Source of the DNA: an uncultured Clostridia bacterium | GTDB taxonomy: Bacteria > Bacillota > Clostridia > Christensenellales > UBA1242 | Direction: 5' to 3' | DNA length: 64,000 bases | Assembly: GCA_905235475.1 (NCBI GenBank) | Contig: CAJOLU010000005.1 | Coordinates: 72,892 to 136,891 of the forward strand | In this document: positions 1 through 64,000 of the stretch, one piece after another | Numbering within the stretch: the stretch's first letter is position 1 | Layout of the letters: each line of letters begins with the position of its first letter | Notes under the pieces: model-generated | What the model was told of the DNA's origin: nothing | Databases searched by the model: none | What the model saw: only the letters and a program-made list of their open reading frames with translations | Position numbers and translations under genes: made by a program

Positions 1-2138
1 AAAGTAGCATTTTAAACAACTCATCATATAAAAGTGAAGATGATATTGCAGTAAAGATTTTTGGAGAAGAGTTTATAAACAACATTCGCTCCACTTCAAA
101 ACCAAAAGAGCCGGAGAAGAAAGAATATAACTTGTCTGAACTCTACACAAAAAGAGATGAACAAGCAGAAGTTTTTGCTTTTAATGATAGAGGCGAAAAT
201 AAGCCAAGCAGGTTTATTCACACTGATGATGAAGAGTTGTTAACAGCAAAACTTGATATTAATGACAACTTGTTTATTCAAAAGGAAGCAGAAGAGCAAA
301 AAATAAACAAACCTGAGCCAGTTGTTGCATCAGAAACCAAAGTTGAGCAAAATGATTCCATAATTGAAGAAAAAGAAAACTTTGCAAATCAAGATGAAGA
401 TGAGATTATTTTTGAAGAAACAGAAATAGAAGACAACAATTTTGAAGAAAATCCGTTTATGAATTCAACAAAAGAATTTGAAGATGATTTTGAGGAATTT
501 GAAGAAACTCCAGAAATTGAAGATGAAGAAGAGGAAGAAATTGTTTCACCACCAAAAGAAACTTTTGTTCAAAAACAAAACTATAACTTTAAACCAATAG
601 AGCAAAAGAAAGAGCAGGAGATTGAGCAAAATGAAGAAAAGCCAAAGGTTAAAAAGGTTTATGCTCCTTATGTTAAACCTCCAATAGATTTATTAACCAC
701 AAAATCAACTATTCCTCAAATTAATGAGCAAGAATATCAAACAAAAGCACAAATTTTGGAACAAACACTTGAAAGTTTTAAGATTTCTGCCAAAGTTGTT
801 GGAATCACAAGAGGTCCAGCAGTTACAAGATATGAACTGCAAATGCCAGTTGGAATTCCAGTTAAGAGAATAACACAACACGTTGATGACATAACAATGA
901 TGATGGAAAGTAGGGCAAGCGTTCGTATTGAAACGCCAATTCCAGGAAGAAATTTGGTTGGTGTTGAGGTGCCAAACGATTCAATTGCAACAATTGGACT
1001 TCGAGATATTTTGGAAAGTGCAGCATTTTCTCAACGAAAAGGCAAATTAACTTTCGCTTTAGGAAAAGATATCACTGGAACTCCAAAAGTTTGTGATTTA
1101 GACGCAATGCCACACCTTCTTGTTGCTGGTTCAACGGGTAGTGGTAAGAGTGTTTGCTTAAATGTTTTGCTTATTAGTTTACTTTATGAACTTGGCCCAG
1201 ATGAGTTAAAACTTCTTTTAATTGACCCAAAAAGAGTGGAATTTGTGTCTTATAACTATTTGCCTCATATGCTTGTTCCAAAAGCAATTAATGATGCTCA
1301 ACAAGCAATAAATGCTCTCGATTGGGCTATTGCCGAAATGATGAGGCGATACACACTCTTTGCAGAAATGGGTGGAGTTAGAAACTTTAAGGAATATAAC
1401 AATTCAGAGCCAGTGTTAAACGGCGAAGAAGAAAAACTTCCATATATTGTTATTGTTATTGATGAACTTTCTGACCTTATGATTTTGGCTGGAAGAGAGT
1501 TGGAAGAAAAAATTCAAAGACTAACACAACTTGCTCGTGCTGCTGGTATTCACTTGATTATTGCAACACAAAGACCATCTGTTGATGTTATCACTGGTGT
1601 TATTAAATCAAACCTACCATCAAGAATTGCTTTTGCTGTTACTGATTTTGCATCATCAAAAACAATTTTGGATAAAGGTGGGGCAGAAAAATTGTTGGGT
1701 AAGGGAGATATGTTATATGCACCTCAAAACTTGCCTGAACCAGTTAGAATTCAATGCCCATATGTTGACAGCAAAGAAGTTGTTGCAGTTGTTAATTATA
1801 TTAAGCAACATAACACAGCAGAATTTGATGATTCAATTAGTGCATTTATCACCAAGAATGACAAACCAACTGGAGAAAAATCAACTGGTGGAGATAATGA
1901 CCAAAACGCGTGGGACCCATTATTGCCGCAAGCACTTCTTGATTTTATTGAATCGGGCAGTTGCTCAGCATCAATGATTCAACGCCGTCACAGCATTGGA
2001 TTTGTTAGAGCAGGCAGAATTGTGGATCAAATGGAGCAGGCTGGTTTTATCTCACCTTTAGACCCAGCAAAGAGAACTAGAACAGTGCTTATAACACTTG
2101 ATAAATATAATGAAATTTTTGGAGAAACTGAAGAATAA
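1..2138 (+). CDS. ftsK: DNA translocase FtsK/SpoIIIE, 5' end outside the window
   Basis: Walker A GSTGSGKS, Walker B IVIVIDELSDL, ATQRPS motif and a C-terminal gamma winged helix (SASMIQRRHSIGFVRAGRIVDQME). The frame is open from nt 3 up to the listed TTG at 132, so the gene is truncated by the window edge. Confidence 0.9.
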   Translation, partial: SSILNNSSYKSEDDIAVKIFGEEFINNIRSTSKPKEPEKKEYNLSELYTKRDEQAEVFAFNDRGENKPSRFIHTDDEELLTAKLDINDNLFIQKEAEEQKINKPEPVVASETKVEQNDSIIEEKENFANQDEDEIIFEETEIEDNNFEENPFMNSTKEFEDDFEEFEETPEIEDEEEEEIVSPPKETFVQKQNYNFKPIEQKKEQEIEQNEEKPKVKKVYAPYVKPPIDLLTTKSTIPQINEQEYQTKAQILEQTLESFKISAKVVGITRGPAVTRYELQMPVGIPVKRITQHVDDITMMMESRASVRIETPIPGRNLVGVEVPNDSIATIGLRDILESAAFSQRKGKLTFALGKDITGTPKVCDLDAMPHLLVAGSTGSGKSVCLNVLLISLLYELGPDELKLLLIDPKRVEFVSYNYLPHMLVPKAINDAQQAINALDWAIAEMMRRYTLFAEMGGVRNFKEYNNSEPVLNGEEEKLPYIVIVIDELSDLMILAGRELEEKIQRLTQLARAAGIHLIIATQRPSVDVITGVIKSNLPSRIAFAVTDFASSKTILDKGGAEKLLGKGDMLYAPQNLPEPVRIQCPYVDSKEVVAVVNYIKQHNTAEFDDSISAFITKNDKPTGEKSTGGDNDQNAWDPLLPQALLDFIESGSCSASMIQRRHSIGFVRAGRIVDQMEQAGFISPLDPAKRTRTVLITLDKYNEIFGETEE

Positions 2139-2149
2139 AGGAGAAAACT

Positions 2150-2794
2150 ATGAACACACCCAATAAATTGTCACTTCTTAGAATTATTATTGTGCCATTT
2201 ATGATGTTTTTCTATTTAGCAACATTTATTGACCCTTGGGGTAAAATTGTGGCTGTTGCATTATTTATTATTGCCGCTCTAACAGATATGCTTGATGGCA
2301 AAATTGCAAGAAAAACCGGTCAAATAACAGATTTGGGAAAACTGTTGGATCCAATTGCTGATAGACTTTTATATAATATGGGTTTTTTGCTCATTGTTAT
2401 TGATGAAACAATTCCACACCCATATGGAGTGATTTGTTTTGCAATACTTTTGTTTAGAGATTTTATAATAGACGGAATAAGACAAGTTGCTGCAAGCAAA
2501 AATGTTGTTGTTCAAGCCTTTTGGTCAGGAAAGATAAAAGCAATATTGCACGACACACATATTCCAATGTTTATGTTCTATGCTGCAACAAGCACTTTTG
2601 AAGGTGCTTTTTGGAATGTGTTTAACCCAATTTTATTCTGGGTTGCTGTTGCTATTTTGGTTGCTGCTATGATTGTTACAATTTGGTCAATATTTGACTA
2701 TACTTTAAGAACCAAAAGTGTTATTTTTGGAGGCAGCAAAAAACAAGATAAAAAAGAAGAAAAAAACAGTAAAGTAGAAAAAGATGAAAAGTAA
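2150..2794 (+). CDS. pgsA: CDP-diacylglycerol--glycerol-3-phosphate 3-phosphatidyltransferase
   Basis: CDP-alcohol phosphatidyltransferase motif DMLDGKIARKTGQITDLGKLLDPIADR in a multi-TM protein. SD AAAGGAG lies upstream, and the pgsA-cinA-recA synteny is present. Confidence 0.9.
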   Translation: MNTPNKLSLLRIIIVPFMMFFYLATFIDPWGKIVAVALFIIAALTDMLDGKIARKTGQITDLGKLLDPIADRLLYNMGFLLIVIDETIPHPYGVICFAILLFRDFIIDGIRQVAASKNVVVQAFWSGKIKAILHDTHIPMFMFYAATSTFEGAFWNVFNPILFWVAVAILVAAMIVTIWSIFDYTLRTKSVIFGGSKKQDKKEEKNSKVEKDEK

Positions 2795-3857
2795 TATTAT
2801 TGCCTTGAAAACACAAGAAACAGAGCAAGATTTTAGCACCTTGATTGAACCACAAATTGTTTCTTTATTCGCAAGAGTTGGAGTTGAAGTAACCAAAACG
2901 ATAACTTTTGTTGATGCTAATGAAATGGAAAAAAGTTTGTTTTATTTGTTGGAACCGTGTTCCATTGTTTTTGTTGATTTCAAAAATCCTAATTTTGAAT
3001 TAATTTTAAAAGAAATTAACAAGTTTTATGCAGTAAATCAAAAAGATTTTAATGCTGGAAAATATTGGCACGACCAAGTGAATAACAGGTTTTGCATTTT
3101 ATTCAATATTGAAAATATAAACTTCGTTAATAACATTGATGAAAAGTTTTTGAAATCACTTTTTGCACCAACAAAATATTTAAGTGTTATAAAAACATAT
3201 GGAATTAGTGACACAGAAATTAGAAAAGCACTAAAACATATTCCAAACCCAAACAATTTTGAGTATTATGTTACATCAACATTTTTAGATTGTGAAATAG
3301 ATATTTTGGCTGACGCAGATTTCTATAAAAGTGAAGCACTTGATTCATATATAAGAGAAATATATCAAATTTTGGAAAAATATATTTATAGTGATGAACC
3401 AGCAACACTTTATGAGAAATTGGAACAACTTTTGGAGATTAGAAATATGAAATTAAGTTTTTGTGACTTTTTCACTGGTGGGCAATTTCAATATTTGCTA
3501 AAGAATAATTTAAAATCATATAGCAAAAATATTTCAGATTTCGTTGAAATATTTCAACATGAGGAATTAACCACAAAACTTGGTTTCTCGCAAGAATTGC
3601 TAGAAAAAACGAAGAATTTATATGAAGAATTAATTTATGAAACAGCAGTTGTGATGTTAAATAAGAAAAATTGTGATGCAGCAGTTGTTTTGTTTAAAGA
3701 TGGTGATAAATACTATATTGCCATAGGTGATGATGAGGCAATACATTTATACAAATTTACCTTTGACCAGTCCAAAAGTTTTATCACAAACATAATCATT
3801 CAAACAACAATTTTCAAATTATTGAAAAAACTTAAGAAAAATAGTGGACTTTTTTAA
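2784..3857 (+). CDS. Divergent CinA-like protein (hypothetical)
   Basis: Sits in the cinA slot between pgsA and recA. The N-terminus MKSNIIALKTQ...IVSLFARVGVEV resembles the CinA N-terminal pattern, but the rest is not recognisable by eye. Confidence 0.4.
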   Translation: MKSNIIALKTQETEQDFSTLIEPQIVSLFARVGVEVTKTITFVDANEMEKSLFYLLEPCSIVFVDFKNPNFELILKEINKFYAVNQKDFNAGKYWHDQVNNRFCILFNIENINFVNNIDEKFLKSLFAPTKYLSVIKTYGISDTEIRKALKHIPNPNNFEYYVTSTFLDCEIDILADADFYKSEALDSYIREIYQILEKYIYSDEPATLYEKLEQLLEIRNMKLSFCDFFTGGQFQYLLKNNLKSYSKNISDFVEIFQHEELTTKLGFSQELLEKTKNLYEELIYETAVVMLNKKNCDAAVVLFKDGDKYYIAIGDDEAIHLYKFTFDQSKSFITNIIIQTTIFKLLKKLKKNSGLF

Positions 3858-3873
3858 AATGGTATGCTAAAAT
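3845..3873 (+). promoter_or_regulatory. Putative sigma-A promoter of recA (TGGACT-17-TAAAAT)
   Basis: -35 TGGACT at 3845-3850, a 17-nt spacer and -10 TAAAAT at 3868-3873 preceded by TGC. Confidence 0.45.
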
Positions 3874-3874
3874 T

Positions 3875-3888
3875 AGAACAAATGAACG
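3875..3888 (+). promoter_or_regulatory. LexA (Cheo-box-like) operator candidate upstream of recA
   Basis: AGAACAAATGAACG lies directly after the -10. The first 13 nt (AGAACAAATGAAC) recur at 51782-51794 in the recN promoter, and the first half matches the lexA box at 26633. Confidence 0.5.
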
Positions 3889-3906
3889 AAAAGAGGGGAT
3901 TTAATT

Positions 3907-4908
3907 ATGAATGAAACAGATAGAGCAAAAGTGTTGGAGCAAACAATTGCTCAAATAGAAAAACAATTTGGTAAAGGTTCTATTATGAGGCTTGGAGATA
4001 CTGTTAAGGAAAATATTGATGTGTTTTCAACAGGTTGTTTGCCGCTAGACTTAGCACTAGGGATTGGTGGTGTTCCAAGAGGAAGGATTGTTGAGATTTA
4101 TGGTCCAGAAAGTTCTGGTAAAACAACAGTTGCTCTTCATATTTGTGCAGAAGCACAAAAACAAGGTTGTGTGGCAGCATTTATTGACGCAGAACATGCG
4201 TTGGATCCTATTTATGCTCAAAACCTTGGGGTAAAAATTGATGAATTGTTTATTTCTCAACCAGACAACGGAGAACAGGCTCTCGACATTGTTGAAAGTT
4301 TGGTTCGTAGTGGTGGAGTTGATTTGATTATTGTTGACTCTGTTGCTGCTTTAACACCAAAAGCAGAAATTGATGGCGAAATGGGAGATTCTCATGTTGG
4401 CCTTCTTGCAAGACTTATGAGCCAAGCAATGAGAAAGTTAACAGCCATTATCAATAAATCAAACACTTGTGTTGTGTTCATTAACCAATTGCGTGAAAAA
4501 GTTGGTGTGATGTTTGGTAACCCAGAAACAACAACGGGTGGAAAAGCATTAAAGTTCTATTCAAGTGTTAGATTAGATGTTAGAAAAAGTGACACAATTA
4601 AAGATGGAGCAGATGCTATTGGTAGCAGAACAAAAGTTAAAGTTGTTAAAAATAAACTTGCCCCACCATTTAAAACTGCTGAGTTTGACATTATTTATGG
4701 AAAAGGTATTTCAAAAGAGGGCTGTATTCTAGATATTGCAATTGAAAATGATATTGTTCAAAAGAGTGGTGCTTGGTTTGCTTATAATGGAGAAAAAATT
4801 GGACAAGGAAAAGAAAACGCAAAGCAATATTTGGTTGATAATCCTCAAATTTGCGAAGAGATTGAAGCAAAAATACGCGAAATTGTTAAAAATAAGCCTG
4901 TTTTATAA
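3907..4908 (+). CDS. recA: Recombinase RecA
   Basis: Typical RecA sequence throughout: GPESSGKTT Walker [10 protein letters not shown] and [22 protein letters not shown]. Confidence 0.98.
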
Positions 4909-4915
4909 TAAATTG

Positions 4916-4955
4916 GACCTAATAGGAAAATATAACTATTGGGTCTTTTATTTTC
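4916..4955 (+). terminator. Rho-independent terminator after recA
   Basis: 10-bp stem GACCTAATAG / CTATTGGGTC (one G.U pair) followed by TTTTATTTT. Confidence 0.55.
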
Positions 4956-5054
4956 AAATAACGCTTGACTTATGAAAATTTTTAAATTAAAATAATAATG
5001 TATAAAATGAACTTTAAGATTTTTATATATATTTTATAAAGGAGATAGCAGAAT

Positions 5055-6647
5055 ATGAACTCAACAAGTGTTATGATGCTTGGTGTTAGTTCAGTTACCT
5101 TTGTTCTATCTGTTGTTGCGGCTTTAATTTTGGGGGCAGTTGCCACTTTTTTCGTTGTTAAATTAATTAGAAAAAAGAAAGCAGAGAAAGCAAAGCAAGA
5201 GGCTAAATTAATAATTGAAAATGCTGAACAAGATGCTAAAAATATTATTAAAGAAGCAAAACTGACAGCACAAGAAAAAGCATTAGATATAAAAACAGAA
5301 GTTGAAAATGAATTAAATTTACGCAGAGTTGAACTTGAAAAACTTAACGATAGATATCTAAAACGTGAAGAATTCATTAACAACAAAGAAGAAATATTAG
5401 AAAAGAAAACAGAAAATATTGAAACACAAAAGCAAGAACTTGATGCAATGGCTGATAACCTTAAAAAGCAGTTTGAGGGGCTTGAGGTTGAAAAGGGAAA
5501 AATATTAGCTGAACTTGAAAGAGTTTCAAAACTTAGTAGAGATGAAGCAAAAACAATTCTTATGAATAAGATGGAAGATGAAGCAAGGCACGATGCATTA
5601 ATTACCTTAAAAAACATTGAGCAAGAAACAAAAGATAATGCAAACAAAAAAGCAACAGAAATTGTTGCACTTGCAATTCAAAAATACTCTGCCGACATCA
5701 CAAGTGAAAACACTGCAACAACAGTTCTTCTTCCAAACGAAGAAATGAAAGGTCGTTTGATTGGAAGGGAAGGAAGAAACATCAAAGCAATAGAACAAGC
5801 AACTGGTGTTGACCTTATTATTGATGACACACCAGAGGCAATTGTTCTCTCAAGTTTTGACCCAGTGAGAAGAGAGATTGCAAAAATTTCCATTGAAAAA
5901 CTTATGCAAGATGGAAGAATCCACCCAGCAAGAATTGAAGAAACTGTTGCAAAAGTAACAAAAGAAATTGAGCAAGAAATGAAAGATGCTGGTGAGCAGG
6001 CTGTTATAGAGGCTGGAGTTCAAAACATTCATCCTGAACTTGTTAAACTTTTGGGAAGAATGAAATATAGAACCAGTTATGGTCAAAATATGTTAAAACA
6101 CAGTTTGGAAGTATCTTTTATGGCTAGAATGATGGCAGAAGAGTTGGGCGTTGATGCAGAAATTGCAAAAAGAGGGGGTCTTCTCCACGATATTGGAAAA
6201 GCAATAGACCACGAGGTTGAGGGAACCCATGTTTCAATTGGTGTTGATCTTGCCAAAAAATATAAAGAAAATAGCAAGGTTATTAACTGTATTGAAGCAC
6301 ATCATGGAGATGTTGAATTTTCTTGCATTGAAGCAGTTCTTGTTCAAGCAGCCGATGTTATTTCTTCAAGCCGTTATGGCGCAAGACGTGAAACAATGGA
6401 AAGTTACATCAAGCGTGTTGAAAAACTTGAAGAAATCTCTAACTCATTTGATGGTGTTGAAAAGGCATATGCTATTCAAGCAGGAAGAGAAGTTAGAATT
6501 ATTGTAAAGCCAGAAGAAATAGATGATGCAAAAGCAATGTTCTTGGCAAAAGATATCGCTAAAAAGATTGAAAGCGAAATGGAATATCCTGGACAAATTA
6601 AAGTTCATGTTATTCGTGAAACAAGAAATGTTGAATATGCAAAATAA
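5055..6647 (+). CDS. rny: Ribonuclease Y
   Basis: N-terminal TM segment, coiled coil, KH domain ([15 protein letters not shown]) and HD domain (LLHDIGKA...HH). Position downstream of recA matches Bacillus. Confidence 0.95.
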
Positions 6648-6688
6648 AAAAGGTTATAAGAGCAAGCCATTTTGAAACTGGCAAAATA

Positions 6689-6720
6689 AAAGAACCTAAA
6701 TTCAAATTAGGTTCTTTTTA
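6689..6720 (+). terminator. Rho-independent terminator after rny
   Basis: Stem AAGAACCTAA / TTAGGTTCTT followed by a T-run. Confidence 0.75.
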
Positions 6721-6772
6721 TATTAGTTTCAAACAACATAAAGTAACACACACTCTCTTGTTTGTGTGAGTA

Positions 6773-6801
6773 TTGACATTTTTCGCTGGTTATGCTATAA
6801 T
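6773..6801 (+). promoter_or_regulatory. Consensus sigma-A promoter (TTGACA-17-TGcTATAAT) for the repeat-protein gene
   Basis: Perfect -35 TTGACA at 6773-6778, a 17-nt spacer, an extended -10 TG and a perfect TATAAT at 6796-6801. Confidence 0.7.
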
Positions 6802-6833
6802 ATACTCAACAAAAAGGTTAGGGGTGAAAAATT

Positions 6834-7547
6834 ATGTTAATGAAAAAAGATAAACAACTTAAATTGACTAAGGAAGATTTTGAAAAATTGATGAAATATG
6901 TGGAAACACACGGCAAAGATGAAAAATTTGATGCTATTCAGCAAATTATAGCAAAAAGAGGAAATGTTGCACAAATTTATAAATTTGCTAAAATAGAAGG
7001 AGCAGATATTGAGGTTCTTTCCCAAGCGATGGCAGAAGAAGCATGTCAACAACTTAGGTATATTAATCATAAACTTATTAAGTCAAACCACCGTTTCTCA
7101 AGATATAACTCGAACGACTTATACAGTACGGTAGGTAACATATATAGGCTTATCTACCGATTTGCTAAAGATATAGAAGGAGCAGATATTGAGGTTCTTT
7201 CTCAAGCGGTTGCAAAAACAAAAGTACCCGATTTTATCTTCGAAGTTGCTAAAATAGAAGGAGCAGATATTGAGGTTCTTTCCCAAGCGATGGCAGAAAC
7301 AAAACATGCACGTCTTATCGAAGAATTTGCTAAAGACATACAAGGGGCAGACATTGCTGTTCTTACCGAGGGGATGGCAAAAACAAAGAATCCTGAGCTT
7401 ATTCTCAGTTTTGCTAGAGAGATAAAAGGAGCCGACATAGCAGTCCTTACCAAGGCGATGGCAAAAACAAAGAATCCTGTGCTTATTCTCAGTTTTGCTA
7501 GAGAGATAAAAGGAGCCGACATGGCAGTCCTTACCAATTCGACTTAA
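6834..7547 (+). CDS. 28-aa tandem-repeat protein, 5' portion of a gene interrupted by an insertion
   Basis: SD AGGGGTGA precedes the start. There are six units of the motif FA(K/R)xIxGADIxVLxxAMAKTKNPxLIxx. The sixth unit is cut at 7537, and the ORF then ends after 3 foreign codons (NST*). Confidence 0.75.
   Translation: MLMKKDKQLKLTKEDFEKLMKYVETHGKDEKFDAIQQIIAKRGNVAQIYKFAKIEGADIEVLSQAMAEEACQQLRYINHKLIKSNHRFSRYNSNDLYSTVGNIYRLIYRFAKDIEGADIEVLSQAVAKTKVPDFIFEVAKIEGADIEVLSQAMAETKHARLIEEFAKDIQGADIAVLTEGMAKTKNPELILSFAREIKGADIAVLTKAMAKTKNPVLILSFAREIKGADMAVLTNST
6984..7537 (+). repeat. Coding tandem repeat, 81-84-bp units R1-R6
   Basis: Units start at 6984, 7161, 7245, 7326, 7410 and 7494. R5 and R6 are almost identical. 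R1 carries a divergent ~41-codon spacer. Confidence 0.9.
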
Positions 7548-7652
7548 AGATTTTGTATGGTTTAATATACTATATATTGTGTTTTAAAATTTATATTTTA
7601 CAATATGTTGTGTGCGTTTTGTGAAATATAATTTTTTTTATTCATTATTTTT

Positions 7653-7748
7653 CAAATTTTGTACTTTTTTTCACACCAAATTTTGTACTTTTTTTGTACT
7701 TTCTATCGGCAAATTAGATTTTTCTATTTTCAAATTTTGTACTTTTTT
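7653..7748 (+). repeat. Three direct copies of CAAATTTTGTACTTTTTT in the left arm of the island
   Basis: Copies lie at 7653-7670, 7677-7694 and 7731-7748, with an extra GTACTTT at 7696-7702. Confidence 0.85.
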
Positions 7749-7846
7749 GTGTTTGCATTATTTTTTGGCAAATATTTTTAAAAACAATTTAAAGACAAAA
7801 ATTTTAACTTATGATATAATTATGGTGATAGAAAAGTGAGGTAATT

Positions 7847-8317
7847 ATGAAATACTTTGTGTCTTCAGATATTCACGGATTTTTTGATGAGTGGATGCTT
7901 GCTTTGAAAAATAGTAATTTTGATATAAACAATCCAGAACATAAAATTATTGTTTGTGGTGATTTGTTTGATAGGGGCAGGCAACCAAAACAAATTATAG
8001 ATTTCATTTTATCTCATAGAGATAAAATAACAGTCATTCGTGGTAACCACGAAGATTTGATGCAAGCAATGATTGATAGAAATAAAAATAATTCAATGGA
8101 TCTGTCTAATGGAACAGCGCAAACAATTGTGGATTTATGTCCAGAGTGGTTAATTAGCAAGTTTGATTTAACAGAGATAGCAAAAGAAACAGGACTTCAA
8201 GAGGTGCTAGATTTATGTGTTGATTATTTTGAAACTAACAAAGTAAAAGATTTAACGATTTTGGGTTGGATTATTTTTAATTTGAAAATTTTTAAATATA
8301 AAAAATTAAAGTTCTGA
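7847..8317 (+). CDS. Metallophosphoesterase (PPP-type Ser/Thr phosphatase-like), probably C-terminally truncated
   Basis: Motifs DIHG, GDLFDRG and GNHE are present. Similarity stops after DYFETNK, where the expected H-containing C-terminal motifs are replaced by a short unrelated tail. Confidence 0.55.
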   Translation: MKYFVSSDIHGFFDEWMLALKNSNFDINNPEHKIIVCGDLFDRGRQPKQIIDFILSHRDKITVIRGNHEDLMQAMIDRNKNNSMDLSNGTAQTIVDLCPEWLISKFDLTEIAKETGLQEVLDLCVDYFETNKVKDLTILGWIIFNLKIFKYKKLKF

Positions 8318-8360
8318 AAAATGAAAAATAATCTTATAACTTTATTTTTTGCAAAAATGC

Positions 8361-8389
8361 TTGACTTTCTTATTCTTCTTGTATATATT
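8361..8389 (+). promoter_or_regulatory. Putative sigma-A promoter of the island operon (TTGACT-17-TATATT)
   Basis: -35 at 8361-8366 and -10 at 8384-8389. The first ATG (8397) lies about 8 nt after the -10 with no SD, so the transcript may be leaderless. Confidence 0.45.
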
Positions 8390-8396
8390 AAAATCA

Positions 8397-9647
8397 ATGA
8401 AAGATTTGATAAAAGTTCTTTTGGTTAGTCCACCCTACAAAGAAAAACAATTACATAAACAAGTTGCTGATTGGGATTTTATAAATGGAGTAAAATATAT
8501 GAATCCTGGTCTTTTAATTACTGCTTCTATACTGGATCAAAACAATATTGAAAATAAAATTATAAAAGTTGACCGCTTGGAGGATATGAGTTGTATTGAT
8601 AAAGAACTTGATTTTTATGGCGATCTTTTGGTTGGCGTTAGTTGTACGTCAGCATGGGAATATCTTGAAGCACTTAGTATATTAGATTATGTGAAAGATA
8701 AGAGAAAAGATGTAACAACATATATTGCAGGTTGGCAAATAAAAAGTATTGGCACAAAGGTTTTTGATGACAGTAAGGCTGTTGATTTTGCTATTTTATC
8801 TGACGCTGAAACAACAACAATGAATTTACTTAATAATTTCAAAAATCTAAATTATCATGATATTGGGATTGTTTCAAGACAAAATAGAGTTATAAAAAAT
8901 GGTAAAACTGATTTTAATTTTCAGGTTATTGATTTTTCAAAATATCCAAATTACAACGATTATATTCCTTTTGTTGAGGATAGCAGAAATTGTCCATATA
9001 GGTGTAATTTTTGTCTTAATTCAGTTGTAAAGGAACGTTATAGAAATGTTCCGCTCGATGTAATAAAAAAGAATATAGAAAATATTGAAAAATTGTATGG
9101 ACCAGAAACTGAAGTAAATTTTTTATCAGCAAATTTTGGAGTGAATGCTCAAAGAACTTTGGAACTTTTAGATTACTTAAATGAGAAAAGGCTAAAGTGG
9201 AATTTTGAGTTTCATGTAGACAATCCTTGGGAAAAATATATAGACAAAATAAAGCTTGCAAATTTAAAAAAATGTAGTATAGGGTTTGAATCAGCAAACA
9301 TATCAACTCTTCAAGCGATGAATAAAACAAGAAATCCAGAAAATTATTTAAAGCGTTTTGATTTGTTAATAAACAAGTTAAACGAAATGGGGATTAAACC
9401 TAGCATAAATGTTTTATACTATCCGTCAGACACGGAGCAATCCATAAAAGATACAAACGACTTTTTAAAAAAGTATGAAGGGAAGTATAGAAAAATAAGA
9501 AAGAATTTTACTATTGGATTTGAAGGGGTTTTAAAAAATTTTGATGGATATAAAACTGAAGAAAATGACTATTTTAAAAAAATTCATGCAAAACCAATTT
9601 GTCCAAAAGGTATGAGTATGAAAGAAACTTTGGATTTGTGTAAATAA
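8397..9647 (+). CDS. Radical SAM enzyme with an N-terminal B12-binding-like domain
   Basis: CxxxCxxC cluster motif CPYRCNFC and an N-terminal IKVLLVSPPY Rossmann-like start typical of class B radical SAM proteins. Start moved to the ATG at 8397, because the TTG at 8349 lies inside the promoter. Confidence 0.75.
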   Translation: MKDLIKVLLVSPPYKEKQLHKQVADWDFINGVKYMNPGLLITASILDQNNIENKIIKVDRLEDMSCIDKELDFYGDLLVGVSCTSAWEYLEALSILDYVKDKRKDVTTYIAGWQIKSIGTKVFDDSKAVDFAILSDAETTTMNLLNNFKNLNYHDIGIVSRQNRVIKNGKTDFNFQVIDFSKYPNYNDYIPFVEDSRNCPYRCNFCLNSVVKERYRNVPLDVIKKNIENIEKLYGPETEVNFLSANFGVNAQRTLELLDYLNEKRLKWNFEFHVDNPWEKYIDKIKLANLKKCSIGFESANISTLQAMNKTRNPENYLKRFDLLINKLNEMGIKPSINVLYYPSDTEQSIKDTNDFLKKYEGKYRKIRKNFTIGFEGVLKNFDGYKTEENDYFKKIHAKPICPKGMSMKETLDLCK

Positions 9648-9671
9648 AAAATTTGTATGAGGATGTAAAAA

Positions 9672-10379
9672 ATGAAATTATCAAAAAAAAACAATTTCAG
9701 CTTTAAAAAAAGATTAAAAAGATTTTTTATAAGGTACAGGGGAAAATATTATGCACAAAATGGTGAAGATATAGTGGTTTGGCAATATTTAAAAAATATA
9801 AAAAACATCCGTGATGTAACATATCTAGATATTGGGTGTGGAGATTGTAAATTTCTTAGCAATACATATTTGTTATATACAATGGGTGCAAGTGGATATG
9901 TCTGTGATGCAAATCAAAATTATGAGAAAAAATATAAAAGGTTAAGACCTAGAGATAAATTTTTGAATTATCTTATAACAAACTCATTAAATCAAAACAA
10001 AAAATTTTTTATAACGGATATGAGAGAACTTAGCACTTGTGATGAAACAAAAATCAAATATTTAACAGAAAATGGATTTAAAATTAAAAGTGAAAAAAAT
10101 GTTCCAACAAAAACACTTAATGAAGTTTGGGGTGAAGTCACAAAGGAAAAAGAAATAGATTTTTTATCATTAGATATTGAATCAGATGAAATCAATCTTT
10201 TGGAAAATCTTGATATGACAAATCATAAACCGATAGTGATTTGTGTTGAAGTTGTTGATTTTGAAACAGGAGAAAACTCATCAAAGACAGAATCGTTTAT
10301 TGAATATATGAAAAAGAAAAATTTCAAAGTTCTTTTGAACACAAAAGTAAATATAATTTTTGTTAGAGAGGGGGGATAA
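9672..10379 (+). CDS. FkbM-family SAM-dependent methyltransferase
   Basis: YAQNGEDIVVWQYL and the glycine-rich LDIGCGDCKF SAM motif, with a size typical of Methyltransf_21 proteins. Confidence 0.6.
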   Translation: MKLSKKNNFSFKKRLKRFFIRYRGKYYAQNGEDIVVWQYLKNIKNIRDVTYLDIGCGDCKFLSNTYLLYTMGASGYVCDANQNYEKKYKRLRPRDKFLNYLITNSLNQNKKFFITDMRELSTCDETKIKYLTENGFKIKSEKNVPTKTLNEVWGEVTKEKEIDFLSLDIESDEINLLENLDMTNHKPIVICVEVVDFETGENSSKTESFIEYMKKKNFKVLLNTKVNIIFVREGG

Positions 10380-10381
10380 AA

Positions 10382-11977
10382 ATGAAAAAAAATTATTTAA
10401 TTATTGGATGTGGACAAATAGGAAAATCTGTTTTAAGTAAAGTTCTAAATAGAGATGATGTTGGAAAGATAATTATTCATAATTTAACAAGTGAGGAAAA
10501 TAAAACCATACAAAAAGTATGTAAAGATGAAAATATTATTTATAGTTATGGAAATATATTTTTCCCAACAAAATATTGTCAAAAAGAAGATTTTAACAAT
10601 GAAGAACTTGAGCAACTCATAAAATATTTTTATGAAGAAAGCGATGAAAATGTAATAAAACAATCAAAACTTTATGAGCTTGTTGAAAAATATAATCCAG
10701 AGGTGATTGTTGATACTATAAATACGGCAACAATTTTTGGAAATAATTTTAAACCTGAAAATACTTTTAAACTATATTTAGAAGATAGTAAAAGGTGTTG
10801 TAAAGAGTTGATGATGGGTGAGTTTGTTACAAAATTTGAAAAATTTATTTCCACTTTAAAGTATTGTATTGAAAATATGGGTGTAAAAAAATATATAAAA
10901 GTTTCAACAACTGGTTTAGGGGGAATGGGTCTTAATATGCCGTATACTCATGGCGACAACCCTAAATCCACATTATCAAATGCTTTAATAGGAAAGATTT
11001 CTGCAAGTGGAACATTTCACCAACTTTTGTGGAATTTATCTCACATACCGAATTTTGATATTGCACTAATTATACCAGCAACTTTTGTGGGTTATGATTT
11101 CTTTGAAAATGGTTTTGTGGAAACGAATATAGGGAATGTATTAGAACAATCAAAATACAATGATTATGACCTAAATAAAACAAAAAAACTATTGTTTAGT
11201 GAAAAAACTGATGAAAAATATATAAAATTTCCAGTAGTAAGAGCGGGAGAAAATCATGTTTATTCAATTAATGAATTAAAAGTTTTGACATCAATTGGCC
11301 AAATGGAGGCGATAACAAAAGAGGAAGTGTCAAATGCTGTCCTGAAAGAGATTGATGGGAAATCAACTTCAAATATTTTGCTTGCACTTGATAAATATGC
11401 GTTAGCTCCAACATATGCTGGAAGAAAAATGATTGAAGAAATACTTGAAAAAAATAAACACACTCCACAAACATATGGAGTTGCAACAGGAAATTTGGGT
11501 GTAAGTTGTGCAAAGCATCTTTATGAACTTTGGTTTGTTAAAAGAATTTACCCAACATTAGAAGATATTTTTAATAAGCAAATTTCTGATGAAAACATCA
11601 ATGTGGCAATCAATAAAATTCTTTTGAGTGACAAAGAAATTATAAAAGAAATTATATCATTAGGAATGCCAGTATTGTATGGAGATAATCAAATAATTTT
11701 AGGTTCATATAGCTTGGTTCCAGAAACTATAAACAATGAAGAATTAACATTATCTGAAATAGAGAATTTTAGTAAAATCGGTTGGGTTGACTTAAGGGCA
11801 AATTCAATCAAAAGTTGGAAGAAAGATATATGTGAAACTATGAAATATTTGCAAGACAAAAAATATTATTTTGATAATTTTGATATTTATTATAACAAAT
11901 TGGTGTTAAATGATTATGATATAGCGGAAATTTTGGGACTTATATATAATAACAAAAATAAACATAGAATAAAATAA
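10382..11977 (+). CDS. NAD(P)-binding Rossmann-fold protein of unknown function
   Basis: N-terminal YLIIGCGQIGKSV dinucleotide-binding motif. The remaining ~480 aa are not recognisable. A strong SD (GAGGGGGGA) lies 2 nt after the preceding stop. Confidence 0.5.
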   Translation: MKKNYLIIGCGQIGKSVLSKVLNRDDVGKIIIHNLTSEENKTIQKVCKDENIIYSYGNIFFPTKYCQKEDFNNEELEQLIKYFYEESDENVIKQSKLYELVEKYNPEVIVDTINTATIFGNNFKPENTFKLYLEDSKRCCKELMMGEFVTKFEKFISTLKYCIENMGVKKYIKVSTTGLGGMGLNMPYTHGDNPKSTLSNALIGKISASGTFHQLLWNLSHIPNFDIALIIPATFVGYDFFENGFVETNIGNVLEQSKYNDYDLNKTKKLLFSEKTDEKYIKFPVVRAGENHVYSINELKVLTSIGQMEAITKEEVSNAVLKEIDGKSTSNILLALDKYALAPTYAGRKMIEEILEKNKHTPQTYGVATGNLGVSCAKHLYELWFVKRIYPTLEDIFNKQISDENINVAINKILLSDKEIIKEIISLGMPVLYGDNQIILGSYSLVPETINNEELTLSEIENFSKIGWVDLRANSIKSWKKDICETMKYLQDKKYYFDNFDIYYNKLVLNDYDIAEILGLIYNNKNKHRIK

Positions 11978-11990
11978 AAGGAACAAAAAA

Positions 11991-13094
11991 ATGAAAAAAT
12001 TACCAGTATATGTTACGGGAGATAGGCCAACAGGAAAATTGCATCTTGGTCATCTTGTCGGGAGTTTGAGAAAAAGAGTTGAAATGCAAAACTCAGGAAA
12101 GTACGATTGTTATGTCTTTATCGCAGACATGCAAGCACTAACAGACAATGCGAAAAATCCAGAAAAAATACGAAAAAATGTGCTTGAAGTTGCTTTGGAT
12201 TATTTGTCGGTTGGAGTTGATCCTAAAAAAAGTACAATATTTTTACAATCACAAGTGCCACAACTTTGTGAACTTACATTTATATATTTAAATTTGGTAA
12301 CAGTTTCAAGGTTGGAGCGTAATCCGACAGTAAAAAATGAAATAAAAGAAAAAGGTTTTAAAACAAACATACCAGCAGGATTTTTGGTTTATCCAGTAAG
12401 TCAAGCAGCAGATACAACAGCATTTTTAGCGAATTATATTCCAACAGGGGAAGATCAACTTCCTGTCACTGAGCAAGGTAGAGAAATTGTTCGAACTTTT
12501 AATAGTATTTATGGTGATGTCCTAGTTGAAGCTGAAGGTGTTTTGGCAGACTCTGATAAATGCTATAGACTTCCAGGGATTGATGGAAAAGGGAAGATGA
12601 GCAAATCGCTTGGTAATGCTATATATCTTTCTGATGATACTGAAACAGTGAGGAAAAAAGTTTTTGACATGTATACAGATCCAGAGCATATAACAGTTGA
12701 TATGCCTGGTCATGTAAAAGGCAATATTGTATTTACATATTTGGATGCTTTTGCTACGCCAGAGTCCTTTAAAAAGTTTTTGCCTAACGATAATTATACA
12801 TGTTTAGATGATATGAAAAAGCATTATGAGAAGGGCGGGCTTGGTGATGTTAAAATAAAGAAATTTCTTTTTGATATAATTGAGGATATTTTGCAACCAA
12901 TTAGAGAAAAAAGAAGATATTATGAACAAAATATTGATGAAGTAATTCAAATTTTAAAAGATGGTAGTGAACAGGCAAGAATAGTTGCATCTCAAACTGT
13001 TAAAAAAGTAAGAAAGGCAATGGGGATTGAATATTTTGAAGATGATGCCCTGATTGAATATTATAAAAATAAATTTCACGAAAATGGAGAGTAA
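11991..13094 (+). CDS. trpS: Tryptophan--tRNA ligase (class Ic)
   Basis: HIGH motif GKLHLGH, FIADMQALTDN, GEDQ and KMSKS (GKMSKSLGNAI). No T-box leader; the gene is embedded in the operon. Confidence 0.85.
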   Translation: MKKLPVYVTGDRPTGKLHLGHLVGSLRKRVEMQNSGKYDCYVFIADMQALTDNAKNPEKIRKNVLEVALDYLSVGVDPKKSTIFLQSQVPQLCELTFIYLNLVTVSRLERNPTVKNEIKEKGFKTNIPAGFLVYPVSQAADTTAFLANYIPTGEDQLPVTEQGREIVRTFNSIYGDVLVEAEGVLADSDKCYRLPGIDGKGKMSKSLGNAIYLSDDTETVRKKVFDMYTDPEHITVDMPGHVKGNIVFTYLDAFATPESFKKFLPNDNYTCLDDMKKHYEKGGLGDVKIKKFLFDIIEDILQPIREKRRYYEQNIDEVIQILKDGSEQARIVASQTVKKVRKAMGIEYFEDDALIEYYKNKFHENGE

Positions 13095-13096
13095 TC

Positions 13097-14815
13097 ATGA
13101 GAATTTATGGAAATGGTGGATTTGGGAAAAAGGCTGAAATGTTATATTTGCTGAAGAAAACTTTTCCACATCTTGCTGATTTTATTCCTAAATCGTATAT
13201 TATAGATTCAAGTGTTTTTGATCAAATAATGGCAAAAAACAACAAAGATGAAATAAAAACTTGTGAGGATATTCAAATTGATGATGAACTTTTAAATAAA
13301 GTTTATGGTGAAGTTATTAGTTATTTTAAAGATGCGCCATTAGTTTTTAGAAGTTCAGCATTTATAGAAGATACAGTTTTATTTAGTGCTTCCGGTCAAT
13401 ATAAAACTTGTGTTAACATAAAAAATAAAAATGAAGCAAAACTTGCATTACAGAAAATTTATTTTTCAATGCTTAACCGAAATGCGAAAATTTACGAGGA
13501 CTCATTTAATCTTGCTTCAGGAATAAATAAAATGTCTATTTTGGTTCAGGAGCTTATGATTGTTGATATGGCTGGAGTTTTGTTTTCTGTTAATCCAATA
13601 AATGGTGAGCATGAAACAATAATTGAATACGAAAAAGGAAATGGTGTGAATATTGTTGCTGGTTCAGCACCAGCGGTGGAAAGAATTGTTATAAAAAATG
13701 ATAATATATCAAAATCTTTGCCGGATTTTAAAAAGCTTTATGAAATATCAAAAGAGATAAAAGATTTTTTAGGATATGAAATTGATTTTGAATGGGGAAT
13801 AAAAGATGGAAAAATATATATTTTTCAGGTAAGGCCTTGCAAAATCTCTCTAAAAAAGACTGAATTTACTGATTATGAATGTGATGAAATTATTCCATGT
13901 GAAGTGTTTTCTCGAGGATATGCTATTGGCAAGATTAATTCCAGGGATAAGCTTGAGGACTACAATATTATAGGGGATATTAGAAAATTTGAAGCAGATA
14001 ATATTGAATTAATTCAAAAATCTTCTGGCTTGATTGTGAATGTGGGTGGATATTTATCTCATATCGCAAATATCTGTAGAGAGTTTGAAAAAGTTTTTGT
14101 CCGATGTGAAAAAGAATTTAAACAAGGTGAAATTGTTTTTATAGATGGTTTTAAAGGTCAAATTATGCCTTTAAAAAGCATAAAGAAAAACTTTGCGAAA
14201 GTTTTTTGGGATACTTTTTTATATCAAGCTAGGCAAATAAATAGTTTATCCATAAAATCAAACGGCATAATTTCAGCAAATTATGAACATGTTTGGGAAA
14301 TTGTATTTTTTGATTTTGATGAAGAAAAACTAATTTCGAAGCTGAAGGAGAAGGGTTTTTGCTGTAAGGAGCAAGTTAAAAAATATCAAACGTATGATTA
14401 TGAGAATAAAGATTTAATAAAAGAAAACATGGAATTTCGAATATCGCAAACAAATGAAGAAACCGTAATACAGCTTAAATCATTTAATACCTCAGAAACA
14501 ACAAATTTTAGATTTGACAGAAGTATGAAGCTCTATTTTCAGAACGAAAAATATGCAAAAAAATATATGAAAAATTTAGGTGTTATACAAACCGGAACCT
14601 TTGAAAGACATGAGAAACTTTTTCAAAGTCCGACAAATGACGTCCTGGTTAAATTCTTGAAATGGTCTGGTAAAAATGTTTATATTGGAATTGAATCAAA
14701 TAATATTTCAAATATACAGCATTTTATGAGTGAGTTTGGGTTAAGTGTTGACAACTCAGACAATATTGGTGGTGTTGAAATATTTAAAAAATTAAATATA
14801 AATTTTGTGGAGTGA
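13097..14815 (+). CDS. PEP-synthase/PPDK-like phosphotransferase (ATP-grasp plus phosphohistidine swivel) fused to a CYTH-like C-terminal domain
   Basis: PPDK_N-like GGFGKKAEMLYLL and FRSSAFIEDT..FSASGQYKT. The swivel-domain motif is GGYLSHIANICREF. The C-terminal ~200 aa show an alternating charged beta-strand pattern (EIVFFDFDE ... NVYIGIESN) reminiscent of CYTH. Confidence 0.6.
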   Translation: MRIYGNGGFGKKAEMLYLLKKTFPHLADFIPKSYIIDSSVFDQIMAKNNKDEIKTCEDIQIDDELLNKVYGEVISYFKDAPLVFRSSAFIEDTVLFSASGQYKTCVNIKNKNEAKLALQKIYFSMLNRNAKIYEDSFNLASGINKMSILVQELMIVDMAGVLFSVNPINGEHETIIEYEKGNGVNIVAGSAPAVERIVIKNDNISKSLPDFKKLYEISKEIKDFLGYEIDFEWGIKDGKIYIFQVRPCKISLKKTEFTDYECDEIIPCEVFSRGYAIGKINSRDKLEDYNIIGDIRKFEADNIELIQKSSGLIVNVGGYLSHIANICREFEKVFVRCEKEFKQGEIVFIDGFKGQIMPLKSIKKNFAKVFWDTFLYQARQINSLSIKSNGIISANYEHVWEIVFFDFDEEKLISKLKEKGFCCKEQVKKYQTYDYENKDLIKENMEFRISQTNEETVIQLKSFNTSETTNFRFDRSMKLYFQNEKYAKKYMKNLGVIQTGTFERHEKLFQSPTNDVLVKFLKWSGKNVYIGIESNNISNIQHFMSEFGLSVDNSDNIGGVEIFKKLNINFVE

Positions 14816-14821
14816 TAATTT

Positions 14822-15574
14822 ATGAAAAGAAAAGTTGTTATTTTAACAGATTGTATTGATGTTGCCTTTAACGAGATAAGGGGGGCAATATTTCAAAATG
14901 CATCAAATGATGAATTTGAAATTGAGCCAGTAGTAAAGGTTGATTCTTACAATATAGAAAATGTAAATTTTTTAGTTAAGTTGGTGGCAGAAATTTACCC
15001 AGAAGGAACTGTGATCTGCGTTATTGTGAATCCCTTAAAAATTAGAACAGAGAGAATAGTTGGAAGAACAAAAAAGAAAAATTTAATTTTTGAGGGAACA
15101 AACACTGGAGCATTTGATTGGCTCATCAAGGATTTTGGATGTAGTGAACTTTATGAGCTTTTTGATCCTGGATTTGTTCCTTTTGGTGGAAAATATGTCC
15201 ATGCGCCAGCTGTTGGAAAACTATTAAGTGGGAAAAAGTTAAGTGAACTTGGGAATATTTTTCCACTTGAAAAAGTAAGAAAGGTTGATATGGAAGAAAG
15301 CTGTATTTTGCATATTGACAACTTTGGAAACTTAAAGCTAAATCATAAATTAAAAGAGCATAATGAAGGTGACTTTTTAGAGGTGTTCATAAATAACAAA
15401 AAAATGACAATGAAATATGCTAAAAGAATGATGGCACTTGATGATGGTGAAATAATAATTTATCCAGGAAGTTCGTTTGGACTTACTGAAATTGGTATTG
15501 TTCGCGGAAATTTTGCTGAAACATTTGGCGTACAATATGGAGACAAGATAAAAATTAAGGAGTCTATTAAATGA
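14822..15574 (+). CDS. SAM hydroxide adenosyltransferase family protein (DUF62; fluorinase/chlorinase-like)
   Basis: N-terminal VVILTDCIDVAFNEIRG and C-terminal HIDNFGNLKLN match the family pattern LxTDFG...xxDxFGNxxTN. Confidence 0.6.
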   Translation: MKRKVVILTDCIDVAFNEIRGAIFQNASNDEFEIEPVVKVDSYNIENVNFLVKLVAEIYPEGTVICVIVNPLKIRTERIVGRTKKKNLIFEGTNTGAFDWLIKDFGCSELYELFDPGFVPFGGKYVHAPAVGKLLSGKKLSELGNIFPLEKVRKVDMEESCILHIDNFGNLKLNHKLKEHNEGDFLEVFINNKKMTMKYAKRMMALDDGEIIIYPGSSFGLTEIGIVRGNFAETFGVQYGDKIKIKESIK

Positions 15575-16530
15575 AGGATGTTATGATTACTGGAGCGAGA
15601 CCAACTGGTGCTTTGCATTGGGGACATTATATTAGTGTTTTTAAGAATTTATCTAAGCTACAAAATGATTTCAATACATTTTTTGTGGTTTCAGATGTTC
15701 ATTTTTTAACCACTAAAACAACACCTGATCAAATAAAAATGATAAAACCAAATACAATAAAAATGATTCTTGACTTAATTGCTATTGGGATGGATCCTAT
15801 CAATACAACTTTTTATCTTCAATCAAAAGCCCCATCTCATGGTAATATTTATTATCTGATACAAAATTTTATAGATTCACAAATGCTTTATAATCCGAGC
15901 ATTATTGAAATGGAAAAACATTCAAAAACAAAACCATCTTTAGGACTTTTGGCTTATTCAGTTCTTGAAAGTGCTGATATTTTGGGGATTGGAGCAAAAA
16001 AGGTTCCTGTTGGATTTGATAATATAGAGCATGTAAATATAACAAATAAAATTATTGACAAAATAAATACTACTTTTGGTTCGGACATTCAAAAACCAGA
16101 AGCGATAATATCTGCTGAGACAACAAAACTTATTGGAACGGATGGTTATGAAAAAATGAGTAAAAGTTTGGGTAATTCCATAAATATCGGTGATTCAAGG
16201 GAAATACTTGTTAAAAAGATAAGAGAAATGAAATGGAATGATGATGAAAATCATAATGCTCTTTTGCAATATACAAAACTTTTTGATTTAAATAAATATC
16301 AGATATTTAGAGAAAAAGGTAGAGATGCAACAAAAGAAATAAAAGATTTTTTAATTGAAAATTTTTCAAAAGAAAATTATAAGTTTGAAAATCGTGTTGC
16401 ACCGTATAAAGAAGATGAGAATTTAATAATTGAACTTTTGAAAAAGGGAAGCGAAATTGCTGAACAGAGATATTTAAAAATGTTTCAGAATTTGAAAAAT
16501 ATATTAGGAATGTGGGATTTAACTAAATAA
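15571..16530 (+). CDS. Divergent TrpRS-like class I aminoacyl-tRNA ligase paralogue
   Basis: GARPTGALHWGHY (HIGH changed to HWGH), VSDVHFLT, GFDN in place of GEDQ, and an intact KMSKS. It overlaps the preceding gene by 4 nt (ATGA). Confidence 0.7.
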   Translation: MKDVMITGARPTGALHWGHYISVFKNLSKLQNDFNTFFVVSDVHFLTTKTTPDQIKMIKPNTIKMILDLIAIGMDPINTTFYLQSKAPSHGNIYYLIQNFIDSQMLYNPSIIEMEKHSKTKPSLGLLAYSVLESADILGIGAKKVPVGFDNIEHVNITNKIIDKINTTFGSDIQKPEAIISAETTKLIGTDGYEKMSKSLGNSINIGDSREILVKKIREMKWNDDENHNALLQYTKLFDLNKYQIFREKGRDATKEIKDFLIENFSKENYKFENRVAPYKEDENLIIELLKKGSEIAEQRYLKMFQNLKNILGMWDLTK

Positions 16531-16593
16531 AAATGAGTAAAAACAAGAGGTATTAAATTATTTTTAAGTTTTGTCATTTTATGGTGAAAATGA

Positions 16594-17118
16594 ATAAAAG
16601 ATAATTATGAACTCATCAATGTTGCTGTAACTAGAGCAAAAACAAAATTGGTTATTGCTGCAGATTGTGAATGCGTTGATAAACTCTCAGATAAGAAAGA
16701 TAATTTATATAATTTGGTTCAATATACAAAAAATAATGGTAATATTGTCGTTTCAGCGAATGAATCAATTAAGATTGAGATAGGTAAGTCAAACGGAAGT
16801 GCTTATGAAGATGAATTTTTTAAAACAGTTTCTCATTTCTGTTCTTGCCATAAAACTTTTGAAGCAGAACGAAATGTTAAGATTTCAAAACTATTTAAAA
16901 ATGAAAATATAAATAGCAATATGGAATTCGATTTAGTCATATATGAAAAAGTTTTATTTAGAAAAAAACCAGTAATAGTTTTTGAAATTTATGGCTGAGA
17001 ATATTTTGGAACTTTGCCTAGAGAAATGTCTGATAGAAGGAAGATGGGGATATGTAAAAACAATGGAGTGAAACTTATTTTTTCCCAAACAATTTTGTTA
17101 AGGCGTATGAATATATAG
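16594..17118 (+). pseudogene. Remnant of an SF1 helicase C-terminus plus an endonuclease-like (DUF559/Vsr-like) domain
   Basis: Begins mid-gene with helicase motif VI ELINVAVTRAKTKLVIA and has no N-terminal helicase core. An in-frame TGA at 16996 (FEIYG*EYFG) breaks the C-terminal domain. Confidence 0.6.
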
Positions 17119-17193
17119 CAGATATAATTCTATCATCTAAAGATAAGAACAAAAGTATTCAGCAATCAATGTTTGATGATGAAATAATATAAA

Positions 17194-17223
17194 AAATCAC
17201 CCATAAAATAGGGTGATTTTTTG
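17194..17223 (+). terminator. Rho-independent terminator at the right end of the island
   Basis: Stem ATCACCC / GGGTGAT followed by TTTTTT. Confidence 0.7.
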
Positions 17224-17229
17224 TTCATT

Positions 17230-17274
17230 TGGAGCTACTGATGGGAATCGGACCCATGACCCCCACCTTACCAA
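17230..17274 (-). other. 3' half of a tRNA-Thr(GGT), from anticodon loop to CCA (att-site remnant)
   Basis: The reverse complement reads TTGGTAA GGTGG GGGTC ATGGG TCCGATT CCCAT CAGTAGC T CCA: anticodon loop, 3' stem, variable loop, T arm, acceptor strand and CCA. No D arm or 5' acceptor strand follows. Confidence 0.7.
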
Positions 17275-17452
17275 GGCGATGGCAAAAACAAAGAATAAAG
17301 ATTGTCTAAATGAGATAAAATTTATTAATGACAATTATTTAAAAAATGAATTGCCAGCAGATGTTGATGATATAATAGCAACTGCAAAAGTTCGAAAGGT
17401 AGCATCAAAAGAAGCGCAACAATCAACGAAAAATCCAACACTAAAAAGATAA
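17266..17452 (+). pseudogene. 3' portion of the interrupted repeat-protein gene
   Basis: Encodes LTKAMAKTKN, completing repeat R6, followed by a unique 50-aa tail. Nt 17266-17296 are 31/31 identical to 7445-7475. The track ORF 17213-17452 is a read-through from the tRNA fragment. Confidence 0.75.
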
Positions 17453-17513
17453 TGAATTAAATGTGATTTTGCGAAAATAATAACTAATTTTTATTTTTAT
17501 CATATATAATTTT

Positions 17514-18332
17514 ATGTTAAAAATTTGTGACGCACATAATGATTTGTTATATAAATATAAAACAAAACAAAATATTCAAAAGTATATAAATAAATTGCCA
17601 CAAAACATAGAAAAAATATTTTGTGCCTACTTTTCATATAACAACAGCAGTGCTAGTGTTTTTGATATGAAGAAAAAGTTTTCATATCTTTTGAGTGAAA
17701 AGTGTGTTAGAACAATTGAAAATGCTTGGTTCATTAATAAAGAAAATTTTATGAGCATTATAGAAAATGATGTGTTTTGCGCAACCCTTTGTCACAACAA
17801 AAATAATGCTTTATGTGGTGGGGCAGAAGATAATGGAGAAATAACTCAACTTGGCAATTTTATAATTCAAAAATTAGAAAAGAATAATGTTATAGTTGAC
17901 ACAGCGCATATGAACGAGAAATCTTTTTGGCAATTTGTTCATTTAACTCAAAAGCCAATATTTAATTCTCATAGCGGTTTTTATTCAATTTTTTCACATA
18001 ATAGAAACTTAAAAACAAGTCAAATAAACGAAATTGTGAGTAGCGGTGGTTATATTGGATTGGCAATGTATCCAAAGTTTTTTACAAATAATTCATATGG
18101 AATTGGTGACATTGCTAAAAATATAATATGGTTTTGGGAAAACTTTGGAACAAACACTCTTGGGTTTGGAACAGATTTTAATGGAATTAACAACTATCCC
18201 ACTAATTTGCATAACTATTTTGATTTATTGACGCTTGCACAAAAATTAATTGAATTTGGTGCAAATAGGGAAGACATTAATAAACTCTTTAGCGAGAATT
18301 TACTGGAATTTTATAAAAAAATAAAAGCCTAG
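17514..18332 (+). CDS. Membrane dipeptidase (peptidase M19 family)
   Basis: N-terminal CDAHNDL metal-binding motif, then DTAHM, FNSHS and FGTDFNG. Confidence 0.7.
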   Translation: MLKICDAHNDLLYKYKTKQNIQKYINKLPQNIEKIFCAYFSYNNSSASVFDMKKKFSYLLSEKCVRTIENAWFINKENFMSIIENDVFCATLCHNKNNALCGGAEDNGEITQLGNFIIQKLEKNNVIVDTAHMNEKSFWQFVHLTQKPIFNSHSGFYSIFSHNRNLKTSQINEIVSSGGYIGLAMYPKFFTNNSYGIGDIAKNIIWFWENFGTNTLGFGTDFNGINNYPTNLHNYFDLLTLAQKLIEFGANREDINKLFSENLLEFYKKIKA

Positions 18333-18348
18333 TGTTAGGCTTTTATTC
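18322..18348. terminator. Bidirectional hairpin between convergent genes
   Basis: Stem AAAGCCTA / TAGGCTTT with an A-run on the left and a T-run on the right. It overlaps both stop codons. Confidence 0.55.
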
Positions 18349-18600
18349 TTCAACCGTGACATCTTCATCATCATAAACATAACCTTCTTGTCTTAAAGCA
18401 TCTTTGGTTGAGGTTGGGTCACTTATTATTTTTGTGGACTGTTCTAGTTCACTTTCTTTTAGGGCTAGTTCGTTATTGGCGTTTCTATTGTTGGTTCTCA
18501 AAACACTTAGTGCAATAAATTGAGCAAGGAGAATAACGAGCAAAAATATTGCAACGCATAATATTAATATAAATCTTGATTTCGATAAATTTTTATACAT
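18343..18600 (-). CDS. Septum formation initiator family protein (FtsB/DivIC-like)
   Basis: Single N-terminal TM segment, a short coiled coil, and a C-terminal ALRQEGYVYDDEDV similar to the family ending. Confidence 0.5.
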   Translation of the reverse strand: MYKNLSKSRFILILCVAIFLLVILLAQFIALSVLRTNNRNANNELALKESELEQSTKIISDPTSTKDALRQEGYVYDDEDVTVEE

Positions 18601-18603
18601 ATA

Positions 18604-19047
18604 TTAAACTCCTTGTCTATTTTCAATTTCTCTCCTTGCTAAACTGTCGCAAATGTTGTTATATTTGTCTGTTGAATGACCTTTAACTTTATTAAATGTT
18701 ATGTTGTGAATTTTTGTATATTCAATTAGTTTTTGCCATAAATCAATGTTTTTAACATCTTTTTTGCCAGCAGTTCTCCAGTTTCTCATTTGCCAATCTT
18801 CAATCCAGTTTTGTTGAAAGGCATTAACAACATATGCTGAATCGCTATATAACATAACATTACAAGGTTCTTTTAGTTCGTCTAATGCTTTAATAACAGC
18901 CATCAGTTCCATTCTGTTGTTAGTTGTGTTGTCTTCAAAACCACTTAACTGTTTTTCTTTGCCATTATATATCAAAACAGCACCCCAGCCACCTGGACCA
19001 GGATTGAAACTGCAAGCGCCATCTGTGTATATTTCAACAGTTTTCAT
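18604..19047 (-). CDS. rnhA: Ribonuclease HI
   Basis: IYTDGAC..NPGPGGWG, NNRMEL, YSDSAYV and KVKGHS...N..D.LA catalytic DEDD pattern. Confidence 0.92.
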   Translation of the reverse strand: MKTVEIYTDGACSFNPGPGGWGAVLIYNGKEKQLSGFEDNTTNNRMELMAVIKALDELKEPCNVMLYSDSAYVVNAFQQNWIEDWQMRNWRTAGKKDVKNIDLWQKLIEYTKIHNITFNKVKGHSTDKYNNICDSLARREIENRQGV

Positions 19048-19123
19048 TTTTTCTCCCTAATTTAATTTTTCACTTATATTATAATAATTTTTTTACTTTT
19101 TGGCAACAACTTTTATTATTCTA

Positions 19124-19152
19124 TTGACTATTTTTTAAAATTTTTATATAAT
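19124..19152 (+). promoter_or_regulatory. Sigma-A promoter for tRNA-Trp (TTGACT-17-TATAAT)
   Basis: -35 at 19124-19129 and -10 at 19147-19152, about 10 nt upstream of the tRNA 5' end. Confidence 0.65.
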
Positions 19153-19162
19153 AGAAGAATAT

Positions 19163-19236
19163 AGGGGAGTGGCTTAACGGTAGAGTAGTGGTCTCCAAAA
19201 CCATTGGTCAGAGTTCGATTCTCTGCTCCCCTGCCA
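19163..19236 (+). tRNA. tRNA-Trp (anticodon CCA)
   Basis: Cloverleaf readable by eye: acceptor AGGGGAG/CTCCCCT, anticodon loop CTCCAAA, T arm AGAGTTCGATTCTCT, and an encoded CCA. Confidence 0.9.
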
Positions 19237-19242
19237 AGCAAT

Positions 19243-19265
19243 AAACCCATAAATAAAGGGTTTTC
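19243..19265 (+). terminator. Terminator after tRNA-Trp
   Basis: Stem AAACCC / GGGTTT followed by a T-run. Confidence 0.5.
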
Positions 19266-19303
19266 GAGGTATTTTTGATTTTTGCAAAAATGCCTCTTTT
19301 TTT
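19266..19303 (+). terminator. Second, stronger terminator after tRNA-Trp
   Basis: 11-bp stem GAGGTATTTTT / AAAAATGCCTC (one mismatch) followed by TTTTTTT. Confidence 0.6.
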
Positions 19304-19344
19304 ATATTTTAACCCCAAAAGTGTTGTCAGAGGTGTTGTCAACA

Positions 19345-19375
19345 TTAAAAAAGAACATATTTATCAATATGTTCT
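19345..19375 (-). terminator. Terminator of the ABC transporter operon
   Basis: Stem AGAACATAT / ATATGTTCT, with the T-run on the minus strand. Confidence 0.6.
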
Positions 19376-19395
19376 TTTCAATATGTTCTTTAATT

Positions 19396-21315
19396 TTATT
19401 TAATTTCTCTTTTTCTAAAAATTAAGTAAGATAACATTGTTATTAGAACAATAAGAATTAAGTTTGATATAAACGAATACCAGAAACCAACTCCATGGAA
19501 AACTGATGACGAGAAAATGGTTGATATCAAAGAGCTTTGTCCTGTTGCAACAAATGAACCACCAAAGAATTTGAATAAATCTAAATTGCTAAATGGAATA
19601 AATCCATAAATATATGATGTTGCGAAAATTGTTCCCATAATGCTTATTAAGAAGTATAGAACGATTGAAATACTAACAGCACCAACATTACTTCTAAATA
19701 TAGCGGATATGGCAAGAGAAATAACAACATAGAATAATGTTTTAAACAGCAAGCATAACAAGTAGATTAGAAGTAGGAGAGTTGGCGAAATTGCAAACGC
19801 TTGAGTTCCATTAAACACAGCAAGCACTGGGGTGAAACTAACTCCATATAATGCCCATCCAATTAAGAATAAAACAATTGTTGAGAATACGAAGAAAATG
19901 GCTGCAAAAATCAATGTTGCTAAAAGTTTGCTTGTTAAAATGCTTCTTCTAGAGTATGGTCTTATTAACAAAAGTTTAAGTGTTCCATTTGATTGTTCTC
20001 CAGCCAGCATTCCTGCTGCCAGAACAATGGTAAAAATTATTATAACAATGCTAACAATTTCTAACCCAAAATAAACAAAGTCAAAAGCATTTCCAGCGTT
20101 TGTTGATGCAATAACACCATTAAAAACAGTGGCATAATCTGTTTCAACAGTGTGGGTATTTAACATATAAACTTGTTTTGCAATAACTTCATCAACGGCA
20201 TATAAATATAATAATGAATCACCACTGCTGGATATACTCATTATGTTATATCCATAATATGCACTTGCTTCTTTATCTCCCATTTTTAAAACAGCATCAT
20301 AGTTTGTTGTGTTTGTGATTAGCCTGCTAACATTCAGCGAATAAATATAATATTTATAACATAAATCCTTTAATTGGTTTAAGTTCTTCTCATCATTTGT
20401 TGCAGCCAAAGTGCTTATTTCTGTTTTTAAAGAAGATAAATATGTTTTTGCTTCCTCAATGTTTGCTTGTCTTTCTTCATAAATTTGATCTGAAACAGAT
20501 TTTATTTTAATTGAATCCACAAAACTGCATAGTTCGCTATATAAATCTAGTTCTCTAAATAATTTTCTAATTGATGCGTGGTTTTCTATTTTTGTAATGT
20601 CATATTCAGATGGCCTATCATCACTTATCACTTTGTTATATATTTCTATATAAATTTCATTAAAACGAGTAATTTTTTCTGTTGGAACAATAATGTTTGG
20701 GTTATCAATTAGTGTATTTTTTAATTTTTGTATATCATTAATGCCTGTGATATAGGTGTGAATTGCAACTAAGTTATTTGATTCATGAACTGGGGTAGGA
20801 TTAATGAATTCACTTGTTTGTGAAGTTCTTATTGGACCAACAACATTTGCTAGTGCATCAATTGATGCAATAACACTGCTATCTTTAAAGTTTTGTTCAT
20901 TCATATATGTTTGATATGCAGATAAAAAGTCATCAGGCTCGCTAATGCTTTGGCTTCTGTGTTCGCCAATTAAATAATTAATATATTCAAGTATATCTCT
21001 TTCACCAGGTTCAGTTTTATCTGTTCTTGCTTTTGCTTTTTCTAATTCATTTTCCGCTTGAATAATAAGTTGATCAGATGCTATAGCACCAAATTTATTT
21101 GATGCAATTGGATCGTTAAATGTTTTGTTAACTTTGGCTAGAGTGTCTTGGCTAGAGTAAACACTATGTAATGCGGAATAATCATCTTTTGTTTTTGGGT
21201 CGAATTGAAAATAAGAAAATATTATTGCCAAAACAATTACTGCAGTTATAATGTAAAGAATTGGTCGCATTAATATTTTATTTAATTCACCTTTTAATAA
21301 TTTATAAAACCCCAT
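19396..21315 (-). CDS. ABC-2-type transporter permease with a large extracytoplasmic domain
   Basis: N-terminal TM segment, a ~400-aa soluble region, then a 5-6 TM C-terminal bundle. It lies immediately downstream of the ATPase gene. Confidence 0.7.
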   Translation of the reverse strand: MGFYKLLKGELNKILMRPILYIITAVIVLAIIFSYFQFDPKTKDDYSALHSVYSSQDTLAKVNKTFNDPIASNKFGAIASDQLIIQAENELEKAKARTDKTEPGERDILEYINYLIGEHRSQSISEPDDFLSAYQTYMNEQNFKDSSVIASIDALANVVGPIRTSQTSEFINPTPVHESNNLVAIHTYITGINDIQKLKNTLIDNPNIIVPTEKITRFNEIYIEIYNKVISDDRPSEYDITKIENHASIRKLFRELDLYSELCSFVDSIKIKSVSDQIYEERQANIEEAKTYLSSLKTEISTLAATNDEKNLNQLKDLCYKYYIYSLNVSRLITNTTNYDAVLKMGDKEASAYYGYNIMSISSSGDSLLYLYAVDEVIAKQVYMLNTHTVETDYATVFNGVIASTNAGNAFDFVYFGLEIVSIVIIIFTIVLAAGMLAGEQSNGTLKLLLIRPYSRRSILTSKLLATLIFAAIFFVFSTIVLFLIGWALYGVSFTPVLAVFNGTQAFAISPTLLLLIYLLCLLFKTLFYVVISLAISAIFRSNVGAVSISIVLYFLISIMGTIFATSYIYGFIPFSNLDLFKFFGGSFVATGQSSLISTIFSSSVFHGVGFWYSFISNLILIVLITMLSYLIFRKREIK

Positions 21316-21319
21316 ATTT

Positions 21320-22258
21320 TTACTTCCTATTATTTTTTAAAATATCCAAATATAAATCTTCTAGCGATTTTGATTCAACCCTTCCACCAAACACCGCAAT
21401 ATTCTTGCTTTGAAGTTCTTTAACAATCTTTTGATATAATTCTTTATTGTATGGAATCAAGATGCAATTTCCCGCAATTTCTGGGAAAAGGTTGAATTTT
21501 TCGTTAACCACTTTGCACGCATAGTTAGGGTAGTTAACGCTAATTGCAATTTGCTTATCAATTGATGAGTTTTCGTTTTGGTCGTTTTTGGATCTAAGTT
21601 CCAAAATTTTACCACTGTCAACAATTGCAAAGGAGTCACACAAAAGTTCCATTTCAGTTAGAATGTGGCTACTAACCATAATTGCCATTTTTTCTCTTGC
21701 TGCCAATATTTTTAGAGTTCTACGAAGTTCAATAACACCATTTGCGTCCAAACCGTTTGTTGGTTCGTCTAAAACGAGCAATTTTGGCTTATTCAATAGT
21801 GCTTGTGCAAGAGCAATTCTTTGTCTCATACCATATGAGTAAGTTCTAAATTTATCGTGAATTCTATTAGTCATTCCAACAGTTTCCACAATTTTATCAA
21901 TTTCTAAATGGTCGACATTGCCATTGAGGCTGGCAAAATATACTAAGTTTTGATATCCAGTCATATATGAATATGCTTGGCAGTTCTCAATCATCGCCCC
22001 AAGATTTACAATAGCTTTTTTAAATTGATGTTGAACTGAATTGCCACAAATAAAAACTTCACCAGAAGTTGGTGGAGTCATTCCACAAATAATTCTAATA
22101 AGTGTTGTTTTTCCAGCACCATTTGGTCCTAGAAATCCAAAAATTTCACCAGCATAAATATCAAAATTGATGTCATTTAAGACAGTTCGATTTTTATATT
22201 TTTTTGTTATACCCTTAACTTCTAACACTTTATTGTTAGAATTTTCAACTGAATTCAT
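21320..22258 (-). CDS. ABC transporter ATP-binding protein
   Basis: Walker A GPNGAGKTT, signature YSYGMRQR, Walker B LLVLDEPTNGLD and an H-loop. Confidence 0.92.
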   Translation of the reverse strand: MNSVENSNNKVLEVKGITKKYKNRTVLNDINFDIYAGEIFGFLGPNGAGKTTLIRIICGMTPPTSGEVFICGNSVQHQFKKAIVNLGAMIENCQAYSYMTGYQNLVYFASLNGNVDHLEIDKIVETVGMTNRIHDKFRTYSYGMRQRIALAQALLNKPKLLVLDEPTNGLDANGVIELRRTLKILAAREKMAIMVSSHILTEMELLCDSFAIVDSGKILELRSKNDQNENSSIDKQIAISVNYPNYACKVVNEKFNLFPEIAGNCILIPYNKELYQKIVKELQSKNIAVFGGRVESKSLEDLYLDILKNNRK

Positions 22259-22411
22259 AGTTACTCCTATTTTAAACTATAAATTATTATAGTATATTTT
22301 TCAGATAAAGTAAATAATTTTTTCAAAAATGTGAAAATATTACGCAAAAAAATCAAAAAAATTTTAATTTTTATTAAAAAAATAGCAAATTTAACTCAAA
22401 AATGGTCAAAT

Positions 22412-22436
22412 AAAAAAAGAGAAGACAATCTCTTTT
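22412..22436 (-). terminator. Terminator after the PadR-like gene
   Basis: Stem AAAGAGA / TCTCTTT flanked by A- and T-runs. Confidence 0.55.
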
Positions 22437-22442
22437 ATTTTT

Positions 22443-23711
22443 TTATATTTGATATTTTTCTTGTTTTGATATAATTAAGTTTAGAATCACACGCAGAATA
22501 ATACCAAAAATTAACATTGTTGGAATAAACCAACGATTCAAATAATGAACTTTTGTCAGTGATGCCAAATTTTCCATTCCAGCAAGTAAATTAACTGCAA
22601 CAATAAACACAAATAGTAAAACAAAAGCAAAAATTCTTATTGCAAACTTTTTTCCCCATTTGATTTTCTTATTAATTTTTTTATTTGGATGTTTGAGTAA
22701 TGAGAAGATGTCAATCAACACCAAAATAATGGAAATAAGTAGAGCAGAACCCATAATTATATAATCAACAAGGGTCATCCAACCTTTTAAATCATATAAC
22801 AAAAACATAGTTAAATATATTGAAAGGTTAATAAAGAAAATACATAAACCACTCACAAAGTTAATTTGATTAATATATAAATATTTGTGTTCATTTCTTT
22901 TTATATCCAAGTTAGTTACATTTTTTTTCTTATTAATGTTATCAATAAGTTGTATTTCAACATCTTCAGCCGACTGATTGTTTTTTTGTTTGGAAAAATT
23001 TTCATTATATTTTTTTGCAATGCTTTCCAATAAATCCATATTTGTTGGCGTTGGAGTGGTGTTTTCTTGAGGAGGGCTTTTTTTATTGTTTTTATTGTCA
23101 TTTTTAAACATTTCATTTAGTTCTTTAATATAGGCAGATGAACTATAACCAGATTGTGATTCCATTTTTTCTTTTGGCACAGAAGTAGGTTGGTCTTTTT
23201 TTGCAATTGTTTGAGGCTGTTTAGCAATTTTCTCATCAATATTAACTTCGTCTTCATTTTCATCTGTGAGGAAATCTCCCAAAATTGATTTATAATTTAC
23301 AGGTGAATCTAGAGTTTCAGGTTCATCATCATCAAATACTTCATCATTAAAATCGGTGTTAATGCCATTTGGTCTAATGTTTGGAAATATATTATCATTA
23401 TGTGATGGTTTCTGGTTGGGCTCATTAATATATTCGTCAGCGGCATCTTGAAAACTAATTTTATTATTAAGTGCTTCAACTCCAAGTGGAGTTGCTTTAT
23501 AGTAATGTCTTTTTCCACCCAAAACGCTTCCTTCCCAATAGGAGGTAACATAGCCTTTGGCTTCTAATCTGCGAAGGGCACTATATAGGCTTGGTTGTTT
23601 TAACACAACTCGGTTATTAGTTTTTCTTTTTATTTCTTCAATGATTTCTAAACCATATTTACTTTCATTTTTTATGGAATTTAAAATGATGGTGTTTAAG
23701 TCAGTTGCCAT
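22443..23711 (-). CDS. PadR-family winged-helix regulator fused to a C-terminal multi-TM domain
   Basis: N-terminal YGLEIIEEI...LKQPSLYSALRRLEAKGYVTSYWE...GGKRHYYKATPLG is the PadR signature. An N/D/P-rich linker follows, then ~4 hydrophobic segments. Confidence 0.75.
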   Translation of the reverse strand: MATDLNTIILNSIKNESKYGLEIIEEIKRKTNNRVVLKQPSLYSALRRLEAKGYVTSYWEGSVLGGKRHYYKATPLGVEALNNKISFQDAADEYINEPNQKPSHNDNIFPNIRPNGINTDFNDEVFDDDEPETLDSPVNYKSILGDFLTDENEDEVNIDEKIAKQPQTIAKKDQPTSVPKEKMESQSGYSSSAYIKELNEMFKNDNKNNKKSPPQENTTPTPTNMDLLESIAKKYNENFSKQKNNQSAEDVEIQLIDNINKKKNVTNLDIKRNEHKYLYINQINFVSGLCIFFINLSIYLTMFLLYDLKGWMTLVDYIIMGSALLISIILVLIDIFSLLKHPNKKINKKIKWGKKFAIRIFAFVLLFVFIVAVNLLAGMENLASLTKVHYLNRWFIPTMLIFGIILRVILNLIISKQEKYQI

Positions 23712-23906
23712 AAAATCCCTCCAATTTTGCCAACGTCATAGAGAGTATAATAAAAATTTTTTATTAAGTCAACAAAAATAGGGTATTATGCAAAACATAA
23801 TACATGCATAGCACACAAAAACCGCGTAAATACGCAATTTTTTGTCAAAAAATCATTTGAAAATTTATTCGTAAAATGCTATAATACAAATGAAAAGGGG
23901 GCAAAA

Positions 23907-24584
23907 ATGATTACAATAGACCAGCTCATACGAACAAAAAGACGAACAATTTCCATTCAAATTTCCTCAAACGGAGAGCTCATTGTTCGTGCTCCAACAA
24001 GGTGTTCATATGCTCAAATTGAAAAAGTGGTTCAAGATAGAATAGGTTGGATTAGAGTTCATCAAGAGAGAATTTTGAAAAATAACGCCATTAATTCAAA
24101 TATAATTTCATATAGGGAAGTGATGTTTTTAGGTGTTACAAAACCAATCATTTTTGATTCAAAAACAAAGAAGATAGAGTATCATGAAACCCATTTTACA
24201 ATTAATGAAAAATATGCTGAAAACATTCCAAAAATAAAAAAGTTGGTGATTGGTTTTATGGTGGAACAAGCACAGGAAATTCTTATAAATAGAGTAAACT
24301 ATTTTGCCAATTTAATGCAATTATTGCCACAAAGTTTGTCTATATGTAATAGTAAAAGAGTGTGGGGCAGTTGTAGCAAAGAGGCAGATATAAAACTTAA
24401 TTGGAGGCTTATTATGTTGCCACCAGATTTAATTGACTATGTTGTTGTTCACGAACTATCACATATAATTGAATTTAACCATTCTAAATTGTTTTGGAAA
24501 CTGGTGGGAAGTGTGTTGCCAAATTATAAAGAAAGAAGAGCGTTATTGAAAAAGGGTGACTTTTTACTTAATTTATATAGATAA
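23907..24584 (+). CDS. YgjP-like metal-dependent hydrolase (DUF45/M48-like)
   Basis: HEXXH motif in VVVHELSHIIEFNHSKLFW, with family-typical size. Confidence 0.75.
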   Translation: MITIDQLIRTKRRTISIQISSNGELIVRAPTRCSYAQIEKVVQDRIGWIRVHQERILKNNAINSNIISYREVMFLGVTKPIIFDSKTKKIEYHETHFTINEKYAENIPKIKKLVIGFMVEQAQEILINRVNYFANLMQLLPQSLSICNSKRVWGSCSKEADIKLNWRLIMLPPDLIDYVVVHELSHIIEFNHSKLFWKLVGSVLPNYKERRALLKKGDFLLNLYR

Positions 24585-24734
24585 ATTTTGTGTTGGGTTA
24601 GAAAAATAGGGAAGAGAATAAGGGATAAATTAACGTGAAAATCATTAATTAACATTAGAAAAATATATTTTCCAACCTTATTAGAAATTTTAGAATATCA
24701 ATTCCAATCCAATATTTATAAAAAAATTGAAGAG

Positions 24735-24759
24735 AATAGGGTAAAAAAACCCTATTTTT
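24735..24759 (+). terminator. Rho-independent terminator
   Basis: Stem AATAGGG / CCCTATT followed by TTTTT. Confidence 0.6.
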
Positions 24760-25162
24760 ATATTGATTTAATTATGCGTAAAAGACAAGTTTTACGAATA
24801 GTTATTGTTTATAACACAAATAAAACACCAAATTTGATAACTTTATTTCATTTATTATATATTTACAAATTTTACATATAATCATTATATTTTGCATAAC
24901 ACTTAAAATTTTATATGAACACTTATTCATAAAAATTTAACTTTTTGTTCTGAATTAACTTTATAAATGAATCAAGTCTTTGATAATAAAATTATTATAA
25001 TGCAAAATATTTTTTATTGTAAATTGATTGTTTATTTTTTCCTTTGTGATAATTTTTTAATTTAGGGATTATTTTTACTTAATTTATAAAGTAACCCAAA
25101 ATTACTCTAAATTATCAAAAACCACCCTCCTCTAATCTTAATTGAGACGCAAAACTTAAAAT

Positions 25163-25190
25163 AGCATGAACATTCCCTCATGCTTTTTTT
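25163..25190 (+). terminator. Orphan rho-independent terminator inside the ORF-free gap
   Basis: Stem AGCATGA / TCATGCT followed by TTTTTTT, with no ORF upstream. Confidence 0.5.
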
Positions 25191-25578
25191 GTGCTTTTGT
25201 GACATAAAATAAAAAAATCTAAATTGTCATAAAATTTTGGTATGTTATTTTATTTCTAAATAACATTAACTTTTATGTTATTTTATTAATACCCATTAAC
25301 TTTATAGAAACAAAAACATCCCCAATATATAGAAAAATTTTTAATACAGAAGTATTTTGTTACTAGTTATGTTATATGGAATAATGTTATAAATGTTTAC
25401 TTTATATTTCAGCATTTATTTGATTTTTTGAGTTCAAAATGAAACTTATATTGTGTGAAAAAGCTGGATTGAATGTGAAAAAAATGGAGTAAAATGAACT
25501 ATGCGTAAAATTTTTGTTAATTTTATTAGACAAAATTGTTATAAAATGTTACAATCATTATGAAAGTGAGGTGTTAAT

Positions 25579-26622
25579 ATGTCTGAAAAATATTATGTTG
25601 ATAGAAAAGATAAGGTAACAGTTAAATTGCGTGAATTACAAATGGAACTCCCCTATTTTTGTTCTGAATTTTTTCTGGGAATTGAGAACCAAACAACTCC
25701 ATTAACAAGGCTTAATTATGCCTATGACTTGCGTATTTTTTTCGATTTCTTAACCACAGAAATAGATAAATTTGCAGACAAAAAGATTAAACAATTTAGT
25801 TTAATGGACCTAAATAGCGTTGAACCAATGGATATTGAACTATTTATGAATTACCTTAATTACTACAAGTTTAAAGGCAAAGTTTACCGCAATAATGAAC
25901 AAGCAAAAGCAAGAAAATTGTGCACAATTAGGTCATTTTTTAAATATTTCTTTAAAAAAGAAAAACTTTCTTCAAATGTTACAGTTAAAGTTGATTTGCC
26001 AAAAATTCATCAAAAAAACATTATAAGGCTTGAAAACAATGAGATGACTGACCTTTTAGACCAAGTTGAAACTGGTTATGCCCTAACTCCAACTCAACAA
26101 TCTTTCCACAGACACACAAGTCTTCGTGATTACGCAATGATTACTTTATTTTTGGGCACTGGTATTCGTATTAGTGAACTAATTGGACTTGATATTGATG
26201 ACATCGATTTTTCAACAAACGCCTTTAAAGTAACTCGAAAAGGTGGAAACCAATCAATCTTATATTTTTCAGATGAGGTTGCTGATGTTTTAAAAGAATA
26301 TGTTGAATATCGAAAGAACTTAAAAGGTGTTCCAGAAACTGAAAAAGCCCTATTCCTTTCACTTCAAAAGAAGAGAATTTGCCCAAGAGCTGTTCAAAAT
26401 TTGGTTAAAAAATATAGCCAGGTTGCCACTCCACTTAAACATATCACACCACACAAACTTCGCAGCACATATGGCACAAATTTATATAAAGAAACCAATG
26501 ATATTTATGTTGTTGCTGATGTTTTGGGACATAAAGACATTAACACAACAAGAAAACACTATGCCGCAATGAGTGAAGACATTAAAAAAGCTGCAGCAGA
26601 CAAAGTTAAACTTAGAAAATAA
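25579..26622 (+). CDS. Tyrosine recombinase, XerS/XerC-like
   Basis: SD GTGAGGTG. Catalytic pattern TGIRISEL (R), TPHKLRSTYGTNLY (H-x-x-R), LGHKDINTTRKHY (H...Y). The long N-terminal core-binding domain and VTRKGGNQ resemble streptococcal XerS. Confidence 0.8.
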   Translation: MSEKYYVDRKDKVTVKLRELQMELPYFCSEFFLGIENQTTPLTRLNYAYDLRIFFDFLTTEIDKFADKKIKQFSLMDLNSVEPMDIELFMNYLNYYKFKGKVYRNNEQAKARKLCTIRSFFKYFFKKEKLSSNVTVKVDLPKIHQKNIIRLENNEMTDLLDQVETGYALTPTQQSFHRHTSLRDYAMITLFLGTGIRISELIGLDIDDIDFSTNAFKVTRKGGNQSILYFSDEVADVLKEYVEYRKNLKGVPETEKALFLSLQKKRICPRAVQNLVKKYSQVATPLKHITPHKLRSTYGTNLYKETNDIYVVADVLGHKDINTTRKHYAAMSEDIKKAAADKVKLRK

Positions 26623-26632
26623 TAAAAATATT

Positions 26633-26672
26633 CGAACAAATGTTTGACTTTTGGTTTTTTTTGTGTTATACT
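26633..26672 (+). promoter_or_regulatory. lexA promoter (TTGACT-17-TGtTATACT) overlapped by a LexA/Cheo box
   Basis: Box CGAACAAATGTTTG at 26633-26646 overlaps the -35 at 26644-26649. The extended -10 is at 26664-26672. Confidence 0.7.
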
Positions 26673-26705
26673 CTACTTGAATTAAAAATTTGTGAGGTAA
26701 CATAA

Positions 26706-27338
26706 ATGAAAAAATCAATGGAAATCAAATTAGAAAAATTGTATGATTTTTTGGTTAGCTATAAAAATCAAAATGGTTTCTGCCCTTCCGTTAGAGAAAT
26801 GTGTGAAGAACTAAAAATTAACTCAACTTCAACAATTACATACTATCTAAATCGCCTTGAAATGCAAGGAAAAATAAGGCGTGGTGCATCAAAAAACAGA
26901 GCTATTGAAATAATTGAAGATAAAAAGCAAAGCCAAAATGAACAAATGCTTGAAATCATTAGTTCATATAAGCCTATTCCAATTCTTGGACAAATCACTG
27001 CTGGAGCACCAATTTTGGCTGTGGAAAACTGTGAAGAAGTTTTTTATATGCCAACTGGCTTATTCCGTGGAGATGACCTTTTTATGCTCACTGTTCATGG
27101 GGAAAGTATGATTGATGCTGGAATTATGGATGGCGACAAAGTTGTTATTCGCAGACAAGACACTGCTAACAATGGTGAAATTGTTGCTGCCCTAATTGAT
27201 GACTCTGCAACAATTAAAAGATTTTATAAGGAAAATGGCAGATTTAGACTACAACCAGAAAATTCCAGTATGGAACCAATGTTCTTTGATGAAGTTTCAA
27301 TTATTGGAAAAGTTGTTGGATTAATTAGAAATCTATAA
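26706..27338 (+). CDS. lexA: SOS repressor LexA
   Basis: N-terminal wHTH, an AG cleavage site (ITAGAP), and the S24 peptidase motif VHGESM plus IKRF lysine. Confidence 0.93.
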   Translation: MKKSMEIKLEKLYDFLVSYKNQNGFCPSVREMCEELKINSTSTITYYLNRLEMQGKIRRGASKNRAIEIIEDKKQSQNEQMLEIISSYKPIPILGQITAGAPILAVENCEEVFYMPTGLFRGDDLFMLTVHGESMIDAGIMDGDKVVIRRQDTANNGEIVAALIDDSATIKRFYKENGRFRLQPENSSMEPMFFDEVSIIGKVVGLIRNL

Positions 27339-27340
27339 TA

Positions 27341-27375
27341 AAAAATAACCTAGAAAAAATCTAGGTTATTTTTTA
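27341..27375. terminator. Bidirectional terminator between lexA and miaA
   Basis: 10-bp stem AATAACCTAG / CTAGGTTATT flanked by A- and T-runs. Confidence 0.75.
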
Positions 27376-28113
27376 TTGTTCAATTTTATAATCACGATAA
27401 ATTTCAACAATCTCATCAATTGCTGAATCTAAATTTTCATCAACATCAATCCATTTGCCATTCATATGTTTAAACCAAGTTATTTGCCTTTTAGCATAGT
27501 TTCTTGTGCCTTGTTTAATCTTTTCAATAGCTTCATTTAATGTGATATTATTATCTAAATATTCAAGAAGCTCTTTATAGCCAATGGCTTGAACGCATTG
27601 GTCGTTCTTATCTAGCCCATGTTCTTTTAGGTGTTTAACTTCATCTATCAAGCCATTTTCAAGCATAACATCAACACGTTTATTGATTTTATCATAAAGT
27701 TTTTGTCTATCTTGATTTAAAATATATAGATTATAATCATAAACACTTTCTTTATTTTCTTTCTCTTTCTTAAACGAGTAAGCATACAAAAGTGATTCCA
27801 TATATAGTCCCGTTCCCCCAACAATAACTGGAAGATTGCCCCGGCTGGTTATCTCATCAATATATTTTCTTGACAAATTAACAAAATCAAAAGCATTAAA
27901 CTTTTCTTTAAAATTTACCTCATCTATTAAGTGATGAACACATATATTTTTTTCACTTTGAGATGGTTTTGAAGTTCCAATGTTTAACTCACGATACACT
28001 TGCACTGAATCAGCTGAAATAATTTCCATTTTGATTTTATGTGCTAGTTTTAATGCAAAAGCACTCTTCCCAACTGCTGTTGGACCACCAATCAATAATA
28101 ACTTCTGTTTCAT
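27373..28113 (-). CDS. miaA: tRNA dimethylallyltransferase (short form)
   Basis: P-loop GGPTAVGKS, SADSVQVYRELNIGTSKP, GGTGLY and RNYAKRQITWF. At 246 aa it is roughly 70 aa shorter than typical MiaA. Confidence 0.85.
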   Translation of the reverse strand: MKQKLLLIGGPTAVGKSAFALKLAHKIKMEIISADSVQVYRELNIGTSKPSQSEKNICVHHLIDEVNFKEKFNAFDFVNLSRKYIDEITSRGNLPVIVGGTGLYMESLLYAYSFKKEKENKESVYDYNLYILNQDRQKLYDKINKRVDVMLENGLIDEVKHLKEHGLDKNDQCVQAIGYKELLEYLDNNITLNEAIEKIKQGTRNYAKRQITWFKHMNGKWIDVDENLDSAIDEIVEIYRDYKIEQ

Positions 28114-29969
28114 TAAACAACCCTCTTAAACCATTTGTCAATTTCATATTTTTTAACTTCAACCGCAAAAGGTCTTCCATGTGGGCATTGAAGAACAGGC
28201 TCATTTCTTGCAATTTCTTCTAGTAGATCAACAATTTCTTCTTTGGTTAAATCATCTCCACCCTTAACAGCATGCTTGCACGCTTTTTGGGCTAGATAAT
28301 CCATTATTAAATCATTTGTTTTAAGTGACAAAATTGTGTTCATATCTTTTAGAATATCATTGAAATAAATTCCAATTTCAAGGTTTGGCAAAACTGCTGG
28401 AATACTTGAAACTTTGAATGCGTTTTTACCAAATTCCTCTATCTCAAAACCAAGACTACGAATTGTGTAGATATTGTCCATAATGAATTGATATTCTGTG
28501 TTGTTTGTTTCCAAAATGTATGGAAGAAGCAAAGGTTGTTCCGCATTTGCCTTTCTTGAACTATCAATAACAAGTTTGTCATACAAAATTCTTTCGTGGG
28601 CTGCGTGTTGGTCAATAAAATAAACTTTGTCTTCAATTTCAACAATTAAAAATGTGTTAAAGATTTTTCCAACAACATTCACAGAAAGCATATGCAAATT
28701 TTTAGATAATCCATCAAACAAACTTTTTTGTTGCAAAACTGGTTCTGGCTTTTCAAGGGTGTTATCAAACTTAATAACATCACTTTGTGCTTGACTGTTT
28801 CTCTCAATTATAATTTCATTTAATTTGCTGTCTTCATCATTTTGTGCAACAATAGTTTCAATTACTGGTGCGATATTTTCAGTCTTTTTTGTGATATCCG
28901 CAAAATTTATGTTTGACGAGGTCAAATAATTTTCTGCTTGAATTCTTTCGTTAAGTTCTTCTTGCGCCACTTCTCTACTATTTCTGTAATTTAACAAAGT
29001 TTCATCAACAATATGGTTTAAAAGTCCAAAAACACGCTGTGAATCATAGAACCTAACTTCCATTTTGGTTGGATGAGCATTAACATCAATTTGGTCGGCT
29101 GGCATATTTATGTAGAGAACAAAGAATGGATATGCTCTGGTCATCATATAATCTTCATAAACTCTTCCAATCGCGGTGCTAATGAGTTTGCTGTTAACAT
29201 ATCTTCCATTAACAATAATCGTTTGATATGTTGAGTTTGGCTTTGAATATGTTGGTTTACAAATAAAGCCAGACACTTCAATTTCCACATCCCTATAATT
29301 AATGGGAATAATATTTTTTAGCATACTAGAACCATAAACACTATATAAAGCATCTTCTTTGCCTTTGCCAGAACTTTGATAAATCACTTTATCATCAACA
29401 GTGTATGTAAACGCAATTTCTGGATTTGCAAGAATTAATCTTGCAACAATATCACTAATTGCACTTTCTTCTTGTTTTGGTTTTTTGAGGTGCTTTCTTC
29501 TAACTGGAATGTTGAAAAACAAGTTCTTAACTTGAATTTGTGTTCCAACTGGGGAACCAATTTCTTTAACACTTTCAACAATTCCACCACTTAAATTAAT
29601 GATTGTGGCTGTTTGCTGACTTTCTGTTCTTGTAATCATTGAAACTTCAGAAACAGATGCAATAGAAGCTAAAGCCTCTCCCCTAAAACCAAGAGTTAAA
29701 ATGCTTTCAAGGTCTTCTGCATCTTTAATTTTGCTTGTTGCGTGTGGCAAGAAAGCTTTTCGAACTTCCCCAGATTCAATTCCGCATCCATCATCTGTTA
29801 TTTGAATAAATGAAGTTCCACCATCAATAATGAAAATATCAATGTTTTTTGCTCCAGCATCAATACTATTTTCAATTAATTCTTTAACAACAGAAGCAGG
29901 TCTTTCAACAACCTCTCCAGCTGCAATCTTATTAAATACTTCTGGCTCTAAAACATTTATTTTTGCCAT
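28113..29969 (-). CDS. mutL: DNA mismatch repair protein MutL
   Basis: GHKL ATPase motifs (VVKELIENSIDAGA, DDGCGI, LGFRGEAL) and a C-terminal dimerisation domain with QHAAHERI. Confidence 0.95.
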   Translation of the reverse strand: MAKINVLEPEVFNKIAAGEVVERPASVVKELIENSIDAGAKNIDIFIIDGGTSFIQITDDGCGIESGEVRKAFLPHATSKIKDAEDLESILTLGFRGEALASIASVSEVSMITRTESQQTATIINLSGGIVESVKEIGSPVGTQIQVKNLFFNIPVRRKHLKKPKQEESAISDIVARLILANPEIAFTYTVDDKVIYQSSGKGKEDALYSVYGSSMLKNIIPINYRDVEIEVSGFICKPTYSKPNSTYQTIIVNGRYVNSKLISTAIGRVYEDYMMTRAYPFFVLYINMPADQIDVNAHPTKMEVRFYDSQRVFGLLNHIVDETLLNYRNSREVAQEELNERIQAENYLTSSNINFADITKKTENIAPVIETIVAQNDEDSKLNEIIIERNSQAQSDVIKFDNTLEKPEPVLQQKSLFDGLSKNLHMLSVNVVGKIFNTFLIVEIEDKVYFIDQHAAHERILYDKLVIDSSRKANAEQPLLLPYILETNNTEYQFIMDNIYTIRSLGFEIEEFGKNAFKVSSIPAVLPNLEIGIYFNDILKDMNTILSLKTNDLIMDYLAQKACKHAVKGGDDLTKEEIVDLLEEIARNEPVLQCPHGRPFAVEVKKYEIDKWFKRVV

Positions 29970-29975
29970 ACTGTT

Positions 29976-32558
29976 TTACTCCTTAATTAACTTTTTAAGA
30001 TCATATAGTTTTGAAATCGCCTCTAATGGTGAAAGGGTGTCCACATCAATTCTATTTAGAGCATCAATTAGTTTTGATTCTGTTTTTAACACCACATCTT
30101 GCCCTTTTGTGCTTTTTTGTAGTGGGCTTGCATTAAGGTCGGTTTGTTCGTGATAATGCAAAACATCTTTTGCTCTATCCACAACCTCTTTGTTAATTCC
30201 AGCAAGAGTTGCAACTTCAATTCCAAAACTACGATTAGCACATCCCGGCAAAATGTTATGTAAGAAAATAACATTGTTGTCATATTCTTTCACTGCGATA
30301 TGATAGTTTTTTGCACCTTCAAGAGTTCCTTCAAGTTCTGTTATTTCATGATAATGTGTTGCAAAAAGCGTGCAAGCCTTAATTTTGTTTGTGATAAATT
30401 CAATCACCGCCCACGCAATGCTTAATCCATCATATGTTGATGTTCCACGCCCAATTTCATCCAAAATCAACAAACTTTTGTCTGTTGCATTTTGTGTTAC
30501 GTTAGCCACTTCAATCATTTCAACCATAAATGTGCTTTGCCCCATTCCAAGGTTATCAGCAGCCCCAATTCTTGTGAAAATTCTGTCGCAAATCGCAATC
30601 TCTGCTTTGCTGGCTGGAACAAAACAACCCATATGAGCCATAATTGTGATGAGTGCCACCTGCCTCATATATGTGCTCTTACCCGACATATTAGGTCCCG
30701 TTATAATCATTGTGTGGCAATCGTTTGAAAAAGTTGTGTCGTTTGGAACAAATCTTTGATTTTTGTTAAGTTTTTCAATAACTGGGTGTCTACCAGAAAT
30801 GATGTTTGTGTATTTCACGCTGTTATTAATCACAGGTTTAACATATTTGTTTGCAATTGAAATATTCGCAAAAGAAATCAAAACATCTAAAACTGCCACA
30901 TTCTGTGCTGCAACTTGAAGTTCTTTGAGTTGCTCTTTCATTTTGTCTTTTAATTCAACAAAAATTTGTTGTTCCAAACTTCTTGCCATCTCTTCTGCCC
31001 CAACAACATCTCCAGCAAGTTTTGTTAAATCTTGCGTTGTGTAACGTTCACAGTTTGCAAGTGTTTGACGCCTTTCAAACCTAAATGGCACTTTGTTTTT
31101 TTGCGAAATTGGAACCTCGATAAAATAACCCAAAATGTTGTTATATTTTATTTTTAGTTGTTTTATGTCTGTTTCTTCTTTTTCCTTTGCCTCAAGGTCT
31201 CTAATCCAGTTAACGCCATCTCTCATTAATATTATTTGTTTATCTAATTCATCATTAAAACCAAATTTAATAAAGTTTCCATCTTTTGCTGAAATTGGTG
31301 GTTCAGCAACAAAAGCAGAAAGCAATAAGTTCGTTAAATTTGTGAAATCATAAATATTATCATTAATTTCTCTTAAAAGTTTTGAATTAAATTGTGAAGT
31401 GTAACTTTTAATTTTTGGCAATTTTTCAAGCGATTTGGCAACTTCCAAACACCCCCTAGGCCCTATTGAGCCATAAGAAAGCCTACCCAAAAGCCTTTCA
31501 ACATCACTAAAACATTTGAGTAATTCATAAATATCATCACGAGCAATGTTGTTGTTTATTAACTCTTCAACCGCATCAAGCCTTTCATTAATAAGTTTTT
31601 CATCTCGCAAAGGCTTGTTCATCCAATCCAAAAGTTTTCGCTTACCCATTGATGTTGCCGTGTTATTCATAACCCAAAACAGAGTTCCTTGTTGTTTCCT
31701 CTCAAAAATTGTTTCTGTGAGTTCAAGATTGAGTTTTGCAGTTGCATCTAAATATAAATAATTTTCATTGCTTTGAACAATTAATTTATTAATGTGTTCA
31801 AGTTTTCTTTTTTGTGTTTGAGCAACATACTCCAAAAGCCCACCACAAGCACAAATTCCATCTTCTTTTCCACTGCAATTCAAGATGCTTAAACTTCCAA
31901 TTTGAAGTTGATTTAAAAGCGTTTCTGTGGCATTTTTTAGGTCAAAAGCGAACTCAACATATTGATAAAATCTTGGCACAATTTTTGACATAACACAAGG
32001 CAGATGCTCACTATCATTAAAAGCCTCTTTGGAACAAATAACTTCACTTGGCTTTAATGAAATTAAAAGGTCATTTAGTTTGGCTTGCGCATCATCACCA
32101 GAAAATGCGTTCATATAGAACTCTCCAGTTGATAAATCAAGCCAAGAAACACCAATTTTATTGCTATTTTTCTCAAAAACAGATACAATAAAGTTGTTGT
32201 TTGGCGACAAAATATCTTCTTCCATCACAGTTCCTGGAGTTATGATTCTCACAACATCACGATCAACCATTTTACCTTTTTGTGGTTCTGTTAACTGCTC
32301 GCAAATTGCAACTTTATATCCCTCATCTAATAGCCTTTTTATGTAGGTGTCGGCACTATGAAAAGGAACACCACACATCGGTGCTTTGCTATCTAACCCA
32401 CATTCCTTTCCTGTTAGCACAATGCCCAAAAGTTTAGACACAAGTTCCGCATCTTCAAAAAACATTTCATAAAAATCGCCCAAGCGATAAAATAAAATGC
32501 AGTCTTTATATTTCTCTTTTGTTGCAACATAATGCTCCATCATTGGAGATAATTTCAT
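29976..32558 (-). CDS. mutS: DNA mismatch repair protein MutS
   Basis: N-terminal mismatch-binding GDFYE motif, Walker A GPNMSGKST, and DEIGRGTSTYDG. Confidence 0.97.
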   Translation of the reverse strand: MKLSPMMEHYVATKEKYKDCILFYRLGDFYEMFFEDAELVSKLLGIVLTGKECGLDSKAPMCGVPFHSADTYIKRLLDEGYKVAICEQLTEPQKGKMVDRDVVRIITPGTVMEEDILSPNNNFIVSVFEKNSNKIGVSWLDLSTGEFYMNAFSGDDAQAKLNDLLISLKPSEVICSKEAFNDSEHLPCVMSKIVPRFYQYVEFAFDLKNATETLLNQLQIGSLSILNCSGKEDGICACGGLLEYVAQTQKRKLEHINKLIVQSNENYLYLDATAKLNLELTETIFERKQQGTLFWVMNNTATSMGKRKLLDWMNKPLRDEKLINERLDAVEELINNNIARDDIYELLKCFSDVERLLGRLSYGSIGPRGCLEVAKSLEKLPKIKSYTSQFNSKLLREINDNIYDFTNLTNLLLSAFVAEPPISAKDGNFIKFGFNDELDKQIILMRDGVNWIRDLEAKEKEETDIKQLKIKYNNILGYFIEVPISQKNKVPFRFERRQTLANCERYTTQDLTKLAGDVVGAEEMARSLEQQIFVELKDKMKEQLKELQVAAQNVAVLDVLISFANISIANKYVKPVINNSVKYTNIISGRHPVIEKLNKNQRFVPNDTTFSNDCHTMIITGPNMSGKSTYMRQVALITIMAHMGCFVPASKAEIAICDRIFTRIGAADNLGMGQSTFMVEMIEVANVTQNATDKSLLILDEIGRGTSTYDGLSIAWAVIEFITNKIKACTLFATHYHEITELEGTLEGAKNYHIAVKEYDNNVIFLHNILPGCANRSFGIEVATLAGINKEVVDRAKDVLHYHEQTDLNASPLQKSTKGQDVVLKTESKLIDALNRIDVDTLSPLEAISKLYDLKKLIKE

Positions 32559-33889
32559 TATTGAACCTCCCCATATAAATTTCCGCCTGAATAATCAGTT
32601 ATTTTAACCTTCACAAACTGCCCTAATTGTAACTCTTTCTCTTTTTTAATTTTCACAACTTTGCCACATTGAGTTTTGCCAAGATACAGTGTTTGAGTTT
32701 CTCCATCAATCAAAACTCTTTCTTGAATTGTTCCAATAAGTGAATTAAAATGATTGTTTGTTATTTCTTTTTGAATTTCTAATAGTTTGTGAATTCGTTC
32801 TCTTTTCACTTCAATTGGCAAATGACCTTCCATTTTTTCAGCCACTGTTCCTTTTCGCTTGCTATACATAAAAATATATGCATTGCTAAACTGAACTTCT
32901 TTTAGAAGTGACACAGTGTCTTCAAAATCTTCTTCTGTTTCTTGAGCAAAACCAACAATAATATCTGTTGATAAACTTAGCCCCTTAATTTTTTGCTTCA
33001 TCTTTTGAATAATGCCCAAATATTTTTCACGGGTGTAGTTTCTGTTCATTAATTTTAGAATTTTGTCGCTACCACTTTGCACTGGCAAATGAATTGCTTT
33101 GCTGATTTTTTCATTTCTGGCAATCACATCAATAAGTTCATCAGATAAGTCTTTTGGGTGGCTGCTCATAAATCTTAGTTCAAAATCACCATCAAAGTTG
33201 GCAATTGTTTCCAAAAGTTCTGGGAAAGTTGTTTTATTATCTTTTAGGTCATTTCCATATGAGTTAACATTCTGCCCCAAAAGCGTTATAATCTTATATT
33301 TTCCAACATTAATAAGTTCTTTAACTTCTGCATAAATTTCTTCAGCAGGTCGGCTTATTTCTCTTCCCCTAACATATGGAACAATGCAATATGTGCAAAA
33401 ATTGTTGCAACCATAAGTTATGTTAACATAAGCAGAATATGGGTCATCTCTAATCATTTGAATGCTCTTTGTGCTACTTTGATATGTTTTTTCATCTAAA
33501 ATATTCCTTTGATATTTTCTTTGTTTTAAGAACATATCCAAATATTCTCCAAAAAACTCAACATTGTTAGCGCCAAAAACAATATTAATAAAAGGAAATT
33601 TCTTCTTTAAGTTTTCAGCCACTCCATTTTGTTGAGTCATACAACCACAAACAGCAACAATAAGGTTTGGATTTTTCTTCTTGATTGGTTTTGCGTTTCC
33701 AATATTTCCAATAGCTCTTTGTTCAGCTCCTTCTCTAATGCAACAAGTGTTATAAACCAACACATCAGCATCTTCTGGTTTATCAGCCTTTTTATAGCCT
33801 CTTTCCTCCAATAATCCAGCAAGTTTTTCAGACTCGTGCACATTCATTTGGCAACCATATGTAAAAATGTAATATTTTCCGTTTTGCAT
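32558..33889 (-). CDS. miaB: tRNA-i6A37 methylthiotransferase MiaB
   Basis: UPF0004 domain (TYGCQMN), radical SAM CNNFCTYC, and a TRAM domain. Start set at the ATG preceded by AAGGAGAA (MQNGKYY). Confidence 0.9.
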   Translation of the reverse strand: MQNGKYYIFTYGCQMNVHESEKLAGLLEERGYKKADKPEDADVLVYNTCCIREGAEQRAIGNIGNAKPIKKKNPNLIVAVCGCMTQQNGVAENLKKKFPFINIVFGANNVEFFGEYLDMFLKQRKYQRNILDEKTYQSSTKSIQMIRDDPYSAYVNITYGCNNFCTYCIVPYVRGREISRPAEEIYAEVKELINVGKYKIITLLGQNVNSYGNDLKDNKTTFPELLETIANFDGDFELRFMSSHPKDLSDELIDVIARNEKISKAIHLPVQSGSDKILKLMNRNYTREKYLGIIQKMKQKIKGLSLSTDIIVGFAQETEEDFEDTVSLLKEVQFSNAYIFMYSKRKGTVAEKMEGHLPIEVKRERIHKLLEIQKEITNNHFNSLIGTIQERVLIDGETQTLYLGKTQCGKVVKIKKEKELQLGQFVKVKITDYSGGNLYGEVQ

Positions 33890-33981
33890 AATTTCTCCTT
33901 GATGTTTATTATACAACAAAATTCTTTAAAACTCAACAAAAAAATAACGAAAGCACAGAAAAACAAGCATACACTATTAAT

Positions 33982-36210
33982 ATGAAAATAATATATAAAG
34001 TAATTATCATATTTTGCCTACTTTTTGCTTGTTTTGTGGGTGTTTTTTCGATATATTCATATATCTGCATATCTCAAATAGACAAAAATTTGATGCAAGG
34101 AAAAAATCTCTTAAACAATTTTGACCAAAGACTTTGCTTTTATGATGATAATAATGTGCCACTTGCAAGCACTTTTTCAAATGGTAAAACGATTGCAAGC
34201 CTTGATGAAATGCCAGATTATGTGAAATATGCTTTTATTTCAATAGAAGATAAAAACTTTTATAATCACAAAGGAATTAACACAAAAAGAATTATAAAAT
34301 CAGTTTTAGATAATATTTTTAGTGGTTATGCAAAGTCTGGCGCGTCAACAATCAGCCAACAACTTGTGAAAAACCTCCATCTATCCAGCGAAAAAACATT
34401 AAAACGAAAAATACAAGAAATGTATTTAACCAAAAAACTAGAAAAGAATTATTCAAAAGATGAAATATTGGAAACATATTTAAATATTATCTACTTTGGA
34501 AATAATGCGATTGGCATTGAAAATGCTTCAAACAAATATTTTGATTGCCACGCCAAGGATTTAAAAATTTATGAGGCGGCAACCCTTGCCGGAATTATCA
34601 AATCTCCAAGCCTATATTCCCCCATTAATAATTCTAGTGCGTGCATTGATAGAAGAAATGTGGTGCTAAAAGAAATGTTTGATGATGGTTACATCACAGA
34701 AGAAGAATATTTGTTTTCAAAAAATCAAGAACTTAATTTAAAACTACAACAAAATATTTTGGATAATAACCTATATTATAAGGAATGTATCAATGAGGCT
34801 GAACAAATTTTAAACCTAGATGAAAAAACGATTTCTGAATCAAATTATAAAATCTACACCTATCTCAACAACAAAATGCAAAATAGCACAATTCAAAATC
34901 TTAAGCAAACAACAAAAGAACTTTTTTCTTATCAATCTTTTTGCTCTGTTATTTTAGACAATAAAACAAATGGAGTTTTGGCATATGTTTCCAACCTTCA
35001 GTCAACTTTAACAAGGCAACCCGGAAGTTTAATTAAACCAATTTTATGCTATGCTCCAGCATTTGAAGAAGGCATCTTATCTCCACTAACCCCAATTGAT
35101 GACAGCCCTCTTTCTTATGAAAACTGGAAGCCACAAAACGCTAACAATCAATATAGTGGCTATATTAGCACAAGACAAGCATTGAGTGAATCCAAAAACA
35201 TTCCAGCCATAAAAACTTTATCATATGTTGGTATTGAAAACGCCAAAAGTTATGCAACTCAACTTGGCATAACTTTTGATGAAACAGACAACCACTTGGC
35301 TCTTGCTTTGGGATCTATGAAAAATGGTGTTTCAATTCTCACTCTTTCATCTGCTTATTCGGTTTTTTCTAATGATGGTCAATATGACACATATCACTTT
35401 ATTCGCAAAATTGAAGATTATGCAGGACGCATAATTTATGAATGTCCACACAAAAAAACACCAGTTTTTAGCCCTGAAACAACTTATTTGATTAATGACA
35501 TTTTACTCGATTGTTCAAACACAGGAACAGCAAAAAGACTTTCTTCTCTTGGAATGAAACTAGCATCAAAAACAGGAACTGTTGGCAGTGAAAATGGAAA
35601 CACAGATGCTTGGTGCATTAGTTACAACAAAAATTTATCTGTTCTTTCTTGGGTTGGGAATGCAACTGGAAAGCCAGAAAATAATTTAAATAATTCGCAA
35701 AATGGTGGAACAATCACAGCAAATATGAATCTTGGCATCTGGGAGCAAAACAAAAATTTTGACAAATGGTTCACACAACCTGGTGGCGTTTTGGATTTAA
35801 AAGTTGACTTAATTGATTATAACGAAAAACATATTCTAAATCTTGCAATAAACAACACACCTGATGAGTTTGTTATAAATGACATTTTTAACTTTAAATA
35901 TGCCCCTTCAACATATAGCACAAACTTCTTAGATGTGAAAGCCCCAACCCTTACACTCGTGGCAAATGATGGAAGAATTTACTTTAAGTTTGATGAGCAA
36001 GAATATTTAAGTTACAATTTATATTGTAATTTTCGCCTTGTAAAAACAAATGTTCATTCTGGATACTCCATTTCTACTCCTGAAAATAGTTGTTTTTACT
36101 ACCTAGTGGCGAAAAATCCTCACACAAACAAAAAGAAACAAAGCAATTATCAAGTGTTTATAAAAGAAAATAGTCCAGAATATCTCTGGACTATTTCTAT
36201 ATATCAATAA
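33982..36210 (+). CDS. Class A penicillin-binding protein (glycosyltransferase GT51 plus transpeptidase)
   Basis: GT51 motifs EDKNFYNHKGI and GASTISQQLVKN. Transpeptidase motifs SLIK, SKN and KTGT. The 3' end overlaps convergent thiI by 14 nt. Confidence 0.9.
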   Translation: MKIIYKVIIIFCLLFACFVGVFSIYSYICISQIDKNLMQGKNLLNNFDQRLCFYDDNNVPLASTFSNGKTIASLDEMPDYVKYAFISIEDKNFYNHKGINTKRIIKSVLDNIFSGYAKSGASTISQQLVKNLHLSSEKTLKRKIQEMYLTKKLEKNYSKDEILETYLNIIYFGNNAIGIENASNKYFDCHAKDLKIYEAATLAGIIKSPSLYSPINNSSACIDRRNVVLKEMFDDGYITEEEYLFSKNQELNLKLQQNILDNNLYYKECINEAEQILNLDEKTISESNYKIYTYLNNKMQNSTIQNLKQTTKELFSYQSFCSVILDNKTNGVLAYVSNLQSTLTRQPGSLIKPILCYAPAFEEGILSPLTPIDDSPLSYENWKPQNANNQYSGYISTRQALSESKNIPAIKTLSYVGIENAKSYATQLGITFDETDNHLALALGSMKNGVSILTLSSAYSVFSNDGQYDTYHFIRKIEDYAGRIIYECPHKKTPVFSPETTYLINDILLDCSNTGTAKRLSSLGMKLASKTGTVGSENGNTDAWCISYNKNLSVLSWVGNATGKPENNLNNSQNGGTITANMNLGIWEQNKNFDKWFTQPGGVLDLKVDLIDYNEKHILNLAINNTPDEFVINDIFNFKYAPSTYSTNFLDVKAPTLTLVANDGRIYFKFDEQEYLSYNLYCNFRLVKTNVHSGYSISTPENSCFYYLVAKNPHTNKKKQSNYQVFIKENSPEYLWTISIYQ

Positions 36211-37348
36211 TTTCATCACTATTTAAACATTCTTCAACCAATGCGTCAATATCAAGTTTTTTCTCTTCTTCCAAAACTTTTTCAAGTTCTGGCCTTGTGA
36301 CAGGCTTTTTAGGCAAAAAGATTGTACAACAATCCTCATATGGCTCAATTGAAATATCATATGTTCCAATTTTATTCGCAACAGCAATGGTTTCAAGTTT
36401 ATCAAAACCAATAAGTGGCCTAAACACTGGCATTGAAACTGCTGCATTTGTAACAGTTATGCTTTCCATTGTTTGGCTGGCAACTTGACCTAAACTTTCT
36501 CCAGTTATAATTGCATTGGCATTAATCTTTTGTGAAAGTTTTTCCGCAACACGCATCATAATACGGCGCATTAAAATAACTGTATAGTCCCTATTGCACT
36601 TTCTATTAATTTCTTCTTGCACTTTTGTGAAAGACAAAATGTGAAGTTTAAAATTAGATAAATATTTACCCATTTGTTGGGCAAGGCGAATAACTTTTTC
36701 TTTTGCTTGTAAACTGGTGTATGGGTAGCTGTGAAAATGAAGTGCGTGAACACTCATTCCTCTTTTTGCCAAATAATATCCAGCAACTGGGCTATCAATT
36801 CCACCACTTAATAAAAGCAAACCTTTTCCAGCTGTTCCAACAGGCATACCACCACAACACATAATGTTGCTAAATGAAACATATGTAAAGCCATCTTCTC
36901 GAATGTCAATTTTCACAACAACTTCAGGATTGTGAACATCAACTTTAATGGTGGTGTTATTTTCTAAAACCTTTTCGCCACAAATCTTCATCATATCCAT
37001 AGATTTTGTTGGAAAGCGTTTATCTGCTCTTCTAACTTCAACTTTAAATGATTTTTGTGTTAATTTGATGTTTGAACAAAAATCCAAAATAGCATCATAG
37101 TCCGTTAAAAACTTTGATGCAACACTTAAGGAATGAAGTCCAAAAACTTTGGTAAGCCTATCAATTAATTCATCTTCATCTCTTTCTTCATATTCACTAA
37201 CTTCATATCTCCCTGCAACTTTTTTAACAGTGCAAGAAAAACCTTTAAGGGCGTGTTGAATGTTATTTAAAAGCATATGCTCAAAATAACCCCTATTTGC
37301 TCCTTTAAGGTGAATTTCACCATATCTTAAAAGAATTACTTTTTCCAT
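36197..37348 (-). CDS. thiI: tRNA 4-thiouridine synthase ThiI
   Basis: THUMP-type N-terminus and PP-loop SGGIDSPVA. Paired with a cysteine desulfurase gene. Confidence 0.9.
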   Translation of the reverse strand: MEKVILLRYGEIHLKGANRGYFEHMLLNNIQHALKGFSCTVKKVAGRYEVSEYEERDEDELIDRLTKVFGLHSLSVASKFLTDYDAILDFCSNIKLTQKSFKVEVRRADKRFPTKSMDMMKICGEKVLENNTTIKVDVHNPEVVVKIDIREDGFTYVSFSNIMCCGGMPVGTAGKGLLLLSGGIDSPVAGYYLAKRGMSVHALHFHSYPYTSLQAKEKVIRLAQQMGKYLSNFKLHILSFTKVQEEINRKCNRDYTVILMRRIMMRVAEKLSQKINANAIITGESLGQVASQTMESITVTNAAVSMPVFRPLIGFDKLETIAVANKIGTYDISIEPYEDCCTIFLPKKPVTRPELEKVLEEEKKLDIDALVEECLNSDEIIDI

Positions 37349-38472
37349 ATATCTAATTTCCTAATTTCATTCACATATTTTATTAAAGCTTTTGCAAAAA
37401 TGTCTATTTCTTCCATTGTGTTATCTTCACAAAAACTAATTCTAATGTTTCCAGCCTCTTGTTGTTTTGTTTTGTTCATTGCAAGCATAATTCTGTTTCC
37501 AGTGTGCTTTGAATTGCATGATGAACCTGTGCTAACATATATTCCATCTTGCTCTAACATATGAACCAGAACTTCTCCTTTAACACCTTCAAAACTTAAA
37601 CTCAAAATATAAGGAGAACAAGTTTTTGCACTTGAATTTATTATTGGGTGTAACTCCTCAATTTTGCTTAAAAGGGTTTGTTTAAGAAAAGAAACTTGTT
37701 CATAACTATGCGTAAAACTCTTATGCATAATTTCAGCAGCCATAGCAAACCCCAATATTGCTGGAGTATTTTCTGTTCCAGACCTCAAGCCATACTCTTG
37801 TCCTCCACCAAATATAAGTGGCTTTGGATTTAAGTTTGATTTATAAATTAATGCACCAGCCCCTCTAGGTCCGTGGATTTTGTGACTGCTAATTGTGTAG
37901 GCATCAACCCCCAAATCATTCAGGTCAACATCAATTTTACAAAAGGCTTGCACTCCATCACTATGAAAAATGGCTGTTGGGCATTTTTGTTTAATAAGTT
38001 TTCCAATCGCTTTTAGGTCGTTCACTGCTCCAGTTTCATTACTTACATGAATAACAGACACAAAGCCCGTGTTTTCTGTTAGTTTATTTTCAAGGTCGGC
38101 AAGATTTATTGTTCCATCTTCATTCAGTTCAATGAAATCAACTTCTTGGCCATCATCCTTTAAATGTTTTGCTGTTTGATAAATGCAAGCATGCTCCCCC
38201 ATAGACACCAAAATTTTCTTTCTTTTTGGGCATAATGAACGAAGAGCCATATTATTTGCTTCTGTTGCACTAGCAGTGAACACAAGTTTAGAATTTCTTG
38301 CATTTAAAAGGTTTAAAAGCTTTTCTTTTGCATTTTGAATATCTTTATAAACCTTTAGTGAAGGCTCATATAATCCAGATGGATTAAAAAAGTTTTCTTC
38401 AGCATAAACTTTCATAAACTTATTTACTTCACCATTAATCTTGGTGGTTGCAGCATTATCTAAATAAATCAT
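37336..38472 (-). CDS. Cysteine desulfurase (NifS/IscS family)
   Basis: PLP lysine motif SSHKIHGPRGAGAL and an active-site loop GSSCNS. Overlaps thiI and pheT ends in an operon arrangement. Confidence 0.88.
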   Translation of the reverse strand: MIYLDNAATTKINGEVNKFMKVYAEENFFNPSGLYEPSLKVYKDIQNAKEKLLNLLNARNSKLVFTASATEANNMALRSLCPKRKKILVSMGEHACIYQTAKHLKDDGQEVDFIELNEDGTINLADLENKLTENTGFVSVIHVSNETGAVNDLKAIGKLIKQKCPTAIFHSDGVQAFCKIDVDLNDLGVDAYTISSHKIHGPRGAGALIYKSNLNPKPLIFGGGQEYGLRSGTENTPAILGFAMAAEIMHKSFTHSYEQVSFLKQTLLSKIEELHPIINSSAKTCSPYILSLSFEGVKGEVLVHMLEQDGIYVSTGSSCNSKHTGNRIMLAMNKTKQQEAGNIRISFCEDNTMEEIDIFAKALIKYVNEIRKLDIWKK

Positions 38473-40868
38473 TGTTCTCTCAACCTTGCATTAAATTTTT
38501 GTTTAACATCATTCAAAACTTTTTCAACTTGGCTGTTAACCTCTTCTTGAAGAAGTGTTCCATCATTCTTTCTAAACACAAGTCTAATGGCAACACTCTT
38601 CTCTCCAACTTTAACTTGCTCTCCTTGATATACATCAAAGAACTCAACACTTTCACATAGTGCACCAGCCGATTTTTTCACTTCTGCCATAAGTTTTCCA
38701 ACTGAAACATTTTCGTCAACAACAAGTGCTAAATCTCTTGTTGAACTTGGATATTTTGCAATTTCTTTTATTTTTTTAACTTTTTTTAATGGAAGACTTA
38801 AAAGATGTATTTCAAAATAATAAACATCACCAGTTATTTCAAAAGCGTTTAAAACTTTTGGATGAACCTTTCCAACCGCACCAATAATTTTGTTAGCCCA
38901 AATAATGTTTGCAGAAATGTTTGGATGCATACATTTTGTTATCACATTTTTGTTTTGTTCATCTTTCTCATATGAAAAAGTTAAATCCAATCTTGCGGCT
39001 ATTGATTCAACAATTTCTTTCACATAGAAGAAATCTTTAGATTTTGAAGATACAACATAAGATAACACTTCTTGTTCATCTGGAAGAATGTTCTCTTCTG
39101 TTTTGAAGAAAGTTTTTCCAATTTCAAAAAGGGCAAAATCACTATTTTTTCTACTTTGATTATATTTAACCGCACCCAACATACTGGAAAGCATTTGAGT
39201 TCTTAAAACAGACATATAAACGTTTAGTGGGTTTCTAATCTTTACTTCTTTTTGAGCAAGAACTGTTTCTTCTAAACCAAGTTTTTTAATATCATCAAAT
39301 GGAATTGGCGCATACGTTTTGATTTCGTGAACATCATTTGATTGCATAACTTCTTTTAAAAACAAATCTAGTTCCATATCTCTTTCATATCCACCAGCAA
39401 TACATTCCGTTTTTGTGTTAGTGTTGCTAGGCATATCTTGAAAGCCATAGAATCTAACAATTTCTTCAGCAATGTCGGCAAAAGATGAAATATCAGAACG
39501 AATAGAAGGAATTTCACAAACAAGATTATCCCCATCTTTTATTGTTTTGATGTCTAGTTTGTTTAAAATGCTTATTGCATAATCAACTGGAATATCTTCT
39601 CCAAGCCAACTTAAAACTCTATTATAATCAACCGTTAAAACTTTAGGTTCATTATTATATGAGTTAGAAACATAAGTTTTCTCAATTATTGTTCCAACTC
39701 CTAATTCATCAATGAGAGCAAGTGCTCTTTGAGCACCTATATCACAACTAATTGGTTCAACCCCTCTTTCATATCGTCCACTAGCATCTGACCTGAGTCC
39801 AAAGCCTCTTCCAGTCTTTCTAATATTTTCTTTTCTAAATGTTGCACTTTCCAAAACCATATCTGTTGTCTTGTTTGAAATTGAATAATGAAGGCCACCC
39901 ATAACACCCGCAAGCCCCATTGCATTTTGACTATTTGCAATAACCATATTATCGCTATTTAGTTCATATTCTTCTTCATTTAAGAGAACAATTTTTTCTC
40001 CACTCGTTGCTTGTCTTATAACAATTTTGTTACCTTCAATTTGAGAGTAATCATATGCGTGAAGAGGTTGTCCCATTTCCCATAGAACATAGTTTGTTAT
40101 GTCAACAATGTTGTTAATAGGTCTTAATCCCACTGAAACAAGTCTTTGTTGCATCCACTTTGGAGAAGGCCCCAATTTTATATTTTTTATCACATTTGCT
40201 CTAAAATATTTACAATTTTCAGTTTGGTTTTCAATTTTTAGTTCAACTTCTTCTTTTTGAGTTTTAAAACTCATATTAGGCATTTTAAATTCTCTTTTAA
40301 TTGCTATTGCAAGTTCTTTTGCAAGCCCTATAACACTTTGGCAGTCTGGTCGGTTTGCCAAAACATTAACATCAAACACAACATCATCCATTCCCAAAAC
40401 TTCTGCTATTGGTTGACCTATGTGGCAATCTTCTGGTTTAATAATCATAATACCGTCTGTTTCAGCACCATCATAAACGGAATTATCAATTCCAAGTTCT
40501 TCTCCAGCACACATCATTCCACAAGAATCAACACCACGCATATTTGTTGGCTTAATCTTAACTCCATTTGCAAGGTCTGCCCCCTCTAACGCCATTGGAA
40601 CAAAGTCACCCTCTTTCATATTTGTTGCATGAGTGATTATTTGATGCATCTTTTCACCATCGCTTATGTGGCAAATCAAAAGCTTATCTGCATTTGGGTG
40701 CTTTTCAATCTTTTCAATCTTTCCAACAACAACATGATTTAGCTTTTCAGACAAATCCTTATATGTTTCCATTTCAAAACCACTGAATGTGAAAGCATCA
40801 GCAATCTCCTTTGCTGAAAGTCCGTCAAGATTAACAAAGTCACTTAACCATTTTCTTGTTACAATCAT
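38469..40868 (-). CDS. pheT: Phenylalanine--tRNA ligase beta subunit
   Basis: tRNA-binding OB domain (HPNADKL), B3/4, B5 and FDX-ACB domains, 799 aa, downstream of pheS. Confidence 0.95.
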   Translation of the reverse strand: MIVTRKWLSDFVNLDGLSAKEIADAFTFSGFEMETYKDLSEKLNHVVVGKIEKIEKHPNADKLLICHISDGEKMHQIITHATNMKEGDFVPMALEGADLANGVKIKPTNMRGVDSCGMMCAGEELGIDNSVYDGAETDGIMIIKPEDCHIGQPIAEVLGMDDVVFDVNVLANRPDCQSVIGLAKELAIAIKREFKMPNMSFKTQKEEVELKIENQTENCKYFRANVIKNIKLGPSPKWMQQRLVSVGLRPINNIVDITNYVLWEMGQPLHAYDYSQIEGNKIVIRQATSGEKIVLLNEEEYELNSDNMVIANSQNAMGLAGVMGGLHYSISNKTTDMVLESATFRKENIRKTGRGFGLRSDASGRYERGVEPISCDIGAQRALALIDELGVGTIIEKTYVSNSYNNEPKVLTVDYNRVLSWLGEDIPVDYAISILNKLDIKTIKDGDNLVCEIPSIRSDISSFADIAEEIVRFYGFQDMPSNTNTKTECIAGGYERDMELDLFLKEVMQSNDVHEIKTYAPIPFDDIKKLGLEETVLAQKEVKIRNPLNVYMSVLRTQMLSSMLGAVKYNQSRKNSDFALFEIGKTFFKTEENILPDEQEVLSYVVSSKSKDFFYVKEIVESIAARLDLTFSYEKDEQNKNVITKCMHPNISANIIWANKIIGAVGKVHPKVLNAFEITGDVYYFEIHLLSLPLKKVKKIKEIAKYPSSTRDLALVVDENVSVGKLMAEVKKSAGALCESVEFFDVYQGEQVKVGEKSVAIRLVFRKNDGTLLQEEVNSQVEKVLNDVKQKFNARLREQ

Positions 40869-40878
40869 TTTTCTTCTC

Positions 40879-41901
40879 CTATTTAAATTGTTTTAATAAA
40901 TTAACATCATTTTCATAAAGCTCACGCATATCACTTATGCCAAACCTTATCATAGCAAGCCTTTCAATTCCAACACCAACCGCATAGCCAGCATATTTTT
41001 TAGGGTCTATGTTATGCTCTGCCAAAATCTTTGGGTTAACCATTCCGCACCCCAAAACTTCAATCCAACCACACCCCTTACAAAGTGAACAACCTTTCCC
41101 ACCACATTTTGGGCAAGACGCATCTGCTTCTACTGATGGTTCTGTGAAAGGAAAGTATGAAGGTCTTAGTCTAACTGTGGTTTTTTCACCTAGCAAATAT
41201 TTAATAAACTCTTCAACTGTTCCCTTAAGGTCTGCCATAGAAACATTTTCATCAACAACCAAAATTTCCAATTGGTGAAAAAATGGTGAATGAGTTGCAT
41301 CTATTTCATCAACACGATATGCCTGGCCAGTTGAAACCATCTTGATTGGTGGCTTATATTTTTCCATTGTGTGAATTTGAGTTGCTGATGTATGGGTTCT
41401 AAGAACAATATCATCAGTTATATAAAATGTGTCTTGCATATCTCTGGCTGGATGGTCTTTTGGAACATTTAATGCTTCAAAACAATAATAATCTGTTTCA
41501 ACATCTGTTCCAACACGAACAGTAAATCCACGTTTAACAAAGAAATCCATAAGTTCTTTTTGTGTGAGAGATATTGGATGCATTGTTCCCATATTTTTAG
41601 GCTTAACTGGAATGGTTACATCAATTTTTTCATTCATTAATTTTTTGTTTAACTCTTCTTCATCGAATTTTTGAATTTTTTCTCTAATTTCCGCGTCAAT
41701 TTTTTGCCTACATTCATTCAAAATTGCACCCATTTTTGGTTTTTCTTCAACTGGAACATTTTTTAATTCTCTCATAAGATTGCTAATTTCACCAGTTTTT
41801 CCTAAATACTTTGTGTTTAAAGCAAACAAATCTTGCTTACTTTTTGCATCTTCAATCTCTTTTAGAGCATTTTGTAAAATTTGTTTTGTTTGTGTTTCCA
41901 T
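40879..41901 (-). CDS. pheS: Phenylalanine--tRNA ligase alpha subunit
   Basis: Class II motifs (HPARDMQDTFY, FRxxxxDATHxxxFHQxE pattern, GxGxGxERL). Confidence 0.96.
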   Translation of the reverse strand: METQTKQILQNALKEIEDAKSKQDLFALNTKYLGKTGEISNLMRELKNVPVEEKPKMGAILNECRQKIDAEIREKIQKFDEEELNKKLMNEKIDVTIPVKPKNMGTMHPISLTQKELMDFFVKRGFTVRVGTDVETDYYCFEALNVPKDHPARDMQDTFYITDDIVLRTHTSATQIHTMEKYKPPIKMVSTGQAYRVDEIDATHSPFFHQLEILVVDENVSMADLKGTVEEFIKYLLGEKTTVRLRPSYFPFTEPSVEADASCPKCGGKGCSLCKGCGWIEVLGCGMVNPKILAEHNIDPKKYAGYAVGVGIERLAMIRFGISDMRELYENDVNLLKQFK

Positions 41902-41904
41902 TTT

Positions 41905-42161
41905 AACTCCTTTTAAAACAAAAACTTCGTCCCCAAAAAATTAGGACGAAGTTTTCTCCGTGTTACCACCTAAATTCTTTCTTTAAAGAAAGCACTCATT
42001 TTGGCTATGTCGTTGCCAACGCTCTTTTTACTACTATTTCGAAAGAGTGCTAGAAAGTGAATTCACAAAAACTATCAATGGGCATTCTCACCAATATCCC
42101 TCTCTGTTAATGCTTAAGTTCTTGCTACTAGTCTTTCATCATCGCGTTTATTTAGAATGAT
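41905..42161 (-). promoter_or_regulatory. T-box riboswitch leader (Phe, specifier UUC) with terminator/antiterminator
   Basis: Minus strand shows GCGATGATGAAAG...AGTAG stem I start, the AGAGAG motif, a GAAUUCAC specifier region, the T-box GGTGGTAACACGG, and the terminator AAACTTCGTCC...GGACGAAGTTT plus a T-run. Confidence 0.85.
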
Positions 42162-42167
42162 AACTAA

Positions 42168-42196
42168 ATTTTAGCATATTTTATTTTTAATGTCAA
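42168..42196 (-). promoter_or_regulatory. Sigma-A promoter of the pheST leader (TTGACA-17-TAAAAT)
   Basis: Reverse complement of 42191-42196 is TTGACA and of 42168-42173 is TAAAAT, with a 17-nt spacer. Confidence 0.65.
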
Positions 42197-42207
42197 CAAA
42201 AATTCAT

Positions 42208-42879
42208 TTAATCAGGAATTAAGTTCATCATTTCATCAAGACTATCAGAATTAAGATAAGTGCTTGGGATTTCCCCAACCAAAATTGCCTCACAAATCAA
42301 AATATGGCTGTTAACAACAATAGATTTTGTGGCTGTTGGCAAAATGAGTTCCACATCAGTTTGAATATTTAGATATATTCTATGGTTTGTCTGGTTAATC
42401 CCGGCACTTGTGAACTCACTTGAAAACCTTGATTGAATTGTGGCTATTGCCATAATATGAAAAGTGATATCTGGTCCAACACCAACCAAAAGGCTAATTC
42501 CAGAAAGAGTTCCCAGAGGAATTGAAACGCCTTGATTCTTAATTAAATCAAGGTTTTGACCAGCAACCTTGCCCACCTCTTTTGCAAGTTTGTTAACCAT
42601 GAGGCTTTTAACTTGAATAAAAATAATGTTGCCATCTTGGTCGGTTGTTATTTCGATTAAATCATCATAAACGTTAGACTCACTAATAACTGTTTGAACG
42701 GCTGCATTTACCGCCCTTGATGTTGATGAACGAACTTGTGCCTCACTAGACTTAACCATAATTGGTTTTATGCAATTAGTGAAAAACAATAAAAGTCCAA
42801 CAACAACGAGCAAAAAACAGCAAAAAAGTATAAATAATTTATACTTTAATCTTATTTTTCTATGACGTCTTATTTTCAT
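42208..42879 (-). CDS. yunB: Sporulation protein YunB-like
   Basis: Basic N-terminus with a single TM segment, ~220 aa, and a pattern resembling YunB. Adjacent to the spoVA genes. Confidence 0.5.
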   Translation of the reverse strand: MKIRRHRKIRLKYKLFILFCCFLLVVVGLLLFFTNCIKPIMVKSSEAQVRSSTSRAVNAAVQTVISESNVYDDLIEITTDQDGNIIFIQVKSLMVNKLAKEVGKVAGQNLDLIKNQGVSIPLGTLSGISLLVGVGPDITFHIMAIATIQSRFSSEFTSAGINQTNHRIYLNIQTDVELILPTATKSIVVNSHILICEAILVGEIPSTYLNSDSLDEMMNLIPD

Positions 42880-42910
42880 ATATTTAATATATGCCTAAAA
42901 AAATAAAATG

Positions 42911-43279
42911 TTACTTTTTTGTTTTACTATTAAAGATTAAAGACACCAAAAACGCCATTGTAACAGCAATAGCAATTCCTCCAGCCGCTGCCGCAAGTCC
43001 ACCAGTAAAAATTCCCAAAAGCCCTTGACTTTGCCCTGCCTCTATTGCCCCTTTTGCCAAACTGTAACCAAACCCCATAATTGGAACTGTCACTCCACTC
43101 CCAGCAAAGGCTTTCATTGGCTCAAAAGCACCAACGCATTCCAAGAAAACACCAAGCAGAAGGAATGTAACCAAAATTCTTGCACTTGTCATTTGAGTGG
43201 TTATAACAAGAACTTGCCCAAGCATACAAATTGCCCCACCAATTAAAAACACCTTTAAATACATAAGAAAATCAAACAT
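42911..43279 (-). CDS. spoVAE: Stage V sporulation protein AE (SpoVAEb-type)
   Basis: Small 4-TM protein similar to SpoVAC/E (GFGYSLAKGA, GGLAAAAGG). Start at the ATG preceded by GGAGGG, overlapping the spoVAD stop. Confidence 0.8.
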   Translation of the reverse strand: MFDFLMYLKVFLIGGAICMLGQVLVITTQMTSARILVTFLLLGVFLECVGAFEPMKAFAGSGVTVPIMGFGYSLAKGAIEAGQSQGLLGIFTGGLAAAAGGIAIAVTMAFLVSLIFNSKTKK

Positions 43280-44282
43280 TTTTGCCCTCCAATTCAATAA
43301 GATGAGCAATGCATGGAATACTATCTCCTTGCTGGCTTGAAATTGTGCTCATCAAAGCACCTGTCGCAACAACCAAAACTCTTTTAAGTTCCCCAGATTT
43401 AAGCCTTTTAATCACATAAGAGTTTAAAATTGATGCCACACAGCCACAACCACTGCCCCCTTGAAAAACTTTTTGATTATTGGAAAAAATCATTTGCCCA
43501 CAATCGTTATAATTGCTTTCTAGTTTGTATCCTCGATATTCCATTAAATCACGCAAAACCTCACTGCCAAGTTTCCCTAAATCACCAGTTAAAATAAGGT
43601 CATAATCACTTGGTTTAGAGTTTGTGTCTTGAAAAAAAGTTGTTAAGGTTTCAAGGGCTGCTGGAGCCATTGCTCCACCCATATTGTTAACATCACAAAC
43701 ATCCCAATCAACAACTTTTCCAATGGTGGCTCTTGTTATTTTAACATCACTTTGTGTGGAAGACAAAATGGTGGCTCCAGCACCTGTGACCGTCCATTGT
43801 GATGTTGGGGGCCTTTGTGTTCCCAATTCAAGAGGATATCTAAACTGTTTCTCTGCAGTTGAAAAATGGCTTCCAGTTACGCACACAACATTGTTTATGC
43901 CATTCCCATCAATCAAACAAGAACCAACAATCAAACTTTCAACCATGGTTGAACATGCTCCAAAAACCCCCAAAAAAGGGGCTTGGAGTTCACGAGCCAT
44001 AAAGTTTGAAGATATTATTTGGTTCATAAGGTCACCACCAATCAAAACATCAATGTCTGTTGTTTGAAGTCCTGCTTCTTTCAAAGCCTCCAACACAGCA
44101 GATAAAAACAATTTTCTTTCTGCTTTTTCATAACTTTCTTGTCCAAACAAATCATCACTCAATATTTGATGAAAATACTTTGCAAAATTTCCCTTCCCTT
44201 CCTTTGGCCCAACAATAGAATAATTTCCAATAACACAAGGTTTATGTTCAAATAGAAAAGTTTGTTTCCCAATTTTTCTCAT
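43272..44282 (-). CDS. spoVAD: Stage V sporulation protein AD
   Basis: Thiolase/KAS-III-like fold protein of 336 aa lying between spoVAC and spoVAE, with the GACSTM active-site-like loop. Confidence 0.85.
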   Translation of the reverse strand: MRKIGKQTFLFEHKPCVIGNYSIVGPKEGKGNFAKYFHQILSDDLFGQESYEKAERKLFLSAVLEALKEAGLQTTDIDVLIGGDLMNQIISSNFMARELQAPFLGVFGACSTMVESLIVGSCLIDGNGINNVVCVTGSHFSTAEKQFRYPLELGTQRPPTSQWTVTGAGATILSSTQSDVKITRATIGKVVDWDVCDVNNMGGAMAPAALETLTTFFQDTNSKPSDYDLILTGDLGKLGSEVLRDLMEYRGYKLESNYNDCGQMIFSNNQKVFQGGSGCGCVASILNSYVIKRLKSGELKRVLVVATGALMSTISSQQGDSIPCIAHLIELEGKNV

Positions 44283-44291
44283 ATCAATCCC

Positions 44292-44738
44292 CTAAAAAAT
44301 TAAATATAACGCCCCAGCAATAATGCTTGCAACAACACCAGTCACAATAACTGGACCCGCTATTGTAAACATCTTGGCGCACAACCCAAAAATCATTCCT
44401 TCACGCTTATATTCAAGTGCTGGGCTTGTTATAGAGTTGGAAAATCCCGTGATTGGAATAATTGAACCAGCACCAGCGTATGCTCCAATTTTGTCATAAA
44501 TTCCAATCCCAGTTAAAATTGATGCTAATGCAATTAATATAATACTTTCCCAAATTGCAGCATTATCCAAACTCATGTTTGGAATAAGCATCAACAAATC
44601 TTTCACAACCTCGCCAAACAAACATATTAGTCCCCCAATCCAAAAAGCATGAAAAAGCGATGGCCATGCCTTTGTTTTTGGAATCCTTGATTTTAAGTAT
44701 TCATTATATCTTTTATCTCGTTCAAAACTTTCCATCAT
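44292..44738 (-). CDS. spoVAC: Stage V sporulation protein AC
   Basis: 148-aa 4-TM protein (AFWIGGLICLFGE, ITGFSNS) and first gene of the spoVAC-D-E trio. Confidence 0.85.
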   Translation of the reverse strand: MMESFERDKRYNEYLKSRIPKTKAWPSLFHAFWIGGLICLFGEVVKDLLMLIPNMSLDNAAIWESIILIALASILTGIGIYDKIGAYAGAGSIIPITGFSNSITSPALEYKREGMIFGLCAKMFTIAGPVIVTGVVASIIAGALYLIF

Positions 44739-44847
44739 TGCCCCCCTTCAAACAAAGATTGCCTAAATACTCAAAAAAATACCAAACTTATAAATAATTT
44801 TCAAAAAACTGCAAAAAATAATTTCAGTTTCAAAAAAGGAGATTATT

Positions 44848-46287
44848 ATGAAAAAGAAAAAAACAATTTTAACACTTGCCCTATTAAGCACAGTTGCTTT
44901 GGGCGGAAGCACACTCGTTTCAACACAAAATGTTGAAGCACAAAACCAATTAATGAGTTCACTTAATAGGCTGGAAAGCTACACAAACATGAACTACGAC
45001 TTCAACAGTTTAGAAAACACGCTTCTAAACAATGACTACTTTTTGTTCTACAACAATGGAAATTATCAAGTTTTCAACAGGCAATCTAGTGATTATGGAA
45101 ACTACTTCAGTTCACAGCAAAACACACAAAACCAGCAACAAATGAACAACAACTCTTCGCAAAATGGAAATAATGGTGGGTATTATGTTTTGCGTAATAC
45201 CACAAATTCAAACAATCAAAATTCTCAAAATATGGGAACAGCAAATTCCATAAACTCTGCCCCAACACAAAATTCAAATATGCAACAAACAACCAACTCA
45301 AATAGCAGAAATGGTGGTATGTCAAGCACATCAAACACACAAGGTGTGAGTGGTTCAAGCACAAATATGGCTCAAACATCTGCTGTCAATAATTCAACAA
45401 ACACAACTAACGGAACAAATAACACAAGTTCAAACAGTGGAAGTTACAACACAACTAACGGAACGAATAACACAAGTTCAAACAGTGGAAGTTACAACAC
45501 AACTAATAGGACAAACACAACAAACAATGGTTACAACACAATCAATAGCATAAATGGTTCAAGCAATAACACAACAAGTGGCACAAACTCAAATCAAAAC
45601 ACTATGCAAATGCCAACTCAAAACAGCGTAAATAGAAGCACAAGCTCAACCTTTGACTATAACTCCTATTCCCCATCAATTCAAAGTTTAAATCAAAATC
45701 TAACACAAAATATTGAAACATTAAAACAAAATATTGGTAACAAAACAAACCAAAACACAAGAAATGTTAGATTTTATGCAAGCACACTAAACAATTTGGC
45801 AGATAAACTTGATATGAATGAAAAAGAACTTATGAATGATTTAAATAAAAGTTATCTTGCTGGAACCAATGAAAAATACACTGATTTACAAAAAGCAATT
45901 AATATTAACTTAAAAGCAACACTTAAATCTAGAATTGTTATTTTGGAATGTGCAAATGAGGCTGTTATGAACCTTAACTCATTATACTCTACTCAAAATC
46001 AAGCAACCACACAACAAACAACCAATCAATCAACAATGAACCGTGGAACAACAAATCAGATTACAAATAATGGAGTTCAAAACAATCAAACAAACACCTC
46101 TCAATCAACAATGCAACAAGCCACAAACCAAACTCCAACAACACAACAAACAAATGGTCAATCACCACATATACAAACTGGAAAAGCACAAACAAGCACA
46201 AACGCATATTTTGGTGAAACAGTTGCAAAACCTCAAATAACAAAAGAATCAGCTCAAAAACTAGATGATTTAAAAGATGCTCAATAG
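44848..46287 (+). CDS. Secreted Asn/Gln/Thr/Ser-rich low-complexity protein
   Basis: SD AAAGGAG and a signal peptide MKKKKTILTLALLSTVALGG. About 300 aa are dominated by N, Q, T and S, and there is a coiled central segment. Confidence 0.7.
   Translation: MKKKKTILTLALLSTVALGGSTLVSTQNVEAQNQLMSSLNRLESYTNMNYDFNSLENTLLNNDYFLFYNNGNYQVFNRQSSDYGNYFSSQQNTQNQQQMNNNSSQNGNNGGYYVLRNTTNSNNQNSQNMGTANSINSAPTQNSNMQQTTNSNSRNGGMSSTSNTQGVSGSSTNMAQTSAVNNSTNTTNGTNNTSSNSGSYNTTNGTNNTSSNSGSYNTTNRTNTTNNGYNTINSINGSSNNTTSGTNSNQNTMQMPTQNSVNRSTSSTFDYNSYSPSIQSLNQNLTQNIETLKQNIGNKTNQNTRNVRFYASTLNNLADKLDMNEKELMNDLNKSYLAGTNEKYTDLQKAININLKATLKSRIVILECANEAVMNLNSLYSTQNQATTQQTTNQSTMNRGTTNQITNNGVQNNQTNTSQSTMQQATNQTPTTQQTNGQSPHIQTGKAQTSTNAYFGETVAKPQITKESAQKLDDLKDAQ
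45403..45498 (+). repeat. Near-perfect 48-bp tandem duplication inside the N/Q-rich gene
   Basis: ACAACTAACGGAAC(A/G)AATAACACAAGTTCAAACAGTGGAAGTTACAAC occurs twice (TTNGTNNTSSNSGSYN), with a third degenerate copy following. Confidence 0.9.
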
Positions 46288-46294
46288 TTTTTAA

Positions 46295-46330
46295 ATAAAA
46301 AAAAGATGGCTAAATTTGCCATCTTTTTGT
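46295..46330. terminator. Bidirectional terminator between convergent genes
   Basis: Stem AAGATGGC / GCCATCTT flanked by an A-run and a T-run. Confidence 0.65.
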
Positions 46331-47482
46331 TATGTTTTGAATAATTTTTAAATAACTCATTGCATCAACATCATTATTAACCAAGACATTGATTTCTTCA
46401 ATCAAAACACCATTATCAAGCACTTTGATTGTTCCAATCTTGTCACCCACTTTAAGTGGAGCTTTAATGCTTTCTGGAAGGCATAATTCAGCACTTATTG
46501 AACTTGTTTCTCCCTTCTTTACCACAACAGAATAATCTTTTTCAGCAAACACTTGAAGATCGTTTTCTTGTGCTTTTTCTAGCCTTATGTTTTCGCCTAG
46601 GTTCAAAGATTTATCAACAAGTTTCTTGCTCTCAAATGTGTTAAATCCATATTCTAACAATCTTCTACTTTCTGCAAACCTTGTTTTTCCACTGTCCGCA
46701 CCCAAAACAACACTAATTAAACGCATATTGCCGTTTTGTGCTGTTGCACACAAGCAATATCCAGCCTCGGCTGTTGAGCCAGTTTTTCCGCCATCGCATA
46801 AGTCATAAGTTTTTAATAATTTATTTGTGTTCGACATTGTTGTGATTCTTCCCTTTGGATGAGCAAAATCTTCCATCCATATTGAAGAAAGATTTAAATA
46901 TAAAGGATGTTTTAACACCTCTCTCATAACCATTGCCACATCTTGTGCAGAACTATATTGCATTGGCGCTGGAAGTCCAGTTGCATTTGCATAGTTTGTG
47001 TTTGTAAGCCCCAACTCTTTTGCTCTCTTGTTCATAAGGTTACAAAAGTCTGCCTCACTCCCTGAAATACTTTCCGCCAAAAGAACACTTGCGTCATTTG
47101 CCGAACATATGATTGCTGCCTTTAGTAAGTCTATCACTTTATATTCGCCACCTGCTTCCAAAAACACTTGTGAGCCTCCCATGCCAGCTGCGGTTTCACT
47201 TGCAGTGATCACTTGCTCCTCATCTAAAAGTTTGTTATCAATACTCTCCAAAGTTAAAAGAATTGTCATAAGTTTTGTTACGCTCGCAATTGGCATTCCT
47301 TCAGTTGAGTTATTTTCAGAAAGTATTTGACCAGAGTCATAATCCATTAACAAACTTGCCCTAACTTTTCCTTCTTGCGTTACAGCAAGGCATTTTGAAG
47401 TTGGCATAAACCCACCAAACAAAAACAATAAAGTCATAACACCAGCAAAAATTAAAACTGATAATTTTGAAATTCTTAACAT
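46310..47482 (-). CDS. D-alanyl-D-alanine carboxypeptidase (PBP5/DacB/DacF-like)
   Basis: Signal/TM N-terminus, SxxK (ASVTKLMT), SxN (CSAND) and KTG (GKTGST) motifs, and a C-terminal PBP5_C-like domain. Confidence 0.88.
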   Translation of the reverse strand: MLRISKLSVLIFAGVMTLLFLFGGFMPTSKCLAVTQEGKVRASLLMDYDSGQILSENNSTEGMPIASVTKLMTILLTLESIDNKLLDEEQVITASETAAGMGGSQVFLEAGGEYKVIDLLKAAIICSANDASVLLAESISGSEADFCNLMNKRAKELGLTNTNYANATGLPAPMQYSSAQDVAMVMREVLKHPLYLNLSSIWMEDFAHPKGRITTMSNTNKLLKTYDLCDGGKTGSTAEAGYCLCATAQNGNMRLISVVLGADSGKTRFAESRRLLEYGFNTFESKKLVDKSLNLGENIRLEKAQENDLQVFAEKDYSVVVKKGETSSISAELCLPESIKAPLKVGDKIGTIKVLDNGVLIEEINVLVNNDVDAMSYLKIIQNITKRWQI

Positions 47483-47534
47483 AAAATTTTCTCCTTTTTT
47501 GTTTTATGTTAAGCAATTTTTCTTTTTTTATTCT

Positions 47535-48179
47535 TTAAGCAACACCAATAAACAAAGCAGAGGTTATATGAGGCATAATAACACATTCCAAAATATATAA
47601 AGCACTAGCAAAAACACCCACCAAAAATAAAAGAGATTTATTTTCCTTTATAAAATGACCACTCAAAACTGAATATCCCGTGTTCTTTTGATTAAAGCAC
47701 CAAAACAAACAAACCGCCCCCAACATTAACAACAAAAATAACGCAAGCAAGTGAACTGGAAAGTATAACAAAATAACATTCACAACTCCACCAAACTTAT
47801 ATAATGAAATTAAAATAGCACAATTAATTCCAATTAAAAAGGAACGATATAAAAACACAAAAAAGGAAATCCAACACAAATAGCCCTTGGCGTTAACACA
47901 TATGATAAGTAAACACAGTCCCAAAAAGCCAAATAGCCTTGAAAAGAAAACAGATAAACCACTTGTTTTCTTGTTTATATAGAGTGCCAACACATTGTCT
48001 GGCAAATCAGATAAAGAAAAGTTATCTGCCCTATTAAACCCAACAACAAAGCCAACAATTAAGCCCGTCATAATAATTGCTATTAAAATTAGATATTCCC
48101 ATTTATATTGTGAAAAATGATCACCAATAGAATATTTGATAATTCCTTTTCGAGATAATGCACCATTCTTTTTAGTCAT
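47535..48179 (-). CDS. spoIIM: SpoIIM-like integral membrane protein
   Basis: 214 aa with ~5 TM segments. Size and topology match stage II sporulation protein M, and it sits beside the spo0A-like gene. Confidence 0.45.
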   Translation of the reverse strand: MTKKNGALSRKGIIKYSIGDHFSQYKWEYLILIAIIMTGLIVGFVVGFNRADNFSLSDLPDNVLALYINKKTSGLSVFFSRLFGFLGLCLLIICVNAKGYLCWISFFVFLYRSFLIGINCAILISLYKFGGVVNVILLYFPVHLLALFLLLMLGAVCLFWCFNQKNTGYSVLSGHFIKENKSLLFLVGVFASALYILECVIMPHITSALFIGVA

Positions 48180-48229
48180 ACTTATAAATATGATTATAAA
48201 ATAATGTTTATGTTATAAATAAATTTATT

Positions 48230-48925
48230 TTATATATATAAATTTAGATATTCACATATTAATTCTATAAAACAATTTGTGGTTGGAGGGGTTTTAAAAA
48301 ACTCCTCATGTATGCCAGTTCTTCGACTAAGTTCTTTTGTGTCTGCCTTTTTTAATGAACCAATAATCATAAGGCGAACAAGCCTTTCAACATTCTTGGG
48401 TGTTGTGTTATGCTTTTCCGCAACTTTTTCATAAATTTTAGACATTGGACATGTTTTATATTGATTTAGAAAAACGCTATACTTAATGCAATCTCGCAAT
48501 AAAATATATCCCCTAAACTTTGGTCTCATACCAAGAGTAATTAAATGTTGGTCAAGGTTAAAAATCTTATAGGAGTCAATACTTCTATTTAAAATGGAAT
48601 TAATTAAAACTTCCAATTCTTGATAGAATGCTCTTTTATAAACCAAATCTCCAGATTTATCAGCATCAAAAACAATAAAACTAACACCATTAAATATTGT
48701 TGATTGCAAATACTTATCTTCAATTATCTCATGAATATACTTATTGGACGATTTAATAATAACCAATTTTGCTTTTGAAATAATTATAGTGGAAATCAAA
48801 TTCCCCATATCAGTTGTGTTTTGAACAAAAAAATTATTTTTTCTTAATAGATTACTTATATCATAATCCATAAAACAATTATCTTCGTGATAATATATTG
48901 CGTTCAATATACATAACTCCTTCAT
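48230..48925 (-). CDS. spo0A: Spo0A-like sporulation regulator with an atypical receiver domain
   Basis: The C-terminal Spo0A_C signature is clear (GMRPKFRGYILLRDCI...KIYEKVAEKHNTTPKNVERLVRLMI...PTTNCFIELI). It lies immediately downstream of spoIVB, as spo0A does in Bacillus and Clostridium. The N-terminal ~115 aa are receiver-sized but degenerate. Confidence 0.7.
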   Translation of the reverse strand: MKELCILNAIYYHEDNCFMDYDISNLLRKNNFFVQNTTDMGNLISTIIISKAKLVIIKSSNKYIHEIIEDKYLQSTIFNGVSFIVFDADKSGDLVYKRAFYQELEVLINSILNRSIDSYKIFNLDQHLITLGMRPKFRGYILLRDCIKYSVFLNQYKTCPMSKIYEKVAEKHNTTPKNVERLVRLMIIGSLKKADTKELSRRTGIHEEFFKTPPTTNCFIELICEYLNLYI

Positions 48926-48946
48926 CTTTAACTTGATTTTACCACG

Positions 48947-49000
48947 ATTATTTTACAAAAGTCAACAATATTTTACAAAATTTTTCAATATTTTACAAAA
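48947..49000 (-). repeat. Three phased direct repeats upstream of the spo0A-like gene
   Basis: The 11-mer ATTTTACAAAA (+ strand) ends at 48960, 48980 and 49000, an exact 20-bp period. Copies 2 and 3 share CAATATTTTACAAAA, while copy 1 reads GATTATTTTACAAAA. In gene orientation the repeat is TTTTGTAAAATATTG. Confidence 0.85.
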
Positions 49001-49010
49001 TTTTAAAAAT

Positions 49011-50015
49011 TTATAACATCCAGTCAATATAAATGCCGAAACCTTTGGTTGAATCATTCGTAAAAACGTGAGTTACCGCACCAACAAGTTTTCCATTTTG
49101 AACAATAGGGCTACCACTCATACCTTGAACAATTCCACCAGTTTGAGCAATTAATTCTTTATCAGTCACCTTAAAGACTAAGCTTTTATCATTTGAAACA
49201 TTTTGATAGTTGGTCTTTATAATTTGAATGTCATATGCTTTCACTTCCCCACCCACAACAGAAGAATAGATTTGAGCATTTCCAGGCTTTATTGTTTTTC
49301 TTCCACCAATATCAACATATTTCGTTTTATCTTTGCAAAATGCACCATCAATTGTGCCAAAAACGCCATAATCAGTGTTTTTCACAACTTTTCCAATTGG
49401 TTTATTTTTTAAAATAACACCTTTTAGTTCTCCAGGCCTTCCTTTATATCCCTTCACAACAGACACAATGTCGCAAGAATAGATTTTCCCAGATTTCACA
49501 GATAAATTTTTTGTTTGCCCACCAACAGTTATTGGGTGGCCAAGGGAACCAAAGTAGCCAGTGCTAGGATTTATGTATGTTAAAGTTCCAACCCCACTTA
49601 TATCATCTTTCACCCAAACGCCCAAAATATATTTTTGAGATAACAAGTCAAACGCTGGTGTTAGATTAATCGAAAACTCCTCATTATTCCTATAATATGT
49701 AATATTAACAAGTCTTCCCCTATTTTTTCCGTTTAACAAATTTGAAATTTGCTGTGAAGAATAGATTTCTTCATCACAAATAGATTTTATAATATCACCA
49801 ACCTGAAAAACTTTGTTCACTTCCTCATTAACAGAAAGAACTGGAACACCGCAAGGCGTGTATTCAAAGCCAACAGTTTCTCCGCCCAAAATAACCTGCG
49901 ATACCCTATCTGTTTGCATTGCAAAAGAAAAGTTTGAAACAGCAACATCTGTTGAACACAAAAAAGCCACAAAACATAATAGAAAAAGCATAACATTTCT
50001 TATCACTTTAAACAT
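49011..50015 (-). CDS. spoIVB: SpoIVB peptidase (S55)
   Basis: N-terminal TM segment, PDZ-like region, and catalytic-serine motif GIVQGMSGSPIVQNGKLVGAVTH. Confidence 0.92.
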   Translation of the reverse strand: MFKVIRNVMLFLLCFVAFLCSTDVAVSNFSFAMQTDRVSQVILGGETVGFEYTPCGVPVLSVNEEVNKVFQVGDIIKSICDEEIYSSQQISNLLNGKNRGRLVNITYYRNNEEFSINLTPAFDLLSQKYILGVWVKDDISGVGTLTYINPSTGYFGSLGHPITVGGQTKNLSVKSGKIYSCDIVSVVKGYKGRPGELKGVILKNKPIGKVVKNTDYGVFGTIDGAFCKDKTKYVDIGGRKTIKPGNAQIYSSVVGGEVKAYDIQIIKTNYQNVSNDKSLVFKVTDKELIAQTGGIVQGMSGSPIVQNGKLVGAVTHVFTNDSTKGFGIYIDWML

Positions 50016-50083
50016 AAAAAACTATACTCCCATTTAAGTATAGTTTTGTGGCTTTATGCCAAAATTATGTATGAAATTTATAT

Positions 50084-51745
50084 TTAAGCTTTTAGTTGTT
50101 GCGCTTTTTGTTTAAGTTCTTTAGCATATGAGAAGGCAAATCCTTCACTAATTCCACCCGCAAGCCTTGCAATTTCAGCCAATTTTTGCTCATCATTCAA
50201 TTCAACAACCCTTGTTGAAGTTCTTTCTCCGCTTTCCTTAAACACCTTAAAGTGTTGGTCTGCCATTGCACCAATGCTGGCAAGGTGTGAAACAACAATA
50301 ACTTGTGAATGTTTTGCAATTTCACTTAGTTTTGTTCCAACAAAGAAGCCAACCTCTCCACCAATTCCGTTGTCTATCTCATCAAATATCATTGTGCTTG
50401 CTCCATTTTTATTTCCCATAACAGCCTTAAACGCAAGCATAAACCTAGACATTTCACCACCAGAAATAACACGAGAAAGTGGTTTTAGAGGCTCGCCCTT
50501 ATTAGCGGAAAACATAAATCTAACAATATCATTTCCATTTTTGGTGATATTTTCTGATTTGGTTATTTCCACCAAAAGTTTTGCATTTTGCATTCCAAGA
50601 TATGAAAGTTCATTTTTCATTTTATCTTGCAAAATTTGAGCATTTTTGCACCTTTGCTGTGTGATATCATCACAAAGGTTGTGTATAGTTTCCAAAAGTT
50701 TTTGTTTCTCTTCAGATAGTTTTTGACACTCATAATCACTGTTTTGCAAAAATTCAAGTTTCTTGCTAGCCTCACTTAAATACTCCATTGCACTTGCAAC
50801 TGTTCCACCATATTTTCTTTTAACATTTTTAATAACCGAAAGTCTTGCTTCAACTTCTTCAAACTCAATTTCACTAAAATTATAAGAATCCATAACAGAA
50901 CACAAACTTTCTTTAATGTCTTCAAGTTCAATTTGCACATTGTTAATTCTTTGTTGTTGCTCCGCAATTTGTGCATCGTCGCCACAAGCATTATTTAAAC
51001 TTTTACTAGCAAAACTTAGTGAAGAGAACACAGAAAATTCATCACTTCCATCAAAAGAAGATAAACAAGAATTAACGGCATCACAAACCTTTTGCACATT
51101 GAAAAACTTCTTTTGTTTTTCTAAAAGTTCTTCTTCCTCACCGTCTTTTAAATCAGCTTCTTCAAGTTCATTTATTTCAAACTCCAAAATATCAATTTCG
51201 CGTTGTCTTTTCCCCTCATCACCCCCAAGAGATTCAAGTTTTTTGTCAATCTCCGCAAGTTGTGCCAAAACGCCTGAAAGTTCTTCCAATTTTTCTGGCT
51301 TGTGTATTGCATCAACAAAATCTATATGGCTGTTTTCATTCAAAAGACATTGATGTTCGTGTTGACCATAAATATCAACCATTGTGCTAGTAAGCCTTTT
51401 GAGCATTGCGTTTGTGATGATTGAACCATTAACCCTTATTTCATTCTTACCATCAATTTTGAGTTTTCTTGTGATTAACAACTCATCAGTGCACTCAACA
51501 CCAATTTCTTCACAAACTTGTTTGGTTTTATCATTAACCAAAAACATTCCCTCAACTTGAGCAAAATTAGTTCCACTTCGAATGAAAGATTTATCAACCT
51601 TTTCTCCAATTAAAAAACTAATAGCATTAATTAAGATAGACTTTCCTGAACCAGTTTCTCCAGTGAATACAATCAAGTTATCTTTTAAATCCAAAGTTAA
51701 ATCTTCGATTAAAGCAAAATTTTGAACTCTAATTTTTGTTAACAT
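50084..51745 (-). CDS. recN: DNA repair protein RecN
   Basis: Walker A GETGSGKS, long coiled coil, signature SGGEMSR and Walker B MIFDEID. Start set at the ATG preceded by GAGGTGA (MLTKIRVQNF). Confidence 0.95.
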   Translation of the reverse strand: MLTKIRVQNFALIEDLTLDLKDNLIVFTGETGSGKSILINAISFLIGEKVDKSFIRSGTNFAQVEGMFLVNDKTKQVCEEIGVECTDELLITRKLKIDGKNEIRVNGSIITNAMLKRLTSTMVDIYGQHEHQCLLNENSHIDFVDAIHKPEKLEELSGVLAQLAEIDKKLESLGGDEGKRQREIDILEFEINELEEADLKDGEEEELLEKQKKFFNVQKVCDAVNSCLSSFDGSDEFSVFSSLSFASKSLNNACGDDAQIAEQQQRINNVQIELEDIKESLCSVMDSYNFSEIEFEEVEARLSVIKNVKRKYGGTVASAMEYLSEASKKLEFLQNSDYECQKLSEEKQKLLETIHNLCDDITQQRCKNAQILQDKMKNELSYLGMQNAKLLVEITKSENITKNGNDIVRFMFSANKGEPLKPLSRVISGGEMSRFMLAFKAVMGNKNGASTMIFDEIDNGIGGEVGFFVGTKLSEIAKHSQVIVVSHLASIGAMADQHFKVFKESGERTSTRVVELNDEQKLAEIARLAGGISEGFAFSYAKELKQKAQQLKA

Positions 51746-51756
51746 AAATCTCACCT

Positions 51757-51770
51757 CAAACATTTGTTCT
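51757..51770 (-). promoter_or_regulatory. LexA box B of recN
   Basis: Minus strand AGAACAAATGTTTG lies 6 nt downstream of the -10. It matches the lexA box at 13 of 14 positions. Confidence 0.65.
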
Positions 51771-51776
51771 AATTTT

Positions 51777-51805
51777 ATTATAGAACAAATGAACAAAAAA
51801 AGCAA
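51777..51805 (-). promoter_or_regulatory. recN promoter (TTGCTT-17-TATAAT) with LexA box A in the spacer
   Basis: Minus strand TTGCTT (51800-51805) and TATAAT (51777-51782). Box TGTTCATTTGTTCT (51782-51795) fills the spacer. Confidence 0.6.
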
Positions 51806-51844
51806 CTAATTTTTCATAGTTGCTTTAAATATTTTTAAAGATTT

Positions 51845-52300
51845 TTAACTTTCTAATATTTCAGATAACCTTGCACTAATCTTTGAAACAACACTTTGGT
51901 CATCAATAATCACCATAACAGTGTCTTCCCCATACACACAGCCCATAACATGTTCAATTCCCAGCCTATCAACAAAGTTAGAAACAGCACCCGCTGTGCC
52001 CTTGATTGTTTTAATCACAACAAGGTTGTTAATATATTTAACCCACATCACAGCTTCTCTAAAAATATTTGCAGACCTATTGTTTCCAACGCTGTCACCA
52101 TTACCCACAAAAGCATAACGATATTTTTTTGTCTCCCCAACAATTTTAATAAGCCCTAACTCTTTTATATCTCTTGAAACTGTTGCCTGTGTTACATCAA
52201 ATCCTGCTGAACATAATGATGACACCAGTTCTTCTTGTGTTTCTATTTCATTGTTTGTGATGATTTCAATTATCTTTGATTGTCTTAATGACCTTGCCAT
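51845..52300 (-). CDS. argR: Arginine repressor ArgR/AhrC
   Basis: N-terminal wHTH (QEELVSSLCSAGFDVTQATVSRDIKEL) and C-terminal oligomerisation domain (GTIAGDDT-like GCVYGEDT). Start at the ATG after GAGGGAAG. Confidence 0.9.
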   Translation of the reverse strand: MARSLRQSKIIEIITNNEIETQEELVSSLCSAGFDVTQATVSRDIKELGLIKIVGETKKYRYAFVGNGDSVGNNRSANIFREAVMWVKYINNLVVIKTIKGTAGAVSNFVDRLGIEHVMGCVYGEDTVMVIIDDQSVVSKISARLSEILES

Positions 52301-52408
52301 TTCTTCCCTCTCCAATTTTATGTATAAATGTATTATACATTAAAATTTATAATTATGCAATAGATTTATGCATAATTATTCAAAAATTTTTAAAATGGCG
52401 AAAACCCC

Positions 52409-53035
52409 CTATTTTACGGGCTTTTTTGGGGTTTTGTTTTTCAATTTTTTGGGATTTCTACTAAAAAGAGAAAGAAATTTACCCACAAAAAGGATTATTT
52501 TTGTGGAACTTGTGAGGGCAAAATTTTTGCCCAATGCCTTGCCCAAAACAGTAAGTGCAGCAATTATTGAACTCACAAAAGTGGAAAGAAATGCTCCACT
52601 TATGCTTGGCAGTTCTGATATGAGTATGATGGAAATTGCCACCCCGCTTGCACCACTCACAATGCTACAAATATCCCCCACAACATCTGTGCAAATTGAG
52701 GAAACTCTGTCGGCATTTTTCACAAGTTTGATTGACGCCTCCACTGCCCTACTATTTTTCTCATTCCTCATTCGCAAAAAAGGTTTTATGTTGCTGGCAG
52801 CAACCGCTACCCCAATCACATCAAAAACAACACTAACCAAAATAAGAAGCAAAACCAAAATGAGTTCCACTGCCAAATTGGCTTTGATTAACAAAAGGTG
52901 TGATATGATTGAAAACATAAAACAAAGAAGAAGGGAAACAGTGAATAGTTCCAAATACCAAAGTTTCCCTACAAACAATGTTTTCTTCTTTGTTAAAGCA
53001 CTAACTTTAATGTCTTTAGCATCAATTTCGTCCAT
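52409..53035 (-). CDS. Integral membrane protein of unknown function
   Basis: 208 aa with 4-5 TM segments. It is co-oriented with flanking xseB and argR. A mirror ORF on the + strand is judged an artefact. Confidence 0.5.
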   Translation of the reverse strand: MDEIDAKDIKVSALTKKKTLFVGKLWYLELFTVSLLLCFMFSIISHLLLIKANLAVELILVLLLILVSVVFDVIGVAVAASNIKPFLRMRNEKNSRAVEASIKLVKNADRVSSICTDVVGDICSIVSGASGVAISIILISELPSISGAFLSTFVSSIIAALTVLGKALGKNFALTSSTKIILFVGKFLSLFSRNPKKLKNKTPKKPVK

Positions 53036-53074
53036 ATAGTATTATATTATTTAAAACTATGTGATATCACTTTT

Positions 53075-53278
53075 TTAAAGTGGTTTTTCAGTCAATTTTT
53101 CAATTTCTTGTCTTAAAACAGTTATCTTGCCCTTGCTTTCATTTAGCATCTCATAACTAGTTTTTGATAGTTCACATGCCTCCAAAAACATTTTGTTCAT
53201 TTCTTCTAGTGTTGGTTTTCCTGATTCCATTTGTTTTAAAATTTCTTCAAGGCGTTTAACATTTTCTTCAAAAGTCAT
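53075..53278 (-). CDS. xseB: Exodeoxyribonuclease VII small subunit
   Basis: 67-aa helical protein (FEENVKRLEEILKQME) located directly after xseA. Confidence 0.9.
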   Translation of the reverse strand: MTFEENVKRLEEILKQMESGKPTLEEMNKMFLEACELSKTSYEMLNESKGKITVLRQEIEKLTEKPL

Positions 53279-54466
53279 CTATATATTCTCCTTATTGGTT
53301 ATTTTTGCGGTAAAGCAACCATCAGTGACAATTAGTTTAACATCATCTCCAATGTTTGCATCTTTCAGTTTGGCAACACGCTTTTCGCCGTTTTGTATTG
53401 TTGCATATCCCCTTTTGAGGATTGAAAGCGGATTATTTAGTTCAATCTTGCTTGTCAGCAAATCCAAATTTTTAATTTTATCTTGTAAAGCAATATCAAT
53501 TGTGTGTTTAAGCCCAACCAAAACTTTGTCAAATGGCTTCTGCTTCTTCTCTATATTCTTTTCCATATGTAGCCCAATTTCATCAAAGAGGTCAAAAACA
53601 TACTCTTTTTCATCTTCTAAAAAGAAAATAAATGTTTGCTCTATTTTTTGCGTTACACTAATAAAACGCTCAACAAACGCTCCAACATCGCTAGACACAA
53701 TTTCAGCTGCAGCTGATGGAGTTGGTGCACGCAAATCCGCCACAAAGTCTGCAATAGTGAAATCAGTTTCATGTCCAACAGCAGAAATAATAGGCTTATT
53801 TGCCGCATAAATTGCTCTTGCAACCACTTCTGTGTTAAAAGGCGACAAATCTTCAAGCGAGCCACCACCTCTAGCAACAATAATAACATCAACATCAGTT
53901 TCATCAAGCGCCGCAATTCCAGCACAAATGGTTTGCTCTGCTCCAACTCCTTGAACTTTGGCTGGATATAACAAAATGTTTAGCATTGGGTTTCTTCTAT
54001 GGCTAACATCAATAATATCTTGAATAACCGCACCCGTTTCAGAAGTTACAACTCCAATTTTCTTTATAACTTTTGGAAGTGCCTTTTTCTTACTTGCATC
54101 AAACAAACCTTCTTTTTCAAGTTTTTCTTTCATCTCAATAAATTGTTGATAAAGCAATCCAAGCCCATATGCCTTAATCTCACGAGCAACAAAACTAAGT
54201 TTTCCACCTTTTGAATAATAGTTTGGAGAACCCACAACAACAACCATATCTCCATCTTTTGGTGTGTATGGCATTTCTTCAATATTAAAAGAAACACAAG
54301 GCAAAAGTGACTCACTATCTTTTAAGTTAAAATAAGCCGTTCCCCTAGTCACACTAAACCCCGACACTTCTCCATAAATAGAAATATTGTGCAAGAGTTC
54401 CTCACTTGCAAAAATTTGCTTTATGTAGGTTGAATATTGAGTGACGCTAATCATATTTTCGCTCAT
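53279..54466 (-). CDS. xseA: Exodeoxyribonuclease VII large subunit
   Basis: OB-fold N-terminus, IGVVTSETGAVIQDI, and RGGGSLEDL. Confidence 0.95.
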   Translation of the reverse strand: MSENMISVTQYSTYIKQIFASEELLHNISIYGEVSGFSVTRGTAYFNLKDSESLLPCVSFNIEEMPYTPKDGDMVVVVGSPNYYSKGGKLSFVAREIKAYGLGLLYQQFIEMKEKLEKEGLFDASKKKALPKVIKKIGVVTSETGAVIQDIIDVSHRRNPMLNILLYPAKVQGVGAEQTICAGIAALDETDVDVIIVARGGGSLEDLSPFNTEVVARAIYAANKPIISAVGHETDFTIADFVADLRAPTPSAAAEIVSSDVGAFVERFISVTQKIEQTFIFFLEDEKEYVFDLFDEIGLHMEKNIEKKQKPFDKVLVGLKHTIDIALQDKIKNLDLLTSKIELNNPLSILKRGYATIQNGEKRVAKLKDANIGDDVKLIVTDGCFTAKITNKENI

Positions 54467-54861
54467 AAACTTTTCATAACTCCCGACAAAACACCATTAA
54501 CAAACTTAGGGCTTTTTTCAATTCCATATTTCTTGCTAATTTCAACCGCTTCATTAATAATAACTTGTTTTGGAGTTTTTGTGTGTAGCATTTCAAAAAC
54601 AGCAATTAGCAAAACAACTTTGTCTGTTTGATATAGTTGCGACAAAGTGTAACCTTTGAGGTTATCATTTAAAACAGCCAAAAGTTCATCTTTATTTTCT
54701 TGAACGCCCAAGCATATTTCTTCCAAAAACGCCAAGTCATCAGCGTCAAGGTTCCATTCCTTTTGCATTTCGTCTAGTGACATCTTGTAATCGAAACTTT
54801 CGTCAAAATTTAACCCAAACAAAACTTGATACGCTTTTTCTCTTGCAATTTTTCTACTCAT
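54463..54861 (-). CDS. nusB: Transcription antitermination factor NusB
   Basis: AREKAYQVLF and the FVNGVL C-terminal motif, 132 aa. Confidence 0.92.
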   Translation of the reverse strand: MSRKIAREKAYQVLFGLNFDESFDYKMSLDEMQKEWNLDADDLAFLEEICLGVQENKDELLAVLNDNLKGYTLSQLYQTDKVVLLIAVFEMLHTKTPKQVIINEAVEISKKYGIEKSPKFVNGVLSGVMKSL

Positions 54862-54914
54862 ATAACTCTCCCCTCACAAAAAAATAATCCCTCCAAAAAA
54901 TAGAGGGAATATTA

Positions 54915-55283
54915 TTATTTCTTCTCCGCAACAAAATCAACGCCCATCACTCTAACATTAATAGAACGAATTGGCATATTCATCATTGAGATAATTCCAC
55001 TTTTAACATTTTCTTGAACCCTAAAAGCCACATCTGAAACATTATAGTTCGAATAAATGTTGAGATAAACATCAACAACAAGTCCATCTTTAGTGTTTGT
55101 TACTTCAACACCCTCATAATAGTTCTTTGAAAACATTTTCTTCATAAAACTACCTTTAAAATTTGAGCAAAGAGAACTAACCCCGCTAATCTCTTTTGCT
55201 GCCAAATTTATGATTGATAGAAGTATTTTTTTGTTATATGTTACCAAACCATCACTTGCTGCTGACTGAGTTTTATAATTCAT
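54915..55283 (-). CDS. Asp23/Gls24-family alkaline shock protein (YqhY-like)
   Basis: Family pattern (AAKEISGVSSL, GLVVDVYLNI, NVRVMGV) and a position upstream of nusB as in B. subtilis yqhY. ATG at 55283 preferred over the GTG at 55304. Confidence 0.8.
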   Translation of the reverse strand: MNYKTQSAASDGLVTYNKKILLSIINLAAKEISGVSSLCSNFKGSFMKKMFSKNYYEGVEVTNTKDGLVVDVYLNIYSNYNVSDVAFRVQENVKSGIISMMNMPIRSINVRVMGVDFVAEKK

Positions 55284-55343
55284 AAATGCTATTCCCCTTT
55301 CCACTTATAATAAGAGTATAGCATATATTTTTTTTAAAGGCAA

Positions 55344-55826
55344 CTATTCAACGGGAATAATTTTGATATTATCAATAGATTTTGAGGTTTGTTCTTGAAC
55401 AACTTCAACAATTTGTGCAACTTGTTCGTCATTGAGTTCACTAGACTTAACCATAACATTAACATAGTTGTCTGTGAATGAAACAACGGCATCATTAAAT
55501 CCTTTCGCCAAAATGTAACCCTCTAGCACCAATTCTTGTTCTTGCCTAGCAGCCAAACTAGACAAACTTTTTTCTGCCTCTTTCTTTGCCTCTTCTGTTG
55601 AGTTTTCACTTTCTAACACTGCCTTATAATATAGCACTTGTTGTTCCCTTGATGAGTTCCTGTCAACTCTATAACTTTCAAAAAAACTTTGTGCCGATAT
55701 GTTTTGCTCCGTTGTTGATGTTGTTGAAATGGTTTGTTTGTTGAGTGTTAAGTTCAAAAATCCTGTTAAAACAAGAAGTGCAACCATTGACACCAACACA
55801 ACAATTTTCTTTTTCTTTGTGAACAT
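55344..55826 (-). CDS. spoIIIAH: Stage III sporulation protein AH
   Basis: N-terminal TM segment and C-terminal YscJ/FliF-like ring-building domain. It is the last gene of an eight-gene spoIIIA array. Confidence 0.8.
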   Translation of the reverse strand: MFTKKKKIVVLVSMVALLVLTGFLNLTLNKQTISTTSTTEQNISAQSFFESYRVDRNSSREQQVLYYKAVLESENSTEEAKKEAEKSLSSLAARQEQELVLEGYILAKGFNDAVVSFTDNYVNVMVKSSELNDEQVAQIVEVVQEQTSKSIDNIKIIPVE

Positions 55827-55842
55827 AATTTAATATCTCCTT

Positions 55843-56415
55843 TTAATTTCCTGCAAAAATTTCCACCTGACTTGAATCGACCTTTAAAAGCGCTTGAATG
55901 GCTTTTAGTAAATCAAGTTTAACTCTTATGTTATTTGCTCCTTGAGCAATCACAATCACCCCTTTTACCTCTGGCAATATTTCCATCAAAACTATTGGAT
56001 TGGTTGAACCATTTTCTTTTATTAAAACTGGTTCAGTGCTAACTGTTGTGGTTTCTGTTGAGTTGAGTGTGCCATTTGATGCTTGATTATTTGTTTTGCT
56101 AGTCTTTTCGTCAGTTTGTTTGGCAAGCACAAGTTCTTTAACTCCATCAAAGGTTAAAAGCACCTTAACATTTCCTGCCCCACTAATTTTTGATAGTGCT
56201 CCTTCAATTCTTGTTTCAAGTTCTTTGGCGTATTCAAAAGTTGATGAAGTGCCACTTGTTGAAACTTCGCTAGCAGAACTTGTTTGTGGCTTTGAAAAAT
56301 CGTGAAAAACAATAAACAAAATAATAACAGCCAAAATCCCAACAACAATAATCTCAATGTGTTTAATTTTTTTCAATTTTTGAAAGAACTTGTCTAAAAA
56401 TTTTAGTTTACTCAC
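55843..56415 (-). CDS. spoIIIAG: Stage III sporulation protein AG
   Basis: TM segment, low-complexity linker and C-terminal VKGVIVIAQGANN motif, in the correct operon position. Confidence 0.8.
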   Translation of the reverse strand: MSKLKFLDKFFQKLKKIKHIEIIVVGILAVIILFIVFHDFSKPQTSSASEVSTSGTSSTFEYAKELETRIEGALSKISGAGNVKVLLTFDGVKELVLAKQTDEKTSKTNNQASNGTLNSTETTTVSTEPVLIKENGSTNPIVLMEILPEVKGVIVIAQGANNIRVKLDLLKAIQALLKVDSSQVEIFAGN

Positions 56416-56893
56416 AAATAATCACCCGTCCTTCTTCCACACCAGTTTGTTCCATAAGCAAGATTTTTATAGCCTCATAATAATTTATATGCTCATTTTC
56501 TTGTGATAGAACTAAATTTTGTAAATCGACAAAAACATTATTTATTTTTAGTGCGTTGTCTTCAAAATCAGCCCAGATTTCAATTTTCACTCCATCAAAA
56601 CCATTTTGCTTTAAATTTTGTTCTAGTCCTTTTTCCAAAATAGTTTTTTGTTGCGACATAAACACTTCTGTGTATTCTTCATTGTAACTTATGTTGTTAT
56701 CAAAAAATGAAGAAAAATCAACATCATTTTTTAATAATTTTGGCAATGGGCTAACAATAACAAATATTAAAATCAAACTCATAATGCTTTTTTGATATTT
56801 TGCAATCTTGCCATCACTCACAATAAGGTCCATTAAAACAGAAAGCAAAACAACTCCACAAATTGATAAAAAGTATTGTGAAATAGCACTCAT
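56408..56893 (-). CDS. spoIIIAF: Stage III sporulation protein AF
   Basis: Two N-terminal TM segments and a soluble C-terminal domain, in the correct operon position. Confidence 0.78.
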   Translation of the reverse strand: MSAISQYFLSICGVVLLSVLMDLIVSDGKIAKYQKSIMSLILIFVIVSPLPKLLKNDVDFSSFFDNNISYNEEYTEVFMSQQKTILEKGLEQNLKQNGFDGVKIEIWADFEDNALKINNVFVDLQNLVLSQENEHINYYEAIKILLMEQTGVEEGRVIICE

Positions 56894-56905
56894 TATCTTG
56901 CCCTC

Positions 56906-58093
56906 CTAAAGCACATTTGCAGTGCAAAGAATTAATCCAATTGTAATAATATACATAAACGAAATTGCAAGAACAATCATCACAAGAAGCCCCAGCATTT
57001 TTGCTGTTTGGTGCAAAAAGTTTGGAATTGTGGTGTTTGATATTGGCTCCAAAATAGCGGCTGTGAGTTTTAGTAAAAGCAAAAATGTCACAAGATGTAA
57101 AACTGGCGAAAAAATGCTAGCAAACAATAAAAATATTCCACTAACACCCACAGCATTCTTAATCAAAACACTTCCAGCCACAGCAACATTAAATCCATCT
57201 GAAAGATAACCACCCAAAATTGGCACATAACTTTTTAATGCAAATTTTGCCGCCCTAACACTCACGCCATCAAAACTTCCCGCAACAATTCCTTGAATAC
57301 CCAAAATGCCTAAAAATGCCCCAAAAGATAAAGTTGAAATCCACTTTAACAAACTTTTGCAAAAATCAATCATTTTGTTTAGTCTCACATTAGAGGCAAA
57401 GTTATTGATGATGCTTAAAACAAACATAAAAACAAAAATTGGAATAATCACAAACATAAAGATTACAACAACAACTTGTGTTAGAATCGCAACAGCGGGC
57501 TGATATATTCCAACCGACACAGTTCCCCCAACGGCAGCCAAAAAAGTTAATAGAATTGGAAATAATATTTGCATCTCAGTTTGCATTGTGCTAACAGATG
57601 ACCTAACTTCATTAAACAATCCAACAACAGTAGCCGAAATCACAACAACAACAGCCCCAAAACAAACAAAGTTAACAATTTCACCAACGCCTTTTTGTGC
57701 GGTTTCTGCCCTAAGACTTGAAATAACACTGCACAAAATTGTGATAATCACCACAATACAAAGCAATGGAACAAAGCCCAAAACATCTTCAAAAAAAGTG
57801 TTAATAAAAGCATCAAAAAAAGATGAAAAACCATCTCCAAAATCGCCACTTAAAAGTCTTGAAACTTTATCAAAAAAACTTGTTGAACCAAAAACATTTT
57901 TTTGCGAAGCATTCATATCATCTAAAATATCTTGCAGCCCATCAAAATCCAAACTTGAAAGTTGCTCATTGGTGGCAGTTTCTAGTTCCTGTTCCAAGCT
58001 TTCTTCTTCACTATCGGCAAAGCAAATTCCAACACCAGAAAAACAGCAACAAGCCATAACACACAAAACAACCAAAACAAAAACTTTCTTCAT
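56906..58093 (-). CDS. spoIIIAE: Stage III sporulation protein AE
   Basis: Signal peptide plus a ~7-TM protein of 395 aa, matching SpoIIIAE in size and position. Confidence 0.85.
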   Translation of the reverse strand: MKKVFVLVVLCVMACCCFSGVGICFADSEEESLEQELETATNEQLSSLDFDGLQDILDDMNASQKNVFGSTSFFDKVSRLLSGDFGDGFSSFFDAFINTFFEDVLGFVPLLCIVVIITILCSVISSLRAETAQKGVGEIVNFVCFGAVVVVISATVVGLFNEVRSSVSTMQTEMQILFPILLTFLAAVGGTVSVGIYQPAVAILTQVVVVIFMFVIIPIFVFMFVLSIINNFASNVRLNKMIDFCKSLLKWISTLSFGAFLGILGIQGIVAGSFDGVSVRAAKFALKSYVPILGGYLSDGFNVAVAGSVLIKNAVGVSGIFLLFASIFSPVLHLVTFLLLLKLTAAILEPISNTTIPNFLHQTAKMLGLLVMIVLAISFMYIITIGLILCTANVL

Positions 58094-58485
58094 GGCATCA
58101 ACCCCACCAACAACTCAACAAGAGAAGTGATTATTGGAATCGCCATCACAAAAATAACAATTTTCCCGGCTAACATAATTTTTGATGCCATTGCACTACT
58201 GCCACTATCAGCACACAAATTTGCACTAAATTCTGTGATGTATCCAACTCCAACAATTTTGATTAATAGTGTGAATAATTTGGAATCTAAATGCGTTAGT
58301 TCCATAATGTAACTAAACAACCCAAGCACCTGTTCTAATAAGTCTATTATGTAAAGAAAAACACAAACAGAACCCGCAACTCCAACCACCAGAGCCAAAT
58401 CAGGTTTGCTTGGCTTTAGAATTAAACAAGCAATTGTTGTTAAAAACCCTATACCAATAATTTTAAGAAGAATTTCCAAAAACAC
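58090..58485 (-). CDS. spoIIIAD: Stage III sporulation protein AD
   Basis: 131-aa 4-TM protein in the correct operon position. Confidence 0.82.
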   Translation of the reverse strand: MFLEILLKIIGIGFLTTIACLILKPSKPDLALVVGVAGSVCVFLYIIDLLEQVLGLFSYIMELTHLDSKLFTLLIKIVGVGYITEFSANLCADSGSSAMASKIMLAGKIVIFVMAIPIITSLVELLVGLMP

Positions 58486-58496
58486 TCACCCCAATC

Positions 58497-58694
58497 TCAA
58501 AACAAATAAAACATATTCCCAACAGAAGTGAAAAGCTCTGAAATCATATCCACAATCATAACCAAAACCACAATAAGCCCAGCAAGACTAACCAAAGTTG
58601 CAATTTCTTCTTTGCCTGCCTGTTTTAAAACCTGACACGCCACAGCAATCAAAACACCAATGCTGGCAATTTTTAATATTATTTCAACATCCAT
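58497..58694 (-). CDS. spoIIIAC: Stage III sporulation protein AC
   Basis: 65-aa two-TM protein (KIASIGVLIAV...) in the correct operon position. Confidence 0.82.
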   Translation of the reverse strand: MDVEIILKIASIGVLIAVACQVLKQAGKEEIATLVSLAGLIVVLVMIVDMISELFTSVGNMFYLF

Positions 58695-58701
58695 ATTTCA
58701 C

Positions 58702-59169
58702 CTAAACAAGAATAATAAACAAAAGAACACCAAGCATAATGCACAAATTAAATTTAAGTTTACTTTTCTTTAAACCAAAACTTTTTAAGTTAGCAATTTT
58801 TTCATTTAGCATTGCAATAAAGTTTTCAATCTCTTTTCTTTCTCCATCTGCGTTCAATCTTCCTAAACGCGAGAAAAAATTATCCACTTCCTCTTTTTCA
58901 TCGTTAGTTAAAAAAGTTATTCCATCCAAACAATTTTTAATGTTATTATTTAAGTAAGCATTTAACACAAGTCCAAAATCTCCTTGAATGTTTTGCTTTA
59001 AAATAATGCTTGGCAACTTGTTTTGAAAATAGTTAATCTCAGTCACTAAACTTTGGCAAAATTGCAAAAAACTAGAATAAAATATTAATTTTTTTAGTGT
59101 TTTTCTATAAATAAACAGCCCAAAAACGCACACAATCAGCAAAACACACAACGGAATAACTATATTCAT
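58702..59169 (-). CDS. spoIIIAB: Stage III sporulation protein AB
   Basis: 155 aa with an N-terminal TM segment and a GspF-like helical domain, in the correct operon position. Confidence 0.78.
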   Translation of the reverse strand: MNIVIPLCVLLIVCVFGLFIYRKTLKKLIFYSSFLQFCQSLVTEINYFQNKLPSIILKQNIQGDFGLVLNAYLNNNIKNCLDGITFLTNDEKEEVDNFFSRLGRLNADGERKEIENFIAMLNEKIANLKSFGLKKSKLKFNLCIMLGVLLFIILV

Positions 59170-59170
59170 T

Positions 59171-60088
59171 TCATATCCTTAACAGCAAATTTGTTTGTTT
59201 GTCATCAAAAACACCTTCAAGTGTTCCCACTCCATTTTTATTGGAAAGCACCACAAACCTATCAAAAACCTTATCTTCCAACAACCTTTTAAAGTGAGGT
59301 TTTCTAAAAAGTTCTTTTAAATTTTGAGCGTGTGCTGTGGCAATAATTTTAACTCCAGAACCAATAGCATAATCTAAGGCACTAACGTCCAAAGGGCTTG
59401 CAAGTTCGTCCATGGCTATTGCTGTTGGAGTGAAAACTCTTATTCCATTTAATATTCCAAACTCTTTTGTGGAATAAGACAGAACATCAGTGTTTTCGCC
59501 AACATTAAAAATTGTTTCATCATCAAATTTTTGTGCAATCTCTCCCCTTTCATCTAAAATGAGCAAATTGCTAACAATGTGCTTGCTTGAAAGTTGATAG
59601 CAAACATCACGCAAAAAAGTTGTTTTACCAGCACCGGGTGGCGCAACAATTAATGTGTTTTTAACGCCATTCTCATCAAATAAAAATGGAAGTGCCTTTG
59701 AACTGCAATTTGGAACTTGATGCAATAACCTTATGTTTATGGAAGAAAAATTTTTTATAGTTTTGATGTGCCCATCTTCAAAAACAGTTTCGCCACACAC
59801 ACCAATTCTTTGACCATCTTTCAAAGTTATAAAAAGTTGCTTTAGTTGTTCGTTATACGCATAAACAGAGCATTCACAAGCCTTAAAAATTATGTCTTGC
59901 ATCTCATCATATGAGCACATTAAGGCGTATTCTTTCTTATCAGTTATTCCATTTTCTCCCAAATAAAAGTTAGTTCCAAACCTAACAATCACAGGCTGTT
60001 TAACTCTTATTCTAATTTCTTGCAAACCTTTTTTATTTAAGCCATTAAGTGCTTTATGGATTCGTGTTGGCAAAAATTGTTCAAACAT
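59171..60088 (-). CDS. spoIIIAA: Stage III sporulation protein AA (ATPase)
   Basis: Walker A APPGAGKTTFLRD and Walker B LILDERGE. Start at the ATG preceded by GGGAGA gives 305 aa. Confidence 0.88.
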   Translation of the reverse strand: MFEQFLPTRIHKALNGLNKKGLQEIRIRVKQPVIVRFGTNFYLGENGITDKKEYALMCSYDEMQDIIFKACECSVYAYNEQLKQLFITLKDGQRIGVCGETVFEDGHIKTIKNFSSINIRLLHQVPNCSSKALPFLFDENGVKNTLIVAPPGAGKTTFLRDVCYQLSSKHIVSNLLILDERGEIAQKFDDETIFNVGENTDVLSYSTKEFGILNGIRVFTPTAIAMDELASPLDVSALDYAIGSGVKIIATAHAQNLKELFRKPHFKRLLEDKVFDRFVVLSNKNGVGTLEGVFDDKQTNLLLRI

Positions 60089-60159
60089 CTTTTTTCTCCC
60101 ACAACTAATATATGGACGCTTCTTATGTGTTAGAACAAAAAAAAGAAACCATTGTGGTT

Positions 60160-61008
60160 TCATTTTAGTTTTGCAAAATAATTTGCCATTGTTTGTGCAT
60201 CTGGTGCTTGTGTCCCTTTTGATTCACTTATTATTGTTGGATTAATTTTAAGTTCTTTAACACTTTCTAAAAATGGCTCATAGTTAGGTCCATAAACATT
60301 GTCTTCAAAAGTTAAGTGAACAATCTCCCCTTTTTCACCATACTTAATCTTTGAAAAATGAATGTGGCAATCATTAACCTTTTCAAAGCCCAATTTATCT
60401 ATTGCTTTATCAAAAATTCTAAGAAAGTCATCTTTTGTTTTAAGTGACCCTTGAGTTATACTGTTAATATGCCCAAAATCAAAACAAGGATAAATTGCCT
60501 TATCCCAAGAACAAATCTCAAGAATTTCATCAACGGTTCCAATATTTGAATATTTTCCCATTGTTTCTGGATTGATGTGTTGCCCAGAAAGATCTTCATC
60601 ATAATAAAATTGCAAGAAATCTTTAATGCCCTTTTCCATATTACTAAAAGCCTCTTTCCTATCCAACTTCATTTGTGAGCCAACATGAACAACACAGTTT
60701 GTTCCACCAAGCATTTTAAGCCCCCTTAGGCTATTTAATACATATTTTGTGTTATTTTCAATTGACATTGGACTTGTGTTACAAAAATTTATGTAGTATG
60801 GAGCGTGAACACTAATTTTAATATCATATTTTTTTGCTTCATCATAAATCTTTTTAGACTTTTCAGCACTTAAAAATCTGCCCAAAGTAAACCCATATTC
60901 ATATGCAGAAAGCCCCATTGAGTTAAGCCATTTTGGGGCTTCTTCACTCTCTTTATAACCAAGTTCATAGAATAAATCACAATTTCCAGACGGTCCAAAT
61001 CTTACCAT
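60160..61008 (-). CDS. Endonuclease IV (Nfo)-like TIM-barrel protein
   Basis: Metal-ligand pattern parallels Nfo: HAPYYINF, VVHVGS, NPETMG, CFDFGH, HIHFS and ISES. Confidence 0.6.
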   Translation of the reverse strand: MVRFGPSGNCDLFYELGYKESEEAPKWLNSMGLSAYEYGFTLGRFLSAEKSKKIYDEAKKYDIKISVHAPYYINFCNTSPMSIENNTKYVLNSLRGLKMLGGTNCVVHVGSQMKLDRKEAFSNMEKGIKDFLQFYYDEDLSGQHINPETMGKYSNIGTVDEILEICSWDKAIYPCFDFGHINSITQGSLKTKDDFLRIFDKAIDKLGFEKVNDCHIHFSKIKYGEKGEIVHLTFEDNVYGPNYEPFLESVKELKINPTIISESKGTQAPDAQTMANYFAKLK

Positions 61009-61019
61009 TTCTTTCTCCT

Positions 61020-61868
61020 TTATATAAGCCAGGTTGGAATGCTTGCTAGTCCATTTTCATCAACATAGCACACTCCAACCAAAATGCCTTCATCATATAG
61101 CCTATACTTTCCAGTTTTTTGGCTGACTTTAATTTTTAATCCATTCTTTATTTTTTGAATTTGCTCACTTGTTAGTTTTATTTCTTCTAAATAACTTATT
61201 GCAAAGTCATTGGCAATAATATCATCTTCACAAATGTCCTCAATCTTTTTGCTATTCTCAATTAAAAACTCGCCGCATTTTGTGCGTTTTAGAGCTGTCA
61301 TTGTGGCACATGAATTTAAACTATTCGCAAAATCCCTGCAAATGCTCCTAATATATGTTCCACCACTGCACTCAATCTCAAAAGAATAACTAGTGTCTGT
61401 TAGTTGCTCCAAAAGTTTAAAGGAATAAATTTCAATTTGATGTGGTTTTATTTCCGCAGTTTTTCCACTTCTTGCCAACATATAAGCCCTTGTTCCATTA
61501 ACATTTTTTGCTGAAAACATTGGGGCTGTTTGCAATTGTTTGCCAATCATTTTATGTAAATTTTGCTCAATTTCTTGTTTTGTTGGAATAATTTTTGTTC
61601 TTTTAACAACAACATCACTTTCTAAATCAAGTGTTTCTGTTTCATAACCAAAATCAAAAGTTGCAACATATGTTTTTCTTTTTTCAAGCATAACATCAAA
61701 AAGCCTATTTGCTCTCCCAACTCCAACAACCAAAACCCCAGTTGCGTTTGGATCTAGCGTTCCCATATGACCAATTTTGTCTTTTATGGTTAGTTTTTTC
61801 TTTAATTGCCAAACCGCCTTAGCACTGCTCACCCCAAATTCTTTGTTCACACAAAAAAATCCATTCAT
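61020..61868 (-). CDS. truB: tRNA pseudouridine-55 synthase TruB
   Basis: Catalytic motif GHMGTLDPNATGVLVVGVGRANR, with no obvious PUA extension. Confidence 0.92.
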   Translation of the reverse strand: MNGFFCVNKEFGVSSAKAVWQLKKKLTIKDKIGHMGTLDPNATGVLVVGVGRANRLFDVMLEKRKTYVATFDFGYETETLDLESDVVVKRTKIIPTKQEIEQNLHKMIGKQLQTAPMFSAKNVNGTRAYMLARSGKTAEIKPHQIEIYSFKLLEQLTDTSYSFEIECSGGTYIRSICRDFANSLNSCATMTALKRTKCGEFLIENSKKIEDICEDDIIANDFAISYLEEIKLTSEQIQKIKNGLKIKVSQKTGKYRLYDEGILVGVCYVDENGLASIPTWLI

Positions 61869-62827
61869 TTGTTTAATTCCTTTTTACTTTCTAAAACAAG
61901 TGCATTAAGGGCTTTTTCAAGTTCGCCTTTCAATGTAAGGCCAGATGCTTGCTTATGCCCTCCACCATTAAATCTGTGAGCAATATTTGAAACATTAACA
62001 TTATCACAAGCAGTTCTAAGGCTCACTCTCCACTCATTAACTCCATCTTCACTGATATTAATTGCAATCTTAACGCCCCTAACATTTTGAAGATAACTAG
62101 ACATAAATTTCCCATCACTTCTTTTTGAGGCAAATTCCTCAAAATCTTTTTTGCGAAGAATGGAAACAGCAATTTGTCCGTTCTCATAAAATCTAACAGA
62201 ATCAAAAGCTCTTTTTGTGATGTTAAAATTTTCTTCTCCAGCAACACCAAAACAAAGATAAAAGTTTTTGTTAACATCTGGGCAATACTTCATCAGTTCT
62301 GCAGCACATTTGTGGGTTTTGCAATCAACAGAAGAAAATGTAAAGGCCCCACAATCCATATAGATTCCACTATATAAAAGTTTTGCCAAATCATAGTCAA
62401 GTTTCATCTTGCTTCTAAAAAGCCAATACAAAACTTCACAGCAACTACTCATTCCACCACAAACATAATTATAATCCGCATATTTCTTGTTATCTTGGTG
62501 GTGGTCTATGTTAAATTTTGTTTTGCAATTTAAGAAAACTTTCATATTTTCTTCACATAACATTGTTACTTCAGCACAATCCACACATATTCCAACATCA
62601 AATATCTTTGTTGAAGAAACCTCAAAATCTCTTTTTCCAACAACCTTCATAATTCCAGCACTTGGTTCTTTTTCAACAAAAACAACCGAATCTTTCCCCA
62701 ACTGCTTAATTATTTGTTGAAGAGCAAGACCAGAACAAATGCAGTCGTGGTCACTATTTTTATGCGTAAAAATTGCAATGCTTTTTGCACTATTCACAGA
62801 ACTTAAAAGTCTTTGCAAAAATGTCAT
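61865..62827 (-). CDS. nrnA: DHH/DHHA1 phosphoesterase (NrnA-like nanoRNase)
   Basis: Motifs HKNSDHDCICS, NIDHHQDN and GGGHKQASG. The rbfA-nrnA-truB synteny is present. Confidence 0.85.
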   Translation of the reverse strand: MTFLQRLLSSVNSAKSIAIFTHKNSDHDCICSGLALQQIIKQLGKDSVVFVEKEPSAGIMKVVGKRDFEVSSTKIFDVGICVDCAEVTMLCEENMKVFLNCKTKFNIDHHQDNKKYADYNYVCGGMSSCCEVLYWLFRSKMKLDYDLAKLLYSGIYMDCGAFTFSSVDCKTHKCAAELMKYCPDVNKNFYLCFGVAGEENFNITKRAFDSVRFYENGQIAVSILRKKDFEEFASKRSDGKFMSSYLQNVRGVKIAINISEDGVNEWRVSLRTACDNVNVSNIAHRFNGGGHKQASGLTLKGELEKALNALVLESKKELNK

Positions 62828-63186
62828 TCATCTTCCTCCGTTTTTATATTTAAACTATCCAAAAGTCTATCCATCTTGGCAGCCTCTTCCCAAGTTGTGT
62901 CTTTAAAGAAATGAATTTCAGGAGTCAAACGCATATTTAGTTTTTCAGACAAACTCTTTCTTATAAAAGACGAACTATTAACCAAAATATCAAAGGTTGT
63001 TTGCTCCGCTTTTTTATTCTCAGCCAAAATGCTCACAAACACCTTGGCGTGGCTTAAATCTGCACTAACTTCTGTTTTTGTTATTGTGATTAACCCTTTT
63101 ATTCTTGGGTCTTTTAGTTCATTTGCAATGATTTTTGTGAGTGTTTTTTGCACTTCACTATTTAATCTACCTGTTCTTGTGCTCAT
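62824..63186 (-). CDS. rbfA: Ribosome-binding factor A
   Basis: KH-like RbfA pattern (RLNSEVQKTLTKII..ELKDPRI, VTITKTEVSADLSHAKVFVS) downstream of infB. Confidence 0.93.
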   Translation of the reverse strand: MSTRTGRLNSEVQKTLTKIIANELKDPRIKGLITITKTEVSADLSHAKVFVSILAENKKAEQTTFDILVNSSSFIRKSLSEKLNMRLTPEIHFFKDTTWEEAAKMDRLLDSLNIKTEEDE

Positions 63187-63241
63187 TTTGTTTTCCCCCT
63201 TTAATAAACAAGAAAATCTTAATAGTGATTTTCTATTAAGA

Positions 63242-64000
63242 TTAATCTCTTTCTATCTGTTCAATAACGTAACTTTCAATTGTGTCGCCAACCAAAATAT
63301 CGTTGTGACCTTCTAGTTTAATTCCACATTCCATATTTGCCAACACTTCTTTGATGTCGTTTTTATCTTTTTGAAGTGTTGTGATTGTGGTGTCAACAAG
63401 CATATCTTTGCCTCTAAACAACCTAATTTTAGAGTTCTTGGTTATCTTTCCATCTTTAACAACACAACCAGCAACAGTTCCAATACGGCTAATTTTGAAA
63501 ATTCTAATAACCTCTGCATGACCAATAACTCTTTCTTCAAACACTGGTTTTCTCATAGCCTTAATTTTATCTGAAATATAGTCCACAATTTGATAAATAA
63601 TTTTAGACATAAAGATTGGGTTCTTGTTGTGTTCAATTAAAAGTTGTGCTTTACTATCTGGTTTGGTGTTAAAACCAATTAATTCTGCATTTGCAGATTT
63701 TGCAAGCAAAACATCATTTTCATTAATTGCACCAACACCACCATGAATACACTCAACTCTAACCTCTTCATTTTGAATTTTGTTAAGAAGTTCAACAAGT
63801 GCCTCAAATGACCCTTGAACATCAGCTTTAACAATAACATTCAAAACTTTTTTCTCACTTCCAGCATCGTGAGATAAGAACTCTTCCATAGAAAAGTTAG
63901 ATTTAGTGTTAATTTTCTCCGTTTGAGCCTTTCTCTTACGTTCTGCCAAAACTTGTTTGCTCATCTTTTCATCAACAACATAAATGTTGTCACCAACATT
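63242..64000 (-). CDS. infB: Translation initiation factor IF-2, C-terminal part (5' end outside the window)
   Basis: IF-2 domains C1/C2 (VIVKADVQGSFEAL, GGVGAINENDV, GTVAGCVVKDGKI). The frame stays open to nt 64000. Confidence 0.95.
   Translation of the reverse strand, partial: NVGDNIYVVDEKMSKQVLAERKRKAQTEKINTKSNFSMEEFLSHDAGSEKKVLNVIVKADVQGSFEALVELLNKIQNEEVRVECIHGGVGAINENDVLLAKSANAELIGFNTKPDSKAQLLIEHNKNPIFMSKIIYQIVDYISDKIKAMRKPVFEERVIGHAEVIRIFKISRIGTVAGCVVKDGKITKNSKIRLFRGKDMLVDTTITTLQKDKNDIKEVLANMECGIKLEGHNDILVGDTIESYVIEQIERD

Follow-up and report, generated by a model that had tools for sequence, protein, structure and literature searches.

Endospore formation is regarded as being triggered universally by phosphorylated Spo0A (Spo0A~P), and studies of how sporulation begins in Clostridia centre on its kinases and phosphatases. 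The gene is classically found in a recN-spoIVB-spo0A arrangement. Removing or truncating the receiver domain, as in the sad67 work of 1993, reportedly relieves the inhibition of Spo0A. The protein contacts G and C positions of its target sequence TGTCGAA, the 0A box, and the isolated effector domain binds DNA without phosphorylation; B. subtilis Spo0A deprived of its receiver recognizes its targets in the unphosphorylated state (PMC3485338). According to a survey of sporulation genes, Spo0A is universal in spore-formers and has paralogues in 11 of 118 Spo0A-positive genomes (about 9%); surveys of this kind take the absence of spo0A as proof of the inability to sporulate.

Response regulators can also work without a phosphorylatable aspartate. 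A receiver is classified as a pseudo-receiver when one or more of the five active-site residues, especially the Asp, are missing (PMC12632262; definition in PMC4395418). HP1043, ChxR, GlnR and others are phosphorylation-independent dimers controlled by abundance, partners or ligands, and basic residues occupy the Asp position in 4% of the aspartate-less receivers. As to proteins with a Spo0A-type output, 7 of the 391 Response_reg~Spo0A_C proteins of Pfam 26 were found to be aspartate-less; they were counted and not described (Maule et al., 2015, S6 Table). A 2025 review on pseudo-receivers makes no mention of Spo0A, and in the literature we found no Spo0A orthologue described as having a pseudo-receiver or as acting independently of phosphorylation.

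The gene analyzed here is located in a 64-kb stretch of DNA, hereafter the window, and its main features are listed in Table 1. We consider it probable that this gene is a spo0A orthologue whose receiver has degenerated to a pseudo-receiver, and that it encodes a phosphorylation-independent regulator in a small clade of uncultured, low-GC Clostridia. An open reading frame of 231 aa at 48230..48925 on the minus strand, on which the preliminary description was based, is indeed present in the window. However, its translation would more likely start at the TTG at 48907 than at the ATG at 48925, because the sequence GAAGGAG precedes the TTG by 9 nt and both the homologues and the gene callers agree on this start. 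The longer form is therefore probably 6 codons too long, and the ribosome-binding site overlaps its ATG. The upstream sequence reads taaagATGaaGGAGttatgtataTTGaac. According to the public gene callers and in every homologue, the product consists of 224-225 aa and begins with MNAI or MNVV. Residues are numbered here on the 225-aa form (48230..48907), except where the 231-aa reading frame is mentioned.

Table 1. Position of the spo0A-like gene, of its domains and control elements, and of the adjacent genes in the window.
Feature	Position	Strand	Remarks
D-Ala-D-Ala carboxypeptidase gene (Peptidase_S11 + PBP5_C), dacB/dacF-like	46310..47482	-	from Pfam
Gene of a conserved 214-aa multi-pass membrane protein	47535..48179	-	50 nt downstream of the spo0A-like gene, no terminator between
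spo0A-like gene	48230..48907	-	TTG start, 225 codons + stop
Spo0A_C DNA-binding (effector) domain, residues 118-225	48233..48556	-	from Pfam, PDB profile search and Foldseek
Recognition-helix codons E174-R175-L-V-R178	48374..48388	-	aligned with B. subtilis E213-R214-A-I-R217
N-terminal domain, residues 1-108	48584..48907	-	receiver-like alpha/beta, four strands, no REC sequence signature
Lys52 codon AAA	48752..48754	-	C-terminal end of predicted beta3, position of Spo0A Asp56
Ribosome-binding site GAAGGAG	48917..48923	-	9 nt before TTG, overlapping the ATG at 48925
Sigma-A-type promoter TTGACT-18-TAAAAT with TG extension	48936..48965	-	architecture kept in relatives
Three exact TTTTGTAAAATA copies, 20-bp spacing	48949..49000	-	overlap the promoter and extend upstream
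spoIVB (PDZ + Peptidase_S55, 251 bits)	49011..50015	-	directly upstream of the spo0A-like gene
recN (SMC_N)	50084..51745	-	gene callers' start gives 553 aa
argR	51845..52300	-	upstream of recN

Across the homologues, the gene begins with TTG, GTG or ATG, and five of the seven lineages have TTG or GTG. In detail, TTG is used in the window (48905-48907) and in loci L010, L002 (at 205), L003 (at 3153), L004 and L012, GTG is used in L009 (at 8581), and ATG is confined to the L005/L006 subclade. Weak start codons are thus kept for a putative master regulator.

The C-terminal half of the protein is clearly a divergent Spo0A effector domain, as had been claimed from the bare sequence. Spo0A_C (PF08769) is the sole Pfam domain found, covering residues 127-227 of the 231-aa reading frame (63.1 bits, E = 2.7e-17, cutoff 25), and six other representatives of the family score between 46 and 64 bits. 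A search of the PDB sequences with the family profile matched only the Spo0A C-domains 1LQ1 and 1FC3. Likewise, a Foldseek search with the AlphaFold model recovered the effector fold with an E of 1.3e-4 and a TMt of 0.74 for 1FC3_A, and with a TMt of 0.72-0.77 for the chains of 1LQ1. Sequence identity to the effector domain of B. subtilis Spo0A is about 28%, and the helix-turn-helix core N-T-T-x-x-x-V-E-R-x-x-R is retained. Within this core, none of the 12 family sequences departs from E174, R175 and R178; their B. subtilis equivalents E213, R214 and R217 are said to contact the 0A box, as reported in 2002 with structure 1LQ1. The 0A box TGTCGAA itself occurs once in the window (3.7 expected by chance), inside dacB. 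Finally, the protein stays below the 200-bit cutoff of the NCBIfam equivalog model spore_0_A (TIGR02875): it scores 36.9 bits, and the alignment covers only the last 102 residues.

The family to which the protein belongs is small. It comprises seven 90%-identity clusters among 5.8 billion proteins and has two representatives among 1.84 billion 50%-identity clusters. It occurs in a single named genome, the MAG Clostridia bacterium Tb.RUG.40 (JAEETG01), and on two more metagenome contigs, all presumably of rumen or gut origin, as suggested by sample labels such as RUG (for the MAG) and SHIW14 and WILK20 (for scaffolds). The clade has no cultured member, and its ability to sporulate is putative. 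Identity to the window protein is 63-72% for P0002-P0004, 52% for P0007 and 33% for P0005 and P0006. Between L005 and L006, the closest pair of distinct lineages in which dS is unsaturated, dN/dS is 0.10 in the N-domain and 0.12 in the C-domain; between the window and its closer relatives, for which dS is saturated, the values are 0.16-0.23 and 0.10-0.13, respectively. Both domains are under purifying selection, and this, together with the conservation, indicates that the gene is not a pseudogene. The preliminary description had left a pseudogene open as an alternative, which dN/dS values of about 0.1 and the conservation contradict, and had asked whether the variant is conserved in relatives, which is the case in all seven clusters, each with the same synteny of sporulation genes.

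Selection notwithstanding, the Spo0A-like protein is the fastest-evolving product of the locus. When the window is compared with L006, this protein is 33% identical (26% in the N-domain and 41% in the C-domain) versus 59-88% for the neighbours, for instance ArgR (88%), SpoVAD (86%), PheS (85%), RecN (66%), DacB (63%) and SpoIVB (62%); among the relatives, SpoVAD and YunB share 86-90% and 82-89% identity, respectively. The protein is therefore sharply divergent between the subclades and constrained within them. This fast evolution could reflect a weakened or changed role.

As for the genomic context, the earlier observation that the gene follows spoIVB holds: spoIVB is directly upstream, preceded by recN and argR, so that the gene occupies the position of spo0A in a recN-spoIVB-spo0A cluster. 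Farther upstream, beyond argR, are xseAB, nusB, asp23 and spoIIIAA-AH, and the order spoIIIA...nusB-xseAB-argR-recN-spoIVB-spo0A is identical around every relative recovered. Downstream lie the genes of a 214-aa membrane protein and of a DacB-like protein, spoVAC/AD/AEb, yunB and, behind a T-box, pheST. The sporulation genes of this neighbourhood (spoIIIAA-AH, spoIVB, spoVAC/AD/AEb and yunB) are intact. The first terminator-like hairpin past spo0A is found at 46300-46328, after the dacB/dacF-like gene. This identical synteny in all relatives supports orthology with spo0A.

An unlikely alternative is that the window holds an accessory or displaced paralogue that has drifted to another regulatory job, sporulation being governed by a canonical spo0A with a phosphorylatable product at another site of the genome. 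Duplication of spo0A is documented, with two copies in 10 of the 118 Spo0A-positive genomes surveyed and three copies in one, and both the failure of the NCBI equivalog model and the rate at which the protein evolves would suit a paralogue. On the other hand, the ancestral position next to spoIVB is held in all seven lineages, purifying selection acts on both domains, and neither a second Spo0A nor a receiver match is found in 193 kb, consisting of the 64-kb window and 13 related loci (~129 kb).

The membrane protein gene adjoins the 3′ side of the spo0A-like gene in every relative, with a gap of 38-52 nt and no terminator before dacB, and its product is the second fastest-evolving of the locus (50-59% identity). 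It may be a functional partner of the Spo0A-like protein. Neither the protein nor its orthologues could be assigned to a family of Pfam or NCBIfam, not even at E<=10, and its identification as SpoIIM is accordingly unsupported. Between dacB and spoVAC, on the opposite strand (44848-46287, plus), a gene encodes a protein of 479 aa whose N-terminus resembles a signal peptide and which has long low-complexity repeats rich in Asn, Gln, Ser and Thr and no Pfam match; relatives have a similarly placed reading frame of 419-479 aa. The T-box leader upstream of pheS-pheT is at 41939-42151 on the minus strand (113.5 bits).

Other features of the window are more distant from the locus. A low-GC cluster (about 27%) at 7847-16530 on the plus strand contains a metallophosphoesterase, a radical SAM protein, an FkbM methyltransferase, two paralogues similar to TrpRS/TyrRS (tRNA-synt_1b), a PPDK_N/PEP-utiliser protein, a SAM hydroxide adenosyltransferase and reading frames without a family; it resembles a small island, either biosynthetic or acquired horizontally. 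GC skew is strongly positive in the first 18 kb (1-18 kb), where the genes are on the plus strand, and becomes negative from 28 to 64 kb, where they are on the minus strand, the two arms having convergent orientation. The region in between (~18000-28000), with a tRNA gene (19163-19233), a tyrosine recombinase gene (25579-26622) and a patch of 25% GC, would fit either a replication terminus or a strand-switch region. An unusually long PadR-family regulator (422 aa; 22443-23711, minus strand) adjoins an ABC-2 type transporter pair (19396-22258).

The promoter region of the spo0A-like gene carries phased TTTTGTAAAATA repeats, with no exact copies elsewhere in the 64-kb window. L002, L003, L009 and L012 retain one or two of the copies at the corresponding position, while L005 and L006 have a variant of the repeat and, further upstream, a box reading TGTCGAA in L006 and AGTCGAA in L005. 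The TGTCGAA of L006 is ~125 nt before the ATG of the spo0A-like gene. We considered the repeat as a CodY box (AATTTTCWGAAAATT), from which it differs by 3 mismatches; this idea was dropped because matches of this quality are no more frequent in the window than by chance (23 versus 37.5 expected) and the promoter repeats were not among the sites listed by the scan. Another, speculative reading is that the repeat is an altered 0A box (TGTAAAA instead of TGTCGAA). The residues E213, R214 and R217 reportedly read the C/G positions of the 0A box, again according to the 2002 paper on 1LQ1, and the idea stays speculative because the family keeps this E/R/R set.

The N-terminal domain bears no sequence signature of a receiver. 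Response_reg (PF00072) gave no Pfam match in the window protein at E<=1 nor in six further family members (P0002-P0007) at E<=10, and the same holds, at the same two thresholds, for the minor pseudo-receiver families PF06490, PF21155, PF21194, PF21695, PF21714 and PF22368; the domain is therefore not recognized computationally as either kind. B. subtilis Spo0A (100% identical to PDB 9PHZ and 1LQ1), included as a positive control in the run on P0002-P0007, scored 102.7 bits with Response_reg and 150 bits with Spo0A_C. A profile of residues 1-120 retrieved only the protein itself and P0005, and no REC domain, from 1.84 billion representative proteins, and a profile of the same kind retrieved nothing REC-like at E<=10 from the PDB sequences. 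When the domain was compared by hhalign with a small REC alignment (Spo0A x2, Spo0F and CheY), the probability was 0.2%, which is not significant, and the sole alignment obtained was used for its register only and not for its score. In this register, Lys52 is opposite Asp56 of Spo0A, E8-D9-N10 are opposite D10-D11-N12, F80/D81 are opposite Thr84/Ala85, and a [KR]-x-F motif faces the K-P-F of REC domains.

The structure was predicted with AlphaFold (AF2) on both the full protein (pLDDT 84.9) and the N-domain alone (pLDDT about 85, pTM 0.78). The predicted N-domain consists of b1 (2-7), a1 (15-23), b2 (27-31), a2 (34-44), b3 (46-52), a3 (56-69), b4 (76-80) and a long helix (88-106). Its topology is in register with REC through beta4, after which a single helix is found instead of alpha4-beta5-alpha5; overall, four strands and a long terminal helix are predicted versus the (beta-alpha)5 flavodoxin-like fold of receivers. 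Using the N-domain alone, Foldseek found no match at E<=1e-3. REC domains account for 23 of the best 50 matches, the best of them with TM values of 0.5-0.60 and E>0.04 (DivK 0.58-0.60, VanR 0.60, the CikA pseudo-receiver 0.50), and they are interspersed with other Rossmann-like folds such as AGO MID, PPAT and PHGDH. We infer receiver ancestry from position, topology and these matches at TM 0.5-0.6, none of which reaches a significant score.

These data also bear on the possibility that the N-domain is an unrelated alpha/beta domain which replaced the receiver by recombination. The lack of significant sequence or structural similarity to REC, the rank of non-REC Rossmann-like folds alongside the REC matches, and the presence of only four strands in the prediction are what such a replacement would leave. 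Nevertheless, we regard it as improbable: the size, the position and the beta-alpha register through beta4 fit decay in place, most members keep an E-D-N matching the D-D-N of Spo0A after beta1, a [KR]-x-F stands at the K-P-F site, and a search of 1.84e9 proteins revealed no donor family.

Whatever its origin, the domain lacks the acceptor site. The strand predicted at residues 46-52 (KLVIIK) ends with Lys52, which hhalign places opposite Asp56. Thus, the proposal that a beta3-like KLVIIK strand lacks the acceptor Asp is sustained, and so is the substitution of the Thr/Ser position of beta4, here F80/D81. Direct reading also confirms that no Asp is present between residues 40 and 69 of the 231-aa reading frame, a stretch flanked by D39 and D70. 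The check recommended at that time, a profile alignment that might reveal an acceptor Asp after all, gave the same answer, since no profile method (Pfam or hhalign) places an Asp there. The protein accordingly has no PF00072 receiver with an acceptor Asp at the end of beta3, and the absence of this residue agrees with the definition of pseudo-receivers. Across the family, five lineages have Lys at the position equivalent to Asp56, and the P0005/P0006 subclade has Pro with Lys or Arg after it. The acidic pair after beta1, tentatively recognized in the motif HEDN, is found only in part of the family: the pair reads E-D, E-Q (in P0007) or K-S (in P0005/P0006, as TKSN). The N-domain alignment contains no canonical Thr/Ser after beta4, whereas Asp81, just after this strand, and Thr70 are invariant. 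Since the acidic pair is variable and the Asp position is occupied by Lys or Pro, no phosphotransfer site is conserved.

The invariant residues raise the question of switching by covalent modification at a non-canonical site, i.e., at Asp81, at Asp14, or at a Ser/Thr such as Thr70 through a Hanks-type kinase. We give this little credence, even if Ser/Thr phosphorylation and acetylation are documented for atypical regulators such as GlnR and Asp81, just after beta4, might conceivably be an unconventional acceptor. Indeed, the metal-binding acidic pair is not conserved and becomes K-S in one subclade, the canonical Thr/Ser after beta4 is missing, and no kinase gene is present in the window or in the related loci. 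The least probable explanation, namely that sporulation is being lost in this lineage and that the gene is a relic, with the regulator drifting and the pathway out of use, could account for the unusually fast divergence between subclades in host-associated, low-GC organisms, but it conflicts with a dN/dS of about 0.1 within a subclade for both domains, with the intact and highly conserved sporulation genes around (SpoVAD and YunB among them) and with the invariant recognition-helix residues.

The explanation that we favour, a spo0A orthologue with a receiver degenerated to a pseudo-receiver, suggests the following mechanism. The C-terminal domain would still bind DNA through the Spo0A helix-turn-helix, while the pseudo-receiver could not be phosphorylated at the canonical site. 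Phosphorylation, the switch that normally starts spore formation, thus probably does not act on this protein, and neither a phosphorelay nor orphan kinases would control it. The remodelled N-domain, being retained under selection, would probably serve as a dimerization module or as a module binding a partner or a ligand. With the receiver degenerated and its canonical site lost, the activity would be set without His-Asp phosphotransfer, most likely by the amount of protein; alternatively, a non-phosphoryl input could act on conserved loops located where the strands end. Control at the level of expression is favoured because of two supporting hints, the sigma-A-type promoter with phased repeats and the weak TTG/GTG starts. 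A role of the protein in sporulation is likewise presumed. More tentatively, this may be the sole Spo0A of the organism, the decision to sporulate being fully uncoupled from His-Asp phosphotransfer, with activity dictated by how strongly the gene is expressed or by a novel partner or ligand acting on the remodelled pocket and with the phased TTTTGTAAAATA repeats as the entry point of a starvation or density signal.

If this is true, a checkpoint of sporulation would have been naturally rewired to another input in genomes that keep spoIIIA, spoIVB, spoVA and yunB, and Spo0A_C would join the output families that work with extreme pseudo-receivers. There would be a practical consequence as well. 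Because TIGR02875 misses the protein (36.9 bits instead of 200) and the absence of spo0A is taken as proof, pipelines based on such models could call these lineages Spo0A-negative and asporogenous.

The comparison with known systems places the family within a recognized class, that of aspartate-less receivers, for which we found no description of a spo0A orthologue with a receiver decayed beyond recognition. With canonical Spo0A (B. subtilis P06534; 1LQ1, 1FC3, 1QMP and 9PHZ), the protein shares the position after spoIVB, the two-domain layout, the effector fold (TM 0.74-0.77) and the NTT..VER..R core. It differs in being 225 aa long with a short linker, compared with 267 aa in B. subtilis, in the low identity of the effector domain (~28%), in the missing REC signature, with Lys or Pro in place of Asp56 and no conserved acidic pair, in having one helix where REC has alpha4-beta5-alpha5, and in failing the TIGR02875 model. 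The atypical regulators HP1043/HsrA of H. pylori, ChxR of C. trachomatis, RitR of S. pneumoniae, AmiR of P. aeruginosa and GlnR of actinomycetes similarly keep a receiver-type domain without a phosphorylatable Asp, and HP1043 and ChxR, which are phosphorylation-independent dimers, also lack part of the secondary structure of the pocket. However, most of these regulators are still recognized by PF00072 and have OmpR, NarL or ANTAR outputs, whereas the new family has a Spo0A_C output and escapes PF00072. The aspartate-less Response_reg~Spo0A_C sequences of Pfam 26 come closer, as they combine a Spo0A-type effector with a receiver devoid of Asp; nevertheless, they still match PF00072, and the survey does not classify them as orthologues or paralogues, while the new family is beyond detection by PF00072 and sits at the orthologous locus. 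Finally, the receiver-deletion alleles of B. subtilis (sad67) and the isolated DNA-binding domain would resemble it in having an effector that is active without phosphorylation, but these are laboratory constructs, whereas the family found here represents a conserved natural state with a shortened and remodelled N-domain.
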